A stretch of 64,000 bases of DNA from positions 159,394 to 223,393 of IMG/VR virus record IMGVR_UViG_3300028584_000450; one strand, given 5' to 3'. How positions within the stretch are numbered: the first letter of the stretch is position 1; every line of letters starts with the position of its first letter. The notes below the pieces were generated by a model. The model made no database searches, had not been told where the DNA came from, and was given only the letters and a program-made list of their open reading frames with translations. The DNA is from a virus. Lineage: Duplodnaviria; Heunggongvirae; Uroviricota; Caudoviricetes. Of the stretch, positions 1 through 64,000 are shown piece by piece. The translations under genes and the position numbers were made by a program.

Positions 1-466
1 GGAGTCTTATAATCAAAAAGAATGGGATGATATTAAATTTATACAAGATAATATATCAATCTCAAAATTTGGAGTTGTTCGCGGATTACATTATCAATTA
101 AATAATCCACAAGGAAAATTAGTCAGAGTATTATCTGGAAGAATATTTGATGTTGTCGTTGATATTAGAGTAGGTTCTCCAACATTCGGACAATGGAAAG
201 GGTTTTATCTATTTAGTATATCTGATCAACTATGGGTTCCTCCAGGATTTGCTCATGGATTTAGTGTACATAGTGAAAATGCAACTGTTCTTTATAAATG
301 TACTGATTATTATTGTTCAGCGGATTCTTATATAATTAATGTAAATGATCCTAACATTAATATTAGATGGGATTGTACAAAACCTATTATATCTGAAAGA
401 GATATGTGTGCTCCATATCTCAAAAACATAGATAATGAAAACCTCCCTAAATATATAAAGGATTAA
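1..466 (+). CDS. rmlC: dTDP-4-dehydrorhamnose 3,5-epimerase (RmlC), 5'-truncated at window edge
   Basis: Frame from nt 2. Cupin motifs RGLHYQ, GRIFDVVVDIRVGSPTFGQW and WVPPGFAHGF. TAA at 464-466. Confidence 0.9.
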   Translation, partial: ESYNQKEWDDIKFIQDNISISKFGVVRGLHYQLNNPQGKLVRVLSGRIFDVVVDIRVGSPTFGQWKGFYLFSISDQLWVPPGFAHGFSVHSENATVLYKCTDYYCSADSYIINVNDPNINIRWDCTKPIISERDMCAPYLKNIDNENLPKYIKD

Positions 467-732
467 TGATGGAAGTTGATGGAACCCAATGTGATACTCA
501 AGAATTCACAAATAAGAATATATTAAGACACCTTCTTGGAACATATAAAAATAATAAAACTCCACAAATATGTCAAGATTGTCTTAAACATATTAATGAA
601 GTTGATAAACTATCTGAACTTATTTGCAGATGGATAATTTCTGAAATTGCAATATATGAATTTAAAAACCAATTTAAACCAGATAATAATACAACAACTA
701 CGTTTTGTTTTAATCTGTGCAATGGTATTTGA
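466..732 (+). CDS. hypothetical Cys-rich small protein
   Basis: ATG overlaps rmlC stop (TAATG). 88-aa ORF with several CxxC pairs. No homology recognised. Confidence 0.3.
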   Translation: MMEVDGTQCDTQEFTNKNILRHLLGTYKNNKTPQICQDCLKHINEVDKLSELICRWIISEIAIYEFKNQFKPDNNTTTTFCFNLCNGI

Positions 733-784
733 TAAATTATACGGATATGATACAATTATCATATCCGTATTTTTTATAAATGTC

Positions 785-794
785 ATATAGATAT
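785..794 (+). promoter_or_regulatory. ATATAGATAT promoter-like motif
   Basis: Exact 10-mer in intergenic DNA. Member of a ~25-copy family. Confidence 0.4.
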
Positions 795-1037
795 TTATAA
801 TTATGAAAGATAAATGTAATTTTTTCTAAAGACATGAACATTATATTAATAACAGCGTGTCTTGAGAAATATTTTGTATCCGATTGGATATAAAACTATT
901 TCTTTGTTTTTTGAAACAAAGAAAAATAGATATACAACTTTTAGTAAGTAGATTTTCTAAGCTCCCAAGAATACATGTATCGGATTATTGTGGGATAATT
1001 TGATAACTAGACAATCTAAATGTTACGGTGGAGTGAA

Positions 1038-1079
1038 AGTGAGAATATTGTATAGGGGATGCAATATTCTCACTTTTTA
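1038..1079 (+). terminator. rho-independent terminator hairpin
   Basis: 13-bp stem AGTGAGAATATTG/CAATATTCTCACT, 11-nt loop, then TTTTT. Confidence 0.6.
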
Positions 1080-1144
1080 CCGATCAGATTAAAAATAAAT
1101 TAACACGGTTTTGCTGGTTGGAATCTATTATTTTTGACAATAAT

Positions 1145-1154
1145 ATAGAGATAT
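1145..1154 (+). promoter_or_regulatory. ATAGAGATAT promoter-like motif (variant)
   Basis: Variant of the ATATAGATAT family, 55 nt upstream of the first array gene. Confidence 0.4.
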
Positions 1155-1208
1155 AATATAATAGATACATTATAACCATTTTATTTAAATTTTATTGGAG
1201 CCTATTAT

Positions 1209-1733
1209 ATGAATAATAAACTATTAAATAAATTAAAATCTAGAATTATAGATGATTTTCGCTTTTTAACTGCAATGACACCAGAAGAGCAAACTCCGGA
1301 ACTTTGTAAATTTGCAATCGAGAGGAATCCAAATTCAATACAATATATGTATGATCAAACAGAGGAATTATGTAGGTTTGCAATAATGAATAATGTATGG
1401 AATTTTCAGCATATAAAAAATCCATCTATAGAATTATGTAGATTTGCAATTGAGAGAAATGGACATCTATTATCATACATAAAGAAACAAACACCAGAAT
1501 TATGTGAAATAGCAGTAATGGAAAATGGATTTGCATTAAGTCATGTACTAAACCAAACTCCGAAATTATGTAAACTTGCAATTGAACAAGATGGGGTAGT
1601 ATTAAAATATGTGAAAAATAAAACATTAGAATTATGCATGATTGCAATTAAACAAAATCAGAAAGCACTAAAATATGTAAATGAAACTAAATTCCCAGAA
1701 ATTCATGAATATTGGAGGTTACTATATGAATAA
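1209..1733 (+). CDS. DUF4116-like tandem-repeat protein, array paralog 1
   Basis: ~33-aa repeats QTPELCKFAIERNP..IQYMYDQTEELC. C-terminal KFPEIHEYWRLLYE. TAA overlaps next start. Confidence 0.8.
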   Translation: MNNKLLNKLKSRIIDDFRFLTAMTPEEQTPELCKFAIERNPNSIQYMYDQTEELCRFAIMNNVWNFQHIKNPSIELCRFAIERNGHLLSYIKKQTPELCEIAVMENGFALSHVLNQTPKLCKLAIEQDGVVLKYVKNKTLELCMIAIKQNQKALKYVNETKFPEIHEYWRLLYE

Positions 1734-2643
1734 TGAAATGTTAGAAAAATATAAAAAACAAATTATACAAAATATTGACATTTTACAGGATATACCAATA
1801 AAAGATCAAACTCGGGAACTTTGTGAGTTTGCAATTAATGCAAATCCATGGGCATTCAAATATATAAAAAACCAAACAAAAGATATTTGTAAACTTGCAA
1901 TTGAGAGACTTCCAAGTTCAATCCAATATATAAAAAAACAAACTCCGGAACTTTGTAAACTTGCAGTCAAGTTGAATCCATTGTGCATTCAGTATATAAT
2001 AAATCAAACTCCAAAACTCTGTAAATTTGCAATTGAGAGAAATGCATTTTGCATTGAACATATAAATGATCCAACTGAAGAATTGTGTAATTTTGCAATT
2101 AAAGTAGATCCAGAATCAATACGATATATAAAAAAACAAACTTCAGAACTATGCGAATTAGCTATTAAATCTAAACCACTCACAATTAAATATGTAAAAA
2201 GACAAACAAAAAAACTTTGTGAATTGGCAATAAAGAAAGATTGGTCTGCAATAGAACATGTAAGGAACCAAACAGAAGACTTGTGCAGATTTGCAATAAG
2301 GAAAGAACCATGGGCGATTCGATATATACATGACCAAACAGAAGAATTATGTAAAATTGTACTAAAAAAAGATCCAGCTGTAATAGAATACATAAAAAAT
2401 CAAACACCAGAAATCTGTAATTTTGCATTTGCAATAGATAGTCGTACATTTAAATATATAAATAATCCAACGGAAGAATTATGTAAAAATGCAATCGTCA
2501 ATGATATATCCACAATGGTATATATGAAATTAACAGAGGAAATATGTAAGTTTGCAATTGAATTTGATAGACATGCAATTTTATATCTCAACCCAACTAA
2601 ATATCCAGAAGCTATTGAATATTGGAGTCTATTATATGGATAA
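1726..2643 (+). CDS. DUF4116-like tandem-repeat protein, array paralog 2
   Basis: ATG 8 nt after GGAGG embedded in upstream EYWRLLY codons. Nine QTPELCK-type repeats. C-terminal EYWSLLYG. Confidence 0.8.
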   Translation: MNNEMLEKYKKQIIQNIDILQDIPIKDQTRELCEFAINANPWAFKYIKNQTKDICKLAIERLPSSIQYIKKQTPELCKLAVKLNPLCIQYIINQTPKLCKFAIERNAFCIEHINDPTEELCNFAIKVDPESIRYIKKQTSELCELAIKSKPLTIKYVKRQTKKLCELAIKKDWSAIEHVRNQTEDLCRFAIRKEPWAIRYIHDQTEELCKIVLKKDPAVIEYIKNQTPEICNFAFAIDSRTFKYINNPTEELCKNAIVNDISTMVYMKLTEEICKFAIEFDRHAILYLNPTKYPEAIEYWSLLYG

Positions 2644-3226
2644 TAAACGATTTGAAAAATATAAAAACCAACTTAGAAAAGATATTAGTATTTTAGAAAA
2701 TATCCCAATAGAGGATCAAACCAAAGAATTATATAGGTTTGCAATTGAATTGGATGCTAGTTCAATTCAATATATAAAGGATCAAACTCCAGAACTTTGT
2801 AAATTTGCAGTAACTGAAAATGGATGGAGCCTTGCTCATATAAAAGACCAAACTCCGGAATTATGTAAACTTGCTATTGAATCAGATCCATGGGCTATTA
2901 AAAATGTAAAAGATCAAACTCCCGAATTATGCGAATTAGCTATTAAATCTGACCCATGGGCGCTCAAATATATAACAAATCCAACTGAAGAATTATGCAA
3001 ATTAGCAGTTGAAAAAAATGCATGGACAATAAAATATGTAAAAAAACAAACTCCAGAATTATGTAAAATTGCAGTAACTCGCATGGTTGATGCATTTCAA
3101 CATGTAGAAATTTTAACTGAAGAATTATGTATGATTGCAATTAGGCAATCTCGGGATATAATAGGTCATATAGATGAAACTAAATTCCCACAAATTCATG
3201 AATATTGGAGATTATTATATGGATAG
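2636..3226 (+). CDS. DUF4116-like tandem-repeat protein, array paralog 3
   Basis: Same repeat and C-terminal motif. Start within ATGGATAA overlap. Confidence 0.8.
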   Translation: MDNKRFEKYKNQLRKDISILENIPIEDQTKELYRFAIELDASSIQYIKDQTPELCKFAVTENGWSLAHIKDQTPELCKLAIESDPWAIKNVKDQTPELCELAIKSDPWALKYITNPTEELCKLAVEKNAWTIKYVKKQTPELCKIAVTRMVDAFQHVEILTEELCMIAIRQSRDIIGHIDETKFPQIHEYWRLLYG

Positions 3227-4127
3227 TAAATCTAAACCAATAACATATATTGAATATGTCGAATTAAAATTGACTAACCAACCCACACATCATATGAATT
3301 CGATAGAAGATATGATATTTAAAGATGGATCTAAAATTAAAGATATAGAAAACCCATCAGAAAAATTATGCAAAATAGTAATAACTCAAAATGGAATGAA
3401 TATTCAATATATAAAGAATCAAACTAAAGACCTATGTCGATTAGCAATTCACAATCAACCATTATCAATTCAACACATAAAAGATCAAACTCCGGAATTA
3501 TGTGAAATTGCAGTTGAATTAAATATAACTGCATTGAAACATATAGTAAATCAAACTATGGAATTATGTACAACTGCAATATATCGACATCCACAAGCAA
3601 TATCATATATAAGAAACCAAATTCCAAAATTATGCACAACAGCAGTTATGCAAGATGGATTATCATTAAAGTATATAAAATACCAAACTAAATTACTTTG
3701 TAGACTTGCAGTTATGCAAAATCCATATGCATTTACATTTGTAAAAAAACAGACTTTACAGATATGTAAATTAGCGGTTAGTCGAGATGGGTATATGATT
3801 AATTTTGTAAAACATCAAACTCCAGAACTTTGTAAACTTGCGGTTAAGCAAAGTGGAATTTCAATCGTACATATAAAAAAACAAACTCCGGAACTTTGTA
3901 AACTTGCAGTAATGTCAGATAGTGTAGCATTAAAGTATATAAAATATCAAACTCCGGAAATATGTAAAATTGCAATTGAACAACAACCATCAATGTTACC
4001 ACATGTAAAAGATAAAACATTAGAATTATGTATGATTGCAATTAAACAAAATCGATTAACAATTGGGTGTATTAGTAAAACTAAATTCCCAGAAGCCCAC
4101 GAATATTGGAGGTTATTATATGAGTAA
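3219..4127 (+). CDS. DUF4116-like tandem-repeat protein, array paralog 4
   Basis: Same family. C-terminal KFPEAHEYWRLLYE. Confidence 0.8.
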   Translation: MDSKSKPITYIEYVELKLTNQPTHHMNSIEDMIFKDGSKIKDIENPSEKLCKIVITQNGMNIQYIKNQTKDLCRLAIHNQPLSIQHIKDQTPELCEIAVELNITALKHIVNQTMELCTTAIYRHPQAISYIRNQIPKLCTTAVMQDGLSLKYIKYQTKLLCRLAVMQNPYAFTFVKKQTLQICKLAVSRDGYMINFVKHQTPELCKLAVKQSGISIVHIKKQTPELCKLAVMSDSVALKYIKYQTPEICKIAIEQQPSMLPHVKDKTLELCMIAIKQNRLTIGCISKTKFPEAHEYWRLLYE

Positions 4128-4812
4128 GAAAAAACTTAAGAAAGAACTTAAGAAAAAAGTTAAAGTTAATTATTGTGTGGAATTACACAAACATATAATT
4201 ATGAAAGAACCATATTTAATTCAACATATGAAAATTCAACCTATAGAATTTTGTAAATTATTAATAGAACAAAACTCATGGTCTATCAAATATATAAGAG
4301 ACCAAACTCCGGAATTATGTAAACTTGCAATTGAGAGAAATCCAAATAATATAAGACATATAAGAAATCAAACTGAAGAATTATGTAAATTTGCAATTGA
4401 AAGAAGTGCAAGTGCAATCCAATATATAATAAACCAAACAGAAGACATCTGTAAACATGCAATTAGGTTTGATTCATATTCAATTAAATATATAAAGAAT
4501 CAAACCCCAGAATTATGTAGACTTGCAATTAATAAAAATGGTTGGTCGATACAACATATAAAAGATCAAACGGAAGAATTCTGTAAACTTGCAATAATGG
4601 ATAGTTGCACCTCAATTCAATTTATAAAAAATCAAACAGAAGAAATATGCAAATATTCAATCATACAATTACCAGGAACAATTAAATATATACGAAAGCC
4701 AACTAAAGAATTATGCATATTGGCAATTGAATTAAGTTCAAATGCAATTAATTACATTAATAAAAATAAATTCCCAGAAGCCCACGAATATTGGAGGTTA
4801 TTATATGGATAA
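4120..4812 (+). CDS. DUF4116-like tandem-repeat protein, array paralog 5
   Basis: Same family. Start after GGAGG. Confidence 0.8.
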   Translation: MSKKKLKKELKKKVKVNYCVELHKHIIMKEPYLIQHMKIQPIEFCKLLIEQNSWSIKYIRDQTPELCKLAIERNPNNIRHIRNQTEELCKFAIERSASAIQYIINQTEDICKHAIRFDSYSIKYIKNQTPELCRLAINKNGWSIQHIKDQTEEFCKLAIMDSCTSIQFIKNQTEEICKYSIIQLPGTIKYIRKPTKELCILAIELSSNAINYINKNKFPEAHEYWRLLYG

Positions 4813-5386
4813 TGTAAGTATTGGAGGATGTTATATGGATAAAGAAGAATTTAAAGCATTTAAATATGAAATTGATCAGAATCCTGAAAGATGTAAACGT
4901 GCAATTGAAATGGATGGGAAATTAATAATGCATGTGAGAGATCAAACAGAAGAGTTATGTAAAATTGCAATTGAAAGAAATCCATATGCAATCAAATTTA
5001 TAAGAAAACAAACTCCCGAATTATGTAAACTTGCAGTTAAACGAGATGGATATGTATTAGAATACATAAAAGATCAAACAGAAGAGATATGTGAATTAGC
5101 AGTTAAAGCAGATCCATGGTCAATTGAATTCGTAAAAAAACAAACTCCAGAATTATGCTTGACTGCGATAAGAACAAATGCAACTGCACTTGAATATATA
5201 GAAAATCAACCAGCATCACTTTGTAAACTTGCAGTTGAGTTAAATCCATGGGCGATTAAATATGTAAAAGACCAAACTATCGATCTATGTAAATTTGCAA
5301 TAGGACAAGATAAATTGATAATAACATATATAGATAAAAATAAATTCCCAGAAGTGTATGAATATTGGAGATTATTATATGGATAA
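4805..5386 (+). CDS. DUF4116-like tandem-repeat protein, array paralog 6
   Basis: Same family. Junction SD+ATG duplicated in tandem (alternative start 4835). Confidence 0.75.
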   Translation: MDNVSIGGCYMDKEEFKAFKYEIDQNPERCKRAIEMDGKLIMHVRDQTEELCKIAIERNPYAIKFIRKQTPELCKLAVKRDGYVLEYIKDQTEEICELAVKADPWSIEFVKKQTPELCLTAIRTNATALEYIENQPASLCKLAVELNPWAIKYVKDQTIDLCKFAIGQDKLIITYIDKNKFPEVYEYWRLLYG

Positions 5387-5903
5387 AGAACAATTTGAAA
5401 AATATAAAAACCAAATTTCAGAAAATATTACTATTTTCCAGGAACTCTCAATAGAAGACCAAACTCCAGAACTTTGCATGTTTGCAGTTGATAAATGTGC
5501 ATGGTCTATGCAATATGTAAAAAATCAATTTCCAGAATTATGCAAATTGGCAGTTGAACGAGATGGATGTTCAATCCAATATATAAGAGACCAAACTCCG
5601 GAATTATGTAAACTTGCCATTGAAGAAAACCCATATGCAATGGCATATATAATAGATCAAACAAAAGATTTATGTAAACTTGCAGTCACTCTAAATGGTC
5701 GGGCAATACAATATATGGAGGATCAAATTCCAGAATTATGTGAAACATCAGTGTTATATGAACCCCATCTGATTCAATTTATAAGAAAACCAACTATAGA
5801 ATTATGTAAACTTGCAATTGAACAAAATAAATTGGTGATAATGTATATAAATAAAAACAAATTCCCAGAAGTACATGAATATTGGAGATTATTATATGGA
5901 TAA
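5379..5903 (+). CDS. DUF4116-like tandem-repeat protein, array paralog 7
   Basis: Same family. Confidence 0.8.
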   Translation: MDKEQFEKYKNQISENITIFQELSIEDQTPELCMFAVDKCAWSMQYVKNQFPELCKLAVERDGCSIQYIRDQTPELCKLAIEENPYAMAYIIDQTKDLCKLAVTLNGRAIQYMEDQIPELCETSVLYEPHLIQFIRKPTIELCKLAIEQNKLVIMYINKNKFPEVHEYWRLLYG

Positions 5904-6426
5904 AGATGCGTTAAGAAATTATGAATCTAGAATTTTTAAAAACCCACATCTATTTAAGGATATGCCAGTTGAATATCAAACACCAACATTATGCAAATTT
6001 GCAATTGAACAGGTTCCACAATTATTAAAATATATAAGAAGACAAACCCCAACATTATGTAAAATTGCAATTCAGCAAAATCAATATGCATTAGAGTATG
6101 TAAGATACCAAACATACGATATATGTAAATTAGCAGTCACCCTAAATGGATTTGCAATTCGATTTGTAAAAAATCAAACAAAAGAATTATGCAAATTGGC
6201 AATTAAAGAAGATCCATGGTCTATTAAATATATAAAAGATCAAACTCCGGAATTATGCAATTTTGCAGTTAAATTACATGGACCCATAATAGGGAGTATA
6301 TCAGATGAATATATAACTACAGAGTTATGTATAACAGCAATTAAACAAAACCAAAATTCAATTGATTATATTAACAAAATTAAATTCCCAGAAGCCTATG
6401 ATTATTGGAGATTATTATATGGATAA
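5896..6426 (+). CDS. DUF4116-like tandem-repeat protein, array paralog 8
   Basis: Same family. Confidence 0.8.
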   Translation: MDKDALRNYESRIFKNPHLFKDMPVEYQTPTLCKFAIEQVPQLLKYIRRQTPTLCKIAIQQNQYALEYVRYQTYDICKLAVTLNGFAIRFVKNQTKELCKLAIKEDPWSIKYIKDQTPELCNFAVKLHGPIIGSISDEYITTELCITAIKQNQNSIDYINKIKFPEAYDYWRLLYG

Positions 6427-6916
6427 AAGAATGAATGAAGAAGAATATGAACAATTTAAATCTGGAATTAATCAAACTCCAGAACTATGTAAACGGGCAA
6501 TTAAACAATATGCATGGTCATTCAAATTTATAAAAAACCAAACTCTTGAACTATGTAAACTTGCAATTGAAAGAGATGCATATATAATAGAATATGTAAA
6601 CGATCAAACTCCAGAATTATGTAAATTAGCAATTGAGAGAAATGGATATTGCTTTCAATATGTAAAAGATCAAACTCCAGAGTTATGCGAACTTGCAGTT
6701 AAGAAAAATTCACTCATAATAGAATATGTAAAAGATCAGACACTAGAATTGTGTCGATTAGCAATATCAATCAACCCATGGACAATTAAATTGGTAAGAA
6801 AGCCAACTATAGAATTATATAAATTTGCAATTGAATTAAATCAACAATCAATACACTATATAGATGAAACTAAATTCCCAGAAGTACATGAATATTGGAG
6901 GTTATTATATGGATAA
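6419..6916 (+). CDS. DUF4116-like tandem-repeat protein, array paralog 9
   Basis: Same family. Confidence 0.8.
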   Translation: MDKRMNEEEYEQFKSGINQTPELCKRAIKQYAWSFKFIKNQTLELCKLAIERDAYIIEYVNDQTPELCKLAIERNGYCFQYVKDQTPELCELAVKKNSLIIEYVKDQTLELCRLAISINPWTIKLVRKPTIELYKFAIELNQQSIHYIDETKFPEVHEYWRLLYG

Positions 6917-7751
6917 CAAATTAATACATCAATTTATGTCTGGTGATGCACTACAACAATTTATATCTGGTGAAAATCAAACTCCAGAACTTTGCAATGA
7001 ATTGGTATATAAATATCCATGGATTATTGAACATGTAAAAAATCAAACCTGGAAATTATGTAAACTTGCAATTAAAGGAAATCCACTTACAATAAAATAT
7101 ATAAGAAACCAAACAAAAAAACTTTGTGAATTGGCAATTAAACAAGATGTAAGATCAATTCAACATATAAAAGATCAAACAGAAGACTTGTGTGAATTAG
7201 CAATTAAACAAAGTTCATCTGCAATTCAATTTATAAGGGAACATACAGAAAAATTATGTAAGCTTGCAATTGAAGAGCATCCATGGTCTATGCAATATGT
7301 AAGAAATCAAACTCCCGAAATATGCGAATTTGCAGTTAAAGAATATGGATGTACATTAAAATACATAAAGGACCAAACTCCGGAATTATGCAGACTTGCA
7401 ATCATTCAAGATGAATGTGCTCTAGAATATGTAAAAGAACAAACAGAAGAACTGTGCAAAATTGCAATAAAAAAAGATGGGTTAGTGTTAGAATATGTAA
7501 AAGTTCAAACAAAAAATCTGTGCGAACTTGCAATTATAGAAGATCCAAGATCAATGCAATATGTAAACGATCAAACTCCGGAATTATGCAAACTTGCGAT
7601 TAAATTAGATCCATGGATTATACAATTTATAAAAAATCCAACTATAGAACTATGTAAACTTGCTATTGAAATAGACAAATATTCAATACGATATATAGAT
7701 AATTATAAATTCCCAGAAATATATGAATATTGGAGATTATTGTATGGATAA
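6909..7751 (+). CDS. DUF4116-like tandem-repeat protein, array paralog 10
   Basis: Same family. Confidence 0.8.
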   Translation: MDNKLIHQFMSGDALQQFISGENQTPELCNELVYKYPWIIEHVKNQTWKLCKLAIKGNPLTIKYIRNQTKKLCELAIKQDVRSIQHIKDQTEDLCELAIKQSSSAIQFIREHTEKLCKLAIEEHPWSMQYVRNQTPEICEFAVKEYGCTLKYIKDQTPELCRLAIIQDECALEYVKEQTEELCKIAIKKDGLVLEYVKVQTKNLCELAIIEDPRSMQYVNDQTPELCKLAIKLDPWIIQFIKNPTIELCKLAIEIDKYSIRYIDNYKFPEIYEYWRLLYG

Positions 7752-8310
7752 TGAAAAAATGAGTAATAAAGAATTAAAATTATTCAAAGCTGGAATTAAT
7801 CAGACTCCAGAATCATGTAAACTTGCTATTGAATTATATCCACATCTACTTAAGTTTATAATAAACCAAACTCCCGAATTATGTAAACTTGCAATTGAAA
7901 GAGATGCATATTACATTCAATATGTAAAAGATCAAACAACAGAACTCTGTAAACTTGCTATTAGAGAAAACCAACATTGCATTCAATATGTAAAAGATCA
8001 AACAGAAGAATTATGTAAACTTGCAATTGAGGGAAATGCATATGCAATTTCACATATAAAAAATCCAACTGAAGAGATGTGTAAATTAGCAATTTTACGA
8101 AATCCATGGTCTATCAAATATATAAAAGACCAAACTCCCGAATTGTGTAAATTAACATTATTAGATGAACCATATATGATTAAATATATACGAAAACCAT
8201 CTATAGAATTATGCAAACGTGCAATTGAATTAAATAAATATTCAATTAATTATATAGATGAAACTAAATTCCCAGAAATTCATGAATATTGGAGGTTGTT
8301 ATATGGATAA
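7744..8310 (+). CDS. DUF4116-like tandem-repeat protein, array paralog 11
   Basis: Same family. Confidence 0.8.
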   Translation: MDNEKMSNKELKLFKAGINQTPESCKLAIELYPHLLKFIINQTPELCKLAIERDAYYIQYVKDQTTELCKLAIRENQHCIQYVKDQTEELCKLAIEGNAYAISHIKNPTEEMCKLAILRNPWSIKYIKDQTPELCKLTLLDEPYMIKYIRKPSIELCKRAIELNKYSINYIDETKFPEIHEYWRLLYG

Positions 8311-8743
8311 AGACGACGATATAAATCATCTTAGAGATCTTGAAGAATTTAAGTCTGGAATTGGACAAACAGAAACCAGATGTAAAGAATTAATATATCA
8401 ATATCCATGGGTGATTAAATATATAATCAATCAAACAGACGAACTTTGTAAATTTGCAATTAATCGAAGTGTATATTCATTTGTATATATAAAAAAACAA
8501 ACTCCAGAACTTTGCAAATTGGCAGTTGCGATTGATCCGAATATATTAGAATATATAGAAAATCAACCAACATCACTTTGTAAACTTGCAGTTGAGTTAA
8601 ATCCATGGGCGATTAAATATGTAAGGAATCAAACTCCCGATTTATGTAAACTTGCAATAGAATCTAACAAATGGACATTAAAATACATTGATAGAACTAA
8701 ATTCCCAGAAATGCGAGAATATTGGAGACTATTATATGATTAA
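8303..8743 (+). CDS. DUF4116-like tandem-repeat protein, array paralog 12
   Basis: Same family. Ends LLYD with no overlapping start. Confidence 0.8.
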   Translation: MDKDDDINHLRDLEEFKSGIGQTETRCKELIYQYPWVIKYIINQTDELCKFAINRSVYSFVYIKKQTPELCKLAVAIDPNILEYIENQPTSLCKLAVELNPWAIKYVRNQTPDLCKLAIESNKWTLKYIDRTKFPEMREYWRLLYD

Positions 8744-8780
8744 AAAGTATATGGTAAATTATGATACCGAGATCTAACAC

Positions 8781-8888
8781 TCGAATTATATAAATTTGCA
8801 ATTGAACGAAACCAATATATACTACATTCGATAGATACTCGAGAATTCCCAGAAATAAAAGAATATTGGGGTTTATTATATGGGTAAA
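8781..8888 (+). pseudogene. decayed C-terminal fragment of an array paralog
   Basis: Encodes LYKFAIERNQYILHSIDTREFPEIKEYWGLLYG with no N-terminal part. SD GGAGG mutated to GGGG. Confidence 0.6.
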
Positions 8889-9305
8889 AGAATTATGACT
8901 GAAAGTGAATGGATTGAGATGCTTGAAAATGCATCGGATGTTCGTACTCGATCATACGATAAAGATATGAAAACTATTATAGAAATAATGAATCATATTC
9001 CAAAACTATGCAAATTAGCTATTGAACAATATTCATGGGCATTCCAACATATAAGAAAACAAACCCCGGAGTTATGCAAATTTGCAGTTGAAAATAATCC
9101 ATGGTTAATAAAATTTGTAAGAAATCAAACCCCAGAATTATGTAAAATTGCAGTAGAATCAAATTGTTGGAATTTAGAATATATAAGGAATCCAACAAAA
9201 GAATTATATATATCTGCAATTAAACAAGATAAGAGAATAATTATAATAATAAATAAAATTAAATTCCCAGAAGTATATGAATATTGGAGGTTATTGTATG
9301 GATAA
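8880..9305 (+). CDS. DUF4116-like tandem-repeat protein, array paralog 13
   Basis: Divergent N-terminus, then the same repeats and C-terminal motif. Confidence 0.75.
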   Translation: MGKRIMTESEWIEMLENASDVRTRSYDKDMKTIIEIMNHIPKLCKLAIEQYSWAFQHIRKQTPELCKFAVENNPWLIKFVRNQTPELCKIAVESNCWNLEYIRNPTKELYISAIKQDKRIIIIINKIKFPEVYEYWRLLYG

Positions 9306-9741
9306 TGAAATGGATAATGAAATGAATGATGAAGAATATGAACAATTCAAATCTGGAATTAATCAAACTCCCGAACTATGTAAACAGGCAATTAAACAAT
9401 ATGTATGGGCAATACAATATGTAAAAGATCAAACAGAAGAGTTATGTAAACTTGCAATTGAAGAAAATGCATATGCAATTTCACACATAAAAAATCCAAC
9501 TGAAGAGATGTGTAAATTAGCAATTTTACGAGATTCATGGTCTATTAAATATATAAAAGATCAAACTCCTGAAATATGTAAATTGGCATTATTAAATGAA
9601 CCATACTTGATTCAACATATACGAAATCCAACTACAGAACTGTGTAAGTTTGCAATTAAACATAAGAGTGCAGCAATTGAATTTATCGATAGAGATAAAT
9701 TTCCAGAAGTATATGAATATTGGAGGTTATTATATGAATAA
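9298..9741 (+). CDS. DUF4116-like tandem-repeat protein, array paralog 14
   Basis: Same family. Confidence 0.8.
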   Translation: MDNEMDNEMNDEEYEQFKSGINQTPELCKQAIKQYVWAIQYVKDQTEELCKLAIEENAYAISHIKNPTEEMCKLAILRDSWSIKYIKDQTPEICKLALLNEPYLIQHIRNPTTELCKFAIKHKSAAIEFIDRDKFPEVYEYWRLLYE

Positions 9742-10108
9742 AGATGACGATATAAATCATCTTAGAGATATTGAAGATTTTATGTCTGATAAAAATCAAA
9801 CAGAACAAAAATGTAAAGATGTGCTTAATAATAATGGTTATATGTTAACATATGTAAAGAATCGAACTCCTGAATTATGTAAACTTGCAGTTATGACAAA
9901 TGGAGGCGCATTAGAATATGTAAAAGATCAAACACCTGAAATATGTAAACTTGCAATATTGCGTGATCCATGGGCAATTAAACATGTAAAAGAACAAACT
10001 CTGGAATTATGTAAATTTTCAATAGAATGCAATAAATTCACAATACAATATATTGATAAAGATAAATTTCCAGAAGCACACGAGTATTGGAGGTTATTAT
10101 ATGAATAA
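9734..10108 (+). CDS. DUF4116-like tandem-repeat protein, array paralog 15
   Basis: Same family. Confidence 0.8.
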   Translation: MNKDDDINHLRDIEDFMSDKNQTEQKCKDVLNNNGYMLTYVKNRTPELCKLAVMTNGGALEYVKDQTPEICKLAILRDPWAIKHVKEQTLELCKFSIECNKFTIQYIDKDKFPEAHEYWRLLYE

Positions 10109-10559
10109 AAAAACATTAGAAAAATATAAACGACAAATTCGAAAGGATGCTCCAAATATATTCAATATACCAATAGAAAATCAAACTCCGGAACTTTGCA
10201 TATATGCAATTAATATAAATCCATGGGCATTTCAATATATAACGAACCAAACTCCCGAAATATGTAAACGGGCAATAGAAGAAAATCCATGGATGATTGA
10301 ATATGTAAAAGATCAAACAGAAGAATTATGTAAACTTGCAATTAAACTACTTCCATATTCAATCAAATTCATAAAAGAACAAACAGAAGAATTATGTAAA
10401 TTAGCAATTAAATTAGATGCTCGTTGCATTCACTATGTAAAAAATCAAACAGAAGAAATATGTATATTAGCAGTTAAGAAAGATAAAATGTCAATACATA
10501 ATATTGATAAAGATAAATTCCCACAAGCACATGAATATTGGAGACTGTTATATGAATAA
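10101..10559 (+). CDS. DUF4116-like tandem-repeat protein, array paralog 16
   Basis: Same family. Confidence 0.8.
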   Translation: MNKKTLEKYKRQIRKDAPNIFNIPIENQTPELCIYAININPWAFQYITNQTPEICKRAIEENPWMIEYVKDQTEELCKLAIKLLPYSIKFIKEQTEELCKLAIKLDARCIHYVKNQTEEICILAVKKDKMSIHNIDKDKFPQAHEYWRLLYE

Positions 10560-11076
10560 AGATAAATTTGAAAAATATAAACAACAAATTTCAGAAAATA
10601 TGTATGTATTCCAGGATATACCAATAGAAGATCAAACTCCGGAGTTATGCTTGTTTGCAATTAATATAAATCCATGGGCATTTCAATTTATAACAGACCG
10701 ATCTCCCGAAATATGTAAACGGGCAATAGAAGAAAATCCATGGATGATTGAACTTATAGAAGATCAAACAGAAGAATTATGTAAACTTGCAATTAAACTA
10801 CTTCCAGTTTCATTTAAATTCATAATAAACCAAACTCCTGAATTATGTAAACTTGCAGTTGAAAGAAATGTATATTGTATTCAATATGTAAAAGATCAAA
10901 CGGAAGAATTATGTAAACTTGCAATTGAACAAGATGGGAAATTATTAAAATATGTGAAAAATAAAACATTAGAATTATGCATGATTGCAATTAAACAAGA
11001 TCGGTTAGCAATTAAACGTATTAGTAAAATTAAATTCCCACAAGCACATGAATATTGGAGACTATTATATGGCTAA
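10552..11076 (+). CDS. DUF4116-like tandem-repeat protein, array paralog 17
   Basis: Same family. Confidence 0.8.
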   Translation: MNKDKFEKYKQQISENMYVFQDIPIEDQTPELCLFAININPWAFQFITDRSPEICKRAIEENPWMIELIEDQTEELCKLAIKLLPVSFKFIINQTPELCKLAVERNVYCIQYVKDQTEELCKLAIEQDGKLLKYVKNKTLELCMIAIKQDRLAIKRISKIKFPQAHEYWRLLYG

Positions 11077-11677
11077 TGTAGACTATTATATGGATGATGG
11101 AGCGATAATAGTTGGTAATGTTAATATAGACGAAATGAAAAAAATAAAACACATAAGGAAAATTAATAAAAGTGAAGAAGAATCAAAATTAGCAATTAAA
11201 CAAAATCCATTTGCATTACAATATGTAGAACATCAAACTAAAGAATTATGTTTGCATGCAATTAAAAAATCACCATGGGCATTTGAATATGTAAAGGATC
11301 AAACAGAAGAAATATGTAAATTCGCAGTTGAACTAAGTCCTTTTACACTTAAATTTATAAAAGAGCAAACAGAAGAATTATGTACAATTGCAGTTAATTT
11401 AGTGCCATCAGTAATTAGATATGTAATAAATCAAACCCCGGAATTATGCATGTCTGCAATAAGAAAAGATGCATTATCATTAGAGTATATACAAGTTCAA
11501 ACAAAAGAACTTTGTGAAATTGCAGTTAAAATTAATCCATGGGCAATGAGATATATAAAAAATCCAACCATCCGATTATATAAACTTGCAATTGAACAAG
11601 AACCAAAGACAATCGAATATATTGATGAGACTAAATTTCCAGAAGCTCATGAGTATTGGAGATTACTATACGGCTAA
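11069..11677 (+). CDS. DUF4116-like tandem-repeat protein, array paralog 18 (last)
   Basis: Same family. C-terminal EYWRLLYG. No downstream paralog. Confidence 0.8.
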   Translation: MANVDYYMDDGAIIVGNVNIDEMKKIKHIRKINKSEEESKLAIKQNPFALQYVEHQTKELCLHAIKKSPWAFEYVKDQTEEICKFAVELSPFTLKFIKEQTEELCTIAVNLVPSVIRYVINQTPELCMSAIRKDALSLEYIQVQTKELCEIAVKINPWAMRYIKNPTIRLYKLAIEQEPKTIEYIDETKFPEAHEYWRLLYG

Positions 11678-11731
11678 CCTAAACACTATTTATTATCCCC
11701 ACATAATAAATGTAAATTTGGTTGATATTAA

Positions 11732-11744
11732 TTAACGGCAAAAT
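11732..11744 (+). promoter_or_regulatory. TTAACGGCAAAAT motif
   Basis: One of 8 same-orientation copies in the window. 40 nt upstream of the 11785 start. Confidence 0.35.
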
Positions 11745-11784
11745 CTGATAGTCCAATTATAAAAATCCCATTTGGAGGCAAAAA

Positions 11785-12228
11785 ATGAAAAAAGTGAAAA
11801 AAGTAAGTAAAACAATAGATACGATAAAGACATTCAAAATCTCCCCAGATACAGAATATGATATTGAATTTGATGAAGATGGGCCTTTCGATTGTCTAAT
11901 ACAAATTAGACATTTTGTATATGGTATAAGTAGCGTTGGTATTACAAAATTAAATCTAGACAATGTAATTAAAGATGCCGAAATTGTAGTTGCGACAGCT
12001 AAACTCACTGAAGATATTGAACCTATAATTAAAGAATTGGTATCAACATGCATTACAACTAGATATAAAGTAAAAGAAGTAGATGGTATCAATGATATAA
12101 CTACCAAAGTTAATCATATGATTAAAAATAAACCAGAATTATGGATAAATATAATTGGAGGAATGTCTGCTATTAGACAAATGCGCAATGAAGAAATTTT
12201 AAGCCTAAATGAACCTAAATGGAGTTAG
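11785..12228 (+). CDS. hypothetical protein
   Basis: ORF with GGAGG upstream. Confidence 0.6.
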   Translation: MKKVKKVSKTIDTIKTFKISPDTEYDIEFDEDGPFDCLIQIRHFVYGISSVGITKLNLDNVIKDAEIVVATAKLTEDIEPIIKELVSTCITTRYKVKEVDGINDITTKVNHMIKNKPELWINIIGGMSAIRQMRNEEILSLNEPKWS

Positions 12229-12241
12229 ATTCAATATTATA

Positions 12242-12251
12242 ATATAGATAT
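12242..12251 (+). promoter_or_regulatory. ATATAGATAT promoter-like motif
   Basis: Exact 10-mer, immediately followed by a hairpin. Confidence 0.4.
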
Positions 12252-12257
12252 TATTGA

Positions 12258-12298
12258 TTATAGGGAATGAGAAATCATTCCCTATAATTACTATTTTT
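12258..12298 (+). terminator. hairpin plus T-run (terminator or 5' leader structure)
   Basis: Stem TTATAGGGAATGA/TCATTCCCTATAA, GAAA loop, then a T-run. Confidence 0.5.
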
Positions 12299-12324
12299 AT
12301 TAATCAATCTAGGAGGTTTAACAT

Positions 12325-12759
12325 ATGACATATAACATGAAAGATATCGAATATATTAATTTTAATAAGATATATAATTGGGAATATTATATGGGATTTG
12401 CATATGATATGATAACGGATAAATTAATAGAGCGATCAATGGACTTCAATTTAAAAAATATTAATATAGACGATCATTGGTATCATCAAGAATTTTTTAA
12501 TGACCTAAATAAAAGTAAACGTGATGTAATAAAAATGCATGCTTATCGAATTGCAGCACTAGCAACAATTATTAAGAACAATTCAAATGAGATAATTACC
12601 CCTATTGATTTTGACTCAATTCGGTGGAATAATGGTTGTTCTGGAGTTCAAGATGGTAATCATAGAATCAGAGCATTTCAATTTCTAAAATATAAAAGTT
12701 TTCCAGCAAATTGTTCTGGAGAAGAATCTGAGATATTTAAGATAATCGATCTGGATTAA
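12325..12759 (+). CDS. ParB-like nuclease domain protein
   Basis: DGNHRIRAF motif (ParB/Srx D-G-x-H-R box). SD GGAGG upstream. Confidence 0.5.
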   Translation: MTYNMKDIEYINFNKIYNWEYYMGFAYDMITDKLIERSMDFNLKNINIDDHWYHQEFFNDLNKSKRDVIKMHAYRIAALATIIKNNSNEIITPIDFDSIRWNNGCSGVQDGNHRIRAFQFLKYKSFPANCSGEESEIFKIIDLD

Positions 12760-12783
12760 TTTAAACTAAAATATATAGATATT

Positions 12784-12793
12784 AGTAAAATAT
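12784..12793 (+). promoter_or_regulatory. ATATAGATAT promoter-like motif
   Basis: Exact 10-mer, about 30 nt upstream of the 12822 start. Confidence 0.4.
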
Positions 12794-12821
12794 AGATAAT
12801 GATTTATTTTTAGGAGAACGA

Positions 12822-13349
12822 ATGGCTAAATTTAGAGAAATAAAACAATATACACAAACACCATATTATCAAATAAATGTTAGTTGGGAAGAAGTTGAAA
12901 GTAAATTAGAATCAATATATAATAATAGGATGGGATATAAAGTTGAGTTAATTCCAGATTTCCAAAGAGGACATATCTGGTCTGAAAAGAAACAAATTGA
13001 ATATGTTGAATTTAAACTTCGTGGAGGTAATGGATCGAATGTATTAATTTGGAATTGCCCAGGATGGATGAACTCGTATATTGGTCCATATCAATTAGTA
13101 GATGGATTGCAACGAATCACAGCCGTGCAAAGATTTATGAAGAATGAAATTAAAGCCTGTGGATATTTGTATTCTGAATATGAAGATAGATTATTAAGTA
13201 ATTGTGAATTCGTATGGACAATTAATAATCTTAAATATAGACGAGATATACTACAATGGTATATTGAATTAAATTCTGGAGGTGTCGTTCATACACAAAA
13301 AGAAATAGATAGAATAAAATCGCTATTAGAAGTCGAACTTAAACTTTAA
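12822..13349 (+). CDS. DUF262 (ParB-like/GmrSD N-terminal) domain protein
   Basis: IPDFQRGHIW and VDGLQRITAV match the DUF262 signature motifs. Confidence 0.6.
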   Translation: MAKFREIKQYTQTPYYQINVSWEEVESKLESIYNNRMGYKVELIPDFQRGHIWSEKKQIEYVEFKLRGGNGSNVLIWNCPGWMNSYIGPYQLVDGLQRITAVQRFMKNEIKACGYLYSEYEDRLLSNCEFVWTINNLKYRRDILQWYIELNSGGVVHTQKEIDRIKSLLEVELKL

Positions 13350-13372
13350 AATTGTTGGAGCCTATTTAAAAA

Positions 13373-13930
13373 ATGATCGTTACGTTATCAGAACAGACAA
13401 AAGCGCACATAAAAACATTACGTCTATCGCCAAATACTTATTCATTTACAACTAGAGAATTGACACGAGCATATAAACGAGAAATCGTCAAAGCTCATCC
13501 AGAGAATGGTGGTTCTGATAGTAAATTACAAATAGTAAAATTTGCATATGATACCCTCAAATATATAGCAAATGATATCACCCCAGTATCAAAATATCAA
13601 ACATGTCCAGTATGTGAAGGCAATAAATTAATGATAATGAATAATAACTCAAAAAAGATCCCATGTCCAGATTGTGATACATTTCTTAATTCCAAAAATG
13701 AAATTGGTCCATCCGGAAAACAATCAATAAAATGTAAAGCATGTAATGGTGACGGAGTTTATAAACTGAAAAATGGTCGATTTGTACAATGCAAAAATTG
13801 TGATGGAATTGGTAAATTTATATTTAAATGTAAAAGTTGCAAAGGTACTAAATATATATCAGATCCAACGCAACCACCAGCAGTAACCCCATGTAGAAAT
13901 TGCAATGGAAGTGGAAAGATAGTAATTTAA
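13373..13930 (+). CDS. DnaJ-like protein: J-domain plus six CxxC(x)GxG zinc-finger motifs
   Basis: AYKREIVKAHPENGG...KFAYDTL is J-domain-like with HPE in place of HPD. CPVCEGNK, CKACNGDG, CKNCDGIG, CKSCKGTK and CRNCNGSG motifs. Confidence 0.6.
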   Translation: MIVTLSEQTKAHIKTLRLSPNTYSFTTRELTRAYKREIVKAHPENGGSDSKLQIVKFAYDTLKYIANDITPVSKYQTCPVCEGNKLMIMNNNSKKIPCPDCDTFLNSKNEIGPSGKQSIKCKACNGDGVYKLKNGRFVQCKNCDGIGKFIFKCKSCKGTKYISDPTQPPAVTPCRNCNGSGKIVI

Positions 13931-13941
13931 TTAAACTCAAA

Positions 13942-13979
13942 TCATAGGAATATATAACGTATTCCTATGATTATTTTTT
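13942..13979 (+). terminator. rho-independent terminator
   Basis: Stem TCATAGGAATA/ATTCCTATGA followed by TTATTTTTT. Confidence 0.6.
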
Positions 13980-13999
13980 ATAAAGGAATTCTCCAGATC

Positions 14000-14374
14000 A
14001 TGAAAAAGATAATATTAGATACTATTGATTTCATACCAGATATATTTATTGAAGAAGATTTAGATTATCATTTTGAATTTAATATATGTTTAGATATTAT
14101 ACCAGTTCAAATTCGAATTATAGAAATTAAAATAAATAGAGGATTTAGAAATATTTCTGAAATTAGAATTTTAGATGTTACCAATAATGTTAAACTTACG
14201 GTATTAAATGAATTAAAAGCAAGTGATGAGTTATCTGGAAGCATTAAAGCCCTATGGCCAAGTTTAATAGAAATGATTGCACATAAACATAAATTAAATC
14301 ATAATCATTTAGAGATAGCAAACTTATGGACTTTAATATTAACTAAATTCAATAAATTAACTATATCAAATTAA
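14000..14374 (+). CDS. hypothetical protein
   Basis: ORF. Start placed after the terminator hairpin (MKKIILDTI). Confidence 0.55.
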   Translation: MKKIILDTIDFIPDIFIEEDLDYHFEFNICLDIIPVQIRIIEIKINRGFRNISEIRILDVTNNVKLTVLNELKASDELSGSIKALWPSLIEMIAHKHKLNHNHLEIANLWTLILTKFNKLTISN

Positions 14375-14382
14375 GGAGAAAT

Positions 14383-15129
14383 ATGATAACTAAAACGCAA
14401 CTTGATGATAAGTTAAAAAGATTAAATATTAAATGTGAACTTGAATTTGATATAGAATCAATATTTAACGTTGATAAAGAATCAAACATTAATAAGATAA
14501 TATTAATGTCTAATGTCAATTATAAATTAAGATTTAATGTTAAAGATAGATCTACAATTTTTGTAATTCTATTATATTCTAATTCAAATCCATCCGAAAG
14601 CAATATTGAATATTATATTGAAGAAGCCCAAATTGATACTTCCGAAATTAAATATCAACTATATTGCAGAAGTGTAATTAATAAAAGACCATCATGCACT
14701 GCATATTATGCATATAAAGAAATGATGCATAGTTTAAATTATCTACCAAAATATCAACAATTAGGAAATATTAATGAATTAACAGAACTAATTAATAATA
14801 TTGTTGATCTAGTAACTATAGATATCGATAATGTTGATGATGTTGATAAAATTATAGAACCTATCGAACAAGAAAAATCATATAAGATAGTATTACATTA
14901 TACAACTGGATTGAAAGCCATATTATTTATAGTTAGATATAGTAAAGATGTTACTCATTTAATATTTACAGATCAATTAGAATTAAATATGGATGAATTT
15001 GCAGTCATAATAGCTGTAAAATCTCCAACTGTAATATATGGTGAATTATGGGAAATATGGAATCGTACAGTTAATATGATTATTGATAAGTATAAAGTAG
15101 AATATAAAAAATCTATAGAATCGAATTAA
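14383..15129 (+). CDS. hypothetical protein
   Basis: 248-aa ORF with SD AAGGAG upstream. Confidence 0.6.
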   Translation: MITKTQLDDKLKRLNIKCELEFDIESIFNVDKESNINKIILMSNVNYKLRFNVKDRSTIFVILLYSNSNPSESNIEYYIEEAQIDTSEIKYQLYCRSVINKRPSCTAYYAYKEMMHSLNYLPKYQQLGNINELTELINNIVDLVTIDIDNVDDVDKIIEPIEQEKSYKIVLHYTTGLKAILFIVRYSKDVTHLIFTDQLELNMDEFAVIIAVKSPTVIYGELWEIWNRTVNMIIDKYKVEYKKSIESN

Positions 15130-15156
15130 TATAATTCAATTATTTTTGTATAGTTT

Positions 15157-15166
15157 ATATAGATAT
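15157..15166 (+). promoter_or_regulatory. ATATAGATAT promoter-like motif
   Basis: Exact 10-mer. Confidence 0.4.
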
Positions 15167-15332
15167 ATAAGTTAGAATAGGTCTGAAAATCTTTAGGACT
15201 GTAAATATCAAAGATGATTTATTTGGAGGCAATGTAACCTATAATTATGAGGAGTGGTATCACCTAAGTATTGGATTAGAGATTAAAGTAGAGGTTGTAT
15301 TCGAAATAAATGCCAAAAAGGAAATTAAAACA

Positions 15333-15926
15333 ATGTTAAATTTAATAAATAGAAAATCAATTAAAGTATTAGTATTCATCGGTATGATTATGCTCGGTGG
15401 AGTAATCGGATATGGAGCATCAGTCGCAGTTAATGGATTTTCTAGAATTAATAAGTATCGCATTATTATAAAAAATAATGACATTGCTATTAATAACCTG
15501 AAAGCAGAAATGAAGCAAAATGTCAGTGTTATTGGTGAGCTTAAAGAAACGATAAATGATCTCAAAGAAGATATTGGTCTTGTTGATTCAAAATTGGATT
15601 TTCAAGATATCGAGAAAGTTAAGATAACATTCTATGCACCATCAGAAGGTGGGATAAATTCAAATGGTGATCCAAGTAAAACTGCCATTTTGAAAAAACC
15701 AATTTCAGGAAGAACGTGTGCTATAAGCACTGCTCTTTACGAAAAAGGTTGGTTATTCCATAAAGTTTATGTAGATGGGATTGGTATCTTTGAGGCCACA
15801 GATAGAATGAATACTAAAGTCAAGGGTATGCAAGTTGATATCTGCACAACTTCTAGTAGAAAGGCTAGAAAATTGACCCCAAAACATCGGGCAATAATTG
15901 TCAAACTTGAGCGCTTAAAGGATTAG
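15333..15926 (+). CDS. membrane-anchored 3D-domain (MltA/YocH-like) protein, possible cell-wall lytic enzyme
   Basis: N-terminal TM helix. KITFYAPSEGG...GRTCAIS...VYVDGIGIFEATDRM..VDI resembles the 3D domain. Confidence 0.45.
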   Translation: MLNLINRKSIKVLVFIGMIMLGGVIGYGASVAVNGFSRINKYRIIIKNNDIAINNLKAEMKQNVSVIGELKETINDLKEDIGLVDSKLDFQDIEKVKITFYAPSEGGINSNGDPSKTAILKKPISGRTCAISTALYEKGWLFHKVYVDGIGIFEATDRMNTKVKGMQVDICTTSSRKARKLTPKHRAIIVKLERLKD

Positions 15927-15935
15927 AAAAATAAT

Positions 15936-15968
15936 GCATGGGATGAAATTAAAAGTTTCATCCCATGC
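15936..15968 (+). terminator. terminator hairpin
   Basis: Stem GCATGGGATGAAA/TTTCATCCCATGC, loop TTAAAAG. No strong T-run follows. Confidence 0.5.
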
Positions 15969-16067
15969 AAATAACCTATAGGAAAAACCATTAATGTGGG
16001 AGATAATATTGATTTCAACTCTAATATTATTATTAGAGAAAATTATAAACTAATAATAGGATATTAA

Positions 16068-16598
16068 ATGAAAACTCGAAGACATTTACTAATATCGGAT
16101 ACACATTTTGGACACTTTAAACTAGTTAATTCTGGATATCGTCCAGATGGATTTGAAATTCAAATATTAGATAATTTACATAAGGTTAGCATCCCAACAG
16201 ATATATTAATATGCCTTGGAGATGTAAGTTTTTATAGACATGAAATTTGGCAAAAGAAATTACTCAAATCATTTAATGGGACACATGCATGGTTGGTTAA
16301 AGGAAATCATGATTACCAATCAGACAATTGGTATTTGAATATTGGATGGGATTTTGTGGGCGAACAAATTTCTCTGACTCGGTTTAAAAAGAAAATTTTA
16401 TTTACTCACATCCCAATGGACGATATTAGTAAATGGGATTTAAATATTCACGGGCACATGCATAGTGGTGTTCATCATCCTGAAATCAAATTAGCTGGAA
16501 AGCATAAATTAATATCTATGGAGAATAACAATTATCATCCAACAATATTACAAGATATATGCAATGAACCGATAATAGGAGAGTTAAATGAACATTAA
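16068..16598 (+). CDS. calcineurin-like metallophosphoesterase
   Basis: Motifs ISDTHFGH, GDV, GNHD, THIP, GHMH. Confidence 0.8.
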   Translation: MKTRRHLLISDTHFGHFKLVNSGYRPDGFEIQILDNLHKVSIPTDILICLGDVSFYRHEIWQKKLLKSFNGTHAWLVKGNHDYQSDNWYLNIGWDFVGEQISLTRFKKKILFTHIPMDDISKWDLNIHGHMHSGVHHPEIKLAGKHKLISMENNNYHPTILQDICNEPIIGELNEH

Positions 16599-17214
16599 AA
16601 TATTTATAAGTAAAGATAATTCACCAATATCGAAATCAAAAGATTCCCGATTTTTTAAACAATTTGTCGTATTTAAAGATAAGAAGTTCTGGATAGATGA
16701 GAATGGAGAATATAATGAATTATCGGATAATATATATAAATATATATTATGGGTTGCTGGAGAAGATAATATAGAATATATAAATTTATTATCTGATGAA
16801 GTGGAAAAGAAATTAAAAATTCTAATATTAAATCATTTAGATACATTTATTGAATCGAAAGATGAAATAATAAACTTTCTTAAAAATTTCAATCACATTT
16901 CAGATTATAAACCAGAAATTAAAGAAAGCCGGATTGTGTTATTTAATTCAAAAAAAATAAAGATCATAGAAACTAAAAATGGAGTGAAAATTAATGGATT
17001 TACAATCAATAAGAATACAAATCCAATACATTTTCCAGAAGTAATAAAAGAACAAATGGGTATAGATGAACTCATATCATTGGTAAATACAATAAATGGT
17101 AAATTATCTAAATTTAGAATAATATATAAAGATCCATATAAAGAACCACATAAAGCTGAAGATCCACAATTATATTATGGAATTACAGTTATCGATAAAC
17201 CACAACCTAAATAG
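16588..17214 (+). CDS. hypothetical protein
   Basis: Start overlaps the upstream stop. Confidence 0.6.
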   Translation: MNIKIFISKDNSPISKSKDSRFFKQFVVFKDKKFWIDENGEYNELSDNIYKYILWVAGEDNIEYINLLSDEVEKKLKILILNHLDTFIESKDEIINFLKNFNHISDYKPEIKESRIVLFNSKKIKIIETKNGVKINGFTINKNTNPIHFPEVIKEQMGIDELISLVNTINGKLSKFRIIYKDPYKEPHKAEDPQLYYGITVIDKPQPK

Positions 17215-17222
17215 GAATAAAT

Positions 17223-17459
17223 ATGTTTAATATTAAATTTGATCCAGGAAAACGAAAATACGAATACCAAATTAATAAAATGAGGTTTACGATTATAAAT
17301 AGAGGAAATTATAATTGGGAAATTATCACATGTAAAAGACATACACTTTTATTTCCATTTATTGTTTGGGAATGTGGAGAATGTTCAACTATAGATGAAA
17401 GAAATCTTATTGATAAATCAATTGGTGAAATACTTCTATATTCATTAACTACAAAATAA
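17223..17459 (+). CDS. hypothetical protein
   Basis: ORF with CxxC pair. Confidence 0.5.
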   Translation: MFNIKFDPGKRKYEYQINKMRFTIINRGNYNWEIITCKRHTLLFPFIVWECGECSTIDERNLIDKSIGEILLYSLTTK

Positions 17460-17470
17460 GAAGATTAATT

Positions 17471-17740
17471 ATGGCTGAATATATATCAGTAGAAGATCTA
17501 ATAAATCTAAAAGCAAAAGATATGAAAACTGCTATTAAAAAACAAGCAGTATTCATAATCAATAATTCAAAATTATCAATATTAAAATTATCCAAAAATA
17601 GATGGAAAGTTATACTTGAGCATAAACGGGAAAAGTCGTGGATATTTAAATTCAAGACAATCAAAACCCAAATAATTAATGAAGATGACCTGAAAAATAT
17701 GACCCTTGGAGATATTATAATAACTTTATATTCGACGTAA
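17471..17740 (+). CDS. hypothetical protein
   Basis: ORF. Confidence 0.5.
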   Translation: MAEYISVEDLINLKAKDMKTAIKKQAVFIINNSKLSILKLSKNRWKVILEHKREKSWIFKFKTIKTQIINEDDLKNMTLGDIIITLYST

Positions 17741-17754
17741 TATTATATTGTTTG

Positions 17755-17764
17755 ATATAGATAT
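17755..17764 (+). promoter_or_regulatory. ATATAGATAT promoter-like motif
   Basis: Exact 10-mer. Confidence 0.4.
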
Positions 17765-17821
17765 TATCAAATATAGGATACAGTTTAATAAACCCACATT
17801 TATTAATTGGAGAAAATAATT

Positions 17822-18034
17822 ATGTCACAAATGGATGGATCGCTAATCAATAGCATCGCGATGATGATGGTAAGAGAAGATAAAACAAAACATTTAAATG
17901 TTTTATCTTCAAGATATGAAACTTTTGTTGTTGTTAATATTCTAGATTTTTCAATAAAATTCACGGACATATCAACACCAAATACAATTGAAAGATCAAA
18001 GTTGATTGAATTGGTAGGTGCTAAATGTATATGA
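17822..18034 (+). CDS. hypothetical protein
   Basis: ATG after TTGGAG. The ORF-track start at 17807 is a TTG. Confidence 0.5.
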   Translation: MSQMDGSLINSIAMMMVREDKTKHLNVLSSRYETFVVVNILDFSIKFTDISTPNTIERSKLIELVGAKCI

Positions 18035-18264
18035 AGAATATAATCGAATTCACATATACCAAAATAAAAGCAATTGGATTCGATACAATGGTATTCGATA
18101 TTACTGGATCAGTATTCATTCATGATAAAAATGGATGGTTTCAAATAGATACTAATTGGTTTACAGTTAAATTAGAACAGCCTCCGGTTATTAATGGTAT
18201 GGTTGTTAAATTTTCAGCAGATGGGGATTCACCATATGAATACTCAGTTGAAATGGTCAGCTAA
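18025..18264 (+). CDS. hypothetical protein
   Basis: Overlapping start. Confidence 0.5.
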   Translation: MYMKNIIEFTYTKIKAIGFDTMVFDITGSVFIHDKNGWFQIDTNWFTVKLEQPPVINGMVVKFSADGDSPYEYSVEMVS

Positions 18265-18298
18265 TTCGTAAATCAAATCTGTCATTTTAAATTATTTG

Positions 18299-18308
18299 AT
18301 AGAGATAT
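18299..18308 (+). promoter_or_regulatory. ATAGAGATAT promoter-like motif (variant)
   Basis: Variant 10-mer. Confidence 0.3.
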
Positions 18309-18437
18309 TAATTTACATAGTTCCATTTGGAATATTTTTTGAAATCTCGTAAAAAAGGAAGGTGCATCATGCTCTGATGTGACAATAGAATTAGTATTAT
18401 AAACAATTATATAGAGCATCATAAATATATAATATTA

Positions 18438-18456
18438 TAATACGACTAACTTATAG
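18438..18456 (+). promoter_or_regulatory. T7-promoter-like sequence TAATACGACTAACTTATAG
   Basis: First 10 nt identical to the T7 phi10 consensus TAATACGACT; remainder has 1 mismatch and 1 insertion. Could be chance. Confidence 0.2.
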
Positions 18457-18466
18457 ATTATATAGT

Positions 18467-18618
18467 AGGACGGTCTGAAGAGCCGAATTAATTTAGATAG
18501 TTGGCTGAATTAATCCAATATTTAAATTAGACAAATCAAAGAAGGACGGTCTGATGAGCCGAAGTAATCTAAATAATTGGCTGAATTAATCCAATATTTA
18601 AATTAGATAATGTAGAGG
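18467..18618 (+). repeat. 2 x 76-bp tandem direct repeat; candidate small RNA
   Basis: Units 18467-18542 and 18543-18618 are ~90% identical (GGACGGTCTGAWGAGCCGAA...TTGGCTGAATTAATCCAATATTTAAATTAGA). Confidence 0.6.
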
Positions 18619-18653
18619 GTGTCAATAATGACACCCTCTTCACATTTTTTTAT
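18615..18653 (+). terminator. rho-independent terminator
   Basis: Stem GAGGGTGTCA/TGACACCCTC, loop ATAA, then TTCACATTTTTTTATTTT. Confidence 0.75.
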
Positions 18654-18663
18654 TTTCAATTTA

Positions 18664-18673
18664 ATATAGATAT
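18664..18673 (+). promoter_or_regulatory. ATATAGATAT promoter-like motif
   Basis: Exact 10-mer. Confidence 0.4.
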
Positions 18674-18714
18674 TGTAGATTGTAATCATGATAATTATTT
18701 AATTGGAGATAAAA

Positions 18715-19035
18715 ATGTCATTCAATAACAAAGATTTAATGTTAGAAACAATTGCAGTATTGACAGTAATAATTGGTCGTAGTTCAGACCGCCAGAAAAC
18801 TAGATTAAAAAAAGTATTCACTGATAATTCAGAAAATGCTATTGTCTTGGCGAGATGTTTTAATTATCCGAAAATAATAATACCAACACATCAGGTAATA
18901 TTAGATGATATAGGAGTAGAATCATATATCGTCGATGATGAAGAATATAGATTTGGTTGGATTTCTTTAGAGAAAGCCGAAAGAGAGAGAATTGATCAAA
19001 TCACCGGACAATTATTACTGGAAAGTTCGTTTTAA
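18715..19035 (+). CDS. hypothetical protein
   Basis: ATG after TTGGAGATAAAA. The ORF-track start at 18703 is a TTG. Confidence 0.55.
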   Translation: MSFNNKDLMLETIAVLTVIIGRSSDRQKTRLKKVFTDNSENAIVLARCFNYPKIIIPTHQVILDDIGVESYIVDDEEYRFGWISLEKAERERIDQITGQLLLESSF

Positions 19036-19042
19036 TATAAAT

Positions 19043-19065
19043 GGAGGAGAATAAATATCTCCTCC
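19043..19065 (+). terminator. terminator hairpin
   Basis: Stem GGAGGAGA/TCTCCTCC, loop ATAAATA. Confidence 0.45.
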
Positions 19066-19255
19066 ACATATAATTTTAATAGGTATATTTAATAGAATCT
19101 GAAAGACTATAATTTGTTATGTTCAAAATTAGTTTAAAGGCATACATAGATAATCTCAAGCATAGTTCGCAAATAATTCCAAACTCCGAAAATTTCAAAT
19201 ACAAATATACTAAATAATTAGATATAAATTATATTTTTTTATTTGGAGCGACAAT

Positions 19256-19507
19256 ATGAGACTTATAATTGCCGAAAAAGTTGTTTTTTTAGAAATAGAA
19301 AAAAACCGGTATCGGGTACTTAAGACAAATTTAATACCAACAAACATCAAGCATATACATCAATTAGGCATAGCTTCGCAGTCATATAAATGTTGCCATA
19401 ATACAGATTATCTTTCTCAACAAAGATGTAAAATATGCGAACGATTCATGTGCAAAAATTGTATTAGGAATAACAAATGTCCTCATTGTGGACTGGACTT
19501 ATATTAA
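19256..19507 (+). CDS. Cys-rich zinc-finger-like small protein
   Basis: C-terminus CCHNTDYLSQQRCKICERFMCKNCIRNNKCPHC. Confidence 0.5.
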   Translation: MRLIIAEKVVFLEIEKNRYRVLKTNLIPTNIKHIHQLGIASQSYKCCHNTDYLSQQRCKICERFMCKNCIRNNKCPHCGLDLY

Positions 19508-19517
19508 CCAGTAAAAA

Positions 19518-19563
19518 AATTCCCAGAAATAGAAATTTAATTATTCTATTTCTGGGAATTTTT
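19518..19563 (+). terminator. rho-independent terminator
   Basis: 17-bp stem AATTCCCAGAAATAGAA/TTCTATTTCTGGGAATT, then TTTT. Confidence 0.75.
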
Positions 19564-19606
19564 ACCGATAATTTACCATAAAAGTTATATGAGTTTTAGA
19601 TATTTA

Positions 19607-19616
19607 ATAGAGATAT
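19607..19616 (+). promoter_or_regulatory. ATAGAGATAT promoter-like motif (variant)
   Basis: Variant 10-mer. Confidence 0.35.
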
Positions 19617-19668
19617 TATTACGTATAGACAATAATGTCTATATAAACTTATAATGAGGAGAATTACC

Positions 19669-19881
19669 ATGAGACAATGTTCAGTATGTATGAAAATGAA
19701 GGATGAGAGTGAGTTCGACGGGTTCGAATTCGCAGCGGATAATTGCAACGACTGTTTCCTGGAGGAGGATTATGAATCCTCCGAACTAATCGAAATAGAT
19801 AGGATGCTCGAAGAGCATCCATTGGAGGGTCCAATAGAGAAACCCTGGGAGACATCTCCACTGGAGAGGTCCACAAATTAA
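19669..19881 (+). CDS. hypothetical acidic zinc-ribbon protein (GC-elevated)
   Basis: ATG after AGGAG. CSVCM...CNDC. Locally higher GC. Confidence 0.45.
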   Translation: MRQCSVCMKMKDESEFDGFEFAADNCNDCFLEEDYESSELIEIDRMLEEHPLEGPIEKPWETSPLERSTN

Positions 19882-19887
19882 CCTTGA

Positions 19888-19922
19888 GGGGTGAATTGAA
19901 TCTAATAAATTCAATTCACCCC
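19888..19922. terminator. bidirectional terminator hairpin between convergent genes
   Basis: 14-bp stem GGGGTGAATTGAAT/ATTCAATTCACCCC, with a T/A run nearby. Confidence 0.6.
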
Positions 19923-19952
19923 ACCAGGTAAGTTATTTTTTTAAAAATATAT

Positions 19953-20426
19953 CTAAACAATAACAATATTAACTCCATAAGATTCCATACATTTTTTTGC
20001 TGTCGGAAATTTAATTTCACTATGAACAGGAATTGTTGCAGATATACTTCTATATTCACCGTGCAATCCAGATGTAACTGGAGAAAATGTAGATACATCA
20101 GTAATTGTATATATGCTACATGGATGATTCATTAAATGTGATAATTTCTTTGGTATTTTAAATATACCTTTCCAGATTTTAGAATTTGCAGATGTATATA
20201 TATGTGAAGAGAATTCAATACCAAAACTATCATCCCATGGGAATGTAAATGCAGAACATACATTTCTAGAAGTTGCAGCATATATCCATTTTTTACCTAA
20301 TGAAGATCCACTATTTGAGATATTATGAATCGAATGCAATTCTTTTAAGTTCGAAATATGAGATGCATGATATAAGATTGTTGGTTTTTTCACATTATTA
20401 GTTAATACTAAATCATTTATAGTCAT
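19953..20426 (-). CDS. hypothetical protein sharing N-terminal MTINDLVLTNNVK module with neighbour
   Basis: 157-aa ORF. First 13 codons plus RBS-proximal sequence are identical to 20437..20919. Confidence 0.55.
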   Translation of the reverse strand: MTINDLVLTNNVKKPTILYHASHISNLKELHSIHNISNSGSSLGKKWIYAATSRNVCSAFTFPWDDSFGIEFSSHIYTSANSKIWKGIFKIPKKLSHLMNHPCSIYTITDVSTFSPVTSGLHGEYRSISATIPVHSEIKFPTAKKCMESYGVNIVIV

Positions 20427-20436
20427 TTAATTATTC

Positions 20437-20919
20437 CTATATTATTTTAGATGCTATATATTCACAAAATTTCTCTTCATCTAACTTAGTATTACCATAT
20501 GTAGTATTTTTTATAGAATCGATATATACAGTTGTAAAATTAACTAATAATCGTTTATATTTTTCTTTCTCACCAACAGTTAATATATGTTTATATATTT
20601 CATGTGATAGTTCATGCGCGGTTAATAGTCGTTGAAATTTTATAATATTCGTATTTTTCATATTATAAAATTTACTTACTTTTTCTAAATGATCTAAATC
20701 TCCTACATTAATTGATTTATTTTTTTGCCAATTACCACCACAAGCATATGGATTCATTTTAGGATTTGGTTTTCCATTATCAAAATAACATCCATTTTTA
20801 ATATTAATCTTCATATAAGATATATCATATCCAAACATTTGTTTAATTTTAAGTTTTATATCATCTAATGAATTATTTAATTTCACATTATTAGTTAATA
20901 CTAAATCATTTATAGTCAT
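20437..20919 (-). CDS. hypothetical protein with HExxH motif (possible ImmA/IrrE-like metallopeptidase)
   Basis: AHELSHEIYKH motif. Shared N-terminal module with 19953..20426. Confidence 0.45.
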   Translation of the reverse strand: MTINDLVLTNNVKLNNSLDDIKLKIKQMFGYDISYMKINIKNGCYFDNGKPNPKMNPYACGGNWQKNKSINVGDLDHLEKVSKFYNMKNTNIIKFQRLLTAHELSHEIYKHILTVGEKEKYKRLLVNFTTVYIDSIKNTTYGNTKLDEEKFCEYIASKII

Positions 20920-21501
20920 TTAATTCCCTCTCTTTTCAATTCTGGATTTAGTTACAGGTAAATAATCACTAAATGTAACAATCTGCGGAAGTTTTATGAA
21001 TACTAATTTTGAAGTTTTATATAACTGCTCTATATGTTTTGGATCCTGAAATTTAGACATAACAAGTTTAATATCCGTATCAGAATTGAGTTTCTTAATA
21101 TATGATTTGCCAACTTGAATAATTGTGCTCTTAGACAAATCATCTATAGTATAGCAAATGCGATATTTCAGATCATTTGGAAATGCAAATAAATCAATGG
21201 GAGTTAAATAAATCCCATAATTACCAGTATAATTTTGGTTTAATATTGATCTATAAAATTGATTATACATATATTCCCAGTATATATTGGCATTGTTAAT
21301 TTTATCATTAGTTATGCCTGGTAACTTTTTAGATATTGCTCGCTTTGAATAATCATCAATTTGATTCGGTAATATTAATGTGCTAATTGGAAGTAATCGT
21401 TTATTCGCTAATATCTTATTTAATGATTCATCATCGAATAAATAATGATAAATAGGTGATTTTAATTGTACTGCTTCTAATATTAAAGTATTGATATCCA
21501 T
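20920..21501 (-). CDS. hypothetical protein
   Basis: 193-aa ORF, first gene of a 3-gene minus-strand operon. Confidence 0.55.
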   Translation of the reverse strand: MDINTLILEAVQLKSPIYHYLFDDESLNKILANKRLLPISTLILPNQIDDYSKRAISKKLPGITNDKINNANIYWEYMYNQFYRSILNQNYTGNYGIYLTPIDLFAFPNDLKYRICYTIDDLSKSTIIQVGKSYIKKLNSDTDIKLVMSKFQDPKHIEQLYKTSKLVFIKLPQIVTFSDYLPVTKSRIEKRGN

Positions 21502-21546
21502 ATGAATATATCCTAATAAAAGTATTTTTGATTAGATTAGATAGGT

Positions 21547-21556
21547 TATATCTATT
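21547..21556 (-). promoter_or_regulatory. reverse-orientation ATAGATATAA promoter-like motif
   Basis: Only reverse-complement copy of the family. Lies upstream of the minus-strand operon start. Confidence 0.35.
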
Positions 21557-21603
21557 TTTTAGTTAATATTGAACCGGACATATTAAAAATTTACACTCAT
21601 TGT

Positions 21604-21613
21604 ATAGAGATAT
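21604..21613 (+). promoter_or_regulatory. ATAGAGATAT promoter-like motif (variant)
   Basis: Variant 10-mer in the divergent region. Confidence 0.35.
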
Positions 21614-21696
21614 AAATAAGTATATAGTCAGTTTTATTTTAATCAACTTAATCAAAAAAGGAGATCGATCATGTACGAAATAAAAATATTAATTAG

Positions 21697-21747
21697 TATA
21701 TAGTCAATATATAGTTAATATATAGTCAATTCAATTCAATTCAATTT
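21697..21747 (+). promoter_or_regulatory. tandem operator-like repeats: 3 x TATATAGT(C/T)AA then 4 x TCAAT
   Basis: 11-bp period x3, then 5-bp period x4, ending 15 nt before the 21762 start. Related half-site repeated in the palindrome at 22724. Confidence 0.45.
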
Positions 21748-21761
21748 AAAGGAGAGTAATC

Positions 21762-22721
21762 ATGCATAAAGTAATAATATCGAATAGCTTCGTTACCATG
21801 GCAGAAAATGTACCGACCCATACTGTTGAAGCTGAGTATGGTGATAATTGTGTATATGGAACGAAACTAACTCTAGCCCATCATGGGTCTAGGTCAGAAA
21901 GTCCATGTCCATGCCTTGGAGATAATATTAAAGACCAAGCAGAGGGCATAATAATTGGAATATCCCATATTGATATGGATACCCTCGGTGGTATTTATCG
22001 AATACTGGGATTAAAATCCCCAGATCTTCAACCTAATGATGTGGAGACAATGTTTTGGAACATGGTCGCTAAAATTGATATCTTAGGATATCATAAACTA
22101 GACGAAATCAGAGAACAAATGTGGTTGGAGTTGGAGTATCCAGATACAATAGGCTCGGCTCTTGAGTTTTTCAATGAGCGTTGGGGATATCTATTGGAGA
22201 TTCTCCATGGTATGTATGCCTGGTTTGGAAAAAATGAAATAACAATCCCAGAGGATGGGAGCATCCATGATTGTACATTTCACATAAATGAAGGTTGCAG
22301 AGTTCTTGATGTTCTGGGACTTGGTGATCTAAAAAATGATGAGTTTAAAAGACTCAACCAAGATGGCATTGCTTGGAAAAAAGACCAGGATGATTTAAAT
22401 GCAAAAACCCTAGTCGAAGATATTCCGGGAATTATTGCATTCCGGGTATCAGATAAATTTGTAAACCACATGTATATCTCGCCAACAGGAACCCCTTATC
22501 TTGGGGTTGTTGGATTTGATAATCAAGTCGGATCTATCACAATATCATTGATGGATCCAATTGAAGGGGTTGATTGTTGTCAGATTATGCAACAGTTTTA
22601 TGGTCCCCATGCTGGTGGTCATAAGGGTATCGCCGGAAGCCCAAGAAATCTAAAAGTGACTCAGGATGAGGGTTTCAAAATGTTTAAGATATTCGGAAAT
22701 ATCATTAAACAGAATATTTAA
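21762..22721 (+). CDS. putative DHH/DHHA1-family phosphoesterase-like protein (GC-elevated)
   Basis: GISHIDMDTLGG (DHH motif I-like), AHHG, and C-terminal HAGGHKGIAGSP (DHHA1 GGGH..AAG-like). Motifs are degenerate. Confidence 0.35.
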   Translation: MHKVIISNSFVTMAENVPTHTVEAEYGDNCVYGTKLTLAHHGSRSESPCPCLGDNIKDQAEGIIIGISHIDMDTLGGIYRILGLKSPDLQPNDVETMFWNMVAKIDILGYHKLDEIREQMWLELEYPDTIGSALEFFNERWGYLLEILHGMYAWFGKNEITIPEDGSIHDCTFHINEGCRVLDVLGLGDLKNDEFKRLNQDGIAWKKDQDDLNAKTLVEDIPGIIAFRVSDKFVNHMYISPTGTPYLGVVGFDNQVGSITISLMDPIEGVDCCQIMQQFYGPHAGGHKGIAGSPRNLKVTQDEGFKMFKIFGNIIKQNI

Positions 22722-22723
22722 TC

Positions 22724-22763
22724 AATTGGACTATATAATAATAACATATTATATAGTCCAATT
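22724..22763. promoter_or_regulatory. perfect palindrome with 17-bp arms (terminator/operator)
   Basis: AATTGGACTATATAATA-6 nt-TATTATATAGTCCAATT. Shares TATATAGTC with the repeats at 21697. Confidence 0.5.
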
Positions 22764-22800
22764 AACTATTTTTTAATCTAAACATAACAGGAGATATAAT

Positions 22801-23259
22801 ATGAATACGATAACTGGAGATTTAATCGAATTTGCTGAAAATGGACAGTTTGAAGTTATAATCCACGGATGCAATTGTTTCTGTCAGATGGGAGCTGGAA
22901 TAGCAAAACAAATAAAATCAGAATATCCAGAAGCATATCAAGAAGATTGTAAAACTAAAAAAGGAGATAAATCTAAACTTGGCAACTATTCATGGAAACT
23001 GGTTACTGGAAAATACGAATGGAAATTCATAATAATTAATGCATATACACAATACCACTATGGTAGAGGTATACATGCTGATTATAATTCAATTCGATCT
23101 GTATTTAAATCAATAAAACAAAATTTCAATACTTGTAAAATAGCATATCCAAAAATCGGAGCTGGAATGGCGGGTGGTGATTGGAATGTAATAAAATCTA
23201 TAATAGAAGAAGAATTATCTGGATGTGACCATACATTAGTTATATTACCCAATAAATAG
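22801..23259 (+). CDS. macro-domain (ADP-ribose binding/hydrolase-like) protein
   Basis: VIIHGCNCFCQMGAGIAKQI resembles macro VxxNAAN..GGGVxGAI. IAYPKIGAGMAGGDW resembles IAFPxISTGxYG. Confidence 0.5.
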   Translation: MNTITGDLIEFAENGQFEVIIHGCNCFCQMGAGIAKQIKSEYPEAYQEDCKTKKGDKSKLGNYSWKLVTGKYEWKFIIINAYTQYHYGRGIHADYNSIRSVFKSIKQNFNTCKIAYPKIGAGMAGGDWNVIKSIIEEELSGCDHTLVILPNK

Positions 23260-23281
23260 TTATATTGGTTTATACTATTTC

Positions 23282-23291
23282 ATATAGATAT
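23282..23291 (+). promoter_or_regulatory. ATATAGATAT promoter-like motif
   Basis: Exact 10-mer inside a duplicated promoter/leader cassette. Confidence 0.45.
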
Positions 23292-23378
23292 TGATAAGTA
23301 ATAAAAAAGAACTTAATTCACATTCCGTGAGTTAAGTTCATTCACAGCCCGTTTGGGCATAGAAGAAGGAGAATTATT

Positions 23379-23576
23379 ATGGATTATGTGATCGAGTTAA
23401 TCAAATATGTCCCTACCGAACCTAGAAAGTTTGGTAGGGTTATTTCAACAAACAAACAGGCCCTGAGAATTTGGGGCATGTTGGTGAAAACAATTGGGGT
23501 AGTCGATTCAGTCGACTATCCCAATTTAGTAGAAACAGAAAGAACTGGGTATTGCTTGAACGTCCGCAATATCTAG
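23379..23576 (+). CDS. small protein, paralog of 24088..24270
   Basis: MDYxIxLIK...ALRIW...YCLxxRN is shared with 24088..24270. Upstream ~115 bp duplicated. Confidence 0.55.
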   Translation: MDYVIELIKYVPTEPRKFGRVISTNKQALRIWGMLVKTIGVVDSVDYPNLVETERTGYCLNVRNI

Positions 23577-23900
23577 TCTTTCCAAGGGGATTTCACCCGG
23601 ACAATAAAAGTCCGTGCCTCTTAACTGACGGTCTAATTTAGTTAATTAGACCCACCTTCTACGGTGAAAAAGAACCACTTGAAGCCTGGATAGACAGAGT
23701 GGGGTAAGTAGGAGCGCAAAGCCGGCACGGGGTGAATTAGACACATCCTAGGACCGGTGCGGAAGTAAAAGATCCCAATGACAATAAGTGGATCAATGTC
23801 GAAGTTCGGAATATGGAGACCAATCAATAATATATCAGTGATGATATAGATAATGCATTGGATTAAAGAGCGAGGCAGAGCCGCTACGCCATATTCACTA

Positions 23901-23961
23901 CCTATCTTCAAGGGAAGATAGGTAGAGGTCTCTAGGATTCCTAGAGAACCGCTATTTTTTT
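23901..23961 (+). terminator. double-hairpin terminator
   Basis: CCTATCTTC-AAGG-GAAGATAGG and GGTCTCTAGG-ATT-CCTAGAGAACC, then TATTTTTTT. Identical copy at 24309. Confidence 0.7.
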
Positions 23962-23992
23962 GATAAATAGTTATATTGGTTTATACTATTTC

Positions 23993-24002
23993 ATATAGAT
24001 AT
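23993..24002 (+). promoter_or_regulatory. ATATAGATAT promoter-like motif
   Basis: Second copy of the duplicated cassette. Confidence 0.45.
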
Positions 24003-24087
24003 TGATAAGCAATAAAAGAACTTAATTCACATTCCGTGAGTTAAGTTCATTCACAACCCATTTGGGCATAGAAGAAGGAGAATTATT

Positions 24088-24270
24088 ATGGATTATGAAA
24101 TTCAATTAATTAAGTGCCTCGGAAGTGAAAGGCTTGTGGTTGAAATAAATCAAAATGCTCTCCGAATTTGGAGAGCATTAATGAATACTTGTGGGCATGC
24201 ATTTGAATGTCCACAAGTAGTTAATACACACGATGGGGTTAGTTATTGCCTAGATATACGTAATAACTAA
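24088..24270 (+). CDS. small protein, paralog of 23379..23576
   Basis: See 23379. Confidence 0.55.
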   Translation: MDYEIQLIKCLGSERLVVEINQNALRIWRALMNTCGHAFECPQVVNTHDGVSYCLDIRNN

Positions 24271-24308
24271 ACTCCCACGCCCTGAATAAGGCATAAAACT
24301 ATTCACTA

Positions 24309-24369
24309 CCTATCTTCAAGGGAAGATAGGTAGAGGTCTCTAGGATTCCTAGAGAACCGCTATTTTTTT
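24309..24369 (+). terminator. double-hairpin terminator (copy 2)
   Basis: Same two hairpins plus T-run. Confidence 0.7.
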
Positions 24370-24389
24370 ATATAATTTTATATAATTTT

Positions 24390-24399
24390 ATATAGATAT
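24390..24399 (+). promoter_or_regulatory. ATATAGATAT promoter-like motif
   Basis: Exact 10-mer at the head of a ~90-nt leader duplicated at 25966. Confidence 0.45.
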
Positions 24400-24482
24400 T
24401 AATTAACATAATATGGAGTTGTTCCAATTATATTTGTTTAATTCAACGCCCAATTGGGCATCGAAATTGGAGGTTTGATATA

Positions 24483-25901
24483 ATGGATTTATCATATCGT
24501 TCGAACGAAGTATTTAATGTAGAAAATAACATCACTATCGATCTTCCTACTGGAGTTACATACTCCAGGGAAGTGATAAAAGAAGATAAATCTTCTCCAT
24601 TGAAATTCCCAACATGGAAATCATGGGCTGGATTAGAGGGATGGTGCGATACCATCGAGAAAAAGTTTAATTGGTCCAGAAATAGGGCATTTATTGCCCT
24701 GATGGATCCGGAAAAGGATTGTGACTGGGTTTCTGAGTTATCAGAATCTCAGTGTGATTTAATTGTCGAGAGTCTTAGGTCACCATTTAAAGTGACCTGG
24801 AATCGAGAAAAAGTTAAGATTTGGATTAAGAAATATAACCAGATGATATATCTTAACCAATGGTTAGAATGTCCATTGGATGAAAGATTCAAACCCAAAT
24901 CAAGAAAGGGGTTTGATTTGGCTATAACCCTATCGGTTAGACCAACACCATTTATAATAGCGTGGTTTAATCGCCTAGAGGCTAAAGACTACCATCGATA
25001 TTCACATACCGATATGTGGGTATTGATGATATTGGGGAGAACATCTCCAAAACTATCTAAGTTGTATGACCACATATATGGTATTGACACCACATATTTT
25101 GATAATTCTGAAGAATTCAAGGAAATCTGCAATCAAATTGACTTGAAATATATGAAGTTCTCATCTAAAGGAGAAATAAAAGCTCTTCTAGATGCGGGAG
25201 TTCATCCAACAACTCTAGTCGGGAAAGAGTTTACTAAGGCAGAAGCATGCCAAATGGTAAAAACAAGATCTAGTTATACATTACCTGAACTGAAATCTAC
25301 AAAGCTCAGGATGTATATGAGCACCCTCAACATCCCGGTAGGGTGGTATGAAGAAATCCGTAGTAGGGAAGTTGCGGATTGGGCAAATTCCCATGTAGAA
25401 AAATTGGACCGCACAAGGGAAATCCACGGTCCAGCTGGTGCAATGCAAACAATGCATTATCATCAGCTTTTATATAAGGTAACCCCAGGTATGTTACCTC
25501 AAGGACCTAAAACTGCTTGGAGAAAAGTTATAGGTAGTCTTGAAGAAGTAGCGCGTCTACAGATTCAAGAAGAATTGGGGAAGAATGTTGAATTACCACA
25601 ACTCAAACATCCAGAGATGTTTGATGTTGAAAGAATCAAGACTTCTTTCGAATTAAAGAAAGAAGGTGAATTGATGGGCCATTGCGTTGGTGGGTATGTA
25701 CGATCTTGTTTAAGCAAGAAATCATATATATACCACATTGGGGATGTTGCTCCAAAAGGGGCGACGTTAGAAGTATGTTATGTCCAAAGCAAATTTACAG
25801 CTCAACAGATGTTTATGTGGAAAGATAAACCTGCAGATGCAGATCTGTGGGAAATTGCAAATCTATTGGTGGCAAGCATCAATAGAACAAAGCAAAAATA
25901 G
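24483..25901 (+). CDS. PcfJ-like protein
   Basis: C-terminal KEGELMGHCVGGYVRSCLSKKSYIYHI matches the PcfJ family signature (EG..M.HCVG.Y). 472 aa, GC-elevated. Confidence 0.5.
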   Translation: MDLSYRSNEVFNVENNITIDLPTGVTYSREVIKEDKSSPLKFPTWKSWAGLEGWCDTIEKKFNWSRNRAFIALMDPEKDCDWVSELSESQCDLIVESLRSPFKVTWNREKVKIWIKKYNQMIYLNQWLECPLDERFKPKSRKGFDLAITLSVRPTPFIIAWFNRLEAKDYHRYSHTDMWVLMILGRTSPKLSKLYDHIYGIDTTYFDNSEEFKEICNQIDLKYMKFSSKGEIKALLDAGVHPTTLVGKEFTKAEACQMVKTRSSYTLPELKSTKLRMYMSTLNIPVGWYEEIRSREVADWANSHVEKLDRTREIHGPAGAMQTMHYHQLLYKVTPGMLPQGPKTAWRKVIGSLEEVARLQIQEELGKNVELPQLKHPEMFDVERIKTSFELKKEGELMGHCVGGYVRSCLSKKSYIYHIGDVAPKGATLEVCYVQSKFTAQQMFMWKDKPADADLWEIANLLVASINRTKQK

Positions 25902-25913
25902 TAGAGTAAATAA

Positions 25914-25960
25914 GTTACTCCAAGATTATTAGTCTTGGAGTAACTTCACTATTTTTTATA
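25914..25960 (+). terminator. rho-independent terminator
   Basis: Stem GTTACTCCAAGA/TCTTGGAGTAAC, then TTCACTATTTTTTAT. Confidence 0.7.
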
Positions 25961-25965
25961 TTTTT

Positions 25966-25975
25966 ATATAGATAT
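25966..25975 (+). promoter_or_regulatory. ATATAGATAT promoter-like motif
   Basis: Exact 10-mer in a duplicated leader. Confidence 0.45.
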
Positions 25976-26054
25976 TAATTAACATAATATGGAGTTGTTC
26001 CAATTATATTTATTTAATTCATAGCCTATTTTGGCATCGAAAAGGAGATTTAGA

Positions 26055-26657
26055 ATGAAGACTGAAACCCAAACTTGCCCCTATTGTAATTCAGAAAATG
26101 TAACAAGATACAGAGGAAATGATGATGAATTCCTTTGTAAAGAATGTGCAGTTAGAGAAATTTCAGGAATGTTATATGATGCAGAACCTGAAGAAATTGC
26201 CACACTTCGGAGAAAATGCGAAGATGTTATTCGTAAAGACAAAAAAATCAGAAGCGAATTGATCATAAATATGTTACTTCGCGGTAACATAAATCTAAAT
26301 CTGGATATACCAGATATCCCACAAAAGAAAAAGAAAGTAGCTCGGCCAGAATGTTTCAATTTGGCCCCGAATGTAGTGGTATTAAATATGCCCAATAAAC
26401 ATGTGTATGCTTCAAAGATATTTGTTGATGGACTTGAAGCGATATTTATTAATGACGAAATCATTTCTATTGATGGAAAAATCAATAAAAATGGAGAATT
26501 AACATCATCTAAATATCAGATATGGTTTAGATGTATGTCATTGAAAATGGCAGTATCTACTGGGATAATCAATGATTGTCCTAAAATTAAAGATTTTAAA
26601 ATAAGAGTCAATCAAAATGGAGAGACAATTAAATGCGAATTAGAAAAAAGTGTATAA
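26055..26657 (+). CDS. hypothetical protein with N-terminal zinc ribbon
   Basis: ATG after AAAGGAGA. CPYCNSEN...CKEC. The ORF-track start at 26031 is a TTG. Confidence 0.6.
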   Translation: MKTETQTCPYCNSENVTRYRGNDDEFLCKECAVREISGMLYDAEPEEIATLRRKCEDVIRKDKKIRSELIINMLLRGNINLNLDIPDIPQKKKKVARPECFNLAPNVVVLNMPNKHVYASKIFVDGLEAIFINDEIISIDGKINKNGELTSSKYQIWFRCMSLKMAVSTGIINDCPKIKDFKIRVNQNGETIKCELEKSV

Positions 26658-26809
26658 CAATAATAGAGTTAGATGAAAAGGAGCTGGATTGGCTTATAAG
26701 ATTAATGAGACATTCACCACAAACATGTGATGATGCCGAAATAAGAAATAAATTCTTAATTGAATTAACTGGAGAAGAATTCACAATAACTCCAGAAGAT
26801 TACGATTAA
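26633..26809 (+). CDS. small protein, paralog of 39663..39842
   Basis: 58 aa. ELDEKELDWLIRLM parallels KLNESEFTWLIKFL. Overlaps the upstream gene by 25 nt. Confidence 0.4.
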   Translation: MRIRKKCITIIELDEKELDWLIRLMRHSPQTCDDAEIRNKFLIELTGEEFTITPEDYD

Positions 26810-26823
26810 TTTTAACTGATTTA

Positions 26824-26833
26824 ATATAGATAT
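26824..26833 (+). promoter_or_regulatory. ATATAGATAT promoter-like motif
   Basis: Exact 10-mer. Confidence 0.4.
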
Positions 26834-26882
26834 TAAATCACAGTGGATAATGATATTCACATAATTTTAAGGAATTATTAAT

Positions 26883-27233
26883 ATGGATATTAATGTTATC
26901 CTGAATAAGCAGCATAAGTTGCTGCCAGATCAGGAACGAGTCCTTGCCGACATATTCGGTAAGGATTCATGGACCATCGTGTCAATCCCAGAAGCGGGGT
27001 TGACAGCTAACCAACAGGAAGAATTGGTTAGAACATTGACCGGTGTGGTGGTGTTTGCCAGCTGCCCACCGGTAATGGTGAAGGTAGCTGTTGAGGCAGC
27101 TACTAGCACCATCGATGGTGAAGATTGGATATATGAAGTGTTGGTCTTCGGTAATGACGTTCGGGAGAAGAAGGAACTCCCGAACGGACGCGTTATCTCG
27201 GTAATGGCCCAGACGGGCTGGTATCTGAGATGA
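26883..27233 (+). CDS. hypothetical protein (GC-elevated)
   Basis: 116-aa ORF. GC-rich codons contrast with neighbours. Confidence 0.55.
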   Translation: MDINVILNKQHKLLPDQERVLADIFGKDSWTIVSIPEAGLTANQQEELVRTLTGVVVFASCPPVMVKVAVEAATSTIDGEDWIYEVLVFGNDVREKKELPNGRVISVMAQTGWYLR

Positions 27234-27250
27234 TCTAGGAGTGGATATAT

Positions 27251-27781
27251 ATGAATTTATATATATCCACTTCTATCCATCATTTAGTTTTTTATTTAAA
27301 TTATATAACTAATAGGTTTATTTTTATGGACAATATAATTACTTTCAATGACATGTGTGTTAAAAATTCTAAATATAAACACAAAAATTTTGTAGTTTAT
27401 AAAGGAATTGCTGTTGAATTTCTAGGAGAATCTATTCCTGGATGTGAAGTTATGGAAATTTCACATAGTGAAAACATTGGCTGTCATTATTGGATATGTC
27501 AATTAGCCCCCGAAGTATCAACATTAAATCTAACTCCAAATTTTAAACTAGAAGGAAACTACTACATATCAGATAAGTTATATAATGATGTGATAAGTAG
27601 ACCTGATTTTAAGAAATTGGAAGAAATTGAAACTAAAATTTGGGAATATTCACCAAAAATACAATCAAGTATAATTAAATCTATCAGAGAACAGGATACA
27701 AATTTATTGGATATGTTTCTGGATATGAATACGCTCCAAGATGAGCTCGTTACAGAATATATAAAATCAATAAAATTTTAA
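27251..27781 (+). CDS. hypothetical protein
   Basis: ORF after AGGAG. Alternative start at 27326. Confidence 0.5.
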   Translation: MNLYISTSIHHLVFYLNYITNRFIFMDNIITFNDMCVKNSKYKHKNFVVYKGIAVEFLGESIPGCEVMEISHSENIGCHYWICQLAPEVSTLNLTPNFKLEGNYYISDKLYNDVISRPDFKKLEEIETKIWEYSPKIQSSIIKSIREQDTNLLDMFLDMNTLQDELVTEYIKSIKF

Positions 27782-27798
27782 AAGTAATTGGAGGCAAA

Positions 27799-28092
27799 AT
27801 GATGGGCAAAAAGTATAAGAAAAATCATGCGAAAGATCGGTCAGTAATAACAGCTAAAACCTGTGAATTAAAATCATTATTGACTGCATTTAATCGCAGC
27901 TATCTAAATGATCGCAATACCGGAATTTATGATTGCGGTATCATAAATGGATTAATTCTGGCAATTTCAGTTCTTGAAAATACAGAACCAGAATTCATTA
28001 CACCATCCGAATCAAGAACGTATGATATCTATTCGGATATTGCTAAAACTACTCCGAATCTCGTGAGCATTTCAAATTCAATTAATTATTAA
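27799..28092 (+). CDS. hypothetical protein
   Basis: ORF after TGGAGGC. Confidence 0.55.
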   Translation: MMGKKYKKNHAKDRSVITAKTCELKSLLTAFNRSYLNDRNTGIYDCGIINGLILAISVLENTEPEFITPSESRTYDIYSDIAKTTPNLVSISNSINY

Positions 28093-28096
28093 TGAC

Positions 28097-28150
28097 AATG
28101 GTCCATAATCTAAACAATTATGGACCATTAAATATTATTTTTGTTTTTAG
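28097..28150 (+). terminator. rho-independent terminator
   Basis: Stem AATGGTCCATAAT/ATTATGGACCATT, then ATTATTTTTGTTTTT. Confidence 0.7.
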
Positions 28151-28165
28151 AAATTGGAGAAAATC

Positions 28166-28426
28166 ATGCAAGTTATAGTAATTCTAAATAAACCACTTTT
28201 TCCAGAACAAGAAAAATTCATATTAGATGAATATAAAACTTCATATTCAACAATAAATATTCCAAAGATAGGATGGACATTAAAAGAAATGCGGAAGATA
28301 GTTAATGCTTTCGATAATAACTCAATAATTGTGTTCACATCGAATATTCCAAAAATGGTTGAGTATATAACTCAACGGTTAGATAAACATCCAAAATTAA
28401 TACTAAAAATTAAATTATTGGATTAA
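28166..28426 (+). CDS. hypothetical protein
   Basis: ATG after TTGGAGAAAATC. Confidence 0.5.
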   Translation: MQVIVILNKPLFPEQEKFILDEYKTSYSTINIPKIGWTLKEMRKIVNAFDNNSIIVFTSNIPKMVEYITQRLDKHPKLILKIKLLD

Positions 28427-28453
28427 AATTTTATCTTTAATTTATAAATATTC

Positions 28454-28463
28454 ATATAGATAT
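28454..28463 (+). promoter_or_regulatory. ATATAGATAT promoter-like motif
   Basis: Exact 10-mer. Confidence 0.4.
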
Positions 28464-28544
28464 TAATAAACATAACGTATATACGCATTTTATTAATTTT
28501 TCGAAAAAACAGAGTAAATAATCTATATCACTATATAAAAGTTA

Positions 28545-28554
28545 ATATAGATAT
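28545..28554 (+). promoter_or_regulatory. ATATAGATAT promoter-like motif
   Basis: Exact 10-mer. Confidence 0.4.
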
Positions 28555-28862
28555 TGATATTTAGATTCCAGATCAATTACGATTTGGATAAATGGAGGAG
28601 GAACCCATCATGCACAAAGCATGTGGTTTAACAAAAAGGGAGCTTTTGGAAGGGTTGAAGTTTTTGACCCTCCAAAAATATCCAGAGGTGGAGATTTATG
28701 TCTCCACCTCGAAAAAATTAAACTCTCCCTTTCTTGAAAAAGAAAGGGAGCAGAAGTTAGAGGAAATGCCCTCTAACTAGTCGAAATCTGCTTCGAATAT
28801 TAAGTTATATTCGGAGCAGCTTCGACACTTCAATTTTATTTTAAACAATAAAGGACACCCAC

Positions 28863-29198
28863 ATGTCAAATGAACAATGTTTAAAAATCACAAAAATGAA
28901 TGACAAACGAGATATGTTCCGAATTAAAACTAAATTTGGTACATTATCATTTATCGATGATGATTGGCACATAATCTCAGACACCGGTAATGTAATAAAA
29001 GGAAAAATTACAGATGTCATGACTCTTACAAAAAACGTAATAGAACCATTTCCATTTAGTCAACCAGTAATGAATATAGATATTGATGAATTTGAGAATT
29101 GGCTTACTTGTGTTATGGATGATAAATTTTCAAGATTCATAACTAAAGTAATAACAAATACAACAATAACTGAAATTGAACTTGATCTGGAGAATTGA
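28863..29198 (+). CDS. hypothetical protein
   Basis: 111-aa ORF. Confidence 0.55.
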   Translation: MSNEQCLKITKMNDKRDMFRIKTKFGTLSFIDDDWHIISDTGNVIKGKITDVMTLTKNVIEPFPFSQPVMNIDIDEFENWLTCVMDDKFSRFITKVITNTTITEIELDLEN

Positions 29199-29201
29199 AA
29201 A

Positions 29202-29816
29202 ATGAATATATATTTAACAAATGAAATTAAAGCACGAATTATAAACAACATTGACTTGCACATAGATAAAGAATATTCTAAATTAGATATTATGAAAAAA
29301 ATTAGATATCATGAAGTTGAATTAGCAAATGCTATACGCGGATGGGTTAATTGTAAATATCCAAAATCTGAAATGGATATTATAAAAAAGCATAATTTAC
29401 ATAACAGTTATACATATATAACTTTATATCGCACAACAGCAAATGGAATTTGGATATTTGCATCATCTTATAGACATTATGCAAATTTGATATTTGAACA
29501 TCCAATTGAAATACCAAACTCTGTAAAATTAGAAGATATTATTTCAGAGAATTATTTAGATGAAGCGCTATCCCTAATGGATATGACTGACAAAGTAGAT
29601 TATGAAAAAATAAAAATTCTAAGAGATGCAACATCCAAAATTTCAAAGTTTAAAAGATTATATCCATTTATGATAAATCTTCCCCAATTTAAAAAGTTTA
29701 TACCTATAGAATTTTTATCCGAAAATATGATTTATCAAGAATCTACCCCACTAATTAAATATAATCCAGAAATCAATATTCCACAAATTGAATATGGAGA
29801 ATTAAAAAATGCCTAA
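29202..29816 (+). CDS. hypothetical protein, 3-gene paralog family member A
   Basis: MNIYLTNEIKARI... Shares the layout and C-terminal LPQFKKFIP with the two downstream genes. Confidence 0.6.
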   Translation: MNIYLTNEIKARIINNIDLHIDKEYSKLDIMKKIRYHEVELANAIRGWVNCKYPKSEMDIIKKHNLHNSYTYITLYRTTANGIWIFASSYRHYANLIFEHPIEIPNSVKLEDIISENYLDEALSLMDMTDKVDYEKIKILRDATSKISKFKRLYPFMINLPQFKKFIPIEFLSENMIYQESTPLIKYNPEINIPQIEYGELKNA

Positions 29817-30315
29817 ATATTTAACAGTAATGATTAAAGAGCAGATTAAAAGAAATATTGAATTTGAATTAAAAAATACAAATATTTCAAAATGTCTCGA
29901 ATCCGAAATACAAGAATTATCAGATGATATAATTAAATACGTTAATTATAATTATCCATTCCACGATATGAACATTATTAAAAAGTACAGACTAGAAAGG
30001 ACATATAATAGTATATGTGTTGGATATTATAAAAATGAATTAGGATATGGACGAAGTAATAAACCTCATATGTTCTTAATATTCAATCCAGCAATAGAAT
30101 TACCAACATCAGAACCTCTCATTAATATAATTATCCATAATTATAAAGATAGAGTTACGCTCCTGATAGAAAAATCTGACAATATCAAATCGAAATTTAA
30201 CAAATTGATAAATTCTCGCATGTCTATTATTCGACGATATATAAAGGTTGATAATTTAATAGCAAAACATCCTGAATTTGAAAAATACTTACCTGAATAT
30301 ATAGAAGAGGTTTAA
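29809..30315 (+). CDS. hypothetical protein, 3-gene paralog family member B
   Basis: MPKYLTVMIKEQIKRNIEFEL... C-terminal HPEFEKYLP. Confidence 0.6.
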   Translation: MPKYLTVMIKEQIKRNIEFELKNTNISKCLESEIQELSDDIIKYVNYNYPFHDMNIIKKYRLERTYNSICVGYYKNELGYGRSNKPHMFLIFNPAIELPTSEPLINIIIHNYKDRVTLLIEKSDNIKSKFNKLINSRMSIIRRYIKVDNLIAKHPEFEKYLPEYIEEV

Positions 30316-30318
30316 AAA

Positions 30319-30912
30319 ATGAATCCATTCCTAACAAATGCAATTAAAATCGATATTAGACATAATATCAAAGAATATGTTAATTCTCAATACGTAAATA
30401 TTGATGAAGTCAAAGAAATTGAATTTTGGACTCGGAAATTAACGTCAGATATTGAAAATGCTGTAAATGATATGTATCCAAAAGAAGATATGTGGATATT
30501 AAAAAAATATAGTGTTGAAAAATCACATAGAGAAATAAAAATCAATATAAGAGATGGTGGGAAAAGTATACAACTAATGTATTATAAATTAGAAATTCCA
30601 AGTATAACATTTAAATTTAATAATACAATATTAATACCAGCTTCGGCTGATCTATTTACCATCATCAAACACAATTTTCTCGAGAGAACAATTCAGATGA
30701 TTAATATGAATTGGGATATCGAATGTGAGAAATTAACCATTGTAGGTGCATATATGGCACAAGTTAATAAATTTAAAAAGATCAGCGCTTTACTTTCAGC
30801 ACATCCTGATTTCGAACGGTTTATACCGAAAGAAAGCCAACCAATAATACCATCGATATTAACTCCATCAGAACAGATGCGTATCGAATTTGAAAAGAAT
30901 ATAATAAAATAG
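30319..30912 (+). CDS. hypothetical protein, 3-gene paralog family member C
   Basis: MNPFLTNAIKIDIRHNIKEYV... C-terminal HPDFERFIP. Confidence 0.6.
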   Translation: MNPFLTNAIKIDIRHNIKEYVNSQYVNIDEVKEIEFWTRKLTSDIENAVNDMYPKEDMWILKKYSVEKSHREIKINIRDGGKSIQLMYYKLEIPSITFKFNNTILIPASADLFTIIKHNFLERTIQMINMNWDIECEKLTIVGAYMAQVNKFKKISALLSAHPDFERFIPKESQPIIPSILTPSEQMRIEFEKNIIK

Positions 30913-30921
30913 GACACATAT

Positions 30922-31119
30922 ATGCAAAGACTAAAAGTATTTGGAACTATAATATGTATATTCGGATGGTTGGGATTATCATTTATGCATCTCGCAACTA
31001 TATCATATCTTCATTCAATGAATATGGAATCAATGAAAGAAATAGGAATGTGTCTCTTTGAATTATTCGCAGCTGCATATTTTGCCGAACAACTAGTAGA
31101 TTACATAAAAAGGAAATAA
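30922..31119 (+). CDS. small membrane protein
   Basis: Two predicted TM helices. First gene of the SPFH operon. Confidence 0.5.
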   Translation: MQRLKVFGTIICIFGWLGLSFMHLATISYLHSMNMESMKEIGMCLFELFAAAYFAEQLVDYIKRK

Positions 31120-31121
31120 TC

Positions 31122-31376
31122 GTGCCTAAAAATAAAGTATTAAACAAAATAACAATAGCATTTTTCATAACAATGATAGTAATTATACAATTTACTTTAC
31201 TGGCAATAATAATGATTACTGGATTGTGTGTATTTCTAGAAGATAGAATTTGGGGTTCATTAATTACCGGAATTTCAATTTGCATTCCTATAGTGTATAT
31301 TGAAATAATAGTATTAAAAATATTAGTTCGGAATAAATATAACACACAAATAGAAATAGGAGATAATTGTGAGTAA
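31122..31376 (+). CDS. small membrane protein (possible NfeD-like partner)
   Basis: Hydrophobic 84 aa, overlapping the next gene. Confidence 0.5.
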   Translation: MPKNKVLNKITIAFFITMIVIIQFTLLAIIMITGLCVFLEDRIWGSLITGISICIPIVYIEIIVLKILVRNKYNTQIEIGDNCE

Positions 31377-31575
31377 AACAAAATTACTTTGGTTATATAT
31401 CAAAATAATCTGGCTTATGCTTATTGTAGTTTCGTTATATGGGTTTATGATCCCGGCATTAATTTCAGCAGCAAATACTGAATTGGTTTTACTAGGTGGG
31501 TTTTTGATATTTATATCATTTCCCTTAATGTTCTATATGGTATATCTTATAATCAGAGGAGTTAGAAATAAATGA
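31369..31575 (+). CDS. small membrane protein
   Basis: Hydrophobic 68 aa. ATGA overlap with the SPFH gene. Confidence 0.5.
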   Translation: MSKTKLLWLYIKIIWLMLIVVSLYGFMIPALISAANTELVLLGGFLIFISFPLMFYMVYLIIRGVRNK

Positions 31576-32432
31576 AAAAGAGTTTAGTTCTACTAATTGC
31601 AATTCTATCCATCATGGCAACTACAACATCTTGCACAAAAGTACCTGCAGGATATGTAGGAGTAAAAGTATATCTTCTTGGAGGCTCAAAAGGAGTTGAA
31701 ACTGAACAACTTACAGTTGGACGGTATTGGATCGGATTCAATGAAGAACTTTATCTTTTCCCAATATTTACACAGAATTATGTTTGGACAAAAGATGTAA
31801 CTGAAGGTAGTGAAACTGATGAAGCTATCTCATTCCAGACTATAGAGGGTATGAGTGTTAGTGCAGATGTTGGAATTTCATATGCAGTTAAAAAAGATAA
31901 AGTATCTGTGATATTCCAGAAATACCGGAAGCAGATAGAAGAAATTACGGATATATATCTTCGAAATATGGTTAGAGATGCATTTGTATCTTTATCATCA
32001 ACCCGTCCAGTTGAAGATGTGTATGGAGCAGGTAAAGCCAACCTACTTAAAGGTGTAGAAGATTATGTTCGCTCACAATGTGGAGATATGTTTGATATAG
32101 AACGGATATATCTTGTTGGAGATTTGAGATTGCCACCCCAGGTCACAGATGCATTAAATGCTAAGATCCAGGCAACTCAGAAAGCACAGCAGATTGAGAA
32201 TGAAATTCGTTCAGCTAAAGCATCTGCCGAGAAAGTAATTGCAGAAGCAAATGGACGTGCTCGGTCAATCTTACTTGTTGCAGAATCCCAGGCTAAAGCG
32301 AATAAAATTCTCGTTGAATCATTAACCCCAGAACAAATGATTCAATATGAAGCACTTAAAAAATGGAATGGTCAGTTACCCACAACTATGGTCCCTAATG
32401 GAGCTGTTCCATTCATAAATACAGTGCAATAA
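31572..32432 (+). CDS. SPFH/band-7 (prohibitin/HflK-like) lipoprotein
   Basis: Signal peptide plus Cys (TTSC). SPFH core and C-terminal coiled-coil (IQATQKAQQIENEIRSAKASAEKVIAEANGRARS). GC-elevated. Confidence 0.7.
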   Translation: MKKSLVLLIAILSIMATTTSCTKVPAGYVGVKVYLLGGSKGVETEQLTVGRYWIGFNEELYLFPIFTQNYVWTKDVTEGSETDEAISFQTIEGMSVSADVGISYAVKKDKVSVIFQKYRKQIEEITDIYLRNMVRDAFVSLSSTRPVEDVYGAGKANLLKGVEDYVRSQCGDMFDIERIYLVGDLRLPPQVTDALNAKIQATQKAQQIENEIRSAKASAEKVIAEANGRARSILLVAESQAKANKILVESLTPEQMIQYEALKKWNGQLPTTMVPNGAVPFINTVQ

Positions 32433-32476
32433 TCGCCAATTTTGCCCATTTTCGTTATATGGCTATACCGATTATT

Positions 32477-32486
32477 ATAGAGATAT
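32477..32486 (+). promoter_or_regulatory. ATAGAGATAT promoter-like motif (variant)
   Basis: 45 nt upstream of 32531. Confidence 0.35.
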
Positions 32487-32530
32487 AGATAGGTATTGAA
32501 TTTAACTTAATCTTTAAGGAGGTTAAAAAA

Positions 32531-32695
32531 ATGGGTAAGAATAGTATAATTAAGACGGAAGTGGTTACAATAGACCGCTTCCGGTTGAAAGAACGTCCCG
32601 CCTGTATTATATCGGGCGGAAAGATATACTCTGGGTGGATCCAATCCACCCGGAGAAATTGCCTAGTTCCCGTGCTAAAGACGGGAAGTAAGTAA
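32531..32695 (+). CDS. hypothetical small protein in GC-rich, hairpin-dense island
   Basis: ATG after AAGGAGG. 54 codons. TAA abuts the next ATG. Confidence 0.4.
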   Translation: MGKNSIIKTEVVTIDRFRLKERPACIISGGKIYSGWIQSTRRNCLVPVLKTGSK

Positions 32696-32905
32696 ATGGC
32701 CGGCGTCGAGCTGGTCAGTTATTCTCCAGACTGCTTAACTGCGGTCTGGAGAATAATGGAGGATGACATGGCAGTTCAGAGATTTTCTGAATTGCAGAAA
32801 AACCCACACACTGTGGTTAGCGATAACCGCATTGAAGTGGGAACTCTAACTAGAGTTGGATATTGGCTTCGGCCAATGTCTGATTCTAGTTGGATTAGAC
32901 AATAG
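32696..32905 (+). CDS. hypothetical small protein (GC-rich island)
   Basis: 69-aa ORF starting immediately after the upstream stop. Confidence 0.4.
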   Translation: MAGVELVSYSPDCLTAVWRIMEDDMAVQRFSELQKNPHTVVSDNRIEVGTLTRVGYWLRPMSDSSWIRQ

Positions 32906-32906
32906 A

Positions 32907-32950
32907 ATTAGAGAGAGTTAATAAAATAACTCTCTCTAATAAACTATTTT
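32907..32950 (+). terminator. rho-independent terminator
   Basis: Stem ATTAGAGAGAGTTA/TAACTCTCTCTAAT, then AAACTATTTTT. Confidence 0.65.
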
Positions 32951-32977
32951 TATTTCAATATAATAGGAAACATAATC

Positions 32978-33112
32978 ATGAGAAGATATACTAAATTTCT
33001 AATTCGCAGTAAGAAACGTAGAGAATTCATATTTAATACCATGCTTATTATATGGTCTGGATTCATTATAATTATGATAATTGATAATTGCATTACTCAG
33101 CAACTGTATTAA
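32978..33112 (+). CDS. small membrane protein (44 aa)
   Basis: ATG after AGGAAACATAATC. Hydrophobic core. Confidence 0.35.
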   Translation: MRRYTKFLIRSKKRREFIFNTMLIIWSGFIIIMIIDNCITQQLY

Positions 33113-33123
33113 TTAGTAATTTT

Positions 33124-33133
33124 ATATAGATAT
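33124..33133 (+). promoter_or_regulatory. ATATAGATAT promoter-like motif
   Basis: Exact 10-mer. Confidence 0.4.
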
Positions 33134-33172
33134 AAGAGTTAAATCGTAGTTTTTATTAATAATTTAAATAGG

Positions 33173-33511
33173 ATGAATAAAATGACATTAGAACAAGTAG
33201 TTCCAATACTATTACCGATTATGGTTACAACTTTATGGAGCATTGTAATAATAATATTCATAAAAGAGAATACAAAATCAATATCAAAACCAAGGTATAT
33301 TAACGAAACGAATAACATTTGTAAAAATTGTAATTATTGGAATGAAGAACTTAATTATTGTTTAAAAATTGGAGGCGTTGTATTTGGTAATATTGCAGAA
33401 ATATATGTACCTAATGAACAACAATACAATAACATGAAAGATGGGATACTTAAATGCCAAGGTGAATTTGGATGTAAGTTATTTTCATCTAAACAAATTA
33501 ATTTAAATTAA
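33173..33511 (+). CDS. membrane-anchored Cys-rich protein
   Basis: N-terminal TM helix. CKNCNYW...CLK...CQGEFGC. Confidence 0.55.
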   Translation: MNKMTLEQVVPILLPIMVTTLWSIVIIIFIKENTKSISKPRYINETNNICKNCNYWNEELNYCLKIGGVVFGNIAEIYVPNEQQYNNMKDGILKCQGEFGCKLFSSKQINLN

Positions 33512-33523
33512 ATAGGACTATAA

Positions 33524-33709
33524 ATGAAAACTGTGAATTTAATTATAATTGCATTCACTGTAGTTATGCTTGCTGCATTTGCAGGGATAATCGCTGAAAA
33601 GTCAATCCCTAACTTTATTATTTCGAATCCACAAAAAATAATATGTGTCAACGGATATGAATATCAACTCATTATAGATGTTAATAATATTCCAAAAATA
33701 TGCAAATAG
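33524..33709 (+). CDS. small membrane protein
   Basis: N-terminal TM helix. Confidence 0.45.
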   Translation: MKTVNLIIIAFTVVMLAAFAGIIAEKSIPNFIISNPQKIICVNGYEYQLIIDVNNIPKICK

Positions 33710-33719
33710 GAGATAATTC

Positions 33720-34037
33720 ATGAATTATAAAACATATCTAGAAAGAAAAAATGCACTAACTGCCCAATTTCACATTGATGATAATAATCTAATACGAGAA
33801 TATGCATTAGCTAATAGTTCTGTTAAAATTGGAGATATTATATTATCAGAAACTAAACGGATTAAAGTTGATATGATATATACTCAAGTAACAGGCATGC
33901 TTATACCAGAATGTTTGTATGATGGATTTAGAATGACAAATTCTGGAAGTTTTTATAAATCAGGAATAAGATCAAGTATCAAACAACAAGATGTTAGAAA
34001 AGTAATCAATATAAATGAAAACCAGGAGATAATATAA
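33720..34037 (+). CDS. hypothetical protein
   Basis: ORF after AGGAGATAATTC. Confidence 0.55.
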   Translation: MNYKTYLERKNALTAQFHIDDNNLIREYALANSSVKIGDIILSETKRIKVDMIYTQVTGMLIPECLYDGFRMTNSGSFYKSGIRSSIKQQDVRKVININENQEII

Positions 34038-34186
34038 TGGATACAATTTCAGTAACAGACTTTTACCCAACCCACGGTGCATTATGTCCAAGTTGCGAAC
34101 ATGTAATAGTATCAGACGACATGCCAGAAATAGGTGAAGATGTATATTGTGATAATTGTGATACAGAATTTACAGTAACAGAATAA
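34037..34186 (+). CDS. small zinc-ribbon protein (49 aa), paralog of 34202..34375
   Basis: TAATG overlap. CPSCEHV...CDNCD. Confidence 0.45.
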   Translation: MDTISVTDFYPTHGALCPSCEHVIVSDDMPEIGEDVYCDNCDTEFTVTE

Positions 34187-34201
34187 TTAGGAGATAATAT
34201 A

Positions 34202-34375
34202 ATGGAAATGATATCGATTGAAGATTTCTGGATAGAAGATGGAGTATATTATACATTATGTCCAAATTGTGCACATGTAATATCAATAGATCATAAACCA
34301 CAAATAGAAGATAATGAAATATATAAAGATCATTGTGATTGTGGTGTTGAATTTATGATAACAAAAATGCAATAG
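34202..34375 (+). CDS. small zinc-ribbon protein (57 aa), paralog of 34037..34186
   Basis: CPNCAHV...CDCG after AGGAGATAAT. Confidence 0.45.
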   Translation: MEMISIEDFWIEDGVYYTLCPNCAHVISIDHKPQIEDNEIYKDHCDCGVEFMITKMQ

Positions 34376-34388
34376 GATTAGAATATAA

Positions 34389-34670
34389 ATGCAATATGAA
34401 GAATATGTCAACGAATGTAATAAATTACTAGATGATTATAAAAAAAAGAAATTAGTCATTGATATAGAATATGCATTATCTGCAAATAATATCAATATAA
34501 ATGATATGATTGAAGATAATCATGGAAATGTGATGACCGTTAAAAAAATTGAAATAGAAGAAGATACTGGAGATTGTATTTATTTTGGATCCCCATATAA
34601 ATATGGTATATCATGTCACGATGTGATGGAAATTTTACCGAAACATGCAATAAATGGGAGAATATCATAA
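34389..34670 (+). CDS. hypothetical protein
   Basis: 93-aa ORF. Confidence 0.5.
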   Translation: MQYEEYVNECNKLLDDYKKKKLVIDIEYALSANNININDMIEDNHGNVMTVKKIEIEEDTGDCIYFGSPYKYGISCHDVMEILPKHAINGRIS

Positions 34671-35272
34671 TGAAAAAATTTACTGGATTTGAAGGTTATG
34701 ATTGTGTATCTTGTATGGGAAATGGAGGCTGCAATGAATGGATTGGATCAAGTATTAAATGTAATGGGAAATATTATGCAAATAAAGAAGAAGTAATGAT
34801 GATGTTAAGTCAGTATAACATATTTAAAACGCCACCAAGATTAAAATTCATCCCAGGAGATAATGTATTTAGCACCGTCTATGGAAATGGATGTGTTATT
34901 GAAATAAATCCAGACTTACATTATCCAGTTAAAGTTAGATTTGAATCCGATGTGATAATGTCATATTTGTATAATGGAAAATTTAATGAAATTGATGCGT
35001 TCAGATCATTATTCTTTGGACATTATCTAAAACTAAGCATTGAAGAAATAATCCCAAAAAGAGCCCTAATAAAAACAGTGTGGATTGTTATGAATTATGA
35101 TACCGAAACAAATAAAATATCATATTCAGAATTTATCCAAAAAAATCAAGCAGATGCCAATTATACCGATACTAAATATAAAGGATCTTTACCTCCATTT
35201 AAAATGGATTTAAACATAACAAATATAGATCATATGGGAACAATTTTATATCATCTATTAACACGTAAATAA
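34670..35272 (+). CDS. YYANKEQV/HGHD-family protein 1
   Basis: MKKFTGFEGYDCVSCMGNGGCNEW...KYYANKEEVMMML...FFGHYLKL. Leader duplicated at 35281. Confidence 0.65.
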   Translation: MKKFTGFEGYDCVSCMGNGGCNEWIGSSIKCNGKYYANKEEVMMMLSQYNIFKTPPRLKFIPGDNVFSTVYGNGCVIEINPDLHYPVKVRFESDVIMSYLYNGKFNEIDAFRSLFFGHYLKLSIEEIIPKRALIKTVWIVMNYDTETNKISYSEFIQKNQADANYTDTKYKGSLPPFKMDLNITNIDHMGTILYHLLTRK

Positions 35273-35297
35273 AAACAATAAATGGGAGAATATCATA

Positions 35298-35900
35298 ATG
35301 AAAAAATTTACTGATCTTGAAGGTTATAATTGCTTATCTTGTATGGGGAATGGATGTTGCGATGAATGGATGCAAGGTAGAACTAATCCATGTGGGGGTA
35401 AATATTATGCAAATAAAGAAGAAACAGAAGTATTGCTTGAATGGTATAATATGATATCTCCTCCGCGACTAAAATTTAGAGTTGGCGACGATGTATTCAG
35501 CACAAACTTCGGAAATGGATGTGTTACTCAAGTCGATTCTAGCCAAACGTATCCAGTTTTAGTTAAATTTGAATGTGGAAAACTCGAATCATTCTTAACT
35601 AATGGAAAGCTCAAAGGTTTCGATGAATTCAGATCATTATTCTTTGGACATAATCTAAAAGTAATCGTCAATGAAATAAATCCAGAAAGAATGTATACTA
35701 CAGTATGGGTTGTCATGACTATTGATGTTGCGACAAATAAAATTTATCATTTATCATTTGTCGACTATCAAGATGCAAATGAATATTATGAATTCAATGA
35801 CCAACATGGGAGTCTACCACCAATTAATGTTAATATAAAAGATAAAGATGATATTAAAGAGATTCTAAATCAAATGTTAACAAATAAAACTAATAAATAG
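35298..35900 (+). CDS. YYANKEQV/HGHD-family protein 2
   Basis: Close paralog of 34670 (MKKFTDLEGYNCLSCMGNGCCDEW...YYANKEETEVLLEW...FFGHNLKV). Confidence 0.65.
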   Translation: MKKFTDLEGYNCLSCMGNGCCDEWMQGRTNPCGGKYYANKEETEVLLEWYNMISPPRLKFRVGDDVFSTNFGNGCVTQVDSSQTYPVLVKFECGKLESFLTNGKLKGFDEFRSLFFGHNLKVIVNEINPERMYTTVWVVMTIDVATNKIYHLSFVDYQDANEYYEFNDQHGSLPPINVNIKDKDDIKEILNQMLTNKTNK

Positions 35901-35908
35901 GAAATAGT

Positions 35909-36553
35909 ATGATACAATTCGATAAACCTAGAGGATTTGATTGCGATACATGCATGGGTGGTAGAAATCCAGGTGAACCATGGATTGATCTATCATGTCA
36001 AGAATGGAAAACTGCAATAAGAGCAACTGAACCTTGCGATGGAAGATATTACGCCCATCGAGAACAGGTTGAAGTAATGCTCAAATGGAAAGAAGATGCT
36101 CTTAAAAATAAACGTAAATTTAAAATAGGAGATAAAGTCACAGTACTTATACGACAACACAGAAAAATTACTAATATCATGGATGATGTTATGAATTATC
36201 CAATATGTATTGAGATGGAAGATGGAAAGGAAATCACATGTACTAGTGAAGGCAAAATGCTCAATCAGAATACATATAGATCCGTATTCCATGGACATGA
36301 TCTAGAGATTGAAGTTAAAGAAAAATTCCCAATTGAAGAAAATTGGATTGTTAATGGTTTTGTAAAGATGTATGAATCTATTTGTGAAATACCAACAACA
36401 TTTAATTTTACATCTGGAGTTGAAGCTTTACAGTTTATTAAATCATCAAAATTAGAAAAATCAAACATCAGAATTACTTCAGATCCAATTAGAATAGAAA
36501 ATAAACATAATAATATTGGATCAATTAAAAAAACTAACTTCAGGAGTATATAA
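35909..36553 (+). CDS. YYANKEQV/HGHD-family protein 3
   Basis: CDTCMGG...RYYAHREQVEVMLKW...FHGHDLEIEVKEKFP. Confidence 0.6.
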   Translation: MIQFDKPRGFDCDTCMGGRNPGEPWIDLSCQEWKTAIRATEPCDGRYYAHREQVEVMLKWKEDALKNKRKFKIGDKVTVLIRQHRKITNIMDDVMNYPICIEMEDGKEITCTSEGKMLNQNTYRSVFHGHDLEIEVKEKFPIEENWIVNGFVKMYESICEIPTTFNFTSGVEALQFIKSSKLEKSNIRITSDPIRIENKHNNIGSIKKTNFRSI

Positions 36554-36555
36554 AA

Positions 36556-37347
36556 ATGGGTGAAGTTATACTTTGTAAAAATTGTAAATATTGGATTAAA
36601 GGTAAAACCAAATGCATAAGAATATACCATAATTGTCAAATTAAAAAAGATGGTTTTGGACCTAAACCTAAAGTTGATGAATATTGGGAATTTAAAACTG
36701 GACCTGATTTCGGATGTGTTTATGGTCGAGCAATTAAAGACTCACCAACTAAAGAAGTCATTTTTAAAGAATACAATAATAGGGTTTGGTTAAATGAGCT
36801 AGACTCATCTTCAACTGGATCCATTGTAACTTTCGATGGAAAATCACAATGGAGAAATGATCCTCCGGAGACAAGAGAATCATGGGTTGAAATTGGAGAT
36901 TGCCATGATAAGGTTAAGATTCACAGATGTCATAAAGATACCCAGGAAACGTATCTGAAGAAAATAGAAAAAATGCGAAATGCATTAGATGAGTATATTA
37001 TACATCTAAAATCAACAATAATCGAAACCCCAACCCCACCAGAAACACCACCAGAAGCTCTAACCCCAAAAGAAGAGCCAAAAACACGGATACCAGGTAT
37101 TCCAGTACTTGATTCATTGAATGATAATATAAAATATTATATAAACACTATGGATCTTGAGAACCCCAAGAAAATGGACTCAAATATAAAAAGTATTGAA
37201 ACTCTTTTAAAAGTAATGGACTTATATAAAATCGAAGATAATTGTGCAGAACCACCAATAGAACCAACACCACCAATAACTCGAGAAACACACGTAGACC
37301 TGGAAGGACCAGAGCCACCTCCAAATCGAATATTAAGTTATAGATAA
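36556..37347 (+). CDS. hypothetical protein with Cys-rich N-terminus and Pro/Thr-rich C-terminal region
   Basis: CKNCKYW..C..YHNC. TPTPPETPPEALTPKEEP and EPPIEPTPPITRE low-complexity tracts. Confidence 0.55.
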   Translation: MGEVILCKNCKYWIKGKTKCIRIYHNCQIKKDGFGPKPKVDEYWEFKTGPDFGCVYGRAIKDSPTKEVIFKEYNNRVWLNELDSSSTGSIVTFDGKSQWRNDPPETRESWVEIGDCHDKVKIHRCHKDTQETYLKKIEKMRNALDEYIIHLKSTIIETPTPPETPPEALTPKEEPKTRIPGIPVLDSLNDNIKYYINTMDLENPKKMDSNIKSIETLLKVMDLYKIEDNCAEPPIEPTPPITRETHVDLEGPEPPPNRILSYR

Positions 37348-37410
37348 ACTAAATAATAGAAAATTCTCCCAGATTAAGCCTACACTTAGTCTGGGAGTAT
37401 TACAAAATAT

Positions 37411-37420
37411 ATAGAGATAT
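37411..37420 (+). promoter_or_regulatory. ATAGAGATAT promoter-like motif (variant)
   Basis: Variant 10-mer. Confidence 0.35.
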
Positions 37421-37478
37421 TAATAGTAAATAAAGCTTTTGGCTTTAAATTTTTATTTTAATATAATAGGAGATAATC

Positions 37479-37667
37479 ATGAGTACAACACCAAAAGTAG
37501 TATCAGATGGAGCAAATTTGTCTATAGAACTAATGGTATTAGCTGATAAAATGAGAGAAGGAAAGGTAATACCAATGAATATAATACATGAAAATACCGG
37601 ATCTGCAGGCATTATATCAGATAGAAAATTTATGAAATTATCATTTGAATATACCGAAGACATTTAA
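37479..37667 (+). CDS. hypothetical small protein
   Basis: ORF after AGGAGATAATC. Confidence 0.45.
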   Translation: MSTTPKVVSDGANLSIELMVLADKMREGKVIPMNIIHENTGSAGIISDRKFMKLSFEYTEDI

Positions 37668-37682
37668 TAAATAGGAGATATA

Positions 37683-38222
37683 ATGCTAAAACACAATGAT
37701 GATGGGAAAGTATGTACAACTTGCATAGGATATAATAACTGTGACTGTTCGCAATGGGTTATAAATTGTAAAGATGATCTAACTGGTTGTCTAAATGTGA
37801 ATAATTATAAATTTTATGCCAATAAAAAACAAGTTGAAGCCATGCTCGAATGGATCGATAATAAAAAATTTAAAGCCGGTGATAAAATCAGCAGAATATC
37901 AGTCGATGAAGGGTATATAATTCACGAAAGCGATGATCAAAATAGAGAAAATATTGCGGAATTTAAAAATGGCGAACGTGTCTTATTTAACCGAAATGAA
38001 GAAGGCAAACGCACAATCTTCCATGGACATGACCTTAAAATTGCTGTCAATGAAAATATTCCAAATAGACCTCGTTATATTTGGATGGTTGTTTATATGC
38101 ATGCATGCTCCACAGATGACGAATGTAAAGTATGTCATAGTGAAGATGAGGCTATAGATTTTTATAATAAATGTGCAATCCCATTGGCTAAACCAATTAA
38201 AGTCGAAATTATAGAAAATTAA
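37683..38222 (+). CDS. YYANKEQV/HGHD-family protein 4
   Basis: CTTCIGYNNCDCSQW...FYANKKQVEAMLEW...FHGHDLKIAVNENIP. Confidence 0.6.
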   Translation: MLKHNDDGKVCTTCIGYNNCDCSQWVINCKDDLTGCLNVNNYKFYANKKQVEAMLEWIDNKKFKAGDKISRISVDEGYIIHESDDQNRENIAEFKNGERVLFNRNEEGKRTIFHGHDLKIAVNENIPNRPRYIWMVVYMHACSTDDECKVCHSEDEAIDFYNKCAIPLAKPIKVEIIEN

Positions 38223-38235
38223 AGGAGATTTCAAA

Positions 38236-38655
38236 ATGACATGGTATGATATGAGTAGAAATAATGCAGATGTAAAATGTCCAGGATTTAAATCCGGAGA
38301 TAAAATCACCAGAATAACAATAAATGAAGGTCATATAATTAATGGAGATAAAGATACATATAACCACAATAATACTGCAATATTAAATAATGGCGAAACT
38401 ATAACTTTCGCTAAAGATATGAGGAATAATCGCACGGTCTTTCATGGACATGATATTGTAATTAACGTCGGAGAAAAAACTCCAATTAGAACCATACCAT
38501 TATGGGTTGTTATATGCAAGCAACCCAATAAAACCTCAACATATGCTGTTGAGTTTACAAAGGAAGCAAATGCAATAGAATTTTATGATACAAAAGAATT
38601 GCACATTCTATCAAGACCAATTAGAGTAGAAGTTCCAGAATCCTCCAATATATAA
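38236..38655 (+). CDS. YYANKEQV/HGHD-family protein 5 (C-terminal half only)
   Basis: FHGHDIVINVGEKTPIRT...RVEVPE. Lacks the Cys-rich N-terminal module. Confidence 0.55.
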   Translation: MTWYDMSRNNADVKCPGFKSGDKITRITINEGHIINGDKDTYNHNNTAILNNGETITFAKDMRNNRTVFHGHDIVINVGEKTPIRTIPLWVVICKQPNKTSTYAVEFTKEANAIEFYDTKELHILSRPIRVEVPESSNI

Positions 38656-38670
38656 AAAAAGGAGCAGCAT

Positions 38671-38913
38671 ATGGGTGCAGCAAAACGACGAGGAACTAAA
38701 GCCGAAAGACAAGTATTGGCAATAAAAAAAGAAGAAGAAATTCGCACACAAAAATATTTAGAATGGAAGAAGATAGAAGATTCAAAGACTCCTGAACAGA
38801 AATCATTAGAAAAAAAGAATAAACTAAAGAGAGATCAGCTTATGACACAATTATTGGGGTTTGGATTGGGTTTTGGTGGTGTTAGTTTATTAGATAGGAA
38901 TCTTAGAAAATAG
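38671..38913 (+). CDS. small basic protein with C-terminal TM helix
   Basis: Lys/Arg-rich N-terminus. GFGLGFGGVSLL. Confidence 0.45.
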   Translation: MGAAKRRGTKAERQVLAIKKEEEIRTQKYLEWKKIEDSKTPEQKSLEKKNKLKRDQLMTQLLGFGLGFGGVSLLDRNLRK

Positions 38914-38920
38914 GAGAGTT

Positions 38921-39106
38921 ATGATATACTCGATATATCGTGATCGAATGTATGATCAAATAATAAACTTTATATCCGTTATATATAATTGGATTAGCAG
39001 TTTAACTACATTTGACATAATGGTAATTTCAGCAGTCATATTTGGTATCAGTGCAATTTTATCTCTGATCGTTATGTATCATTCAATATATAATTATCTC
39101 AATTAA
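38921..39106 (+). CDS. small membrane protein
   Basis: Hydrophobic 61 aa. Confidence 0.4.
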   Translation: MIYSIYRDRMYDQIINFISVIYNWISSLTTFDIMVISAVIFGISAILSLIVMYHSIYNYLN

Positions 39107-39119
39107 ATGGAGTGGATAA

Positions 39120-39269
39120 ATGAGTTTTTACATAATATTAAATATTATGTTTTCGATCTCACTTGTAATAATTATTGGCGTTTTGGGTTTTATTATATAT
39201 CTTAATAAAATATCTAATGATGAAGTAATAAAACTATATGAGGATGTTTGGAAATGGCTGCTGAAATGA
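39120..39269 (+). CDS. small membrane protein (49 aa)
   Basis: ATG after GGAGTGGATAA. Hydrophobic. TGA overlaps the next ATG. Confidence 0.35.
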   Translation: MSFYIILNIMFSISLVIIIGVLGFIIYLNKISNDEVIKLYEDVWKWLLK

Positions 39270-39652
39270 TGAAAACCATGATAAAAATAAGAGAAGATAT
39301 TTCAGAAAAAGTGCATAATAATTGGGTATCCAGTAAATTAAAAGAAGGATTTCATGCACCTATTGATTGTAAAAGTCATAATGCAAATGCAGCAATACAA
39401 CATGAAATGAAATCGTTAGATTTCTATACGTTTCCGAAACATTTTGAATTCTGCCCAAGATGCAAAGGACATTTATATCCATATTCAGAATTGTCAGATA
39501 ATATGAAAGAAAAAGCCAGAATTGTTGTTGATAATATGCTAAATTCCATATGGGAATTAGTCGAAGAGAAAGAAAATGCCGAAGAGAAAGATGAAGATAG
39601 TATAGTTGGTTTAAAGAGCATATTAAATTTAGTCAAAAAACTAATAAGATAG
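39266..39652 (+). CDS. RyR-domain-like protein with zinc-ribbon insert, family member 1
   Basis: VHNNWVSSKLKEGFHAPIDC...CPRCKGHLYPYSELSDNMKEKARIVV parallels RyR-domain HE.W...GW.YG...LVPY..L.EE.K. ATGA overlap start. Confidence 0.45.
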   Translation: MMKTMIKIREDISEKVHNNWVSSKLKEGFHAPIDCKSHNANAAIQHEMKSLDFYTFPKHFEFCPRCKGHLYPYSELSDNMKEKARIVVDNMLNSIWELVEEKENAEEKDEDSIVGLKSILNLVKKLIR

Positions 39653-39662
39653 GATTGGATTA

Positions 39663-39842
39663 ATGGAAATTACACATGAAAAACTCACGGTTATAAAATT
39701 AAACGAATCTGAATTCACCTGGCTTATAAAATTTCTAGAGAAACCAACAGAAAACGATAGTAAAATGCGAGATGATATGGTTTTCAGTTTAACTGGAAAT
39801 CGATTGACTCCATCATATAACAGTCTAGATAAGAGAGGATAA
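39663..39842 (+). CDS. small protein, paralog of 26633..26809
   Basis: 59 aa. KLNESEFTWLIKFLEKP. Confidence 0.4.
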   Translation: MEITHEKLTVIKLNESEFTWLIKFLEKPTENDSKMRDDMVFSLTGNRLTPSYNSLDKRG

Positions 39843-39849
39843 TAATCAA

Positions 39850-40170
39850 ATGGGTAATATCATAGAAGTTCAACTCGTTTATGATCTGAAAAATGATACA
39901 TTTGAAATAACGGGTAACTCAATTAACCCAAGAGAAATAGTCTCTAAATTTCTACGAACTCAAATAGGAGCTGATAGAACTAAAGAAGATAATGATTTAC
40001 CAATAGATCGAGATAAATATACAATTTTAATATATTTGGATCTAAGTAATGATAAATTTCTAGTTAGCCATGATTGTGGATCTAAAAGTCTACGAGAAGG
40101 TATATTATCCCGATTCATAACATGCAAATCTGCGAAAAGGAATATTACATCGATCTATAATGTACAATAA
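39850..40170 (+). CDS. hypothetical protein
   Basis: 106-aa ORF. Confidence 0.5.
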   Translation: MGNIIEVQLVYDLKNDTFEITGNSINPREIVSKFLRTQIGADRTKEDNDLPIDRDKYTILIYLDLSNDKFLVSHDCGSKSLREGILSRFITCKSAKRNITSIYNVQ

Positions 40171-40186
40171 ATAGGAAAGAAATTAA

Positions 40187-40372
40187 ATGAGCTTGACAAC
40201 AATAACAAATATAATGGGATTTATTGTAATAGGATCATGCATTGTGCTCACTTTATATACAGTAATAGACAATCATATATTCAATAAAAGGAGAGCAAAA
40301 AGACTAAAAAATATAGATCGCTTAATCTCAGCATTAAATCAAATCCCACCCATCAAAATACAAAAAAAATAG
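40187..40372 (+). CDS. small membrane protein
   Basis: TM helix plus basic tail. Confidence 0.4.
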   Translation: MSLTTITNIMGFIVIGSCIVLTLYTVIDNHIFNKRRAKRLKNIDRLISALNQIPPIKIQKK

Positions 40373-40384
40373 GAGATAATCAAA

Positions 40385-40774
40385 TTGGGATGTATATTTC
40401 TAATTATTATAGGAAGCATCATAGGAAGTATCATAGGTATTGCAATAGCAATATTCGGGTCTAACTCAAAGAAATTACCAATAGTACTATTTATACTAGG
40501 CAGCAGTCTTATATTGCCAGTAGATAGCATTGCCAGAGATATGACTTATCAAGAATATCAAGAATATCAAGATTACCAAGATTATAAGGAGAATAGAAGG
40601 GAAGAAAGAAGAGAACGTAGAAGAGATAATGTTCGAATCATTAGAGAATATAGAAGAGTTATTGAAGAACAATATTATATACCGGATGAAGATTATTATT
40701 ACTATGTTCCACCGAAAAGACACTATCCTCGTCGATATTATAGACCAGCAGTTAGAGTTTATTATACTAATTAA
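40385..40774 (+). CDS. membrane protein with Tyr/Arg/Glu-rich low-complexity tail
   Basis: N-terminal TM helices, then YQEYQEYQDYQDY...RREERRERRRD...YYYYVPPKRHYPRRYYRP. Confidence 0.45.
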   Translation: MGCIFLIIIGSIIGSIIGIAIAIFGSNSKKLPIVLFILGSSLILPVDSIARDMTYQEYQEYQDYQDYKENRREERRERRRDNVRIIREYRRVIEEQYYIPDEDYYYYVPPKRHYPRRYYRPAVRVYYTN

Positions 40775-40880
40775 ATGGGAAGAACAAAATAGAAACAACA
40801 ATATACAGTATATGTACAGTAGTTATATTCATGTGTATAATCGTGGTTATTTATGTAATAACAGATAATTAGGAGAAATT

Positions 40881-41159
40881 ATGACACGAGATGAAATAAA
40901 ACTCGAGAAACAGAAGCTCGATTCAGCCGTAGATGAATTTGCAAAAGAAATGAAAGCCCGTCTACATGAAAAAGTCGACGAAGGTTTTAGAGGATGGGAC
41001 TCCCTAGAATTAGATGAACATTCAGTTCCGTTTAATATGCTATATAAAGCAGAAAGCATATTTAATAAATTGTCCAGAAAACAAATTTTACCTAATAAGA
41101 CAATGTTTGATTTGAGCAATTATGCAATGATGATTTGGTATAATATTAAATCTAAATAG
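40881..41159 (+). CDS. hypothetical protein
   Basis: ORF after AGGAGAAATT. Confidence 0.5.
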   Translation: MTRDEIKLEKQKLDSAVDEFAKEMKARLHEKVDEGFRGWDSLELDEHSVPFNMLYKAESIFNKLSRKQILPNKTMFDLSNYAMMIWYNIKSK

Positions 41160-41167
41160 GAATAATT

Positions 41168-41482
41168 ATGGATCTTAATGTTTTAGAAGGAAAAACAATT
41201 CAATTTCTTGAGTTGGACGCAGGACAAATTAAATTCACATTACATGATGGTGATATATTTATGTTATCTAATCATAATAGATCCGATAATAATAGCCTAT
41301 ATATCGACGTATATAATGGATCTGGTGATGTGGCAGATCTTATAGACAGTCCTATTGTTCAATTTGAAAAACTACCAGATACAGAAGATACATACCTTCT
41401 CATAACAGAGAAATCTGGATTTACAATTAAATGGGCTAATCCAGATGTAGTATTTGAAAAATTGATATATTTGAAGAATTAG
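41168..41482 (+). CDS. hypothetical protein
   Basis: ORF after AGGAATAATT. Confidence 0.5.
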   Translation: MDLNVLEGKTIQFLELDAGQIKFTLHDGDIFMLSNHNRSDNNSLYIDVYNGSGDVADLIDSPIVQFEKLPDTEDTYLLITEKSGFTIKWANPDVVFEKLIYLKN

Positions 41483-41509
41483 CTAATCCATAAAATAGGA
41501 TCAAATATA

Positions 41510-41842
41510 ATGGATATTACGAAATTCGACGAAAAGATAATTAAATTAATTAGAAGTCGTGAATCCCTATTAGTAAATTTAGAACTAATTACAAAAAGAA
41601 TTCATGAATTTTGGCTTATTGAAAGAGCAAAAAAAGGGTTTCATCCTCCTACACAATGTCCAAATATGGACGTATCAGAATCACAGAAATCCTTAGAATC
41701 TGGTATGTTTTGTGATAAATGCGATATAAATATGTATCCATATACATATATATCCGAAGAAGTTAAAAATAGACGTAGAGAATCAATAATATCATTTATT
41801 GAGGAACTAAATAAATTTGAAGGGTTAATAGACGATAAATAG
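41510..41842 (+). CDS. RyR-domain-like protein with zinc-ribbon insert, family member 2
   Basis: IHEFWLIERAKKGFHPPTQC...CDKCDINMYPYTYISEEVKNRRRESI. Confidence 0.45.
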   Translation: MDITKFDEKIIKLIRSRESLLVNLELITKRIHEFWLIERAKKGFHPPTQCPNMDVSESQKSLESGMFCDKCDINMYPYTYISEEVKNRRRESIISFIEELNKFEGLIDDK

Positions 41843-41851
41843 GAGGATGAA

Positions 41852-42166
41852 ATGACACAAAGCACGATATCAAAATTAATGAATGAAGAGAAAGCAATCG
41901 AAAATAATATAGATTCAATAGCTGAGAAAATTCACAATTATTGGATTAATATGAAGAAATCAGATGGATCTCATAGTCCAGATGAATGTGATTCTCTCTG
42001 TGCAACTGAAAGACGAGAACTTGGTGGACTTGAGACTCCAGATTTTAATAGATATTGTGATAAATGCAATACAAGCATGTATCCATATAAATACCTGCCT
42101 GAAGAGGCCAAAGATGCAAGTCGAAATGTAGTTTCTGCTTTAGTTAAAGTAATTAATAATAATTAA
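41852..42166 (+). CDS. RyR-domain-like protein with zinc-ribbon insert, family member 3
   Basis: IAEKIHNYWINMKKSDGSHSPDEC...YCDKCNTSMYPYKYLPEEAKDASRNVV. Confidence 0.5.
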   Translation: MTQSTISKLMNEEKAIENNIDSIAEKIHNYWINMKKSDGSHSPDECDSLCATERRELGGLETPDFNRYCDKCNTSMYPYKYLPEEAKDASRNVVSALVKVINNN

Positions 42167-42192
42167 TAATTAATTAAATAGGAGATAATACA

Positions 42193-42522
42193 ATGGAACT
42201 GAAACAAGTAGCTGAACAGAAAATGGAAATCATAATTACCGCCCATAATAAATGGGTACATATCAAATATCTCCAGGGATTCCATTCACCACATGAATGT
42301 ACTTCCAAAAAAGCACAATTAAGTCAAAGCGAATCGATAAGAACTGAAAATTTCTATCAATTTCCGAAATTTATAAAATATTGCGATAAATGCAATACAA
42401 GTATGTATCCATTCTCTGAATTACCAGAACCCGTTAAAGAATATAGACGAGAGATCATATCGTCAATATTAGATGTAATTGTTGAATTGGAAGAGATCGA
42501 AAAAATTGAAGAATTAGTTTAA
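42193..42522 (+). CDS. RyR-domain-like protein with zinc-ribbon insert, family member 4
   Basis: AHNKWVHIKYLQGFHSPHEC...YCDKCNTSMYPFSELPEPVKEYRREII. Confidence 0.5.
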   Translation: MELKQVAEQKMEIIITAHNKWVHIKYLQGFHSPHECTSKKAQLSQSESIRTENFYQFPKFIKYCDKCNTSMYPFSELPEPVKEYRREIISSILDVIVELEEIEKIEELV

Positions 42523-42535
42523 ATAGGAGAAATAA

Positions 42536-43003
42536 ATGACTGTATTTGCAGAAGGACAAAAGGTTGGTTATATTGAAAGAAATGAAACTACTGTAATCGA
42601 TCTGACAATAGTTGAAATTCGTAAACATTGGGTAAGTGCCGAAGATGATGAAGGTGGTAGATATCACATTGAAGCGGATAGTCTCGAATGTCGAGATGGA
42701 ATTGCATTCACATATGATAATGATAAAGAATATGAGGAGAAGAAAGAACGCATAATTAAATTAAACAGTCTAATCATCAATTTAGAATCTAAATACAATA
42801 CAATTTCAATAAAAACATTAGATAATATGCAAAATCTATTGGAAAAGATTTGGGTTAAGGTTCCTAGAACCCCCACTAAAGATGGAATGTGGCATATTAT
42901 ATGTCCAAATTGTAATAATCTGGGAACTGTATATAAGAACCCACATAGTATGGATTTTGTAAAATGTTATAGATGCTATCGCGATCTGTATATATCAGAA
43001 TAA
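42536..43003 (+). CDS. hypothetical protein with C-terminal zinc ribbon
   Basis: CPNCNN...CYRCYRD. Confidence 0.55.
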   Translation: MTVFAEGQKVGYIERNETTVIDLTIVEIRKHWVSAEDDEGGRYHIEADSLECRDGIAFTYDNDKEYEEKKERIIKLNSLIINLESKYNTISIKTLDNMQNLLEKIWVKVPRTPTKDGMWHIICPNCNNLGTVYKNPHSMDFVKCYRCYRDLYISE

Positions 43004-43036
43004 TCAAATAAACACATAAATAGGACATAATATAAA

Positions 43037-43198
43037 ATGGATGCTACAGTAACGGTTTCAGTAGAAGAATATACTAAATTAATCCAAGCAAGAACTAAAC
43101 TTCAATGTCTAGAAAATTGCGGTGTTGACAATTGGAGTGGATATGACGAAGCTATGGAAGATTACTATCGTGAAATTGATGTCGAAGAAGAAAAATAA
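43037..43198 (+). CDS. small acidic protein (53 aa)
   Basis: ATG after AATAGGACATAATATAAA. Ends GAA GAA GAA AAA TAA. Confidence 0.4.
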   Translation: MDATVTVSVEEYTKLIQARTKLQCLENCGVDNWSGYDEAMEDYYREIDVEEEK

Positions 43199-43500
43199 AA
43201 GGAGATAAGAAAATAGATAGAAAATCTTACGACCATAAGCGTAAGACTCTTCGAAATAAGCACAGGAAAGAGCTACTTGATCTTGAAAAAGAATATGTAG
43301 CTCTTTCCGAATTCAAAGTCGGAGATATAATCACAGATGAAAAAACATCTTTAAAGATAGAATTCATTTTATTAGATACGTTCCATGATTATATTTACTT
43401 CGGACAAGCATATACTCGAACTGGTCAAGCTTATAAACGAAAAAAGCAAGTTCATATAATTCAGTTTAAATCAACCCACATATATAAACTAAATAAATAG
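43180..43500 (+). CDS. ORF with no ATG start, -1 frame relative to 43037..43198 (possible frameshift product or non-canonical start)
   Basis: 106 sense codons. AAAAGGAGAT SD at 43197-43206. First codons after the SD are ATA/GAT. Confidence 0.3.
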   Translation, partial: CRRRKIKGDKKIDRKSYDHKRKTLRNKHRKELLDLEKEYVALSEFKVGDIITDEKTSLKIEFILLDTFHDYIYFGQAYTRTGQAYKRKKQVHIIQFKSTHIYKLNK

Positions 43501-43512
43501 GACATAATTTCA

Positions 43513-43818
43513 ATGAATAGTAAAATAAAAGAATATAAAGCAAAAATAGAAGCAGAAAAAGTCAGACATCAGATTTGTAAGAAAGTAATAAACCACGAAT
43601 ATGCAATGGATAATAACATAATTCAAATTTCAGATGAAATAACAGATCATAATCTTCGAATTATTGTAACTCACATAGATCATTATACACCAGTAGGAAA
43701 ATTGCCAGAATGCATATATGTAGGTGAAGTACCCAGTAAAGATGAAGGTCCCCGAATGAGAGGCTATATACTTCAGAGTGATGTTAAAAGTCGAAATGGA
43801 GCTAAATATTATAAATAA
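43513..43818 (+). CDS. hypothetical protein
   Basis: ORF after AATAGGACATAATTTCA. Confidence 0.5.
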   Translation: MNSKIKEYKAKIEAEKVRHQICKKVINHEYAMDNNIIQISDEITDHNLRIIVTHIDHYTPVGKLPECIYVGEVPSKDEGPRMRGYILQSDVKSRNGAKYYK

Positions 43819-44029
43819 AATAAAAATATTAGAAATTATCATTGGTCTTGCATTCGGAATTACAATAGGTACGATTATATTCATACTAATACTCAGTATT
43901 AATGAATGTAAAGATAATATGATAATATTATTGTTAATTGCATTTATATTTGGAAATCTAATATGTATAACATATCGAGTATTTAATAGAGTTATACATA
44001 AAATATATAATTATAAACACAATAAATAG
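43778..44029 (+). CDS. small membrane protein
   Basis: Two TM helices. Overlaps the upstream gene; start uncertain (43778 or 43796). Confidence 0.4.
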   Translation: MMLKVEMELNIINKIKILEIIIGLAFGITIGTIIFILILSINECKDNMIILLLIAFIFGNLICITYRVFNRVIHKIYNYKHNK

Positions 44030-44041
44030 GAGATAAATAAA

Positions 44042-44494
44042 ATGACCAATCCAGCAAGTGGTAAAATGAAATTGCAAGTATGTATTAGTGAAGATAAAGA
44101 ATTTAGAACATTAGTTCGGGATTTAATTACCGGTGGTGTGAAATCAATACTGAAAGAAGAACTTCTCGAAATAACAGCAAATGTAATTAAAGATGTAGCA
44201 AAACCAAGCCAACATACAATACACAATGCTGTAGAAAGATATGCATCGAAAGCATATAAAGAAGCTGTAGCAATTGCCGCTGATAGACTTGTTGAGGAAT
44301 ATAAAGTTAAATTGCAAGAATTTTTTGAATCTCAGAAAGAAGAACTTAATAAGAAGATGTATGAATATGCAACAACTCATCTAAATGATGAATTATTCGA
44401 TATGGCTCTTGGAGAAATATCTAAACGAGTATTGAAAATTCCAATTAGTGTTAATCTGAATGGAGAATATCAAGAAATAAATACAAAACCATAA
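44042..44494 (+). CDS. hypothetical protein
   Basis: ORF after AGGAGATAAATAAA. Confidence 0.55.
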   Translation: MTNPASGKMKLQVCISEDKEFRTLVRDLITGGVKSILKEELLEITANVIKDVAKPSQHTIHNAVERYASKAYKEAVAIAADRLVEEYKVKLQEFFESQKEELNKKMYEYATTHLNDELFDMALGEISKRVLKIPISVNLNGEYQEINTKP

Positions 44495-44513
44495 TAAATA
44501 GGACATAAGCAAA

Positions 44514-45104
44514 ATGCTAAATTGGAATGAAGATAATATGGGTTGTAAATCATGTTGTGGATTCACAAAAAATTTGGAATGTTCAGTTTGGCTAAAAGAG
44601 ATAGGAGTTCAATCTTCTTGTAATCCAAACTTTGGAAAAGTATATTACGCTAACAAAGAACAGGTGGATGCTATGCTTCAATGGATTGAAGAAAAAACTA
44701 AAGCTAAAGTCAAAGAAACCCCCGCACCTAAGTTCCAAGTGGGAGATAAGGTCAGTTATGTAATAACATTGGAAGGTAAAATAACCTCTATTGAAGATGG
44801 TTTTAAATATCCTATAGGGGTTGATTTTTGTGTTGGGAATAGACGTTTCAACTTAAAAGGTGAATGTAGCGAAGGATGTGGTTGTGTATTGCATCAAGGG
44901 CATGATTTAGAAGTTATAGTTAAAGAAAAACCTAAAAAGACTACTCGTGATGTTTGGGTCGTCATATGCTTTGATCCAAAAAAAGGGATTTATAATAGAA
45001 CTTTTGATTCAACAGATGCCAATAAGGAATATTTCCAGTCCTTTTGTGAATCTAATAAACATCAGATTCTATCACAGCCCATTAAGGTGGAGGTTCCAGA
45101 ATGA
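44514..45104 (+). CDS. YYANKEQV/HGHD-family protein 6
   Basis: CKSCCGF..C..W...VYYANKEQVDAMLQW...HQGHDLEVIVKEKPKKT...KVEVPE. Confidence 0.6.
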   Translation: MLNWNEDNMGCKSCCGFTKNLECSVWLKEIGVQSSCNPNFGKVYYANKEQVDAMLQWIEEKTKAKVKETPAPKFQVGDKVSYVITLEGKITSIEDGFKYPIGVDFCVGNRRFNLKGECSEGCGCVLHQGHDLEVIVKEKPKKTTRDVWVVICFDPKKGIYNRTFDSTDANKEYFQSFCESNKHQILSQPIKVEVPE

Positions 45105-45721
45105 GTGAAACTAAAATGCTAAGATGGGATGAAGATTGTAAAGGATGCTGGACATGTATGTGGCGTAGAGAAGAAGATAATTCTTGTGTATTGCGCCATA
45201 AATTAGGAAAAAGTAAAATGTGCCTTCCACAACAGAAGATGAGTTATTATGCTAACAAGGACCAGGTTGAGGGTATGTTTGAGTGGTATGAATGGAAAGC
45301 TAACGAGAAAGCCAAAGCTGAAGCCAAAGAGAAAGAGATTCCTGAATTTCAGGTAGGGGATGAAGTAAGTATCATACAATCATATCGTGGAGATATAGTT
45401 CATATTCACGATGAAAAACACTCTAATACCCCAATCACTGTTAAATTAAAAGATGGACATGTTCGTCATCTAAACTTAAAAGGAAAACTAAAGGGTCAGG
45501 GTCGTATACTTTATCATGGTCATAATCCAGAAGTTATAGTTAAAGAGACTCTTCCCGTAAGACCTAAAAAGACTCGGGAAGCTTGGATTGTTGTTTTTAA
45601 GCACTCACCTGCAGGTAATATATATAGTGAAGTTTGTGATACGGAAGTTGCCGCTATTAAATTTTTAAGTGTAATTGCGGTACCATTATTATCTCCCATG
45701 AAGATAGAGGTTGAAGAATGA
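45101..45721 (+). CDS. YYANKEQV/HGHD-family protein 7
   Basis: ATGA overlap. CWTCMW...YYANKDQVEGMFEW...YHGHNPEVIVKETLPVRPKKT...KIEVEE. Confidence 0.6.
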   Translation: MSETKMLRWDEDCKGCWTCMWRREEDNSCVLRHKLGKSKMCLPQQKMSYYANKDQVEGMFEWYEWKANEKAKAEAKEKEIPEFQVGDEVSIIQSYRGDIVHIHDEKHSNTPITVKLKDGHVRHLNLKGKLKGQGRILYHGHNPEVIVKETLPVRPKKTREAWIVVFKHSPAGNIYSEVCDTEVAAIKFLSVIAVPLLSPMKIEVEE

Positions 45722-46656
45722 ATGAAAATAAAAGCAAATCCAAATCCAAAAAAATAAACAAAATCAAAAAATGGGATGAAGATGGAGGAGGATGTTTGAC
45801 ATGCATGTGGCGTAAAGAAGAAGATAATTCTTGTATGGTTCGCCTCGAATTAGGAAAAAATAAAAAATGTCATCCAGAACAGAGCGGTAGAAAGTGTTGC
45901 TATGCTAATAAAGAACAAATTACGGATATGCTTCAGTGGAGCGAAGCTAAATCTAAAACTAATGAGATACCTAAATTCCAAGTGGGTGATGCTGTTAGTG
46001 TTATAAATAGCGTTGATTGTTTTGAAACATATGTTACAGATTTAAAGGGTTGTTATGACCATTCTGTTTATGTCAAATGGAAATCAGGATCATGTATGGG
46101 GTTTAAAAAAGATGGAACCAGAGAAAGTGATAAAATCAAACTCTACCATGGTCACGATCTAGAAGCATATGTTAAGGAGAAACTCCCAGTAAGACTAAAA
46201 AAGAATCAGGATGATATTGAAGAAAAATCTAAAGCTAAAGCCAAAAAACCATGGTGCGCATTCCGAGTTGGAGATCCAATATATAGCATACGAAAAGGAA
46301 ATGCAATCATTGCCAAAATAGCACCTGATGAATCATATCCCATTAAGATATTATTTCCTAATGGACATGAAGAGGTTAGAACTATTGATGGTAAATTTAT
46401 CAAATCTGATAAATTTAGAGACATTTATCATGGACATGATTTGGATATAGCATCATTAGAGAAAATACCAATAAGACCAAAAAAGATACGTGAAGATTGG
46501 GTAATACTCTTTCTTGAGATGGATGCAGATGGTATGTATAGTAAATCTTTTACTGGAGTTCGAGGTGAAGAGAAAGCCATGGAACTCTATGATTTTTATA
46601 AGAGTAAAGGAAAAGTAATATCATATCCAATCAAGGTAGAGGTTGAAGAAGAATGA
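45718..46656 (+). CDS. YYANKEQV/HGHD-family protein 8 (tandem double-domain)
   Basis: ATGA overlap. Two HGHDL units (YHGHDLEAYVKEKLPVRLKK and YHGHDLDIASLEKIPIRPKK). Ends KVEVEEE. Confidence 0.6.
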   Translation: MNENKSKSKSKKINKIKKWDEDGGGCLTCMWRKEEDNSCMVRLELGKNKKCHPEQSGRKCCYANKEQITDMLQWSEAKSKTNEIPKFQVGDAVSVINSVDCFETYVTDLKGCYDHSVYVKWKSGSCMGFKKDGTRESDKIKLYHGHDLEAYVKEKLPVRLKKNQDDIEEKSKAKAKKPWCAFRVGDPIYSIRKGNAIIAKIAPDESYPIKILFPNGHEEVRTIDGKFIKSDKFRDIYHGHDLDIASLEKIPIRPKKIREDWVILFLEMDADGMYSKSFTGVRGEEKAMELYDFYKSKGKVISYPIKVEVEEE

Positions 46657-46892
46657 AAGAATATGGAGAAGGCAATGGTCATGTTCACCTTATGTCTCAA
46701 CTTAACTCACATAGATCTTTATGTGATCTTGCATTTGATTATTATTCAGGTGAAGAATACCATGATTATGTTGAACAAAGTAAAGGAACATCGGATGAAA
46801 TTGTTAGAACAGACAAGACTATTGTTACATGTCCAGAATGCATTACAGAAATTAATAATTGCATAGGAGTTAAATTTAAGGGGGAAGAATGA
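46653..46892 (+). CDS. hypothetical protein with zinc ribbon
   Basis: ATGA overlap. CPECITEINNC. Confidence 0.5.
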   Translation: MKEYGEGNGHVHLMSQLNSHRSLCDLAFDYYSGEEYHDYVEQSKGTSDEIVRTDKTIVTCPECITEINNCIGVKFKGEE

Positions 46893-47155
46893 ATTGGTTA
46901 ATACCATTTCAAAAATACCCAGGGTTAGATTGGACATACTCTATCCTTATTATGTGGTATTTAGGATTAATGTTTAGCTTTACGATATCAACGACAGTTG
47001 GAGCTATTGCCTACAACGAGTCCTCAAATAAGAAAACGTATATAGCAATGTTTGTGACTGGATGTTGTGGGGCCACTTTCTTTTGGTGGCTTTCCTGGCT
47101 GATAACTGGAAAACCAATATGGGATATAGCTACCAAATTAAATCAAACATTATAA
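46889..47155 (+). CDS. membrane protein
   Basis: ATGA overlap. Three TM helices. Confidence 0.5.
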   Translation: MNWLIPFQKYPGLDWTYSILIMWYLGLMFSFTISTTVGAIAYNESSNKKTYIAMFVTGCCGATFFWWLSWLITGKPIWDIATKLNQTL

Positions 47156-47168
47156 TGGATAAAACAAA

Positions 47169-47375
47169 ATGAAAATAACAATAGGATTTTGGATTATCCC
47201 ATTGATTATAACTATCTTCTTTTGGGCAAAGTGGTATATTAGAGAGTCCCATGGATCGAGCGGATCAACTGGCAATTTGAATGATAGTACATATGAATTT
47301 ATTCTTGCTATCACAGCAACATTATTGGTTTGGTTATTATATTTTGCAAGTATGTATTTTTTAACTTTATTGTGA
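47169..47375 (+). CDS. small membrane protein flanked by 29-bp direct repeats
   Basis: Two TM helices. ATTAAATCAAACATTATAATGGATAAAAC at 47138-47166 and 47389-47417. Confidence 0.45.
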   Translation: MKITIGFWIIPLIITIFFWAKWYIRESHGSSGSTGNLNDSTYEFILAITATLLVWLLYFASMYFLTLL

Positions 47376-47433
47376 TATATCTAACAGATTAAATCAAACA
47401 TTATAATGGATAAAACCTAGTTGGTAAAAAATT

Positions 47434-47479
47434 GGGAAGATATAGTTAAATACTATATCTTCCCAAGTTATATTTTTGT
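47434..47479 (+). terminator. rho-independent terminator
   Basis: Stem GGGAAGATATAGT/ACTATATCTTCCC, then AAGTTATATTTTTG. Confidence 0.7.
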
Positions 47480-47508
47480 CTAAATTTTGAATTATTTAGT
47501 ATAGATAT

Positions 47509-47518
47509 TTATAATTAT
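47509..47518 (+). promoter_or_regulatory. GTATAGATAT promoter-like motif (variant)
   Basis: 9 of 10 match to the family. Confidence 0.3.
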
Positions 47519-47566
47519 AGAACAGAACTCATAATTAACTTTAACTCAAGTCTAATAGGAGATCTT

Positions 47567-47845
47567 ATGAAATTTGCAATTGTAATACATGAAGATGATA
47601 TATTGAATATCGATGAGATTGTTACAATCTGTAGTTTTTGTGAGAGTTGGGATATATTCAGAATCTCAAATTCGACTAATTTAGGAAGACTGGTTGAATC
47701 AGTTAAACCGTATTGTCAAGTAATTGTAATACACCCAAATGATTTAGAGTTAAGGTTTTGGAAAACTATAAATAAAAATCTCGAAGTATTAATATTGAGA
47801 TTTAAACCAAATGGGGTTTCAAATTTAGAATCGATAATCAATTAG
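47567..47845 (+). CDS. hypothetical protein
   Basis: ORF after TAGGAGATCTT. Confidence 0.5.
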   Translation: MKFAIVIHEDDILNIDEIVTICSFCESWDIFRISNSTNLGRLVESVKPYCQVIVIHPNDLELRFWKTINKNLEVLILRFKPNGVSNLESIIN

Positions 47846-47848
47846 TAT

Positions 47849-47882
47849 ATGGGCAGTAGACTAGTTTCAATCTACTGCCCAT
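47849..47882. terminator. bidirectional terminator hairpin
   Basis: Stem ATGGGCAGTAGA/TCTACTGCCCAT, between convergent 47567(+) and the MCP(-). Confidence 0.6.
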
Positions 47883-47885
47883 TGT

Positions 47886-49943
47886 TTACGCTTTAAACGT
47901 TCCAAGAATTGCTTTGAGTTTACCCGAAAGTTCGGATAGCTCAATAGCTTTATTATTTATTTGAGAACTATTATTCGATATATCTTGAGCTGAATGATCC
48001 ACATGAGCAATGTCGCTTGCAATTTCACCAGAAGCAACACTAACTTGACTTAGATTTTCACCAACTTCACTTATACCTAATGATGCATTATTAATATTAC
48101 TTGAAATCTCAACAGTAACTGCAGATTGTTCTTCAACAGAAGTAGCAATGTTAGATACAATAGAATTTATATCATTAATAATAAGTGAAATCTCAGATAT
48201 TTCAGATATAGTTATATTTGTAGTAGTTTGAACTTCTATGATAGTTTTTTGAATCGTAGAAGTTGCCGCTGCTGTCTGTTTTGCAAGTTCTTTTATTTCA
48301 GATGCAACCACAGCAAACCCTTTACCAGCTTCTCCAGCCCTTGCAGCTTCAATTGTAGCATTAAGAGCAAGAAGATTGGTTTGTTCTGAAATAGCATTAA
48401 TTACAGATGTTATTTGTTCAATCTCCTGAGCAGCTTTTCCAAGATTTACTATAGATGTACTAACTTTAGAAGCAACAGTTACCGCATTCTCACTAACACA
48501 TCTGGCTTTTTCTGAATTAATAGCAATCTCATTAATAGTCGATGTCATCTCTTCAGTAGCAGCTGCTACCATATTAATGTTAGATGAAGCTTCTTCCATT
48601 GCTGCTGCAACAGAACTTATATTAGATGTCATCTCTTCAGTAGCAGAGGCAACTGCTCCAGACTTTTCTGATGCATCTTTAGCTCCAGAAGACATAATAT
48701 TTGATATAGAAAGTAAAGATACAGACGAAGTATCCAATGTTATTGCATCAGTTGTGATGGTTTTTATAAGTCCTTGCAATTTTTCCATAAATAAATTAAA
48801 TGCTTTGCAAAGATTACCAATTTCATCACCACTTGAAACATTAAGACGCTTAGTTGTATCCCCTTCACCTTCAGCAATATCATATAATCCAGAAACAACA
48901 CAATTTATTGGATTGACGATAATAACACTCGCAATAAAATAAATAACAACAAATAAAATAACTAAAGCCATAATTGAAATTATAATTGTTATATTTCGAA
49001 GAGAATATACATCTGCCATAATCTCATTTACTGGAATAACAATACCAATAGTCCAAACAGTTCCAGTTCGCCCAGGCTTTATTGGAGAAAATACCAAAAC
49101 ACTTTTTTTGCCACTAATTACTGAAATGCGTTCTTCTGTAATTGGTTCTCCTCGAAGAAGTAAATCATATGCTGGTAAACTTATAAATTCTTGAATACTT
49201 CGTCCGATAATATCTTTCTTTGGATGCGCAATAATAGTTCCGGTATCAGATATTAAACATCCATATCCACTAGTATATGGTTTAATATTAAGGACAAGCT
49301 CTTGCATTTTATCTATAGAGAAATCAACACCAGCAACACCGATTATTGAATTTTGATTCTTTATAGGAACACTAACACTTAAAATGGATATAGTTTGTCC
49401 ACTAATGGTGTAATTAACAGGAGGTAATATCACTTCAGTACCAAGTGCTCTTGGTTTTGTATAATATCCAGTATATGTATTATCTTCAGGTTCAGGACAT
49501 GGTTCTATATGTGTACCTTCAATTCGATTCCAATATGGAAGAAACCGACCCTTAGAATCATGACCCTTATGATCAATAAAGTTAATATCAGGACCAAGTA
49601 TATTTGGTTCTAATACCGTCCATACACCAAGATAATCTGGATTATCAACAAGCATATCTTTTAACATTAAAACTAACATATCTCGATCTAACGGTATCTT
49701 CTGAGTTAATAATCCAGAAAATATTTGGGATAATGTTCTTGCCGAACCCAATGTCGCATCAAGTTCAATTCGAACTTCAGTAGCATATCGACTTGCCATT
49801 TGTGCTGTCTTTTCAAATGCAATCTTCTTAGAGGTTGAATATGTTCTATTTATCGTTATAAAGTTCGAAATAACAAGTGTTATAAATAAAACAGAACATA
49901 TCAAAATCAATAGTTTGCCCTGTAAACCTATTTTTTTACCCAT
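47886..49943 (-). CDS. methyl-accepting chemotaxis protein (dCache-type sensor, HAMP, MCP signalling domain)
   Basis: N-terminal TM, ~270-aa periplasmic Cache-like region, second TM, HAMP. Highly conserved [35 protein letters not shown]. Confidence 0.9.
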
Positions 49944-49966
49944 TATAAAACCTATTTTTTAATTAA

Positions 49967-52900
49967 TTATTTTCTTCGATATCCATATATGACTTTAACA
50001 CGAATTTCCTCATATTCATACCGCATAACTGTCCGTAAATTCACCGGCGCCCCAGTGTTTTCAGTAAAAGAAAGACAAAGCCCAGAATCAATAATAGACC
50101 CACGTACAGAAATGGTTCTACCAATAACAGTAGGGGTGAATTTCGAAATCGTTGGAAAGCACCAGAAGAATTCATAACTCTGGGAAGTAAATTTGAAATT
50201 TGAGTAATTACGTAAAAAACTAGTACTATGCCAATAATCATTGTCGGTATGTAAATGCTCCAAAATATATTCATATGGTAAATACCTCCTATCATTTGAA
50301 TTTGGTATAAATGGAAATGATTCTGAATCATTATTCCATGGTATAAGTCGGCTTACCGTTGGTATTGAATTATGGATGTTAATAAAGCTCATAGTACGAG
50401 CATATGAGGTTGAAATATCACTTGGATTTCGCAATGTCATATCTGGATGCCATGTTGTTACAACAAGAGAAAATTCAGCAAACCCAATTTGAATTGGATT
50501 GTAATTTTGATTATAAATATCAGGACATTTTATAAAATTTGGATTTGGAGGTAATACTAAACCAGTTCCTCCCAAAGTTCCAGTACATCCAGTACCTCCG
50601 GTTATAATTGGCCAATACCCAGTTCCACCAGTTGTTCCAATAGTCGATCCAATATCTCCAGTTCCTCCAGTTGTTACACCAACACCTCCGGTCCCACCAG
50701 TACCACTTAAATATTCCTCACAATATAAAGTTCTTCTATATTCTAAACAACAAACTCTCATTATTCCAGTAAATTTATGATTAACATCAAATTGCACCTC
50801 TAAATATTGCAAATTAACATAATAAATCTTCAACGGATGAACTCTAAGATTTTGCTCATTATAGAATATTAATTTAGGATTAAAATTCATATTATGCCGC
50901 AATGTAATCCATTCTGCAGATTCGTAATAAATTGCACTAGTATTTGTTGCTGAATCTTCACCAAGAATATTATAATCAGCATAAGTAGTACAAGTATCTC
51001 GGCTCTTAGAATTTTTGCAGGCACAATTTTTATTTTCATTATATAAGCTACAAAAAATGTTTGTCTTATCTTGTTCTGTAGATACAGTAGATATTTTACA
51101 AAATCCACGCTCTGGTTTATCGAATATAATTTGTATCGAATTATTATCTATAAACTTTATAGTTCTTGGGTTAAGTGTTAATGGTGGTGGGTATGTTGTG
51201 TCAAATGCTGGAGAAAGTAAATAATCATCCAGAGTTGCCGTTGAATATCCATACGTTCGTATTACTATAGAAGTAGTATTAAGATTATGGTGAATATCCC
51301 AAGTACAAGAATCATAGAATACATTAGGTTCATATTTCTCAATGAGACTTAAATTAGAACTAATATCAATTACATCTCCAGCTTCATTGATTGCATATGG
51401 AGGACTTTCTCCACGAACCCCCATACCTAATGGAACTGAATATGTATATGTATCAATATAGTTAGTTGGAATATAATTAGTTTTATACCCACTTTTATCA
51501 ATAATATAAATTGTTCCAGAAAACCGAAACGGAATTGAAATGTTAGAAGCATTAGGATTATAAGTTATTAACTCGACCTTTATTTTTTGAGGGGTTATAT
51601 AACCCAACAAAAGGGTATGGTTATTAAATTGGTCAATATCAACGCTATCATCAGGAACTACCATAGTATCTAAATCAATACTATCAAGGTTATGTGTTAT
51701 TGTAAAACGACTTGTCTTATTTGTCACTTTAAGAATATACATATTTCGACAGTTACAATTACCATACTCAGTATAAACTGGGTCTTGAAATGGATTTGAT
51801 GGTTCAAATGTAGGCATGTGATCGTAAATATAGACCTTGCCGCTTACTGGTTCATCAAAATGCAACTCTAATCGTGTAGTGTCGATATATGTGATTTTAT
51901 TCGGAACATATTTCTTCCCACTTAAAGAAATGATTGGAGAAATATAAAGATCGTAACTATCAAAATAATGTTCTATGTACCAAGTTTTAGTACCATTTTT
52001 TCGGGAATGGATATAAGCCCCAAAAGCAAGTTTGTCTGTTGGTTTGGTTATTGCATTAACTACCGAAGTTCCAAATTTAATGGAATCTTTGGATAATATT
52101 GGATATGTATCTAAGATTGCAACTGATTCGGATTCTAAATTAGGACCATCAATATTAAATGAATTATCTATAATCGAATACATCCCAGATATTATATCAT
52201 TCTCTTCATCCAACCATACATCCTCAGAGAATATATCAGTATATCCATGAGAACCCATAACATCTAATAATGGATATTCAATAAATTCTTCATTAGGAAC
52301 TACATGTGGAAATGGAATTGGAATAGGTTCTAAAGAGCCACTTATCTCCTCTATTAAGACAATATGAACTTTAGAAATTACAGGAACTAAATCAATACTC
52401 GGTTGATTACGAACTTTAATATTACACTCAACAGTAATAATATTATCTGATTCTCCATGATATTTAAGAACATAAAAATTTATTTTACAGAACAACAAAT
52501 TTGCCGAATGAGAATAAATACTATTAGCTTTTATAACTAATGTATTTCTATCTGGTCTAAATGAAACTAAATTATAATCATTCCCGTACGAAATAGTCTC
52601 TACATTTGGAAATAAATAGGGACTCGTAATCTTTAAAGTAATCGTCTCTATATTCACAGAATGAGCATCATAAATATTAATTGGTAATGAGAAATCTTGA
52701 CCAGCATAAGAGATAATATTTTTAAGTTTGATATAAGGGTTAAAAATAATATTGTCTGGAGGAATATAGTTTAGTTTTTCTATTACTATTTCCTCTTCTG
52801 GGGTTATTAAGAAATATTGATTATCTATTTTAACATGAGAATCATAATATTGTTTGTTATAATGTTCTGAATCATAGTTATATGAATAATAGTGAGATAG

Positions 52901-55900
52901 GTAAATATGGTAATTATAATAAAAGATATCATTTATATAAGTAAACTCTGGTATGGTTATTTCATTTATATTTGGATCTAATAACTCAGATGTATATGAT
53001 ATTGAATGATTTAATATAGTGTAAAACTCATTCAATGGAGTTACGGTGGTCTCAAATACTAGGTAAAAAATCTTTGAGTCGCATCTCTCTTTATTTAACG
53101 GCAGAATGTCCTCATGATATTCACTATTGGGAAATATCTTCTGATTATATATCTGAAATGAACATTCTATGAGATTCGACTCATCTAAAATATTTGGAAC
53201 AATTACTGGGCTGTGTGAAATATCTATCATGGGGGTTTCTGCAGGATCTACTGGAGGGACTGTTCTGAAATCAAACCAATCAGAAACAAGTTTTGGCGGG
53301 GTTGTAAAAATACTTGAGTCATACTTAACAGAATAAATATCCATAAAAATGTCATACGTTCCACTATCTGAATAAACTATTGGAATAATTACGGGGCGCA
53401 CCTTATTTGTTAGGCCTAACCCTATGACTAAACTAGGCATTTTATCGATATAACTATAACTATCATCGATTATTACTGTTGGTTTTTTCCATAAAAGTTT
53501 TACACTTCCAATTAAATTATCTAAATTAAATTTAATATGAGAGTCACTCGTCGCAAATGGATTTCCATTCTGATTCTTATGAGTAATCACTAAACAATCT
53601 CTAGAAAATAATAGATCATAATTAGGAATAGGATTACCAATTCTATCAAAACATTTTATATCTAATCGATTATAAATATCATATAAATACTCAAGTTTTA
53701 ACTGTAATACTTCCTCTGGAGTTAAATCTGGACCAAAGTAATCTGAAAGATAATACCGATATTCATCTTTACTACTAATTAAACTACTTAAGTTAATTAC
53801 CCAATACTTACTTGTATAATGATGTAATAATAATCTAGTTACTGAATAATCTATATCCATTGTACTACTAAATATATGACATATACCATTCTGTAATATT
53901 AGTTTATCAGGATTAGTATCACAATGAAAGTACAATATTATTTGATCCTTATTAATTACTAATATATTTTTTGGTATTATTGGATTATTATATTGGTTAA
54001 AACATTCTATTCTTATATTTGTTGTATTTAGGTTATGATTTATCTCCCATAAGTACTTAGGCTTTATTATATAATGAGTGTAGAGATGATTATATTTATT
54101 ATTTAACGGCAAAATATATTTATTTCGCTCGACAATTAGGGCTTGAGTTGAGTATTTCCCTAATCCAATATAAGTTCTCGCTGGTCTATATAATATAAAG
54201 TTGGAAGAATCATTAACAACATCAAGTTCAAATTTAATTAAACGATCTAATGCAACATATCGATTCATCAATGAATATTTATTATTTACTTCTATGTCAT
54301 CTGTGAATATCAATGGCATAGGTAAATGTGGATCAATATAATTGACTTCATAATTAAAATAGTACAATTGATATTTATATGAGAATTCATCTACGGTTAA
54401 ATTAGTATCAGAGAATGGTGTAAGTGGATTATAATCCAATTTTGCTGGAGTATAGTACACTTTCGGAATAAGTACAGTTGGAATCGGTAATCTATGTGAA
54501 TAATTATACTTAGTATAAGGATCGTTAATTCTATTATCAAATGGATTACTAATTATATTATAAGATCTGGACGCCAATAAAGTACCTGTACCATCAACAT
54601 CTATCGGAGTATCGTCTGGATCGAATAATGAAATTGGAACTATATCATGATCTAATAAATCATTTCGGGATACTGAAATTGAACCTGCTGTTTTAATATA
54701 TACAATGTTTGGATCTGAACATGGTATTGTATCATCTATAGAATCTGATTCTACTAAATCGGTTCTATGTTTGAAAAAATAAATTAATGAAAGGTTACAA
54801 GTAACAGATTTAACATAGAATTCAACAGTAGTATTATCTGTAGAAGGACTAAATATTAAATCATTACTATTTAAACCATGATGAATTGACCAATATGAAT
54901 TACTAAATGCAAATGTATTTGTATATAAATCTTTAGTACTATCATTTGTATTTATTAAACTCTGACTCTGAGGAATATCACACTCAATTTCTACATAACC
55001 ACTTGAACTCCATGGAATTAAAAATACATGGTCTTCTTGTCTTAATAATGTAACTCTAATTGAATAATTATCTATAATATCTAATTGATAAAATACTCTA
55101 TTTGGATTAGTATAATCTTGTGTTAAATTATTTGGAAATGTAAATAATGATAGATCTAGTAAATCAATAAAAGATAATATATCATCAGACCATACTTTTA
55201 TCTTAATTGCTTGGGTATTTAAATTATGTACTATATCCCATTTATGTTGATTATTTATTTGTTTGAATTGTAATATTGTTTTATTCTTTATATAGTAAGG
55301 TTTTATACAAGTATTGCAATTATCCGTTATGGATGGATTGATCGTTATATAACCTTTATATTTATTATCAAAGGTTAAAGTTAAATGATTGTTTATGATA
55401 TCTATTTTTAACGGCGAAATTGAGCGTCCGAAGATGTCAAAACAATTAATAACGATCTTATCATAGAACTCCCCTGTCACATCCATCTTATAAATAGCAT
55501 CTGGTGATGGAGAACATGTTTTATCTGGAGTGAAAAATTCATCATAATTAAAACTACAAGTCCAGATATGTGAGTAAAAGCGTTCTATATAAACAAATGA
55601 AGCACAATCAATATTAGATACAACTACTTCTGCATCTTGAGAATAAAATGTCAAATCTTTAAGTACAGCATTATGATTATCTACTAGTTGAACATCATTA
55701 TAATTTAAATAAAAAGGTGAATACCAAGAGTCATATATATTGATCAAAATAAAAGGAGAATCGAGATTGTGATTAACGTTATAATTAATAATATTCTCTT
55801 CATAGACAATATATCTATCATTTGGAGACGAATTTATCACAGAATAACAGCATTGAGTAGACCCACTTCCGGTATGGCCGGTTCTTCCAGGATTACCAAT

Positions 55901-56125
55901 ATTACCAGTACCACCAGTCTCGCCTACAACACCTTGAGAACCAGGATCACCAGTACCGCCAGTTGGACCAACACTTAATCCCAACCAACCTCTCTTTAAA
56001 CCAAAAATAAAACTTTTATCTAGAATATTCATTATTTTACCATATGAAAAATTTGGATTTGATTCTGGTAAACTATCTAAAGGTTTTATCTTTATGTTAC
56101 TAATATTTGGATTATATATTTTCAT
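49967..56125 (-). CDS. giant collagen-like repeat protein (2052 aa), putative fibre/host-recognition protein
   Basis: Gly-X-Y runs near both ends (GPTGGTGDPGSQGVVGETGGTGNIGNPGRTGHTG; GTGGTGGVGVTTGGTGDIGSTIGTTGGTG). N-terminal FGLKRGWLGL domain shared with 57306..58172. Confidence 0.75.
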   Translation of the reverse strand: MKIYNPNISNIKIKPLDSLPESNPNFSYGKIMNILDKSFIFGLKRGWLGLSVGPTGGTGDPGSQGVVGETGGTGNIGNPGRTGHTGSGSTQCCYSVINSSPNDRYIVYEENIINYNVNHNLDSPFILINIYDSWYSPFYLNYNDVQLVDNHNAVLKDLTFYSQDAEVVVSNIDCASFVYIERFYSHIWTCSFNYDEFFTPDKTCSPSPDAIYKMDVTGEFYDKIVINCFDIFGRSISPLKIDIINNHLTLTFDNKYKGYITINPSITDNCNTCIKPYYIKNKTILQFKQINNQHKWDIVHNLNTQAIKIKVWSDDILSFIDLLDLSLFTFPNNLTQDYTNPNRVFYQLDIIDNYSIRVTLLRQEDHVFLIPWSSSGYVEIECDIPQSQSLINTNDSTKDLYTNTFAFSNSYWSIHHGLNSNDLIFSPSTDNTTVEFYVKSVTCNLSLIYFFKHRTDLVESDSIDDTIPCSDPNIVYIKTAGSISVSRNDLLDHDIVPISLFDPDDTPIDVDGTGTLLASRSYNIISNPFDNRINDPYTKYNYSHRLPIPTVLIPKVYYTPAKLDYNPLTPFSDTNLTVDEFSYKYQLYYFNYEVNYIDPHLPMPLIFTDDIEVNNKYSLMNRYVALDRLIKFELDVVNDSSNFILYRPARTYIGLGKYSTQALIVERNKYILPLNNKYNHLYTHYIIKPKYLWEINHNLNTTNIRIECFNQYNNPIIPKNILVINKDQIILYFHCDTNPDKLILQNGICHIFSSTMDIDYSVTRLLLHHYTSKYWVINLSSLISSKDEYRYYLSDYFGPDLTPEEVLQLKLEYLYDIYNRLDIKCFDRIGNPIPNYDLLFSRDCLVITHKNQNGNPFATSDSHIKFNLDNLIGSVKLLWKKPTVIIDDSYSYIDKMPSLVIGLGLTNKVRPVIIPIVYSDSGTYDIFMDIYSVKYDSSIFTTPPKLVSDWFDFRTVPPVDPAETPMIDISHSPVIVPNILDESNLIECSFQIYNQKIFPNSEYHEDILPLNKERCDSKIFYLVFETTVTPLNEFYTILNHSISYTSELLDPNINEITIPEFTYINDIFYYNYHIYLSHYYSYNYDSEHYNKQYYDSHVKIDNQYFLITPEEEIVIEKLNYIPPDNIIFNPYIKLKNIISYAGQDFSLPINIYDAHSVNIETITLKITSPYLFPNVETISYGNDYNLVSFRPDRNTLVIKANSIYSHSANLLFCKINFYVLKYHGESDNIITVECNIKVRNQPSIDLVPVISKVHIVLIEEISGSLEPIPIPFPHVVPNEEFIEYPLLDVMGSHGYTDIFSEDVWLDEENDIISGMYSIIDNSFNIDGPNLESESVAILDTYPILSKDSIKFGTSVVNAITKPTDKLAFGAYIHSRKNGTKTWYIEHYFDSYDLYISPIISLSGKKYVPNKITYIDTTRLELHFDEPVSGKVYIYDHMPTFEPSNPFQDPVYTEYGNCNCRNMYILKVTNKTSRFTITHNLDSIDLDTMVVPDDSVDIDQFNNHTLLLGYITPQKIKVELITYNPNASNISIPFRFSGTIYIIDKSGYKTNYIPTNYIDTYTYSVPLGMGVRGESPPYAINEAGDVIDISSNLSLIEKYEPNVFYDSCTWDIHHNLNTTSIVIRTYGYSTATLDDYLLSPAFDTTYPPPLTLNPRTIKFIDNNSIQIIFDKPERGFCKISTVSTEQDKTNIFCSLYNENKNCACKNSKSRDTCTTYADYNILGEDSATNTSAIYYESAEWITLRHNMNFNPKLIFYNEQNLRVHPLKIYYVNLQYLEVQFDVNHKFTGIMRVCCLEYRRTLYCEEYLSGTGGTGGVGVTTGGTGDIGSTIGTTGGTGYWPIITGGTGCTGTLGGTGLVLPPNPNFIKCPDIYNQNYNPIQIGFAEFSLVVTTWHPDMTLRNPSDISTSYARTMSFINIHNSIPTVSRLIPWNNDSESFPFIPNSNDRRYLPYEYILEHLHTDNDYWHSTSFLRNYSNFKFTSQSYEFFWCFPTISKFTPTVIGRTISVRGSIIDSGLCLSFTENTGAPVNLRTVMRYEYEEIRVKVIYGYRRK

Positions 56126-56206
56126 TTATTCTGAAGTCCTTATATAATTTGTATGTTATATACAGGAATACTATCATTTATAGTATTTATATAATCATTG
56201 ATAATG

Positions 56207-56218
56207 AACGGCAAAAAT
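56207..56218 (+). promoter_or_regulatory. AACGGCAAAAAT motif
   Basis: Member of the clustered AACGGCAAAAT family. Confidence 0.35.
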
Positions 56219-56251
56219 TATGGTTTTATCAATAACTATACAAAGATTATA

Positions 56252-56262
56252 AACGGCAAAAT
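56252..56262 (+). promoter_or_regulatory. AACGGCAAAAT motif
   Basis: Exact 11-mer. Confidence 0.35.
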
Positions 56263-56294
56263 CTAAATTGTCTGGAAAAATAATCAAATCCGTC

Positions 56295-56304
56295 ATATAG
56301 ATAT
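56295..56304 (+). promoter_or_regulatory. ATATAGATAT promoter-like motif
   Basis: Exact 10-mer, 43 nt upstream of 56347. Confidence 0.4.
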
Positions 56305-56346
56305 TATACAATAGTATATAATAACTTTAATTTGGAGGGTTAAAAA

Positions 56347-56616
56347 ATGGACAAAATTGAAATACCATGGGCTGAAATAACTATCGGTGCCGCAGGTCAA
56401 ATGATCGGCGGTAGTTGCACAATGGTGATTGGGGCATTGCTCGAAAGAACTCCATTCACTGCAATTGGAATTCTGATGGTTGTTGTGATTGGTTGTCTTT
56501 TACTGAATAGGTTAAACTACTATTCAAAAAAGGTAAAGGATAATAAAGCACATATGTTCCTTGGAGTATTTATCGGTGTGATTATAATCACCGCGGCAAT
56601 CAATAGACAACATTAA
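56347..56616 (+). CDS. small membrane protein
   Basis: Two or three TM helices. GGAGGG SD. Confidence 0.5.
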   Translation: MDKIEIPWAEITIGAAGQMIGGSCTMVIGALLERTPFTAIGILMVVVIGCLLLNRLNYYSKKVKDNKAHMFLGVFIGVIIITAAINRQH

Positions 56617-56623
56617 AAAGGAG

Positions 56624-57010
56624 ATGGAGATGGACCTATTCATTGATAATGATAGAAGAAATATTGAAAGGATTAATTGCATATCGAGTTTAATAATTGG
56701 TATATTGGTCTCTTACTTTATCATCGGAATGGTGATTTGGTATGGAGGACAATTCATTCCAATATTAAATATGGATGATTTTAAAGTTGGAGCTGGAAAA
56801 ATAGTACTAACTAATGGGTTACTAATAATTACAGAAATTAATGAATCACTCATTATACTTCTACTAGCAGCTCATACCGGATTGGTATTGTTCATTAATC
56901 CTAAGGCAGAAACACCATGGCGGATTAAACAGAATGTGTTAATTAAAAAGAACCTAACATATGGGATGGTTCTGGGAAGTATAATATTAATAATTAACAT
57001 ATTGGTGTGA
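56624..57010 (+). CDS. membrane protein
   Basis: Three or four TM helices. AAAGGAGATGG SD. Confidence 0.5.
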   Translation: MEMDLFIDNDRRNIERINCISSLIIGILVSYFIIGMVIWYGGQFIPILNMDDFKVGAGKIVLTNGLLIITEINESLIILLLAAHTGLVLFINPKAETPWRIKQNVLIKKNLTYGMVLGSIILIINILV

Positions 57011-57173
57011 TATAAATGGACTAGATAAGGAAATTATATCTTTATCTAGTCCAAATATATCATAAACTTTTTTTATTGTTAATATTAAATAGATAAATAA
57101 ATAAACAATAAATATATTAACTGTCAAGGCTATTATTTTCTCAACCACAAGCATATTTTTATAATTGGTATTT

Positions 57174-57184
57174 AACGGCAAAAT
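57174..57184 (+). promoter_or_regulatory. AACGGCAAAAT motif
   Basis: Exact 11-mer. Confidence 0.35.
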
Positions 57185-57230
57185 TTGTGGGATTATAATG
57201 GTAAATAGTTATGGTATTATTAAATAATGA

Positions 57231-57240
57231 ATATAGATAT
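57231..57240 (+). promoter_or_regulatory. ATATAGATAT promoter-like motif
   Basis: Exact 10-mer. Confidence 0.35.
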
Positions 57241-57305
57241 ATGGTATTATAATATTTAAAGATACAGTTCCTACAATAGTGGATTAATACCTGTGTGTTT
57301 AAATA

Positions 57306-58172
57306 TTATTGTACCAGAAAATAGAATATCTGAAGATGTATTTTTTTACCAGTTGGAATGGATTTTGGTATATTAATATATGCTTCAGTAACATTAGAAA
57401 ATAATTGAATGTACATATTTTTATCAATAATAGCAGAGATAGATTGTCCAGTATCATTATATGCAAGGTTTATAAATGCCCCATTTGTTTTTTTTGGATA
57501 AAATAGGGATGGTTGAAGAGCCAATATATTACCTGGAGAAGGTAAATATATACCATTGATCTGTTCAGATATTAAAATATTTGTAACGGCAAAATCAAAA
57601 GAATTATAATGTGATTTTATTTCAACTTGTAGTTGGGATGTATCTACACCAGTCAAAATAAGATCTATAATAGCTATAGAATTTTCTCCAGTTCCATCAC
57701 CATGATAGGTTCCAACTCCATATGCAGAGCCAGTTCCACCAGTATGCCCAGTACCTCCAGTACCAGCCGTCGATCCAGTACCTCCAGTACCTCCGGAAAT
57801 ACTTCCAGTCCCTGGACTCCCAGTACCTCCAGTAGGCCCAAATCCACCAGTACCTCCAGTAGGTCCAGTACCTCCAGTAGGTCCAGTACCTCCAGTGGTT
57901 CCACGACAACCAGTTGCTCCAGTTGCTCCAGTTTGACCATGAAGTCCAATAGGACCAGTTCCACCACATCTTCCGGTTCCACCAAGAACACTTACACCAT
58001 CTGGCATTAAATCATCTCTAAGTTTCAACCATCCAGTTTGTAATCCAAAATAGAAATTATCATGATCATGGACATAAATAATTCTACCAATAAAAGGAAC
58101 TCCCCAATCGGGAAGTGTAGGAAAAGCTTCAACTGGAAGATAATCAATAATATCTCCACCATATATTTCCAT
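57306..58172 (-). CDS. collagen-like repeat protein (288 aa)
   Basis: ~100-aa G-X-Y tract ([34 protein letters not shown]...). N-terminal domain homologous to the giant protein ([10 protein letters not shown]). Confidence 0.75.
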
Positions 58173-58200
58173 ATTGTTTCCTATTTTTTTAAAATATTAT

Positions 58201-58210
58201 GTATAGATAT
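58201..58210 (+). promoter_or_regulatory. GTATAGATAT promoter-like motif (variant)
   Basis: 9 of 10 match. 44 nt upstream of 58254. Confidence 0.3.
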
Positions 58211-58253
58211 ATAACAATAGGTATTATCTATCAATTATATTGGAGGCAAAAAA

Positions 58254-59039
58254 ATGACCAAACCAACATTGTCCGAAATTGAAGTTAAAGAAATATTAAC
58301 TAGGTTGCCAGAAATGGCATATATTTCAGAAATGAAATATGGCCGAAATACAAAATCATTCTGGGTTAGATTACCAGGATGTAGAATGGATAAAAAGCTA
58401 CAAAAATCATTTACATATAGTAAATGTGGGAGTAAAGAGAATTCACTACTCCAAGCTAAATTATGGAGAGATAAACAATATATAAAAGGAATTAAAGCTG
58501 GTTTGTTTCTAGAATATTTTTACAGTTACCCGACTAGAAATTTAATAAGAAAACCAAAAAATGGAAGACTTGGGATATTCATATATAATAATATCCATAA
58601 AGTTATACGAAATGGAAAATTATATGACATTCGAGAATATGCATATGTTGCATCTTGGATTGAATATGATCACCAAAAAAATGAATATACCCGTAAAAGT
58701 GTGCGGAAGTTCTTTTCAATAAACAAATATGGAAAGGAAGAAGCAAAAAGGCTGGCCATCGAAGCACGAACTAATATAGAAAAATATTTAAACTCTAGAA
58801 AACATAAGGATTTACGAAAAAAGTGGATGGACCTGAGAAATAAAAGCATATTGTCTAAATTAGGTCCAATGACATATATAATTGAGACAATATCTGGATT
58901 TAGAGTACATATTCCAGGTAAGAGACCAAAAAGTTTTCACATCAATAAACATATTGATGGAAGAGATGAAGCATTGTTCTGGGCTCAAGATTGGAGAGAT
59001 GATATAATCATCGACTCTAAAACCAAAATTAAAGATTAA
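58254..59039 (+). CDS. putative DNA-binding protein with repeated AP2-like modules
   Basis: Repeated KSFWVRLPG...LWRDK, YGKEEAKRLAIEAR and GFRVHIPGKRPKSFHINKHIDGRDEALFWAQDWRDD segments resemble AP2/integrase-type DNA-binding domains. Confidence 0.35.
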   Translation: MTKPTLSEIEVKEILTRLPEMAYISEMKYGRNTKSFWVRLPGCRMDKKLQKSFTYSKCGSKENSLLQAKLWRDKQYIKGIKAGLFLEYFYSYPTRNLIRKPKNGRLGIFIYNNIHKVIRNGKLYDIREYAYVASWIEYDHQKNEYTRKSVRKFFSINKYGKEEAKRLAIEARTNIEKYLNSRKHKDLRKKWMDLRNKSILSKLGPMTYIIETISGFRVHIPGKRPKSFHINKHIDGRDEALFWAQDWRDDIIIDSKTKIKD

Positions 59040-59044
59040 AAAAG

Positions 59045-59094
59045 ATGGACCAATTAATTAATTATAATTAATTGGTCCATTGACTTTTTTTATT
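59045..59094. terminator. bidirectional rho-independent terminator
   Basis: 36-nt palindrome ATGGACCAATTAATTA-ATTA-TAATTAATTGGTCCAT, then TGACTTTTTTTATT. Confidence 0.75.
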
Positions 59095-59983
59095 ATCGAT
59101 ATTCAAGATCGGGTTTATCTTTCTTTATCACGGGAGCTAATTTTTGTGCAAGTTTAAGTTGAACTTGAACTTGATTTTCACCGAGGTTTGGAACTGCTTG
59201 ACCAGGATTATAACTAGTTCCGCAATTCATTTTAACTATCGGTGCTTGCAACGCTATTAAAACATTTGCTCCAATACCATATACTAATGCAGCACTGCAA
59301 AGTGCAGATAATTTGGCAATCTCAAACCGCATTTTACCAGAATAATCATACACATTTTTATCAACCCGCTGATGAGCAGAGCCACCAACTTCAATCTTTT
59401 GATCTTTATCAACATGACAATTGTATTCTTTCTTAATAGAAATACCAAGGTTATCATCACTATATAAATGATATCCATCTTCATTAATTATTGTCGTTGT
59501 ACGAAGTTCATTATAATATAGATGAATTGAATTTGGAATTAATGCTCCAGTTAATCCTGGACCTGAAGTTTCTTCAAGTACAATAAACATATTATGTTTC
59601 TTAGGAGTTTTAAATAACAAATACATATCATCTCGATCATTAGTACTTACTGGGGCACCTACACCAATTTTAAGAATACAATCTAAAATCTGATCTGACA
59701 TTATTCGGTCAATATATCCAGTATTTAGATCATCTTCATAAAATTTAATCATTACACAGGTTCCAGGCTGAACTGGTTTATATTCCCCATAAAGACTATC
59801 ATCACTTCCAGTATATCTCCACTTATGGATATGATTTTTAACCCAAATACCTTCAGTTTTAGTCATTAATGGTTGAAGTTCAGGAATATGTACTTTATAT
59901 CTGCCCTGATTTTTAGGATCAATAGGAGGCAATGTTATTGCATGATATTCATTTTCACGTAAACTTCGGCCATGATTACTCAT
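59093..59983 (-). CDS. putative structural protein
   Basis: 296-aa ORF in a co-directional block with collagen-like genes. No motif recognised. Confidence 0.5.
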   Translation of the reverse strand: MSNHGRSLRENEYHAITLPPIDPKNQGRYKVHIPELQPLMTKTEGIWVKNHIHKWRYTGSDDSLYGEYKPVQPGTCVMIKFYEDDLNTGYIDRIMSDQILDCILKIGVGAPVSTNDRDDMYLLFKTPKKHNMFIVLEETSGPGLTGALIPNSIHLYYNELRTTTIINEDGYHLYSDDNLGISIKKEYNCHVDKDQKIEVGGSAHQRVDKNVYDYSGKMRFEIAKLSALCSAALVYGIGANVLIALQAPIVKMNCGTSYNPGQAVPNLGENQVQVQLKLAQKLAPVIKKDKPDLEYR

Positions 59984-59984
59984 T

Positions 59985-60518
59985 TTAATTTACTCTGGTT
60001 ATTCTAGCAGATGATTTATATGTTGTGTCTTTTTTTACTCCACCAAGTAAAAGGCTTGGATGTTTATAATCCGATTTACGAACACTAATATTTAAAATGG
60101 TTTTATCAGAAAATCCTTTACAACCTTTAAAATTAGTTAATTGAAATCCATGTTCGAAAATACGGTAGAACCAATCAAATAATCGTCCTTTTTTAGGCCT
60201 TCCAAAGAAATGTGTAATAACTTCACAAGTTCCAGACTTCTCAACAGTAAATTCCACTTGATCTGCATTTTTAGCAGCAATAATATACCCATTAGTACTA
60301 ATATCTGGAGTATTAAATACTGCATCTTCTGCAGTGTAGAATAAAAATGATGGGTTAAGATTTGCAACCATTCTGAGATTATTCAACACAATCCCTTTAT
60401 TTGGTACATCTCCAAATGATAATGAAACTAGATCAAATGGAATTGTTCCACTTCTCCAAGGAACTTTATCGTAATTAATTGATTCCAAAACTAAACTATT
60501 GATGTTTTGAATTTCCAT
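59985..60518 (-). CDS. putative structural protein
   Basis: 177-aa ORF, 1-nt intergenic gap. Confidence 0.5.
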   Translation of the reverse strand: MEIQNINSLVLESINYDKVPWRSGTIPFDLVSLSFGDVPNKGIVLNNLRMVANLNPSFLFYTAEDAVFNTPDISTNGYIIAAKNADQVEFTVEKSGTCEVITHFFGRPKKGRLFDWFYRIFEHGFQLTNFKGCKGFSDKTILNISVRKSDYKHPSLLLGGVKKDTTYKSSARITRVN

Positions 60519-60523
60519 TAATA

Positions 60524-60967
60524 TTACTGTCCTGTAGGTTCTTTATAGTTATGCATATCTGCAACATTTCGGCTCATAGGAGCAGGAGTAATTACCATCG
60601 TTCTAGGAACTTTAATTATTTTTGCTTCATAATCCATTATATTTCCAGTTCCAGCAGGTTTAATATTAAAATTATGTCCGGGATCAACAGGATAACCTTG
60701 AGGTGTAGCAATAGTCGTAATTCCATGCTGTTCAATAACACGCCCTTTAATAATGTTTGCAAACTGTAAAAGATCTTTAAATATATAAGTTTCAGTATGT
60801 GTTATCTTATTTCGAATTTCCCAAAATAACTCTTCCAATTTTCCATTGTAATCTACTAGAAATTCATCATAATCTCCAGCAAAAAATTCATTACCCTGAC
60901 CAACAAGAGATCCACCAGTTGTTTTAACTCGGCTCAGAATATCTGAAACTGCAATAAAATCACTCAT
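60524..60967 (-). CDS. putative structural protein
   Basis: 147-aa ORF. Confidence 0.5.
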   Translation of the reverse strand: MSDFIAVSDILSRVKTTGGSLVGQGNEFFAGDYDEFLVDYNGKLEELFWEIRNKITHTETYIFKDLLQFANIIKGRVIEQHGITTIATPQGYPVDPGHNFNIKPAGTGNIMDYEAKIIKVPRTMVITPAPMSRNVADMHNYKEPTGQ

Positions 60968-61110
60968 TATAAATTCTCCAAATATAGTTAAATGTTAGTA
61001 TTGATATTGGTGATTGTATTTATCAACAACATTAATACAGATATAAAAATTATAATACGGTAAGTTTAAGTTTGTAAATCTAATATCTTTATTTTAATGT
61101 TAGGAGGTTT

Positions 61111-61347
61111 TTGATGAAAGTGGATTATTTAACTGCACGATTAACGGTTCATATTCCCATTTCAATAACGTTTCCAGAAGGATTACTTCAGAAAATTATT
61201 GATCAGACTGATGGTGGTGATACTAAATTAATTAATCATTATCGAGAGATAATTAAGAATCAAGCAAATATGGCCCTCAATGAATTACCAAAATCAACAC
61301 ATATAACAAAAAGTAATGTTCCAGCATTAATCGAAAATATCGATTAA
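61111..61347 (+). CDS. hypothetical protein
   Basis: ORF after TTAGGAGGTTTTTG. Confidence 0.5.
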   Translation: MMKVDYLTARLTVHIPISITFPEGLLQKIIDQTDGGDTKLINHYREIIKNQANMALNELPKSTHITKSNVPALIENID

Positions 61348-61422
61348 TAGACAAAATAGGTAGAATTTAACAAATTTTACCTATTTTTTACCTATAAGAA
61401 TTATATTACTTTTAAATATTAT

Positions 61423-61432
61423 ATATAGATAT
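61423..61432 (+). promoter_or_regulatory. ATATAGATAT promoter-like motif
   Basis: Exact 10-mer. Confidence 0.4.
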
Positions 61433-61488
61433 ATGTAGTTAAGGATTATCCAATAATGGATAATTAAAACCATAAAGTTGGAGGCGAA

Positions 61489-61803
61489 ATGTTTAATCAT
61501 AGAGTAGTGCGAGTAGTGAAAAGTGTAATTATTGGTGGTGCCGGCTTTGCCGGGGCCATCATAGCCCTTGGAGCAGTTGCTCCAGTAGCACCAGTAGTTG
61601 CTGGTGCTACTGGAGTTGGTGTAGCAATTAGCGGTAACGCTATGGTATCAAAAGGCGTTGCCGTGATCTCTACGTTAATCGTCAGCATGGCAATGGCTGA
61701 GGCTACTGTCGATATGGTATCGGCATTAACCTCCCAATCGGCGTTAAATGCAACCTGGGAGAAACAGCAGGCTGGAGAACCAACTCCAGCAGCTGCTTCA
61801 TAA
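61489..61803 (+). CDS. Gly/Ala-rich small hydrophobic protein
   Basis: VIIGGAGFAGAIIALGAVAPVAPVVAGATGVGVAISG. GC-rich codons. TTGGAGGCGAA SD. Confidence 0.5.
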   Translation: MFNHRVVRVVKSVIIGGAGFAGAIIALGAVAPVAPVVAGATGVGVAISGNAMVSKGVAVISTLIVSMAMAEATVDMVSALTSQSALNATWEKQQAGEPTPAAAS

Positions 61804-61810
61804 ATAATGA

Positions 61811-61856
61811 AGCCTGGACTAAACATCCAGGCTCATTAGCTTTTATTTTTTTATTT
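61811..61856. terminator. bidirectional rho-independent terminator
   Basis: Stem AGCCTGGA/TCCAGGCT, then CATTAGCTTTTATTTTTTTATTT. Confidence 0.7.
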
Positions 61857-62543
61857 AACAATAACAGGTTCTGGTTGAACTACTATCGTAGGCGGAGAGG
61901 TACTATCGGTAGTAGTAGTATTATCATAATTGGTTCTACCATCAGTAGTAGTAGTAGTATTATCATAATTGGTTCTACCATCAGTAGTAGTATTATCATA
62001 ATTAGTACGACTATCAGTACTTGTAGTTGCAGTGCTTGTAGTTGCAGTGCTTGTAGTTGCAGTATCTGCATTATCTGAATTTGAATGTTCTGTAACAGAA
62101 CCATCTCCCTCAACATGCTTTGTTGTTACATTTATACTATTTTCAGAATCCTTCTTAACTGTAATAGGAGAATTATCTCCACTATTATATGAAGTTGTTC
62201 CAATTCTATCTAAAACATGACCGATAGCCCAACCACCACCAAATATCTTAATTGCTGCTGAATTAAGAATAGTATCAGTAGTTTGAACAAAAGCATTTGG
62301 TTCAGCAACAACTGGCATTGGAGCTACTTGACTATGATTATAAACGGTGAACACTTCTCCTGATTTCGCAGTCATTGTAGCGATTTTATTATTTGTATTT
62401 GCAATAGCCCAGGCTTTAGAGGCTTCTCCTTTTGCTTGCCACATTGCAGCATCAGCATTATACTTTGCATCAGAAACAAATAAAGAACAACCATGACAAA
62501 AAATAAGCAGAATAAAAATAATACAATATATAATTTTATTCAT
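61851..62543 (-). CDS. lipoprotein with Thr-rich tandem repeats
   Basis: Signal peptide plus Cys (FCHGCS). TATTSTATTSTATTST and 3 x DGRTNYDNTTTT, encoded by tandem DNA repeats at ~61900-62080. Confidence 0.6.
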   Translation of the reverse strand: MNKIIYCIIFILLIFCHGCSLFVSDAKYNADAAMWQAKGEASKAWAIANTNNKIATMTAKSGEVFTVYNHSQVAPMPVVAEPNAFVQTTDTILNSAAIKIFGGGWAIGHVLDRIGTTSYNSGDNSPITVKKDSENSINVTTKHVEGDGSVTEHSNSDNADTATTSTATTSTATTSTDSRTNYDNTTTDGRTNYDNTTTTTDGRTNYDNTTTTDSTSPPTIVVQPEPVIVK

Positions 62544-62554
62544 AAATAAACTCC

Positions 62555-63523
62555 TTATAATCCAAATACAGAAGTGACATCATAAGACATATTATCAATC
62601 AATTTATAAATTTCAACTTCTATTTTATTCTGTAAATCACTAGATACTGCAGCAACATTAAGAGTTGGAAATGGATATTTTGAAACTATAGACAAAGCAA
62701 TCAAATAATCTAAAGTAGAAGTCATTGCATAAAATCCAGTAGGCTTCAATATTGAAATTGCTTTCATCATAAGAAGAGGAGGAGATTCATTAATTATCTT
62801 AAAATCAATCCAAGCTTTAAAGATATCTCGCATATATGTATATTTTTGAAGATGAACAATTAATGGATCAACTTCTTTCTGTAATGATGTGCTAATTCGA
62901 CGATAAGTATATTCTTTAGCTAAATCATGATTAACTTTGATTAGAAATCGATAAAAGAAATAAGAACATAAAACATCTAGAAATTCTTTTTGACGAGGAG
63001 ATAATGTGACTGACTTTGATAATAATTTAAGACACAAAAAGTTAACATATTTAATTATATCCCCATGTAGTTTTATATTATTTTTTATCTCTTTAGTATG
63101 AACCCTTACTGTTGCTCTTATAAATTCGAAATATGTAGCGTAAAATGCAGATTCTATTCTACTTGTTTCCCCTGTTTCTGGATCTATATCTAATTCTACG
63201 ACATCTAACAATACTCCAGCAAACTTAATTCTATTAATAATAAATGATCCTAAAATTCCATTTTTACTAGGACTGCTAAAATCTCTACCTAAAAATATAA
63301 GGTTTCTATCTATTAATTTTTGAACGGCAGATTTTGCATGTGTTTTCGGAATTTTTACAATAAATGAATTTAATGTGTTTCTGAAAGTGTCATATAAAAG
63401 TTTATTATCGCTATTTCCAGGTGTCATAATTAATAATTTACGTTCACCAACAAAAATTGGTAAATTCATATCTTCAGGATCAACAGAGGTAGGATCAAAT
63501 ATTGATGTGTTTTGATATTTCAT
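62555..63523 (-). CDS. hypothetical protein
   Basis: 322-aa ORF. Confidence 0.55.
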   Translation of the reverse strand: MKYQNTSIFDPTSVDPEDMNLPIFVGERKLLIMTPGNSDNKLLYDTFRNTLNSFIVKIPKTHAKSAVQKLIDRNLIFLGRDFSSPSKNGILGSFIINRIKFAGVLLDVVELDIDPETGETSRIESAFYATYFEFIRATVRVHTKEIKNNIKLHGDIIKYVNFLCLKLLSKSVTLSPRQKEFLDVLCSYFFYRFLIKVNHDLAKEYTYRRISTSLQKEVDPLIVHLQKYTYMRDIFKAWIDFKIINESPPLLMMKAISILKPTGFYAMTSTLDYLIALSIVSKYPFPTLNVAAVSSDLQNKIEVEIYKLIDNMSYDVTSVFGL

Positions 63524-63529
63524 AAAAAG

Positions 63530-63874
63530 TCATTCCTTCTCAAAAGCTAAAATAGAAATAATTGAAGAGTTTGATGGAGCACAAATGCTTCCATTTAAAT
63601 ATTCAGTATTAAATTGATAAATCGTTCCAAGATCATTACACATCAATACAATTGGATAATAGTATTGATTTTTATATGTATCATCACAAAATTGATGTGG
63701 GTTGAAATTCCAATTTTGATTATCAAAGGCTACCGTTTTGGCACCCAGGACTAATGATAGTTTATTTTTAAAAAAAATATTCGAATGAGGTGTTTTTTTA
63801 AACTCATTAAATATAATTTTGGAAACCGACGATAATCCTGAATAATGATTGACTAAATTCGATGTAGTTCTCAT
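63530..63874 (-). CDS. hypothetical protein
   Basis: 114-aa ORF. Confidence 0.5.
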   Translation of the reverse strand: MRTTSNLVNHYSGLSSVSKIIFNEFKKTPHSNIFFKNKLSLVLGAKTVAFDNQNWNFNPHQFCDDTYKNQYYYPIVLMCNDLGTIYQFNTEYLNGSICAPSNSSIISILAFEKE

Positions 63875-63903
63875 GACATCCCCATATTTTTTTTAAATAT
63901 TTT

Positions 63904-63913
63904 ATATAGATAT
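63904..63913 (+). promoter_or_regulatory. ATATAGATAT promoter-like motif
   Basis: Exact 10-mer near the window end. Confidence 0.35.
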
Positions 63914-64000
63914 ATTGTATTATCAATAATAGAGATTAGTTATATGAGTTACATAACATTCTCAGTTATTTTCTTAATAGTTTTAATTAATTTAATGGAG

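What the first reader, a model, noticed from the sequence alone, without database searches (positions are those of the whole stretch)
1209..11677. Accordion-like array of 18 tandem paralogs whose conserved C-terminus encodes the next gene's ribosome-binding site and start
Eighteen head-to-tail genes (four to nine ~33-aa QTPELCKLAIExNPWAIKYVKDQTEELC repeats each) all end in ...KFPE(A/V/I)HEYWRLLYG. The codons for EYWRLLYG (GAA TAT TGG AGG TTA TTA TAT GGA TAA) contain a GGAGG Shine-Dalgarno and, 7-8 nt later, the ATG of the next paralog; the stop falls inside ATGGATAA. Every copy therefore brings its own translation-initiation signal as part of its coding sequence, which would help unequal crossing-over keep producing functional new copies. 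Repeat number per gene varies, one junction is duplicated (4805/4835) and one copy has decayed to a fragment (8781-8888). That pattern suggests an actively expanding and contracting family, much like the accordion amplification of host-interaction genes in poxviruses and giant viruses. The repeat resembles DUF4116 (NGxALxY...EL..A), a domain of unknown function seen in giant viruses, trypanosomatids and some bacteria. The ORF-track N-terminal extensions such as MKLNSQKFMNIGGYYM are just the previous gene's 3' end read in another frame.
Basis: partly seen in the sequence, partly recalled or inferred. Interest (0 to 1): 0.75.

Follow-up and report, generated by a model that had tools for sequence, protein, structure and literature searches.

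The report
Coupled operon of 18 phage repeat-protein paralogs
A large uncultivated phage-like genome carries one long operon of 18 old, diverged copies of a small helical-repeat protein (DUF4116); the last helix of each copy also spells the ribosome-binding site and start codon of the next copy, which is a tidy but mechanistically ordinary case of translational coupling, not a currently expanding "accordion".

Summary
Window 1209-11677 holds 18 head-to-tail + strand genes. Each has a short leader, 4-12 strictly 22-aa DUF4116 units (not ~33 aa) and a 15-aa tail, xKFPExxEYWRLLY(G/E/D)*. TGGAG is invariant in the tail. The next gene's ATG lies 7-8 nt downstream, and the stop falls 5 nt after that ATG (ATGGATAA, -8 nt overlap) at 16 of 17 junctions. 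GGAG 5-9 nt before ATG is this genome's normal ribosome-binding site.

The tail is dual-coded. AlphaFold2 models it as the C-terminal helix of an alpha-solenoid. The last gene keeps the peptide but loses the ATG through a synonymous change. Gene 1 has the same DNA module upstream as non-coding sequence.

The accordion reading is not supported. Copies are only 65-77% identical in DNA (youngest pair dS about 0.4). A second metagenome assembly, 99.94% identical, has the same genes 1-18 with no indels.

One perfect sigma-70 consensus promoter (1134-1162) precedes the array, and there is no + strand terminator inside it.

The host element is at least 122 kb, probably about 257 kb, ORFan-rich and phage-like, perhaps infecting Desulfobacteraceae. 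Protein function is unknown. A diversified early binder set is an inference.

Verdict: new variant of known kinds; moderate interest.

The parts
1134..1162 (+). Perfect sigma-70 consensus promoter, TTGACA-17 nt-TATAAT, 46 nt upstream of gene 1
   Evidence: 12/12 match. It is the only perfect match in the 64-kb window; chance expectation is 0.22 per window. Consensus match only, not shown to be active.
1193..1216 (+). Non-coding copy of the junction module (TATTGGAGCCTATTATATGAATAA) that supplies the RBS and start of gene 1
   Evidence: It reads FKFYWSLLYE* in the tail frame, but no ORF lies upstream.
1209..1733 (+). Paralog 1 (174 aa, 6 units)
1726..2643 (+). Paralog 2 (305 aa, 12 units; tail EYWSLLYG, SD GGAGT)
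2636..3226 (+). Paralog 3 (196 aa, 7 units; TAG stop)
3219..4127 (+). Paralog 4 (302 aa, 11 units)
4120..4812 (+). Paralog 5 (230 aa, 8 units)
4805..5386 (+). Paralog 6 (193 aa, 7 units). The 30-nt SD+ATG module is duplicated in frame, so the start is at 4805 or 4835.
5379..5903 (+). Paralog 7 (174 aa, 6 units). This is the copy that was modelled.
   Evidence: Holds the SNP cluster at 5484-5511 relative to L003.
5896..6426 (+). Paralog 8 (176 aa, 6 units)
6419..6916 (+). Paralog 9 (165 aa, 6 units)
6909..7751 (+). Paralog 10 (280 aa, 11 units)
7744..8310 (+). Paralog 11 (188 aa, 6 units plus 1 degenerate unit)
   Evidence: Its closest relative is paralog 14 (83% nt over the C-terminal 309 nt).
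8303..8743 (+). Paralog 12 (146 aa, 5 units; tail ...EYWRLLYD)
8736..8887 (+). Collapsed 19th copy. A 13-codon stub ORF (8736-8777) is followed by an out-of-frame last unit plus tail ending EYWGLLYG*. It still supplies a weakened SD (TGGGG) and the ATG for paralog 13.
8880..9305 (+). Paralog 13 (141 aa, 4 units). It is the only copy that does not overlap a full upstream paralog.
9298..9741 (+). Paralog 14 (147 aa, 5 units)
9734..10108 (+). Paralog 15 (124 aa, 4 units)
10101..10559 (+). Paralog 16 (152 aa, 5 units)
10552..11076 (+). Paralog 17 (174 aa, 6 units)
11069..11677 (+). Paralog 18 (202 aa, 6 units plus 1 degenerate unit). A 21-nt in-frame duplicate of the start module gives ATGs at 11069 and 11090. 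The tail is kept as peptide, but the embedded ATG is lost (TAC GGC TAA).
11785..12228 (+). Unrelated 147-aa ORFan with its own GGAGG RBS; probably the last cistron of the same transcript
   Evidence: There is no terminator between 11677 and 12255. The exact protein is also found on a 256,898-bp contig.
12255..12290 (+). First + strand intrinsic-terminator-like hairpin after the array (16-bp stem followed by a T run)

Best explanation
The region is a single polycistronic operon of about 11 kb in a large phage-like genome. It is probably an early operon transcribed by the host polymerase. It encodes 18 old, diverged paralogs of a capped alpha-solenoid protein of the DUF4116 family. Each protein has an N-terminal cap/leader, 4-12 two-helix units of exactly 22 residues, and a C-terminal cap helix (PExxEYWRLLY).

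The DNA for that cap helix is dual-coded. The Trp-Arg codons (TGG AGR) form the Shine-Dalgarno core GGAG. The Leu-Leu codons form the A/T-rich spacer. The Tyr-Gly/Glu codons contain the next gene's ATG. The stop follows 5 nt later, giving the ATGGATAA, -8 nt overlap.

A ribosome finishing copy n therefore terminates right on the initiation region of copy n+1. Translation is passed down the array by termination-reinitiation and/or SD-assisted de novo initiation on an unstructured site. This would give roughly co-ordinated output of all 18 proteins from one promoter.

The array arose by ancient tandem and block duplications. Some blocks spanned junctions, and unit numbers were changed by in-register unequal recombination. 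The array has since diverged under purifying to relaxed selection and is not turning over now.

Shown: the anatomy, family membership, RBS geometry, divergence levels, identical structure in a second sample, and the predicted fold.

Inferred: coupling itself, promoter activity, early timing, and the biological role. The most likely role is a diversified set of protein-binding scaffolds used in host takeover or counter-defence.
For: Anatomy and tail:
- DUF4116 match: E 1.9e-10 to 8e-23 in the six copies tested. A repeat HMM built from this array's own units recovers exactly these 18 ORFs in the window.

RBS and start:
- The genome-wide RBS is GGAG(A/G) 4-12 nt before ATG in 50/56 other ORFs.
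- Tail Arg is 17/17 AGR, with AGG 8/17 against 11/104 elsewhere in the array (p = 9e-4) and against 24/429 in other ORFs (p = 4e-6).
- The same module serves as a non-coding RBS for gene 1.
- The -8 nt class is one of the three start/stop overlaps enriched in prokaryotes (PMC12548453).
- No stable RNA structure forms at the junction (consensus -0.5 kcal/mol).

Tail as a protein element:
- The AF2 model has pLDDT 97.4, with two helices per unit and the tail as helix 163-173.
- The last gene keeps the peptide with three synonymous changes, one of which removes the ATG.
- An unlinked outlier paralog ends ...YDIWKLLYE* with TGG AAA, so it has no GGAG, and no paralog follows it.
- Codons -10 and -9 inside the conserved block are highly variable. 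This argues against simple homogenisation by gene conversion.

Operon:
- The only perfect TTGACA-17-TATAAT in 64 kb lies at 1134-1162.
- Terminator-like hairpins occur only at 739-770 and 12255-12290 on the + strand.

Age:
- The best DNA identity between copies is 77% over about 630 nt, and 65-70% is typical.
- The closest pair has dS 0.39 and dN/dS 0.39. Median pS is 0.49. Nearest relatives are mostly non-adjacent.
- An independent assembly has no indels and differs from the window within the array only by 8 SNPs.

Phage-like context:
- The region is ORFan-dense and co-oriented, with tail-fibre-like, SPFH and phosphoesterase PHROG hits.
- The element spans at least 122 kb across overlapping contigs, and a 256,898-bp contig carries the neighbouring gene.
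Against: - No expression, ribosome-profiling or proteomic data exist. Coupling and start sites rest on sequence logic.
- The promoter and terminators are consensus matches only.
- The codon statistics treat paralogs as independent, although they share ancestry.
- The -8 overlap is reported to couple less efficiently than -4 to +3 in some reporter studies. SD-driven de novo initiation may therefore dominate.
- No phage hallmark gene (capsid, terminase, portal) lies in the window or the fetched flanks, so 'phage' is not proven.
- The function of DUF4116 is unknown. There are no PADLOC hits and no significant fold match to any solved structure.
- Copy-number stability rests on a single comparator that is 99.94% identical.
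Confidence: 0.72

Rival explanations
1. Active genomic accordion. The array is being amplified and trimmed now by unequal crossing-over under selection from the host, as with poxvirus K3L or the experimentally evolved T4/T6 anti-defence amplifications.
For: - The genes form a head-to-tail array with a uniform architecture.
- Unit number varies from 4 to 12 in strict 66-nt register.
- There are two micro-duplicated junctions and one collapsed copy.
- Block duplications span junctions, for example 7931-8538 against 9362-9969.
- Large phages are reported to undergo accordion-like expansions (PMC13359090, PMC13096335).
Against: - No two copies exceed 77% DNA identity over about 600 nt, or 83% over 309 nt.
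- The youngest pair has dS about 0.39, against 0.06% divergence between the two sampled genomes.
- Closest relatives are mostly non-adjacent genes.
- The second assembly has the same genes 1-18 with no indel.
- dN/dS of 0.3-0.7 indicates long-maintained genes.
Confidence: 0.08
2. The tail is conserved only as a protein element (C-cap or targeting signal), and the GGAG/ATG inside it are incidental. Each gene would then start elsewhere, for example at the upstream in-frame ATG/TTG used by some automatic calls.
For: - The tail is a confident helix in the model.
- The tail is kept as peptide in the last gene and in the outlier paralog, where no RBS is needed.
- IMG calls use MNIGDYYM-type upstream starts for some copies.
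Against: - The upstream candidate starts lack any SD. They exist only where the tail happens to read NET/DET/HEY.
- Genes 1 and 13 have no upstream start at all, and they use the homologous post-GGAG ATG.
- The ATG is lost in exactly the one tail with no gene after it, and GGAG is absent from the outlier.
- AGR-only usage and AGG enrichment at the Arg codon.
- The geometry equals the genome's standard RBS.
Confidence: 0.07
3. The nucleotide-level sameness of the junctions is kept by concerted evolution, that is, gene conversion between copies. Selection on an RBS or a cap would then play no part.
For: - The 45-nt block is 90-100% conserved while the flanks are about 65%.
- The rare Phe codon TTC is retained in 14/17 tails against 14/86 elsewhere (p = 2e-7).
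- A 5-SNP cluster in gene 7 could be a conversion patch.
Against: - Two codons inside the block (-10 and -9) are highly variable, with 8 and 5 different codons. Conversion tracts would homogenise them.
- Conservation stops sharply at the ends of the constrained amino acids and at +8.
- Strong codon bias (AAA, CCA, GAA, TAT, TTA) plus amino-acid conservation explains most positions.
- No donor was found for the SNP cluster.
Confidence: 0.08
4. The array belongs to a bacterial chromosome or plasmid, for example effector-like repeat proteins of a low-GC Desulfobacterales relative, not to a phage.
For: - A full-length methyl-accepting chemotaxis protein (47886-49943) is 64-66% identical to Desulfobacteraceae MCPs.
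- No capsid or terminase gene was seen.
- The element is absent from IMG/VR and from GenBank phages.
Against: - About 28% GC, with densely packed co-oriented ORFans of 100-200 aa and almost no housekeeping Pfam hits.
- Tail-fibre/collagen-like PHROG hits, a T7 Gp5.9-like gene, SPFH phrog_200, thymidylate synthase and DUF2201.
- The element is absent from 185,579 species-representative genomes.
Confidence: 0.15

Closest known systems
DUF4116 (Pfam PF13475) repeat proteins of giant viruses, some phages (PHROGs 5925, 17056, 25923, 35305) and a few bacteria
   Same: Significant profile matches (PHROG matches). The unit signature QTxELCxxA...Y[VI] is the same. An alpha-solenoid is predicted both here and in the literature (PMC8078820). 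Many homologs also end in a short PE...LF/LY-type C-terminal helix.
   Different: Elsewhere these genes are single or in clusters of 2-5 with their own intergenic RBSs, for example in Bacillus jumbo phage AgentSmith and in GVMAG contigs. They are often fused to other N-terminal domains. The KFPExxEYWRLLYG tail and the overlapping junction were found nowhere else: not in the DNA pattern scans and peptide-pattern scans of viral and metagenome contigs, not in the DNA pattern scan of genome contigs, and not among the best 150 hits of a profile search of 1.84 billion representative proteins, where only this element's own proteins cover the whole module.
Translationally coupled operons with overlapping stop/start (termination-reinitiation; -4/-1/-8 nt classes)
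   Same: Co-directional genes, -8 nt overlap (NTGNNTAA), an SD inside the upstream ORF at normal spacing, and an unstructured junction.
   Different: The same junction is repeated 16 times between paralogs. It is written in the codons of a conserved structural helix, so the constraint runs both ways: the C-cap of copy n, and the M-[D/N/S/A]-[K/N/S] N-terminus of copy n+1.
Genomic accordions (poxvirus K3L; segmental amplification of anti-defence genes in T4/T6)
   Same: Tandem head-to-tail gene copies in a large virus. The role may be in host interaction.
   Different: Accordion copies are near-identical, recent and copy-number polymorphic. These copies are 65-77% identical, have dS of at least 0.39, and are unchanged in a second sample.
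Lineage-specific expansions of solenoid repeat proteins (ankyrin, Sel1-like, HEAT/ARM, designed capped repeat proteins such as DARPins and alphaRep)

Membership tests
DUF4116 (PF13475) | Profile match above Pfam's gathering score | tested here: met
   40.6-80.2 bits against a cut-off of 24.9 for the six paralogs tested. A repeat HMM built from the array's own units finds all 18.
DUF4116 (PF13475) | Tandem short helical units that form an alpha-solenoid | tested here: met
   121 units of exactly 22 aa. AF2 pLDDT is 97.4, with a two-helix unit. The literature model is also an alpha-solenoid (PMC8078820).
Genomic accordion (recent gene amplification) | Tandem head-to-tail copies of one gene | tested here: met
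   18 copies plus 1 collapsed copy.
Genomic accordion (recent gene amplification) | Copies near-identical, reflecting recent amplification | tested here: not met
   Maximum 77% nt identity over about 630 nt; best pair dS 0.39; median pS 0.49.
Genomic accordion (recent gene amplification) | Copy-number differences between closely related genomes or within populations | tested here: inconclusive
   One comparator assembly (99.94% identical) has identical structure for genes 1-18. No more distant relative was found. Short-read assemblies cannot show within-population variants.
Translationally coupled operon (termination-reinitiation type) | Co-directional neighbours with stop/start overlap of the -4, -1 or -8 nt class | tested here: met
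   -8 nt at 16 of 17 junctions between consecutive full-length genes. The exception is 12 to 13, where the collapsed copy intervenes.
Translationally coupled operon (termination-reinitiation type) | Shine-Dalgarno for the downstream gene inside the upstream ORF at functional spacing | tested here: met
   GGAG 7-8 nt before ATG at every junction, which equals the genome-wide RBS.
Translationally coupled operon (termination-reinitiation type) | One transcription unit | tested here: inconclusive
   A consensus promoter at 1134-1162, and no + strand terminator-like site until 12255. These are pattern matches only.
Translationally coupled operon (termination-reinitiation type) | Downstream translation depends on upstream translation | not testable with these tools
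   Needs reporter or ribosome-profiling experiments.
Ankyrin / HEAT / ARM / TPR / Sel1-like repeat families | Profile or fold match to the family | tested here: not met
Jumbo phage (>200 kb tailed phage) | Genome over 200 kb with phage hallmark genes | tested here: inconclusive
   The neighbouring gene occurs on a 256,898-bp contig. Overlapping contigs span at least 122 kb. Only tail-fibre-like and accessory phage families were seen, with no capsid or terminase in the sequence fetched.

The most novel reading that the evidence does not exclude
The 18 coupled cistrons may not be redundant binders. They could be ordered subunits of one hetero-oligomeric solenoid assembly. The invariant C-terminal helix of copy n would dock on the conserved N-cap of copy n+1 as the two are made back-to-back by the same ribosome. 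On this reading the dual-coded junction is a portable 'cap + initiation' cassette that keeps every unequal-crossover product both translatable and assembly-competent. It would be an evolvability device for building a variable, modular phage structure or decoy.
Probability: 0.07. Interest if true: 0.7.

Novelty: new variant of a known kind. Interest (0 to 1): 0.4.

Why it matters
- It is the largest tandem DUF4116 array seen in any collection searched here, with 18 intact genes and about 121 units. It sits in a prokaryotic virus-like genome, whereas the family is best known from giant viruses of eukaryotes.
- It is a clean natural example of dual coding. One 24-nt module is at once a structural cap helix, an SD, a spacer, a start codon and a stop codon, and it is reused at 17 junctions. 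Built-in controls come with it: the non-coding copy before gene 1, the ATG-less last tail, and the GGAG-less outlier.
- This makes it a convenient system for testing how translational coupling constrains protein termini.
- It also gives a starting point for assigning a function to DUF4116, because 18 diverged capped solenoids come from one promoter.
- It does not open a long-standing question, and the mechanism is standard.

Tried and rejected
- Near-identical DNA in GenBank phages: none.
- The junction DNA pattern in IMG/VR, GTDB representative genomes and JGI metagenome contigs: none.
- Tail peptide patterns in viral and metagenome contigs: none confirmed.
- Flanking genes in IMG/VR, and the 147-aa neighbour in the 5.8-billion-protein set: only the same element was found. 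No moderately diverged relative could therefore be compared for copy number.
- Conserved RNA structure that sequesters the SD (UUCC pairing with GGAG): the predicted 5-bp helix has essentially no stability, -0.5 kcal/mol. Rejected.
- Programmed frameshift fusing neighbours (the downstream frame is +1): there is no slippery motif. tRNA re-pairing at UAU-GGA-UAA is poor and the SD spacing is wrong for prfB-like +1 shifting. Rejected on sequence reasoning.
- Gene-conversion donor for the 5-SNP cluster in gene 7: no matching donor in the array.
- SNP enrichment in the array relative to flanks: 8 against 3, not significant (p = 0.23).
- Defence or anti-defence assignment through PADLOC: no hit for the paralogs.
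- Literature on AgentSmith: nothing held.
- A 66-aa three-unit alignment was too variable for locus scanning. A narrower alignment worked.

Full report
**What is there**

Window 1209-11677 contains 18 co-oriented ORFs on the + strand. Printing the last 20 codons of each shows that all end in K[F/Y]P[E/Q]xx[E/D]YW[R/S]LLY[G/E/D]*.

At the DNA level the consensus is AAA TTC CCA GAA nnn nnn GAA TAT TGG AGR TTA TTA TAT GGA TAA. The features of the tail are:
- TGGAG is invariant (18/18). The codon after Trp is AGG in 8 tails, AGA in 9 and AGT in 1.
- In 17 tails the Tyr-Gly/Glu codons contain an ATG.
- The stop lies 5 nt after that ATG: ATGGATAA x10, ATGAATAA x4, and one each of ATGGATAG, ATGAGTAA, ATGGCTAA and ATGATTAA.
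- Sixteen of the 17 junctions between consecutive full-length genes are therefore 8-nt overlaps.
- The exception is 12 to 13. There a collapsed 19th copy (8736-8887) intervenes. It is a 13-codon stub, then in another frame a last unit plus tail ending EYWGLLYG*, and it still provides TGGGG and the ATG for gene 13.

There is a second, partial one at 11069/11090 (21 nt, in frame).

**Corrections to the observation**

The repeat period is 22 residues (66 nt), not about 33. Stepping back from the tail gives 121 clean units, 4-12 per gene. Only two terminal units depart from the exact register.
- The core is conserved: Q1 T2 E4 L5 C6 A9 I/V10 I17 Y19 I/V20.
- Positions 3, 7, 8, 11-16, 18, 21 and 22 are variable.
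- Cys is present at position 6 in 117/121 units.

Each protein is a leader of 18-55 aa, then n units, then a 15-aa tail.

**Family**

All six copies tested match Pfam DUF4116 (PF13475) well above the gathering score. They also match four PHROGs of unknown function.

AlphaFold2, run on the alignment of 15 paralogs, gives a very confident model for paralog 7 (mean pLDDT 97.4, pTM 0.87). It is an alpha-solenoid with a 10-residue and a 6-residue helix per unit. The leader forms an N-terminal cap and the tail forms a C-terminal helix, residues 163-173.

**Is the embedded RBS real?**

In 56 other long ORFs of the window, 50 have a GGAG/GAGG/AGGA-type motif 4-12 nt before the ATG, and GGAG(A/G) is the commonest form. 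The junction has GGAG followed by 7-8 nt and then ATG, which is the genome's standard initiation region.

Four internal controls support function.
1. Gene 1 has no gene upstream, yet it is preceded by the same module, TATTGGAGCCTATTATATGAATAA, as non-coding DNA. It has no alternative upstream start. Gene 13 likewise has no alternative start.
2. The last gene has no paralog after it. It keeps the peptide EYWRLLYG, but by three synonymous changes (TTA to CTA, TAT to TAC, GGA to GGC), one of which destroys the ATG.
3. The tail Arg is AGR in 17/17 cases, although CGN supplies about 39% of Arg codons elsewhere in the array (p = 7e-4). The otherwise rare AGG is used 8 times in 17, against 11/104 in the array (p = 9e-4) and 24/429 in other ORFs (p = 4e-6). 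These tests overstate significance because paralogs share ancestry.
4. A diverged DUF4116 gene lies about 1.3 kb upstream of the array, just outside the window, in the 99.94%-identical contig (L051 7819-8196). It ends ...KELYDIWKLLYE* with the DNA GATATTTGGAAATTATTATATGAATAA. This is the same module, but with Lys AAA in place of Arg AGR, so it has no GGAG, and no paralog follows it.

Together these controls say two things. The tail is an ancestral protein element, a cap helix. In the array its codons also carry the SD, spacer, start and stop.

The constraint runs both ways: every downstream protein begins M-[D/N/S/A]-[K/N/S].

RNAalifold finds no stable structure at the junction (-0.5 kcal/mol).

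The -8 nt overlap is one of the three start/stop spacings enriched in prokaryotes and is associated with translational coupling (PMC12548453).

**Operon**

The only perfect TTGACA-17-TATAAT in the whole 64-kb window lies at 1134-1162, 46 nt before gene 1. The chance expectation is 0.22 per window on either strand.

On the + strand, terminator-like hairpins occur only at 739-770, ending the upstream gene, and at 12255-12290, after the unrelated 147-aa ORF 11785-12228. Promoter-like matches inside the array are fewer than in shuffled sequence (69 against 98.9).

The simplest reading is one transcript of about 11 kb from a strong host-type promoter. The transcript and its timing are inferred.

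**Age and dynamics**

A self-comparison gives at most 77% identity (9850-10484 against 10301-10935, and 7931-8538 against 9362-9969). Identities of 65-70% are typical. Several of these alignments span junctions, so past duplications involved multi-gene or out-of-register blocks.

Over the C-terminal 309 nt:
- The closest pair (genes 11 and 14) is 83% identical, with dS 0.39, dN 0.15 and dN/dS 0.39.
- Median pS is 0.49 and median pN is 0.31.
- dN/dS ranges from 0.3 to 0.7.
- Nearest relatives are mostly non-adjacent: 1-17, 6-12, 3-13 and 11-14.

Within the conserved 45-nt block, codons -10 and -9 are highly variable. The block is therefore not simply homogenised by gene conversion. One oddity remains: the rare Phe codon TTC is kept in 14/17 tails, against 14/86 elsewhere.

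**Other samples**

The element occurs in at least three other data sets.
- JGI 3300033562 contig Ga0371476_1186455 (44 kb) covers window positions 1-19948 at 99.94% with no indel. All 18 genes have the same structure. Within the array it differs from the window only by 8 SNPs, 7 of them non-synonymous, and 5 are clustered at 5484-5511 in gene 7.
- A Logan contig from SRR21758068 begins inside the array, at window position 11034.
- JGI 3300028549 contig Ga0308317_1467490 (77 kb) covers window position 20407 onward at 99.85%.

The comparator is nearly the same strain, however, and no more distant relative could be found.

**Context**

The window is about 28% GC. It is packed with co-oriented ORFans. 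The few family hits are these:
- an SPFH/Band-7 protein (phrog_200)
- a phosphoesterase and a phosphatase
- a small GmrSD_N/DUF262-like protein
- a DnaJ-zinc-finger-like protein
- a PcfJ-like protein
- collagen/tail-fibre-like segments in a 2052-aa and a 288-aa protein
- a T7 Gp5.9-like ORF

It also carries a full-length methyl-accepting chemotaxis protein (47886-49943, - strand). The best named relatives of this protein are Desulfobacteraceae MCPs at 64-66% identity.

Overlapping contigs span at least 122 kb, and the gene next to the array is on record on a 256,898-bp contig. I read this as a large, probably jumbo, phage of a Desulfobacteraceae-like host. No capsid or terminase gene was seen, so this stays at roughly 70-85% confidence.

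**Comparison with known systems**

DUF4116 relatives found with a unit alignment are mostly in giant-virus MAGs and in a few large phages. They occur as single genes or clusters of 2-5. In Bacillus jumbo phage AgentSmith they have separate RBSs and unrelated C-termini. Only five bacterial MAG loci matched.

The full last-unit-plus-tail module was matched end to end only by this element's own proteins among the best 150 hits of a profile search of 1.84 billion representative proteins. In that search, 4,400 DUF4116-like clusters matched at E <= 0.001.

The array is therefore a new variant within known kinds: a lineage-specific expansion of a solenoid repeat family, organised as a translationally coupled operon. 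It is not an accordion in the poxvirus or T4/T6 sense.

**Function**

Nothing here assigns a biochemical role. My best inference is low-confidence. It rests on the capped-solenoid architecture with variable exposed positions, the strong host-type promoter and the neighbouring small ORFans. On that basis the array would be a set of early-expressed protein-binding scaffolds used in host takeover or counter-defence, diversified long ago.

A less likely but more interesting alternative is that coupled synthesis reflects ordered assembly of a hetero-oligomer through the conserved caps.

Noticed in passing
L051 7819-8196 (equivalent to window -456..-79, just outside the window; same element, JGI Ga0371476_1186455): An additional, more diverged DUF4116 paralog (125 aa, 4 degenerate units). 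It is separated from the array by two unrelated genes, a terminator and the promoter. Its tail is ...YDIWKLLYE* with TGG AAA instead of TGG AGR, so it has no GGAG.
   Followed up: yes
window 5484-5511 (paralog 7, first unit): Five SNPs within 28 nt, four of them non-synonymous, relative to an otherwise 99.94%-identical assembly. No exact donor exists elsewhere in the array. This could be a micro-conversion, a strain chimera or a diversifying spot.
   Followed up: partly
window 47886-49943 (- strand): A full-length methyl-accepting chemotaxis protein (Cache-HAMP-MCP signalling) sits inside an ORFan-rich, phage-like region. It is 64-66% identical to Desulfobacteraceae MCPs. This is an unusual cargo gene and the best clue to the host.
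   Followed up: partly
window 49967-56125 (- strand) and 57306-58172 (- strand): A 2052-aa protein and a 288-aa protein with short collagen/tail-fibre-like segments (phrog_5073, 6320). Both are otherwise unassigned.
   Followed up: no
window about 19950-20400: Two independent JGI contigs break here. One ends at window position 19948 and the other begins near 20407. This suggests a repeat or a strain-variable spot. The gene strand switches from + to - at 19953-21501.
   Followed up: no
window 1620-11677, codon -13 of each tail (AAA TTC CCA GAA): The rare Phe codon TTC is kept in 14 of 17 tails, against 14 of 86 Phe codons elsewhere in the array. This nucleotide-level conservation 25 nt upstream of the SD is not explained by codon bias or by the predicted RNA structure.
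   Followed up: partly
L003 / L051 gene tables (window genes 1, 5 and 17): The IMG gene calls reduce three intact paralogs to 31- or 71-aa fragments, although the DNA is identical to the window there. Public annotation therefore under-counts this family, perhaps because of repeat masking or overlap penalties.
   Followed up: no
window 12822-13349 and 13373-13930: Just after the operon lie a short GmrSD_N/DUF262-like protein (which also matches the PADLOC NsnA and PD-T4-2_A models) and a DnaJ-zinc-finger-like protein (weak match to anti-termination Q-like phrog_127).
   Followed up: no
L001 (Bacillus phage vB_BspM_AgentSmith, MW749006.1 93147-103579): Several DUF4116 genes of this jumbo phage are annotated as 'conjugal transfer protein TrbH' or 'acetyltransferase'. 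By the repeat HMM these look like mis-annotations.
   Followed up: partly

Follow-up and report, generated by a model that had tools for sequence, protein, structure and literature searches.

Stand-alone phosphodiesterases of the DHH/DHHA1 superfamily are exemplified by NrnA, and another DHH-family enzyme, NrN, degrades SAM-AMP. Among proteins with a macro domain, yeast Poa1p is an ADP-ribose 1''-phosphate phosphatase, and BT1257 (2fg1) and 2afc are uncharacterised bacterial macro proteins. In phages, the macro protein AdfM (PhiKZ gp104) reverses DarT2 DNA ADP-ribosylation and serves in counter-defence (PMC13309987), and DUF4326, SLOG and Macro have been assigned to a phage network that processes ADP-ribose derivatives (Iyer et al., PMC9503650). 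Because phage macro domains with a counter-defence function are documented, the general idea that a phage macro gene might act in this way is a reasonable one.

The 64-kb stretch of DNA analysed here (the window) carries on its + strand two adjacent genes that recall these two groups of proteins. ORF1 (21762–22721, 319 aa) is predicted to encode a divergent phosphoesterase of the DHH/DHHA1 superfamily, and ORF2 (22801–23259, 152 aa) a stand-alone macro domain of the DarG/TARG1/Poa1p class. A preliminary description had proposed that they form an anti-defence pair. On balance we favour, though not strongly, an explanation in which they are two separate accessory enzymes and do not make up a dedicated two-component system.

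The locus and its host element

The window belongs to a very large (at least about 257 kb), AT-rich, uncultured and phage-like element that has no nucleotide match to known phages; its assignment as a phage is tentative because it rests on weak tail-fibre PHROG matches and gene organisation. No phage homologue was found for a 322-aa ORF. An Rfam scan of the window gave no family at threshold, and a sub-threshold match to OxyS (E 0.054) was dismissed as chance.

Both ORFs lie exactly where the preliminary description had placed them, are preceded by an AGGAG ribosome-binding site 7–8 nt 5′ of the gene, and are separated by 79 nt. The same description considered both genes to be elevated in GC and therefore horizontally acquired. 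When compared with 61 ORFs of the window, this is true of ORF1 (GC 0.384, z +1.7) but not of the macro gene, whose value (0.307, z +0.09) is typical of the window, and the argument from GC for joint acquisition fails: the compositionally unusual gene is ORF1 only. The GC-rich patch itself is a mosaic across 21.7–27.3 kb, and it reaches its maximum at the ORF at 26883–27233 (GC 0.49).

Sequence and predicted fold of ORF1

ORF1 has no match in Pfam (PF01368, PF02272), PHROGs, NCBIfam or PADLOC, or by phmmer, and a profile of its family has no match in the PDB; none of the first four resources captures the family, and it was a fold search only, after the sequence-profile searches had given nothing, that identified it. 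The AF2 model (pLDDT 95.9, pTM 0.91) has a two-domain DHH plus DHHA1 fold, in which residues ~1–216 form a rearranged DHH-like domain and a helical linker and residues ~217–319 form the DHHA1 domain, and Foldseek searches of the PDB and of BFVD led to the same families. As modelled, ORF1 is a rearranged and previously unclassified member of the DHH/DHHA1 superfamily. The DHH-like call of the preliminary description is upheld, and the family is most conserved at the motif-I and DHHA1-like peptides that it singled out.

Across an alignment of 46 sequences, S68, H69, D71, D73, G76 and G77 (GISHIDMDTLGG) are invariant, as are A284, G286, G292 and P294 (HAGGHKGIAGSP), and G285, H287, I290, A291 and S293 of the latter segment are at least 90% conserved. 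Further invariant residues are E23, E25, H40, H41, C51, D106, H111, R228, Y238, T260, S262 and R295, and by alignment and AF2 model nearly all invariant positions hold His, Asp, Glu or Arg and are placed right behind beta-strands. The first segment has the features of motif I (SHxDxD, in which the DxD follows the first strand and the helix then starts with xxGS/GG), and in the second A284-G285-G286-H287, all invariant or near-invariant, align to the DHHA1 GGGH of NrnA. With hhalign against NrnA/TmPDE, SHxDLDTLGG falls on HxxPDxDAxGS and AGGHxGIAGS on GGGHPxASG (E 6.8e-4), the motif-I segment being placed on NrnA HRHVRPDPDAYGS. The DHHA1 family PF02272 is matched below threshold by 12 of the 46 relatives (best E 0.0043), and no other family recurs in more than two of them.

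The canonical motifs II (D), III (DHH) and IV (D) are absent behind motif I, where residues 94–216 are predicted to be all-helical and have no DHH triad. The motifs TVEAE, AHH and PxPC, all invariant, are found in a 60-residue N-terminal extension, and the conserved residues E23/E25, A39-H40-H41 and D106/H111 are possible substitutes for motifs II–IV. Direct-coupling analysis of 250 relatives (Neff 226) gave the couplings T19-I64, T21-G66 and V4-I65/I67, and therefore the TVEAE and motif-I strands form a parallel pair. The RxRxR strand that binds the substrate phosphate in enzymes of the NrnA/GdpP type is not present; the aligned strand of ORF1 is ITISL (given also as I-T260-V-S262-L), and the family consensus at this position is ITVSL versus IRVRFRS in NrnA.

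The macro domain of ORF2

ORF2 matches Pfam PF01661 with 40.4 bits (cut-off 22) and phrog_335 with E 8.6e-52, which bears out its preliminary identification as a macro protein, and its best PDB, NCBIfam and PADLOC matches are all to the DarG macro domain. The residues that bind ADP-ribose are kept, namely N25, G31-x-G33, T83 and the G120–D127 loop (GAGxAGGD), and among them N25, G31, G33, G120 and G122–G126 of the Asn, GxG and Gly-rich loop positions are conserved. By these profiles and residues, ORF2 is a true macro protein and falls in the DarG/TARG1/Poa1p class. The annotation of phrog_335 is 'phosphatase', which is inherited.

A lysine equivalent to K80 of TaqDarG or K84 of TARG1 is not found in ORF2. 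Its AYTQ motif places Q84 opposite the K of FPTK in MtbDarG and AdfM, and this glutamine is conserved in at least 90% of the ORF2 macro family. The full-length DarG architecture is also missing from this protein of only 152 aa, which scores 49.9 bits against the NCBIfam cut-off of 250 for the DarG equivalog, and neither DarT nor any PADLOC match was found among the neighbouring genes. The family has homologues in 2,946 phage records and is among the commonest phage accessory families; the closest homologues of ORF2 are ordinary stand-alone chromosomal genes of many bacteria, with 55–66% identity. The presence of Q84 in the whole family narrows its possible activity, and is a warning that a DarG-like macro domain in a phage need not be an anti-DarT factor.

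A promoter-like motif at both genes

Two exact copies of TATATAGTCAA (21697–21707 and 21719–21729, + strand) lie in front of ORF1, the second of them 43 nt 5′ of its ATG, and are a candidate −10/operator element of the ORF1 promoter. A first, imperfect copy, TATATAGTCAG (21621–21634, + strand), is 50 nt 5′ of a 10-codon mini-ORF (ATG at 21671) and sits inside a ~91–98-nt imperfect tandem duplication of the ORF1 leader and ribosome-binding site. Starting 3 nt past the ORF1 stop is a perfect 17-bp AT-rich hairpin followed by a T-run (22724–22763, + strand), which resembles a terminator and has TATATAGTCCAATT in both arms. Its right arm is 51 nt 5′ of the macro ATG, and since this spacing matches that of the other copies, the arm may double as a promoter element of the macro gene. 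The motif of the two genes can also be written TATATAGTC(A/C)A. Exact matches number four in 64 kb, with 0.25 expected, and all are at the ORF1/ORF2 locus. ORF1 and ORF2 both carry this locus-specific element and are probably co-expressed, and this is the sole link between them in the data.

Distribution and neighbours of the ORF1 family

A profile search of 1.84 billion sequences showed the ORF1 family to be small and sharply bounded; it comprises about 825 clusters at 50% identity, and the profile matched these 825 only and did not reach canonical DHH proteins. Family members, typically 35–45% identical to ORF1, occur in phages and in MAGs of Patescibacteria and Clostridia, with 48 loci in the IMG/VR viral data and 39 among the genomes of 185,579 reference species, and the family is present in one of 50,697 deposited phage genomes.

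The neighbours of ORF1 relatives include, in separate contexts, ERF/YqaJ/HNH/dCMP deaminase genes, dUTPase/SNF2 genes and SSB, and also NrdD, RNR, ThyX and CTP synthase on the 5′ side and SNase on the 3′ side. Such nucleotide-metabolism neighbours are sporadic (about 6–8 of ~70 contexts) and form no conserved operon, and in Patescibacteria chromosomes the relatives adjoin cell-wall genes. A Pfam scan of two genes on each side of 66 non-redundant loci found no recurrent neighbour family, and when 1,110 flanking ORFs were clustered all against all, the clusters were confined to closely related loci. Overall, ORF1 relatives are usually in phage replication/nucleotide-metabolism regions or in cellular MAGs, and given this neighbourhood nucleotide turnover fits at least as well as signal erasure. 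Rare fusions join ORF1 relatives to HD phosphohydrolase domains of the CCA-enzyme and RelA/SpoT types, and a cREC cyclic-phosphate domain adjoins one relative. We also note that one Clostridia subgroup keeps two uncharacterised proteins (269 aa and about 770 aa) 3′ of the ORF1 relative, and that a Cas10/RAMP match occurs once among the 3′ neighbours.

Leaving the window's own copy aside, co-occurrence with macro genes was scored in 66 other non-redundant loci and four further contexts. In two of these ~70 non-redundant contexts (L078 and L025/L026) an ORF1 relative has a macro gene within about 2 kb, and in both the macro gene belongs to a subfamily different from that of ORF2. The gene order at L078 is DUF4326-macro-[DHH-like]-SLOG-HD (YpsA-SLOG, HD_4). 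All three macro genes found in flanks of up to 8 kb are no more than 1.6 kb from the DHH-like gene, and the five closest relatives of ORF1 (40–45% identity) have no macro neighbour. A weak tblastn 'macro' match 3′ of the relative at L047/L052 was rejected; the ORF has no recognisable macro motifs and was judged by eye to be nucleotidyltransferase-like. Because macro genes are present in 40–56% of medium and jumbo phages (PMC9503650), a rough chance expectation is about one pairing, compared with the two seen. The proposed two-gene pair is not conserved, as it does not recur across unrelated genomes; co-occurrence of the two families is rare and therefore nothing shows a system, and the pair should not be catalogued as one.

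Possible functions of ORF1 and ORF2

ORF1 and ORF2 are most likely separate accessory enzymes that have a promoter-like motif in common, and we infer the chemistry of each from its fold and conserved residues. The first would be a catalytically competent, metal-dependent DHH/DHHA1 phosphoesterase of unusual build, retaining the motif-I loop (H69-x-D71-x-D73) and the DHHA1 GGH loop (H287). It would lack the strands of motifs II–IV, and the 60-residue N-terminal extension would contribute short strands that end in E23/E25 and H40/H41, which, next to the motif-I strand, probably make up the rest of a two-metal site. Its substrate is most likely a small phosphorylated nucleotide or a very short oligonucleotide (pAp-like, dinucleotide or nanoRNA-like), of which nanoRNA or pAp is a guess because T260-x-S262 replaces the RxRxR strand, and its product would supply nucleotide turnover during infection. 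By conservation, ORF2 is predicted to bind ADP-ribose, and it may hydrolyse an ADP-ribose derivative through Poa1p-like phosphatase or de-esterification chemistry rather than by the lysine-dependent route of DarG and TARG1. The two independent further macro neighbours, the L078 cluster and the common motif leave room for a link to ADP-ribose metabolism. The ORF1 family is a candidate for a new nucleotide-processing activity in phages, and would be a useful case of a two-metal phosphoesterase site re-wired via an N-terminal extension.

An anti-defence role is possible for ORF1 or for ORF2. Full-text literature searches on phage DHH anti-defence enzymes returned nothing specific. It seems rather unlikely that both genes have such roles independently, with ORF2 acting like an orphan antitoxin that, as AdfM does, strips ADP-ribose from phage DNA or RNA, and ORF1 degrading a nucleotide second messenger in the manner of NrN. 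The use of orphan DarG-like hydrolases by phages for counter-defence is proven (PMC13309987, PMC11825919), the two genes are part of a variable region of small accessory genes, and the best NCBIfam and PADLOC matches of ORF2 to DarG and its resemblance to AdfM (E 1e-7) agree with this reading. However, the DarG/TARG1 catalytic lysine is a glutamine throughout the ORF2 family and a K80A substitution inactivates DarG (PMC5179494), and the DarG equivalog score is far under its cut-off; in addition, the close homologues of ORF2 in many bacterial chromosomes and the cell-wall genes beside ORF1 relatives in Patescibacteria count against it. Successive action of the two proteins on a single immune signal or adduct, either nucleotide or ADP-ribose-containing, with for instance the macro protein removing or opening the ADP-ribose and the DHH-like enzyme cutting the remaining phosphodiester, could be directed against Thoeris, CBASS, type III CRISPR or DarT-like systems, and we think it quite unlikely. 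The 79-nt spacing, a motif found 5′ of both genes and nowhere else in the window, and the macro genes of another subfamily that adjoin or lie close to the DHH-like gene at L078 (with its DUF4326, YpsA-SLOG and HD_4 neighbours) and L025/L026 are in its favour, as are RyR-domain genes in the same window, proteins of this type in phages having been shown to degrade cADPR signals (2026 preprint, 10.64898/2026.05.28.727677). Against it are the near-chance frequency of pairing in the ~70 other contexts, the five closest relatives that have no macro neighbour, the disparity between 2,946 phage records for the macro family and a single deposited phage genome for that of ORF1, and the terminator-like hairpin between the genes. 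We know of no defence-signal chemistry that needs both a phosphodiesterase and a macro activity.

A broader proposal, that the ORF1 family is a circularly rearranged DHH phosphoesterase recruited in phages against an immune signal or by-product that is a nucleotide or derives from ADP-ribose, and working together with macro, SLOG, DUF4326 and HD enzymes, is in our judgement decidedly unlikely; if true, the window's pair, L078 and L025/L026 would be three views of a new and loosely linked branch of ADP-ribose counter-defence. Very unlikely, too, is the clearing of an RNA-repair by-product, in which the phosphodiesterase would open ADP-ribose 1'',2''-cyclic phosphate, the product of Tpt1/KptA, and the macro 'phosphatase' would then take the 1''-phosphate. 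The HxCNC motif common to ORF2 and yeast Poa1p, the lack of the lysine in both, the phrog_335 annotation, the relative fused to a CCA-enzyme-type HD domain and the cREC neighbour of another point this way, but these last are single fusions and single neighbours, and the 64-kb window yielded no KptA/Tpt1, RNA ligase, 2H or sirtuin gene. Finally, Cdc45 and AlaRS C-Ala are among the structural matches of ORF1 and its motifs II–IV are not in the canonical sequence order, as might be expected of a non-catalytic DHH-fold scaffold or nucleic-acid binder like these two; this is opposed by the more than 10 His, Asp, Glu and Arg positions, those of the metal-binding DxD and the GGH among them, that stay invariant at a typical 35–45% identity to ORF1, and as such a pattern is typical of an active site and not of a scaffold, we consider a non-catalytic role highly improbable.

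Comparison with known systems

In the phage ADP-ribose networks of Macro, SLOG, DUF4326 and NADAR genes (Iyer et al. 2022, PMC9503650) a macro gene is a standard member, and the ORF1 relative of L078 lies inside a DUF4326-macro-SLOG-HD cluster. The 64-kb window differs from these networks in that no SLOG, DUF4326, NADAR, ART or Nudix gene was found in it. The terms 'DHH' and 'nanoRNase' are absent from the main text of PMC9503650, and therefore no DHH-type enzyme is apparently described there.

ORF2 is of the same macro class as the DarG macrodomain, TARG1 and AdfM, which give its best HMM and PDB matches, and keeps the Asn, GxG, Thr and Gly-rich loop that contact ADP-ribose. ORF2 and AdfM are both stand-alone phage proteins but only 25% identical, and the catalytic lysine of DarG and AdfM (TaqDarG K80; FPTK in AdfM) is Gln84 in ORF2. 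It further differs from DarG in lacking the DarT-binding C-terminal domain and a DarT neighbour and in falling far below the equivalog cut-off. With Poa1p, BT1257 and 2afc (PDB E-values 3e-7 to 2e-6) ORF2 has the IH-x-CNC motif in common, although overall identity is low, and Poa1p likewise has no TARG1/DarG lysine (T-S in Poa1p, T-Q in ORF2).

ORF1 is like the stand-alone DHH/DHHA1 phosphodiesterases NrnA, PggH, TmPDE (TM1595), the GdpP catalytic domain and NrN in its motif-I loop, H-x-D-x-D-x-x-G-G, its DHHA1 GGH-x-x-x-AG, its length of ~300 aa and its being encoded by a single gene. Unlike these enzymes, it has no Pfam DHH match and a DHHA1 match that is sub-threshold only, its RxRxR strand is TxS, the chain behind motif I is all-helical where they have the strands with motifs II, III (DHH) and IV, and it adds the 60-residue N-terminal extension with its invariant TVEAE, AHH and PxPC.

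The ORF1/ORF2 locus and its composition

The window is AT-rich (GC 0.30), and its small, tightly packed ORFs lie mainly on the + strand with AGGAG ribosome-binding sites. PHROG matches identify collagen-like tail-fibre proteins at 49967–58172, and no deposited phage shows nucleotide-level similarity to the window; our tentative reading is that the window belongs to an uncultured phage or phage-like element of very large size. ORF1 (21762–22721, + strand, 319 aa) and ORF2 (22801–23259, + strand, 152 aa) lie exactly where the preliminary description placed them, and a near-identical copy of the locus is present in a JGI metagenome contig (L006).

Both genes had been described as GC-elevated and hence apparently horizontally acquired. 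This holds for ORF1, with GC 0.384 and GC3 0.31 (z +1.7; mean GC over window ORFs 0.303 ± 0.047), but not for ORF2, the macro gene, with GC 0.307 and GC3 0.18 (z +0.09 against window ORFs). The GC-rich stretch at 21.7–27.3 kb is a mosaic that includes ORF1, a small ORF (23379–23576, GC 0.40), a non-coding segment (23577–24087, GC 0.40), a PcfJ-like ORF (24483–25901, GC 0.38) and an ORF at 26883–27233 (GC 0.49, z +4.0). Because the macro gene does not have the composition of this mosaic, joint horizontal acquisition of the two genes is unsupported. We also note that no window ORF deviates more in composition than the last of these (116 aa, GC3 0.55), which belongs to a small family of ~29 unannotated proteins and has an identical copy on a 256,898-bp contig; the 472-aa PcfJ-like ORF carries that domain at its C-terminus (E 6.1e-6).

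Across the 64-kb window the 11-mer TATATAGTC(A/C)A has four copies (0.25 expected), all at the ORF1/ORF2 locus. Two copies lie upstream of ORF1. The other two make up the two arms of a hairpin (22724–22763; 17 bp, perfect) that begins 3 nt past the stop codon of ORF1, with a T-run behind it; an imperfect copy lies at 21621. The spacing of the element to the start codon is near-constant, at 50 nt for a 10-codon mini-ORF, 43 nt for ORF1 and 51 nt for the macro gene. From this placement we read the 11-mer as a candidate promoter (−10) or operator element common to ORF1 and the macro gene, and the hairpin would be a terminator and/or the carrier of the macro promoter. The arrangement supports co-regulation of the two genes, but a shared 11-mer is not proof of a shared pathway. 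The mini-ORF (21671–21703, MYEIKILISI) has its own AGGAG site and lies where ~91 nt of the ORF1 leader are imperfectly duplicated; it could encode a leader peptide or be just a relic of the duplication. Transcribed divergently from ORF1 are two adjacent ORFs of 157 and 160 aa (19953–20919, − strand) that have the N-terminal peptide MTINDLVLTNNVK in common and diverge beyond it.

Other features of the window

An upstream region of ~130 nt, together with the start of a small ORF, is repeated at 23255–23385 and 23965–24095 as a duplicated small-gene cassette. The cassette ORFs (23379–23576, 65 aa, and 24088–24270, 60 aa) are paralogues that both begin MDY.I.LIK, and a terminator-like double hairpin occurs twice, at 23893–23961 and 24302–24370. 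The first small ORF is separated from its terminator by a GC-rich segment (23577–23962, 0.40) with no convincing ORF. It folds at −124.5 kcal/mol (z −5.85 against shuffled controls, the terminator hairpins contributing), matches no Rfam family and nothing in deposited phages, and is a candidate structured RNA.

Paralogous genes form a long array on the + strand at ~1209–17200, in which many ORFs overlap the next by 30–90 nt. Pfam DUF4116 is matched by eighteen ORFs of the window (best E 7.6e-25), which we tentatively place in this array on the basis of its layout. On the − strand, a 685-aa ORF (47886–49943) has partial homologues in a few Vibrio and Microcystis jumbo phages. The window has one match each to Pfam dCache, HAMP and MCP-signalling, and this ORF is most likely their source; it would then be a chemotaxis protein of the methyl-accepting type, which is unusual for a phage-like element to carry. 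Tandem small paralogues of 104–110 aa occur at 41510–42519 and possibly also at 39248–39652, where a crude local search places the two window ORFs that match Pfam RyR, ~19 kb from the macro gene. According to a 2026 preprint (10.64898/2026.05.28.727677), Thoeris 2'/3'cADPR signals are cleaved or sequestered by phage proteins with a RyR domain (RyDEP), so this phage may carry ADPR-signal counter-defence in these genes.

ORF1 is a rearranged member of the DHH/DHHA1 superfamily

ORF1 has no match in Pfam, PHROGs, NCBIfam or PADLOC, and neither its sequence (phmmer) nor its family profile finds a meaningful match among PDB sequences. A word-seeded search gave 336 relatives, in which the only Pfam domain is an added pentapeptide-repeat domain in one protein (P0107). 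When 1.84 billion representatives were searched exhaustively with the family profile, only 825 matched (554 at E ≤ 1e-30), so the family is small and its profile does not reach the huge canonical DHH family.

In a 46-sequence alignment the invariant residues are E23 and E25 (TVEAEYG), H40 and H41 (TLAHHG), P50, C51, the motif-I residues S68, H69, D71, D73, G76 and G77 (SHxDLDTLGG), D106, G109, H111, R228, Y238, T260, S262 and, near the C-terminus, A284, G286, G292, P294 and R295; N235, H236, G285 and H287 are ≥90% conserved. For an AlphaFold2 model from this alignment (pLDDT 95.9, pTM 0.91), structural matches include RecJ-like proteins, NrN and Cdc45, and Foldseek recovers the same families from the PDB and the viral BFVD with weak E-values; the BFVD library holds no member of the ORF1 family. 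DHHA1 (PF02272) is the sole Pfam family matched repeatedly at E ≤ 10 (12 of 46 relatives, best 0.0043). Profile–profile alignment with NrnA/TmPDE, the NrnA sequence having been checked against the PDB, gives E 6.8e-4 at a probability of only 27%; it pairs SHxDLDTLGG with the motif-I loop HxxPDxDAxGS, and AGGHxGIAGS with GGGHPxASG. Together, the fold search and these sequence-level echoes show that the DHH motifs were correctly read at the level of fold.

Canonical DHH enzymes have strands with motif II (D), III (DHH) and IV (D), whereas the N-terminal domain of the ORF1 model lacks these, having only strands 3–6, 20–22, 36–38 and 64–67, then helix 72–81 (motif I), and is helical throughout to residue 216. 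By hhalign, residues 1–59 have no NrnA counterpart. The invariant E23/E25 and H40/H41 directly follow strands 20–22 and 36–38, respectively. Mean-field direct-coupling analysis of 250 relatives (Neff 226), a stand-in test of strand neighbourhood, gave strongest couplings that agree with the secondary structure of the model. T19–I64 and T21–G66 set strand 19–22 in parallel register with the motif-I strand, and other top couplings are V4–I65/I67, H20–I81 and L36–I81. The couplings therefore make the TVEAE and SHxDxD loops neighbours at the C-terminal edge of a parallel sheet, which is where the active sites of such folds sit. We infer that the domain is rearranged, possibly permuted, and that E23/E25 and H40/H41 may take the place of motifs II and III. 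ORF1 represents a new superfamily branch with a rearranged build, and is most likely an active two-metal phosphoesterase, its predicted substrate a small nucleotide.

Are the two genes a pair?

The preliminary description proposed ORF1 and ORF2 as a candidate anti-defence pair. Their families differ greatly in frequency: among 50,697 deposited phage genomes the ORF1 family is found in 1 and ORF2 homologues in 2,946, which argues against coupling. The comparison covered 48 viral loci of the ORF1 family and 39 from a set of 185,579 reference genomes, the latter chiefly in MAGs of Patescibacteria and Clostridia but also in Shimazuella kribbensis; several metagenome contigs with relatives were also examined. 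Flanks of up to 8 kb were searched for macro genes by tblastn and macro HMM. Apart from the window's own, this found a divergent macro-like gene ending 52 nt upstream of the ORF1 relative in locus L078 and a homologue 1.5 kb upstream in loci L025/L026; hhalign identifies both products as macro domains (probability 94.6%, E 6.6e-8). Every detected macro gene lies within 1.6 kb of the DHH-like gene, a notable proximity. Nonetheless, a macro neighbour occurs in only 2 of 66 other non-redundant groups against an estimated one or so expected by chance, given how common macro domains are in large phages; this is not significant, and four additional closest relatives had none (0/4).

No neighbour family recurs across the groups, and the closest relatives reside in replication or nucleotide-metabolism regions, next to ERF, YqaJ, HNH and dCMP deaminase in one case, SSB in another and AntA, dUTPase and SNF2 helicase in a further one. 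Upstream genes of relatives include NrdD, RNR, ThyX and CTP synthase, and downstream genes SNase; a Peribacteria chromosome has its copy amid cell-wall genes. The pair as an anti-defence system is unsupported, and we consider a coupled anti-defence function quite improbable. Separate anti-defence roles for the two proteins also seem unlikely. No KptA, RNA ligase, ART, Nudix, SLOG or NADAR genes were found within the 64-kb window.

L078 (4863–8851) encodes, in this order, DUF4326, the divergent macro, the DHH-like protein, a 91-aa unknown, a YpsA-type SLOG and HD_4 (RelA/SpoT-type HD), a suggestive, compact cluster whose common theme is the processing of ADP-ribose and nucleotides; its contig is binned to a Gammaproteobacteria MAG and is probably phage-derived. 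DUF4326, SLOG and Macro were assigned to a phage ADP-ribose-processing network by Iyer et al. (PMC9503650). Single relatives of ORF1 are fused to a CCA-enzyme-type HD domain and, with weak support, to a RelA/SpoT-type HD domain, and two carry pentapeptide-repeat fusions; the HD fusions point to nucleotides or RNA ends with 2'/3' phosphoryl groups. In the set of genes downstream of ORF1 relatives (A4), Cas10/Cmr2 palm and RAMP domains occur once each, just downstream of a relative, and a cREC cyclic-phosphate-processing domain occurs once.

Comparison with known enzymes

In the DHHA1 domain of ORF1, the RxRxR strand of NrnA aligns with I-T260-x-S262 (ITISL; family consensus ITVSL), and the invariant R228 and R295 lie elsewhere. 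Judged from these residues, substrate recognition is likely to differ from that of NrnA/GdpP.

The macro call for ORF2 is confirmed (Pfam Macro, 40.4 bits against a cut-off of 22), and phrog_335 ('phosphatase') matches at E 8.6e-52. Top PDB matches are the M. tuberculosis DarG macrodomain 5m3i (2.1e-8; PMC5179494), yeast Poa1p, BT1257 and TARG1; DarG is also the best NCBIfam and PADLOC match, at 49.9 bits far under the equivalog cut-off of 250. Stand-alone homologues with 55–66% identity occur in bacterial chromosomes, and Iyer et al. (PMC9503650) report macro domains in 40% of phages of medium size and in 56% of jumbo phages. The family alignment keeps the ADP-ribose-contacting residues N25, G31-x-G33, T83 and G120–D127, and ORF2 is predicted almost certainly to bind ADP-ribose. 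At the position of the catalytic lysine (TaqDarG K80, TARG1 K84; K80A inactivates DarG, PMC5179494), however, at least 90% of the family has Gln84. AdfM of PhiKZ, a phage macro protein with proven action against DarT2 (PMC13309987), keeps this lysine (FPTK) and is only 25% identical to ORF2; the L078 and L025/L026 proteins also retain it (FPVK). ORF2 thus fails the defining catalytic feature of DarG and AdfM, and is an ordinary, very common stand-alone macro protein of the DarG/TARG1/Poa1p class without the DarG/TARG1 lysine. Poa1p itself has Ser at that position and has the IH-x-CNC motif in common with ORF2.

Follow-up and report, generated by a model that had tools for sequence, protein, structure and literature searches.

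A complete chemoreceptor gene in a phage-type genome and its relation to chromosomal chemoreceptors of Desulfobacteraceae

The DNA analysed here (the window) is a stretch of 64,000 nucleotides, positions 159,394 to 223,393 of IMG/VR virus record IMGVR_UViG_3300028584_000450, assigned to the Caudoviricetes. It contains an open reading frame for a methyl-accepting chemotaxis protein (MCP). This raises the question of whether the chemoreceptor is carried by a phage, with possible consequences for the behaviour of the infected cell, or whether the window spans a prophage/host junction and the gene is host DNA. Both alternatives had been put forward in a sequence-only reading of the locus. The explanation favoured here, with moderate confidence, is that the gene is a genuine, intact and long-resident cargo gene of a jumbo myovirus-type phage, that it came from Desulfobacteraceae, and that it biases the swimming of infected cells.

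The open reading frame at positions 47886–49943 of the minus strand is a real ATG-to-TAA frame of 685 aa, and the domain order of its product is TM1, dCache_1 sensor, TM2, HAMP and MCP signalling domain. The gene and its parts are situated as follows.

47886..49943, minus strand: complete methyl-accepting chemotaxis protein gene, 685 aa (open reading frame, Pfam, homologue alignment)
49848..49916, minus strand: TM1, aa 10–32 (hydrophobic stretch read by eye in the translation)
49008..49838, minus strand: dCache_1 periplasmic ligand-binding domain, aa 36–312 (Pfam dCache_1 and MCP-like_PDC_1; phmmer)
48921..48995, minus strand: TM2, aa 317–341 (hydrophobic stretch read by eye in the translation)
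48774..48920, minus strand: HAMP domain, aa 342–390 (Pfam HAMP, 1.1e-8)
47889..48758, minus strand: cytoplasmic signalling domain, aa 396–685 (Pfam MCPsignal; phmmer)
48534..48647, minus strand: candidate methylation motifs of the N-terminal arm, aa 433–470 (EE pairs at aa 436/437, 450/451 and 464/465)
48282..48389, minus strand: signalling hairpin tip, aa 519–554 (20-sequence alignment)
48117..48146, minus strand: candidate methylation motif SVEEQS of the C-terminal arm, aa 600–609 (alignment)

Pfam identifies the signalling domain (MCPsignal PF00015, 1.8e-29, 103 bits against a cut-off of 34.6), the sensor (dCache_1 PF02743, 5.5e-15; MCP-like_PDC_1 PF22673, 1.2e-7) and, between TM2 and the signalling domain, the HAMP domain (PF00672, 35.7 bits against a cut-off of 25). 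Hydrophobic stretches of 23–25 residues, a by-eye reading of the translation, are found on both sides of the Cache domain. The earlier claim that all parts of a transmembrane chemoreceptor are present is borne out by the Cache, HAMP and MCPsignal matches and an intact hairpin, with TM1 and TM2 represented by these hydrophobic stretches; the 32-aa hairpin sequence quoted at that time is found at aa 523–554. The phage sequence is collinear with 19 Desulfobacteraceae MCPs, and the alignment is nearly gapless, its 686 columns holding the 685 residues of the phage protein. As judged from sequence, the MCP keeps every part needed for chemoreceptor function.

The hairpin tip is the region which contacts CheA and CheW in characterised MCPs. 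In the 20-sequence alignment, which includes the phage copy, tip positions 519–551 are invariant except for E538 (at least 90% conserved). The phage MCP shares 87–91% identity with the 19 bacterial homologues in the tip and 65–83% in the HAMP domain, the nearest clade showing 76–83% in the latter. Structures of Tsr, TM1143 and PcaY are also matched by the signalling domain in phmmer. Between the end of the HAMP domain and E538 at the tip there are ~147 residues, and about as many follow E538; this arm length has room for 40H (20 heptads per arm in the scheme of Alexander and Zhulin) with short linkers, and 44H would not fit.

The contexts of the EE pairs, ATEEMTS (twice), AMEEAS and SVEEQS, are identical in the Desulfobacteraceae paralogues, and the residues around the pairs of the N-terminal arm are invariant in the bacterial homologues. 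Methylation sites follow the consensus [ASTG][ASTG]xx[EQ][EQ]xx[ASTG][ASTG]; read by eye, positions 461–470 fit it and form the one candidate motif identified as fitting. An NWETF-type C-terminal pentapeptide is absent from the phage MCP, which ends in TFKA as do the bacterial copies.

Over its whole length the sensor domain is matched in phmmer by solved dCache domains (9heh, 1e-35; 3lib, 1e-33; 7psg, 7e-25; also 3li8), and it retains the motifs GRFxPYWN and YYxxP of the family. PacA (7PSG), which was solved with betaine, aligns over the full length of the phage sensor, with PctD (7PRQ) and chain 6D8V aligning more weakly. The ligands of PacA are betaine, choline and carnitine (PMC9040839). 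In bacteria, the orthologue arrays are found 3–9 kb from BCCT-transporter, MttB-family and GntR genes. The ligand of the phage sensor is possibly a quaternary amine or a related small molecule, which is a lead and not a result.

The Pfam summary of 97 scanned open reading frames shows no other che gene in the window, thus coupling to CheA/CheW would require host proteins. In the infected cell the phage MCP would take up a place in the inner membrane and dock into the host CheA/CheW array with its tip, which is conserved with that of the host paralogues; its EE motifs would be serviced by host CheR and CheB. Through the dCache sensor a single chemical input, possibly the quaternary amine or similar molecule suggested above, would then be added or re-weighted, and the swimming of the cell would be biased to the benefit of phage production or transmission. 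It is from these sequence features that we infer a role for the MCP in steering infected cells. A more specific proposal, offered tentatively and with clearly less confidence than the general one, is a virulent jumbo phage of Desulfobacteraceae that places its own ligand-responsive chemoreceptor in the host Che array and steers the cell to a niche favouring yield or transmission, the sensor possibly being for quaternary amines and evolving faster than the signalling module. If true, it would amount to chemotaxis of infected cells under phage direction.

The phage MCP has 17 unique substitutions at sites that are otherwise invariant. Most are conservative, none is found in the HAMP domain or the tip, and nine are in the sensor domain. 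Among three phage alleles, the sensor also holds 8 of the 11 variable amino acid sites (binomial p = 0.03), with one in the 290-aa signalling domain. Such a concentration of change in the sensor could represent relaxed constraint on ligand binding, and a tip conserved with host paralogues would enter host arrays in any case. Both observations are compatible with a dominant-negative or decoy receptor that jams or locks the array, the purpose being, for example, to halt motility, spare energy or keep out competing flagellotropic or pole-binding phages, with no ligand-directed taxis. This explanation is unlikely, however, as the sensor aligns end to end with solved ligand-binding domains and retains both family motifs, and a simple jammer would need neither fully conserved methylation motifs nor a HAMP domain free of unique changes at invariant sites.

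The reading as a steering receptor carried by a phage also depends on the nature of the carrier. The exact MCP (P0156) and the giant protein encoded next to it (P0154) are each recorded on a 256,898-bp JGI contig, according to database metadata; by the same metadata the element exceeds the 200 kb of a jumbo phage. This contig also bears P0122, and Ga0308317_1467490 (sample 3300028549) is a sister contig. The element has 30% GC and is dense in ORFans. Two features of the window are of a phage type.

43037..43198, plus strand: T7 gp5.9-like RecBCD inhibitor, 53 aa, phage anti-defence (Pfam PF25708)
1209..11677, plus strand: array of 17 DUF4116 paralogues (Pfam and PHROG summaries)

The gp5.9-like gene is 4.7 kb from the MCP gene, is well above the Pfam cut-off (9.3e-19, 67.5 bits against 24.5) and is found in the precomputed JGI annotation as well. 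DUF4116 genes are common to the element and to cultured jumbo phages. By tblastn they are multi-copy in three, Bacillus phage AgentSmith (19 places), Pseudoalteromonas phage Slicky01 (13) and Salicola phage SCTP-2; Agrobacterium phage Atu_ph07 has one match. A nearby protein, whose gene is outside the window on a near-identical contig, models as phiKZ gp98, a tail-terminator fold; the best fold match is the phiKZ neck protein, with PVC, AFP-like and pyocin matches also listed. The element is syntenic with IMG/VR UViG_3300021520_000002 (285,572 bp), in which collagen-like tail fibres and a baseplate-like gene adjoin the shared block, and with a 334,525-bp contig bearing an Acb2/Tad1-type gene. 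Virion structural genes of the tailed-phage kind are represented.

Other searches gave little. No major capsid, portal or large terminase gene is present in the window and the 10 kb beyond it (~74 kb read), and the same ~74 kb shows no plasmid-typical replication or partition genes and no housekeeping genes. PHROG scans of 20 window open reading frames (near the MCP and in the 21–38 kb region) gave almost no matches, and an Rfam scan of the window gave none. The giant protein, a 685-aa ORFan and a 322-aa conserved protein have no tblastn match in GenBank phages, thus the clade is without a match for these three in that collection. No match came from scanning metagenomes with the 685-aa ORFan, nor from IMG/VR scans with the MCP, the giant protein and a MoxR-like ATPase. 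The 322-aa conserved protein was considered as an HK97-type capsid protein and set aside, its sequence being judged unlike a capsid. A eukaryotic giant virus, suggested by the AT-richness, the collagen-like proteins and DUF4116, was rejected in view of the gp5.9-like gene, the tail-terminator fold, the Shine-Dalgarno-type starts and a receptor dependent on a bacterial Che system.

The unseen capsid, portal and terminase genes, a tail-terminator fold that occurs in contractile injection systems as well, and the PcfJ-like and weak TraE matches found in the window would suit a large non-viral replicon rich in AT, for instance a megaplasmid, an island encoding a contractile injection system or an AT-rich symbiont genome, in which the MCP serves its cellular host constitutively. 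This is improbable. The phiKZ neck protein is the best of the fold matches, the RecBCD inhibitor is on the element and an Acb2/Tad1-type gene is in a relative, the syntenic IMG/VR viral genomes have tail-fibre and baseplate-like genes, and DUF4116 is known from cultured jumbo phages; the plasmid-type and housekeeping genes that such a replicon would carry are not seen in the ~74 kb. The element looks like a large virulent-type myovirus. As part of the explanation favoured here, and at the moderate confidence given to it as a whole, the carrier would be an uncultivated AT-rich jumbo myovirus-type phage with a contig of 256,898 bp.

The MCP gene and its neighbours also share features of arrangement and expression.

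49967..56125, minus strand: 2052-aa ORFan gene directly upstream of the MCP gene and co-directional with it (open reading frame; product identical to P0154)
49951..49957, minus strand: AAATAGG translation-initiation context, 7 nt upstream of the MCP start (heptamer enrichment)
47849..47882, minus strand: 15-bp stem-loop, 4 nt after the MCP stop, between convergent genes (RNA fold)
57306..58172, minus strand: 288-aa collagen-like protein, G-X-Y run at about aa 64–155 (PHROG tail-fibre families, 7e-12)

The MCP gene and the 2052-aa gene form a two-gene unit on the minus strand, with the MCP distal and a strong hairpin at the end. Their co-direction had been noted before, but the MCP had been placed 24 bp upstream of the giant gene; since both genes are on the minus strand, the MCP is situated downstream (3′), and the gap is 23 nt (49944–49966). 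AAATAGG is found ahead of the start codons of the element at 35 sites where 18 are expected, and none of 100 shuffles reached 35. The stem-loop has a delta G = −25.9 kcal/mol (z = −6.75) and is without a clean U-tract; it is probably a bidirectional terminator, a function of the intrinsic type. A sigma-70 promoter scan gave fewer matches than shuffled controls and is uninformative in DNA this rich in AT. The AT-rich composition previously described as shared is confirmed, with 33% GC and 15% GC3 in the MCP gene and GC3 of 11–34% in neighbour genes.

The giant gene had been called a collagen-like fibre gene, which is too strong a description. A clean G-X-Y run is limited to aa 53–88 (~36 aa; 55862–55969), with a short imperfect run near aa 1806–1857, and the PHROG tail-fibre matches are confined to aa 52–118. 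The remainder is an ORFan sequence with repeated W-x-I-x-H-N-L-N modules. The protein has no Pfam match, a PDB sequence search is empty, and no homologue beyond its own cluster was found among 5.8 billion proteins. It is probably a fibre or virion-surface protein. Were the giant gene a late virion gene co-transcribed with the MCP gene, synthesis of the MCP would come late in infection and leave little time for behavioural effects. By eye, the 288-aa collagen-like protein resembles the giant protein at its N-terminal end, a likeness that is not significant by BLASTP.

The closest homologues of the phage MCP are chromosomal tandem MCPs of Desulfobacteraceae (57–66% identity), and the best matches are all from this family. 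In a neighbour-joining tree the sister group of the phage MCP falls within the P0002–P0014/16 group in 80 of 100 bootstrap replicates, the phage sequence being on a long branch. The MCPs P0003, P0007 and P0013 from the Desulfobacterium sp. MAG GCA_016342325.1 and P0005 from GCA_030145245.1 show the same domain order, a length of 685–686 aa, 89–91% identity in the tip and candidate methylation motifs identical to those of the phage copy. However, the bacterial genes are tandem triplets, located on the chromosome between ychF and rho in DNA of 54% GC, whereas the phage copy is single and in a phage gene context. The phage gene has a GC3 of 15%, whereas the nearest homologues from MAGs have 71–74% and P0004 has 54%. 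This difference, together with the AAATAGG start context of the phage, shows a long-resident phage gene. The favoured explanation, held as a whole with moderate confidence, would accordingly include a capture long ago from the chromosomal dCache-MCP family of sulfate-reducing Desulfobacteraceae, the likely host lineage. The phage has 30% GC and the nearest bacterial homologues 46–54%, thus the true host may be a different relative of lower GC. A GTDB genome scan with the MCP gave two distant MCPs only. A search for the MCP in relatives of the phage clade gave none, and the gene is therefore not a conserved feature of the clade.

That absence from relatives and the long branch, along with 6 of 7 SNPs between two strains being non-synonymous, could be taken to mean that the MCP is a passenger in decay, carried along neutrally and of no use to the phage. 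Over this very short divergence the same non-synonymous excess is common to all the neighbouring genes (23 against 12 synonymous), however, and 685 codons have stayed open despite the very many substitutions implied by a GC3 change from 54–74% to 15%, with the tip and HAMP domain free of unique changes at invariant sites. Decay is improbable. Relative to the bacterial homologues, the GC3 shift has saturated the synonymous sites.

For the phage-borne gene itself, no host-type DNA is found in 47.9 kb on one side of the MCP or in ~24 kb on the opposite side, made up of 14 kb of window and 9.9 kb of a near-identical contig, and both MCP junctions recur in an independently assembled 77-kb contig with 99.85% identity. 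The Pfam summary of 97 scanned window open reading frames contains no integrase or recombinase family, a tRNA scan of the window found no tRNA, and over the 64 kb and a further 10 kb no integrase or recombinase family and no host-type gene is seen. MCPs are usually host genes, those closest to the phage MCP are chromosomal, and head and packaging genes are not seen in the window. A reading as ordinary host DNA at a prophage/host junction or in an assembly chimera is nevertheless scarcely credible given a GC3 of 15% against 54–74%, a phage-typical start context, junctions identical in an independent assembly, ORFan and phage-type genes throughout the 47.9 kb read to one side and the ~24 kb to the other, and a window with no integrase or tRNA. 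The junction is rejected because no host-type DNA was read, the junctions recur, and the bacterial homologues are in an entirely different, housekeeping context at 54% GC. Of the two original alternatives it is the phage-borne chemoreceptor that stands, embedded in a ~257-kb phage-type genome and sharing its codon bias and ribosome-binding context. The suggestion that the host is steered during lysogeny finds no support, as the window has no integrase or recombinase family and the element is of a virulent type.

Phage-borne MCPs are rare but already reported, so that the earlier statement of their rarity holds while such genes are not new. Three MCPs are found on Desulfovibrio vulgaris prophage scaffolds (PMC9448743), and Nitrosospira phages carry CheR, CheY and an MCP (bioRxiv 10.64898/2026.05.02.722434). 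These are likewise phage-borne and were read as auxiliary genes modulating host chemotaxis, and D. vulgaris is also a sulfate reducer. The D. vulgaris cases, however, are prophage-borne and from another order (Desulfovibrionales), whereas here the gene is fully ameliorated and in a ~257-kb virulent-type jumbo phage. None of the papers found reports a functional test of a phage chemoreceptor. Auxiliary genes of phages are for the most part viewed as boosters of metabolism, and control of host swimming is barely explored; the present MCP is a clean test case, being full length, of known closest bacterial family and intact through complete compositional amelioration. It may serve to link an uncultivated jumbo-phage clade of sulfidic sediments to its host, and an LBD-Tar chimera or a ligand screen could be based on it.

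Further cases are present in large phages. Vibrio phage vB_VmeM-Yong XC31 (290.5 kb) has a 610-aa dCache_1-HAMP-MCPsignal protein, the same architecture as here. The sensor differs in Microcystis phage MaAM05 (273.9 kb), with Protoglobin-MCPsignal, and in IMG/VR UViGs of 224 kb and 80 kb, with NIT-MCPsignal-CZB. These are independent acquisitions in unrelated phages, and share 27–45% identity with the phage MCP over parts only. With the present gene they show that complete MCPs recur in large phages and go unrecognised, the proteins being annotated as "hypothetical protein" or left unannotated.

The chemoreceptor gene and the giant gene adjoining it are given by the open reading frame calls.

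47886–49943, minus strand: MCP gene, 685 codons, ATG to TAA
49967–56125, minus strand: giant gene, a 2052-aa open reading frame

The MCP protein shows Pfam matches to MCPsignal (1.8e-29), dCache_1 (5.5e-15), HAMP (1.1e-8) and MCP-like_PDC_1 (1.2e-7), and each passes the curated cut-off. The Cache domain is bracketed by hydrophobic stretches at amino acid positions 10–32 and 317–341. The hairpin quoted in the sequence-only reading is situated at positions 523–554, with E538 as the tip glutamate and ~147 residues in each arm. Candidate methylation sites are the EE pairs in ATEEMTS (present twice), AMEEAS and SVEEQS. The sensor domain aligns end to end with solved dCache domains (9heh, 1e-35; 3lib, 1e-33; 7psg, 7e-25), and the cytoplasmic part is alignable to the Tsr, TM1143 and PcaY structures. 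Together these features make the protein a predicted complete class-I chemoreceptor; the open reading frame, Pfam domains, flanking hydrophobic stretches and hairpin bear out the earlier claim that all parts of a 685-aa receptor are present.

Beyond near-identical strain variants, the closest homologues of the MCP are found in Desulfobacteraceae, with 57–66% identity. In two Desulfobacterium sp. MAGs the homologues are tandem triplets flanked by ychF and rho, a housekeeping context of 54% GC. The GC3 of the bacterial triplet genes is 71–74% and that of a close homologue, P0004, is 54%. The window MCP displays a GC3 of 15%, resembling the 11–34% of its phage neighbours, as expected from the earlier remark on a shared local AT-rich composition. 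The sequence AAATAGG precedes many start codons of the element, at 35 sites vs 18 expected, and the MCP start codon likewise has it 7 nt upstream. AAATAGG(A/G) is an extended Shine-Dalgarno-like signature specific to the element, with these example sites.

41154, 41493, 41837, 42176, 42521, 44024, 44496: AAATAGG(A/G)
49951, 58180, minus strand: AAATAGG(A/G)

The exact MCP and giant protein of the window (database entries P0156 and P0154) are both recorded on a 256,898-bp JGI contig, and an independent 77,276-bp assembly shows 99.85–99.94% identity across window positions 37.9–64 kb. A prophage/host junction, the alternative raised from the sequence, is therefore ruled out, as is a chimera, by the phage-like GC3, the AAATAGG start context and the identical junctions in the second assembly. 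The same three observations show that the MCP has long been resident in an AT-rich lineage.

The window is 30% GC and carries ~110 mostly small, densely packed open reading frames; as far as 47.8 kb almost all of them are on the plus strand. tRNA and Rfam scans of the window found nothing. Only 15 Pfam families are matched by 97 window open reading frames, with no housekeeping, integrase or che families among them. Two window proteins match collagen-type tail-fibre PHROGs. The following genes are also present.

1209–11677, plus strand: 17 tandem DUF4116 paralogues, matching PHROG families
41168–42522, plus strand: four tandem genes of ~105 aa each (104, 110, 104 and 109 aa)
43037–43198, plus strand: T7 gp5.9-like RecBCD inhibitor, 53 aa (Pfam 9.3e-19)

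Successive DUF4116 open reading frames overlap each other by ~29–71 nt. Cultured jumbo phages have DUF4116 genes too: comparable multi-copy sets in AgentSmith (19 places), Slicky01 (13) and SCTP-2 (3), and one place in Atu_ph07. The sister 77-kb contig assembly stops at window position 20407, a few kb from the DUF4116 array. The four ~105-aa genes are probably paralogues; weak RyR-domain Pfam matches are seen in two window open reading frames, and the database annotation gives a faint RyR match on the third of the four genes. The gp5.9 homologue is found here in a jumbo-phage setting.

By coordinates the 77,276-bp contig should cover window positions 20.4–64 kb and 33.7 kb beyond, of which the first 9.9 kb was read. 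This extension codes for a MoxR-like ATPase with a DUF2201/VWA partner (phage PHROGs contain both), and it includes the end of a thymidylate synthase gene. The whole thymidylate synthase is encoded on a 6-kb Logan contig of the element, which also adds a dCTP deaminase and a family-2 glycosyltransferase. One further open reading frame of the extension is an ORFan.

197–2254 of the sister contig L005 (99.9% identical), 7.6–9.7 kb past the window end: 685-aa ORFan

The ORFan family is conserved over ~220 aa at the N-terminal end and varies at the C-terminus, with homologues on contigs of 258–335 kb. Its matches in BFVD are proteins from Bacillus phage PBS1, from Ralstonia phage RSF1 and from other phages, as well as "tail sheath stabilizer and completion" proteins, and it models as a putative phiKZ gp98 / tail-terminator-like neck protein. 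No capsid, portal or terminase genes were seen in the ~74 kb read out of 257 kb. From its phage-type content, size, structural gene and viral relatives, the element is thus an uncultivated jumbo myovirus-type phage.

A block consisting of the ORFan, DUF2201, MoxR, a 114-aa gene and a 322-aa gene is syntenic, with 29–59% identity, in three other AT-rich contigs.

NCBI MAG contig, 334,525 bp, 30.6% GC: syntenic block, with an Acb2/Tad1-type gene and an HNH endonuclease
IMG/VR viral genome, 285,572 bp: syntenic block
IMG/VR viral genome, 46,802 bp: syntenic block

Upstream of the shared block, the 285-kb genome has a baseplate-like gene at a distance of ~1.4 kb, together with three genes for collagen-like tail fibres. 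tblastn of the giant protein, the 685-aa ORFan and the 322-aa protein against the GenBank phage collection gave no match for the clade. No MCP is shown in the relatives, and thus the MCP is a lineage-specific acquisition.

In NJ trees the phage MCP forms a long branch within the Desulfobacteraceae family. Of 100 bootstrap replicates, 80 place its sister group inside the group of bacterial homologues P0002–P0014/16, and 58 give exactly P0002–P0009. From this nesting it follows that transfer would have been from host to phage. We infer Desulfobacteraceae as the phage host from the MCP gene alone, with the GC gap of 16–24 points as a caveat. Among the bacterial homologues in the alignment (A3), P0002 and P0010 differ in their sensor domains and are identical from ~aa 344, just past TM2, to the C-terminus, which suggests domain swapping or gene conversion among tandem bacterial MCP paralogues.

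The MCP frame is still open, although the shift in its codon composition points to a very large number of substitutions. With the nearest bacterial copies it shares an identity of 46–59% in the sensor, 76–83% in HAMP, 89–91% at the tip and ~61% in the C-terminal arm, a gradient that matches that among bacterial paralogues. The phage copy alone departs from the 19 bacterial homologues at 17 sites where these are all identical, mostly by conservative changes (L/I, V/I, M/I, K/R, S/T); the sensor domain has nine of the changes, HAMP and the tip none. Three phage MCP alleles vary at 11 residues, of which the sensor domain has eight (p = 0.03) and the 290-aa signalling domain only one. When two strains are compared, 7 of the 37 SNPs in 26 kb fall in the MCP vs 2.9 expected (p = 0.03). 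Six of these seven are non-synonymous, as predominates in all genes at such short divergence. We read this pattern, with weak statistics, as suggesting purifying selection on signal output and a faster evolving sensor domain.

With a block of plus-strand genes on either side, the giant gene and the MCP make up the sole unit on the minus strand. The two genes do run in the same direction, as first described, but the MCP is not 24 bp upstream; since both are on the minus strand, it lies 23 nt downstream of the giant gene. Likewise, the description of a giant collagen-like protein applies at aa 53–88 only, with an imperfect stretch near aa 1806–1857, and fails for the rest. Most of the protein consists of repeated modules bearing a W-x-I-x-H-N-L-N motif. 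A Pfam search of it gave no match, and among 5.8 billion proteins its homologues were confined to its own 90% cluster. A scan of the 1 kb ahead of the MCP start found no sigma-70-like site, although such a scan is uninformative in this DNA. A 15-bp stem-loop (−25.9 kcal/mol, z = −6.75) begins 4 nt past the MCP stop codon, between convergent genes. Co-transcription of the giant fibre-like ORFan and the MCP is the simplest reading. The 12-mer TAACGGCAAAAT, with at most one mismatch, shows 8 occurrences vs 0.6 expected.

11733, 53096, 54104, 55409, 56251, 57173, 57584, plus strand: TAACGGCAAAAT sites (motif count)

Six copies are grouped at 53–57.6 kb, three intergenic and three antisense within the giant gene, where the coding strand gives the peptide repeat ILPLN or a close variant. 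The 12-mer may act as a promoter or regulator site of the phage, or it may simply result from the repeats in the protein.

The CheA/CheW-contacting tip of the MCP is conserved with the host paralogues, and the window contains no further che genes. The phage MCP would insert into the host membrane, join the host chemosensory array and be adapted by host CheR/CheB, and it would alter what the infected cell swims toward. Manipulation of host chemotaxis by the phage via the MCP is plausible but unproven. The sensor domain shows full-length homology to PacA, whose ligands are betaine, choline and carnitine (PMC9040839), and BCCT-transporter, MttB-family methyltransferase and GntR genes are found 3–9 kb from the bacterial MCP triplets, in the ~1–9 kb upstream of them on the Desulfobacterium sp. 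MAG contigs (L006, L007). Together these offer a hint, as a lead, that the family may sense quaternary amines.

Virus-encoded MCPs have already been reported, and the window locus adds a clean, testable case and no new category. Three MCPs are on D. vulgaris prophage scaffolds, with one earlier study cited (PMC9448743), and a 2026 preprint lists CheR, CheY and one MCP in Nitrosospira phages (bioRxiv 10.64898/2026.05.02.722434). No functional tests of virus-encoded MCPs appear in the papers found. Other large phages also have full-length chemoreceptor genes that are not annotated as such, as follows.

L015, 2207–4039: Vibrio phage vB_VmeM-Yong XC31 (MK308674.1), annotated "hypothetical protein"
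L016, 1856–3382: Microcystis phage MaAM05 (MW495066.1), annotated "hypothetical protein"
L013, 8777–10963: IMG/VR UViG_3300026521_000471 (224 kb), NIT-MCPsignal-CZB
L012, 8756–10885: IMG/VR UViG_3300026488_000025 (80 kb), NIT-MCPsignal-CZB

The protein of Yong XC31, a cultured jumbo phage, is a 610-aa dCache_1-HAMP-MCPsignal chain with the same architecture as the window MCP. That of MaAM05, a GenBank jumbo phage, is a complete 508-aa Protoglobin-MCPsignal protein. The two IMG/VR contigs are AT-rich, their NIT-MCPsignal-CZB genes are full-length, and they are an independent instance of chemoreceptor carriage by large phages.
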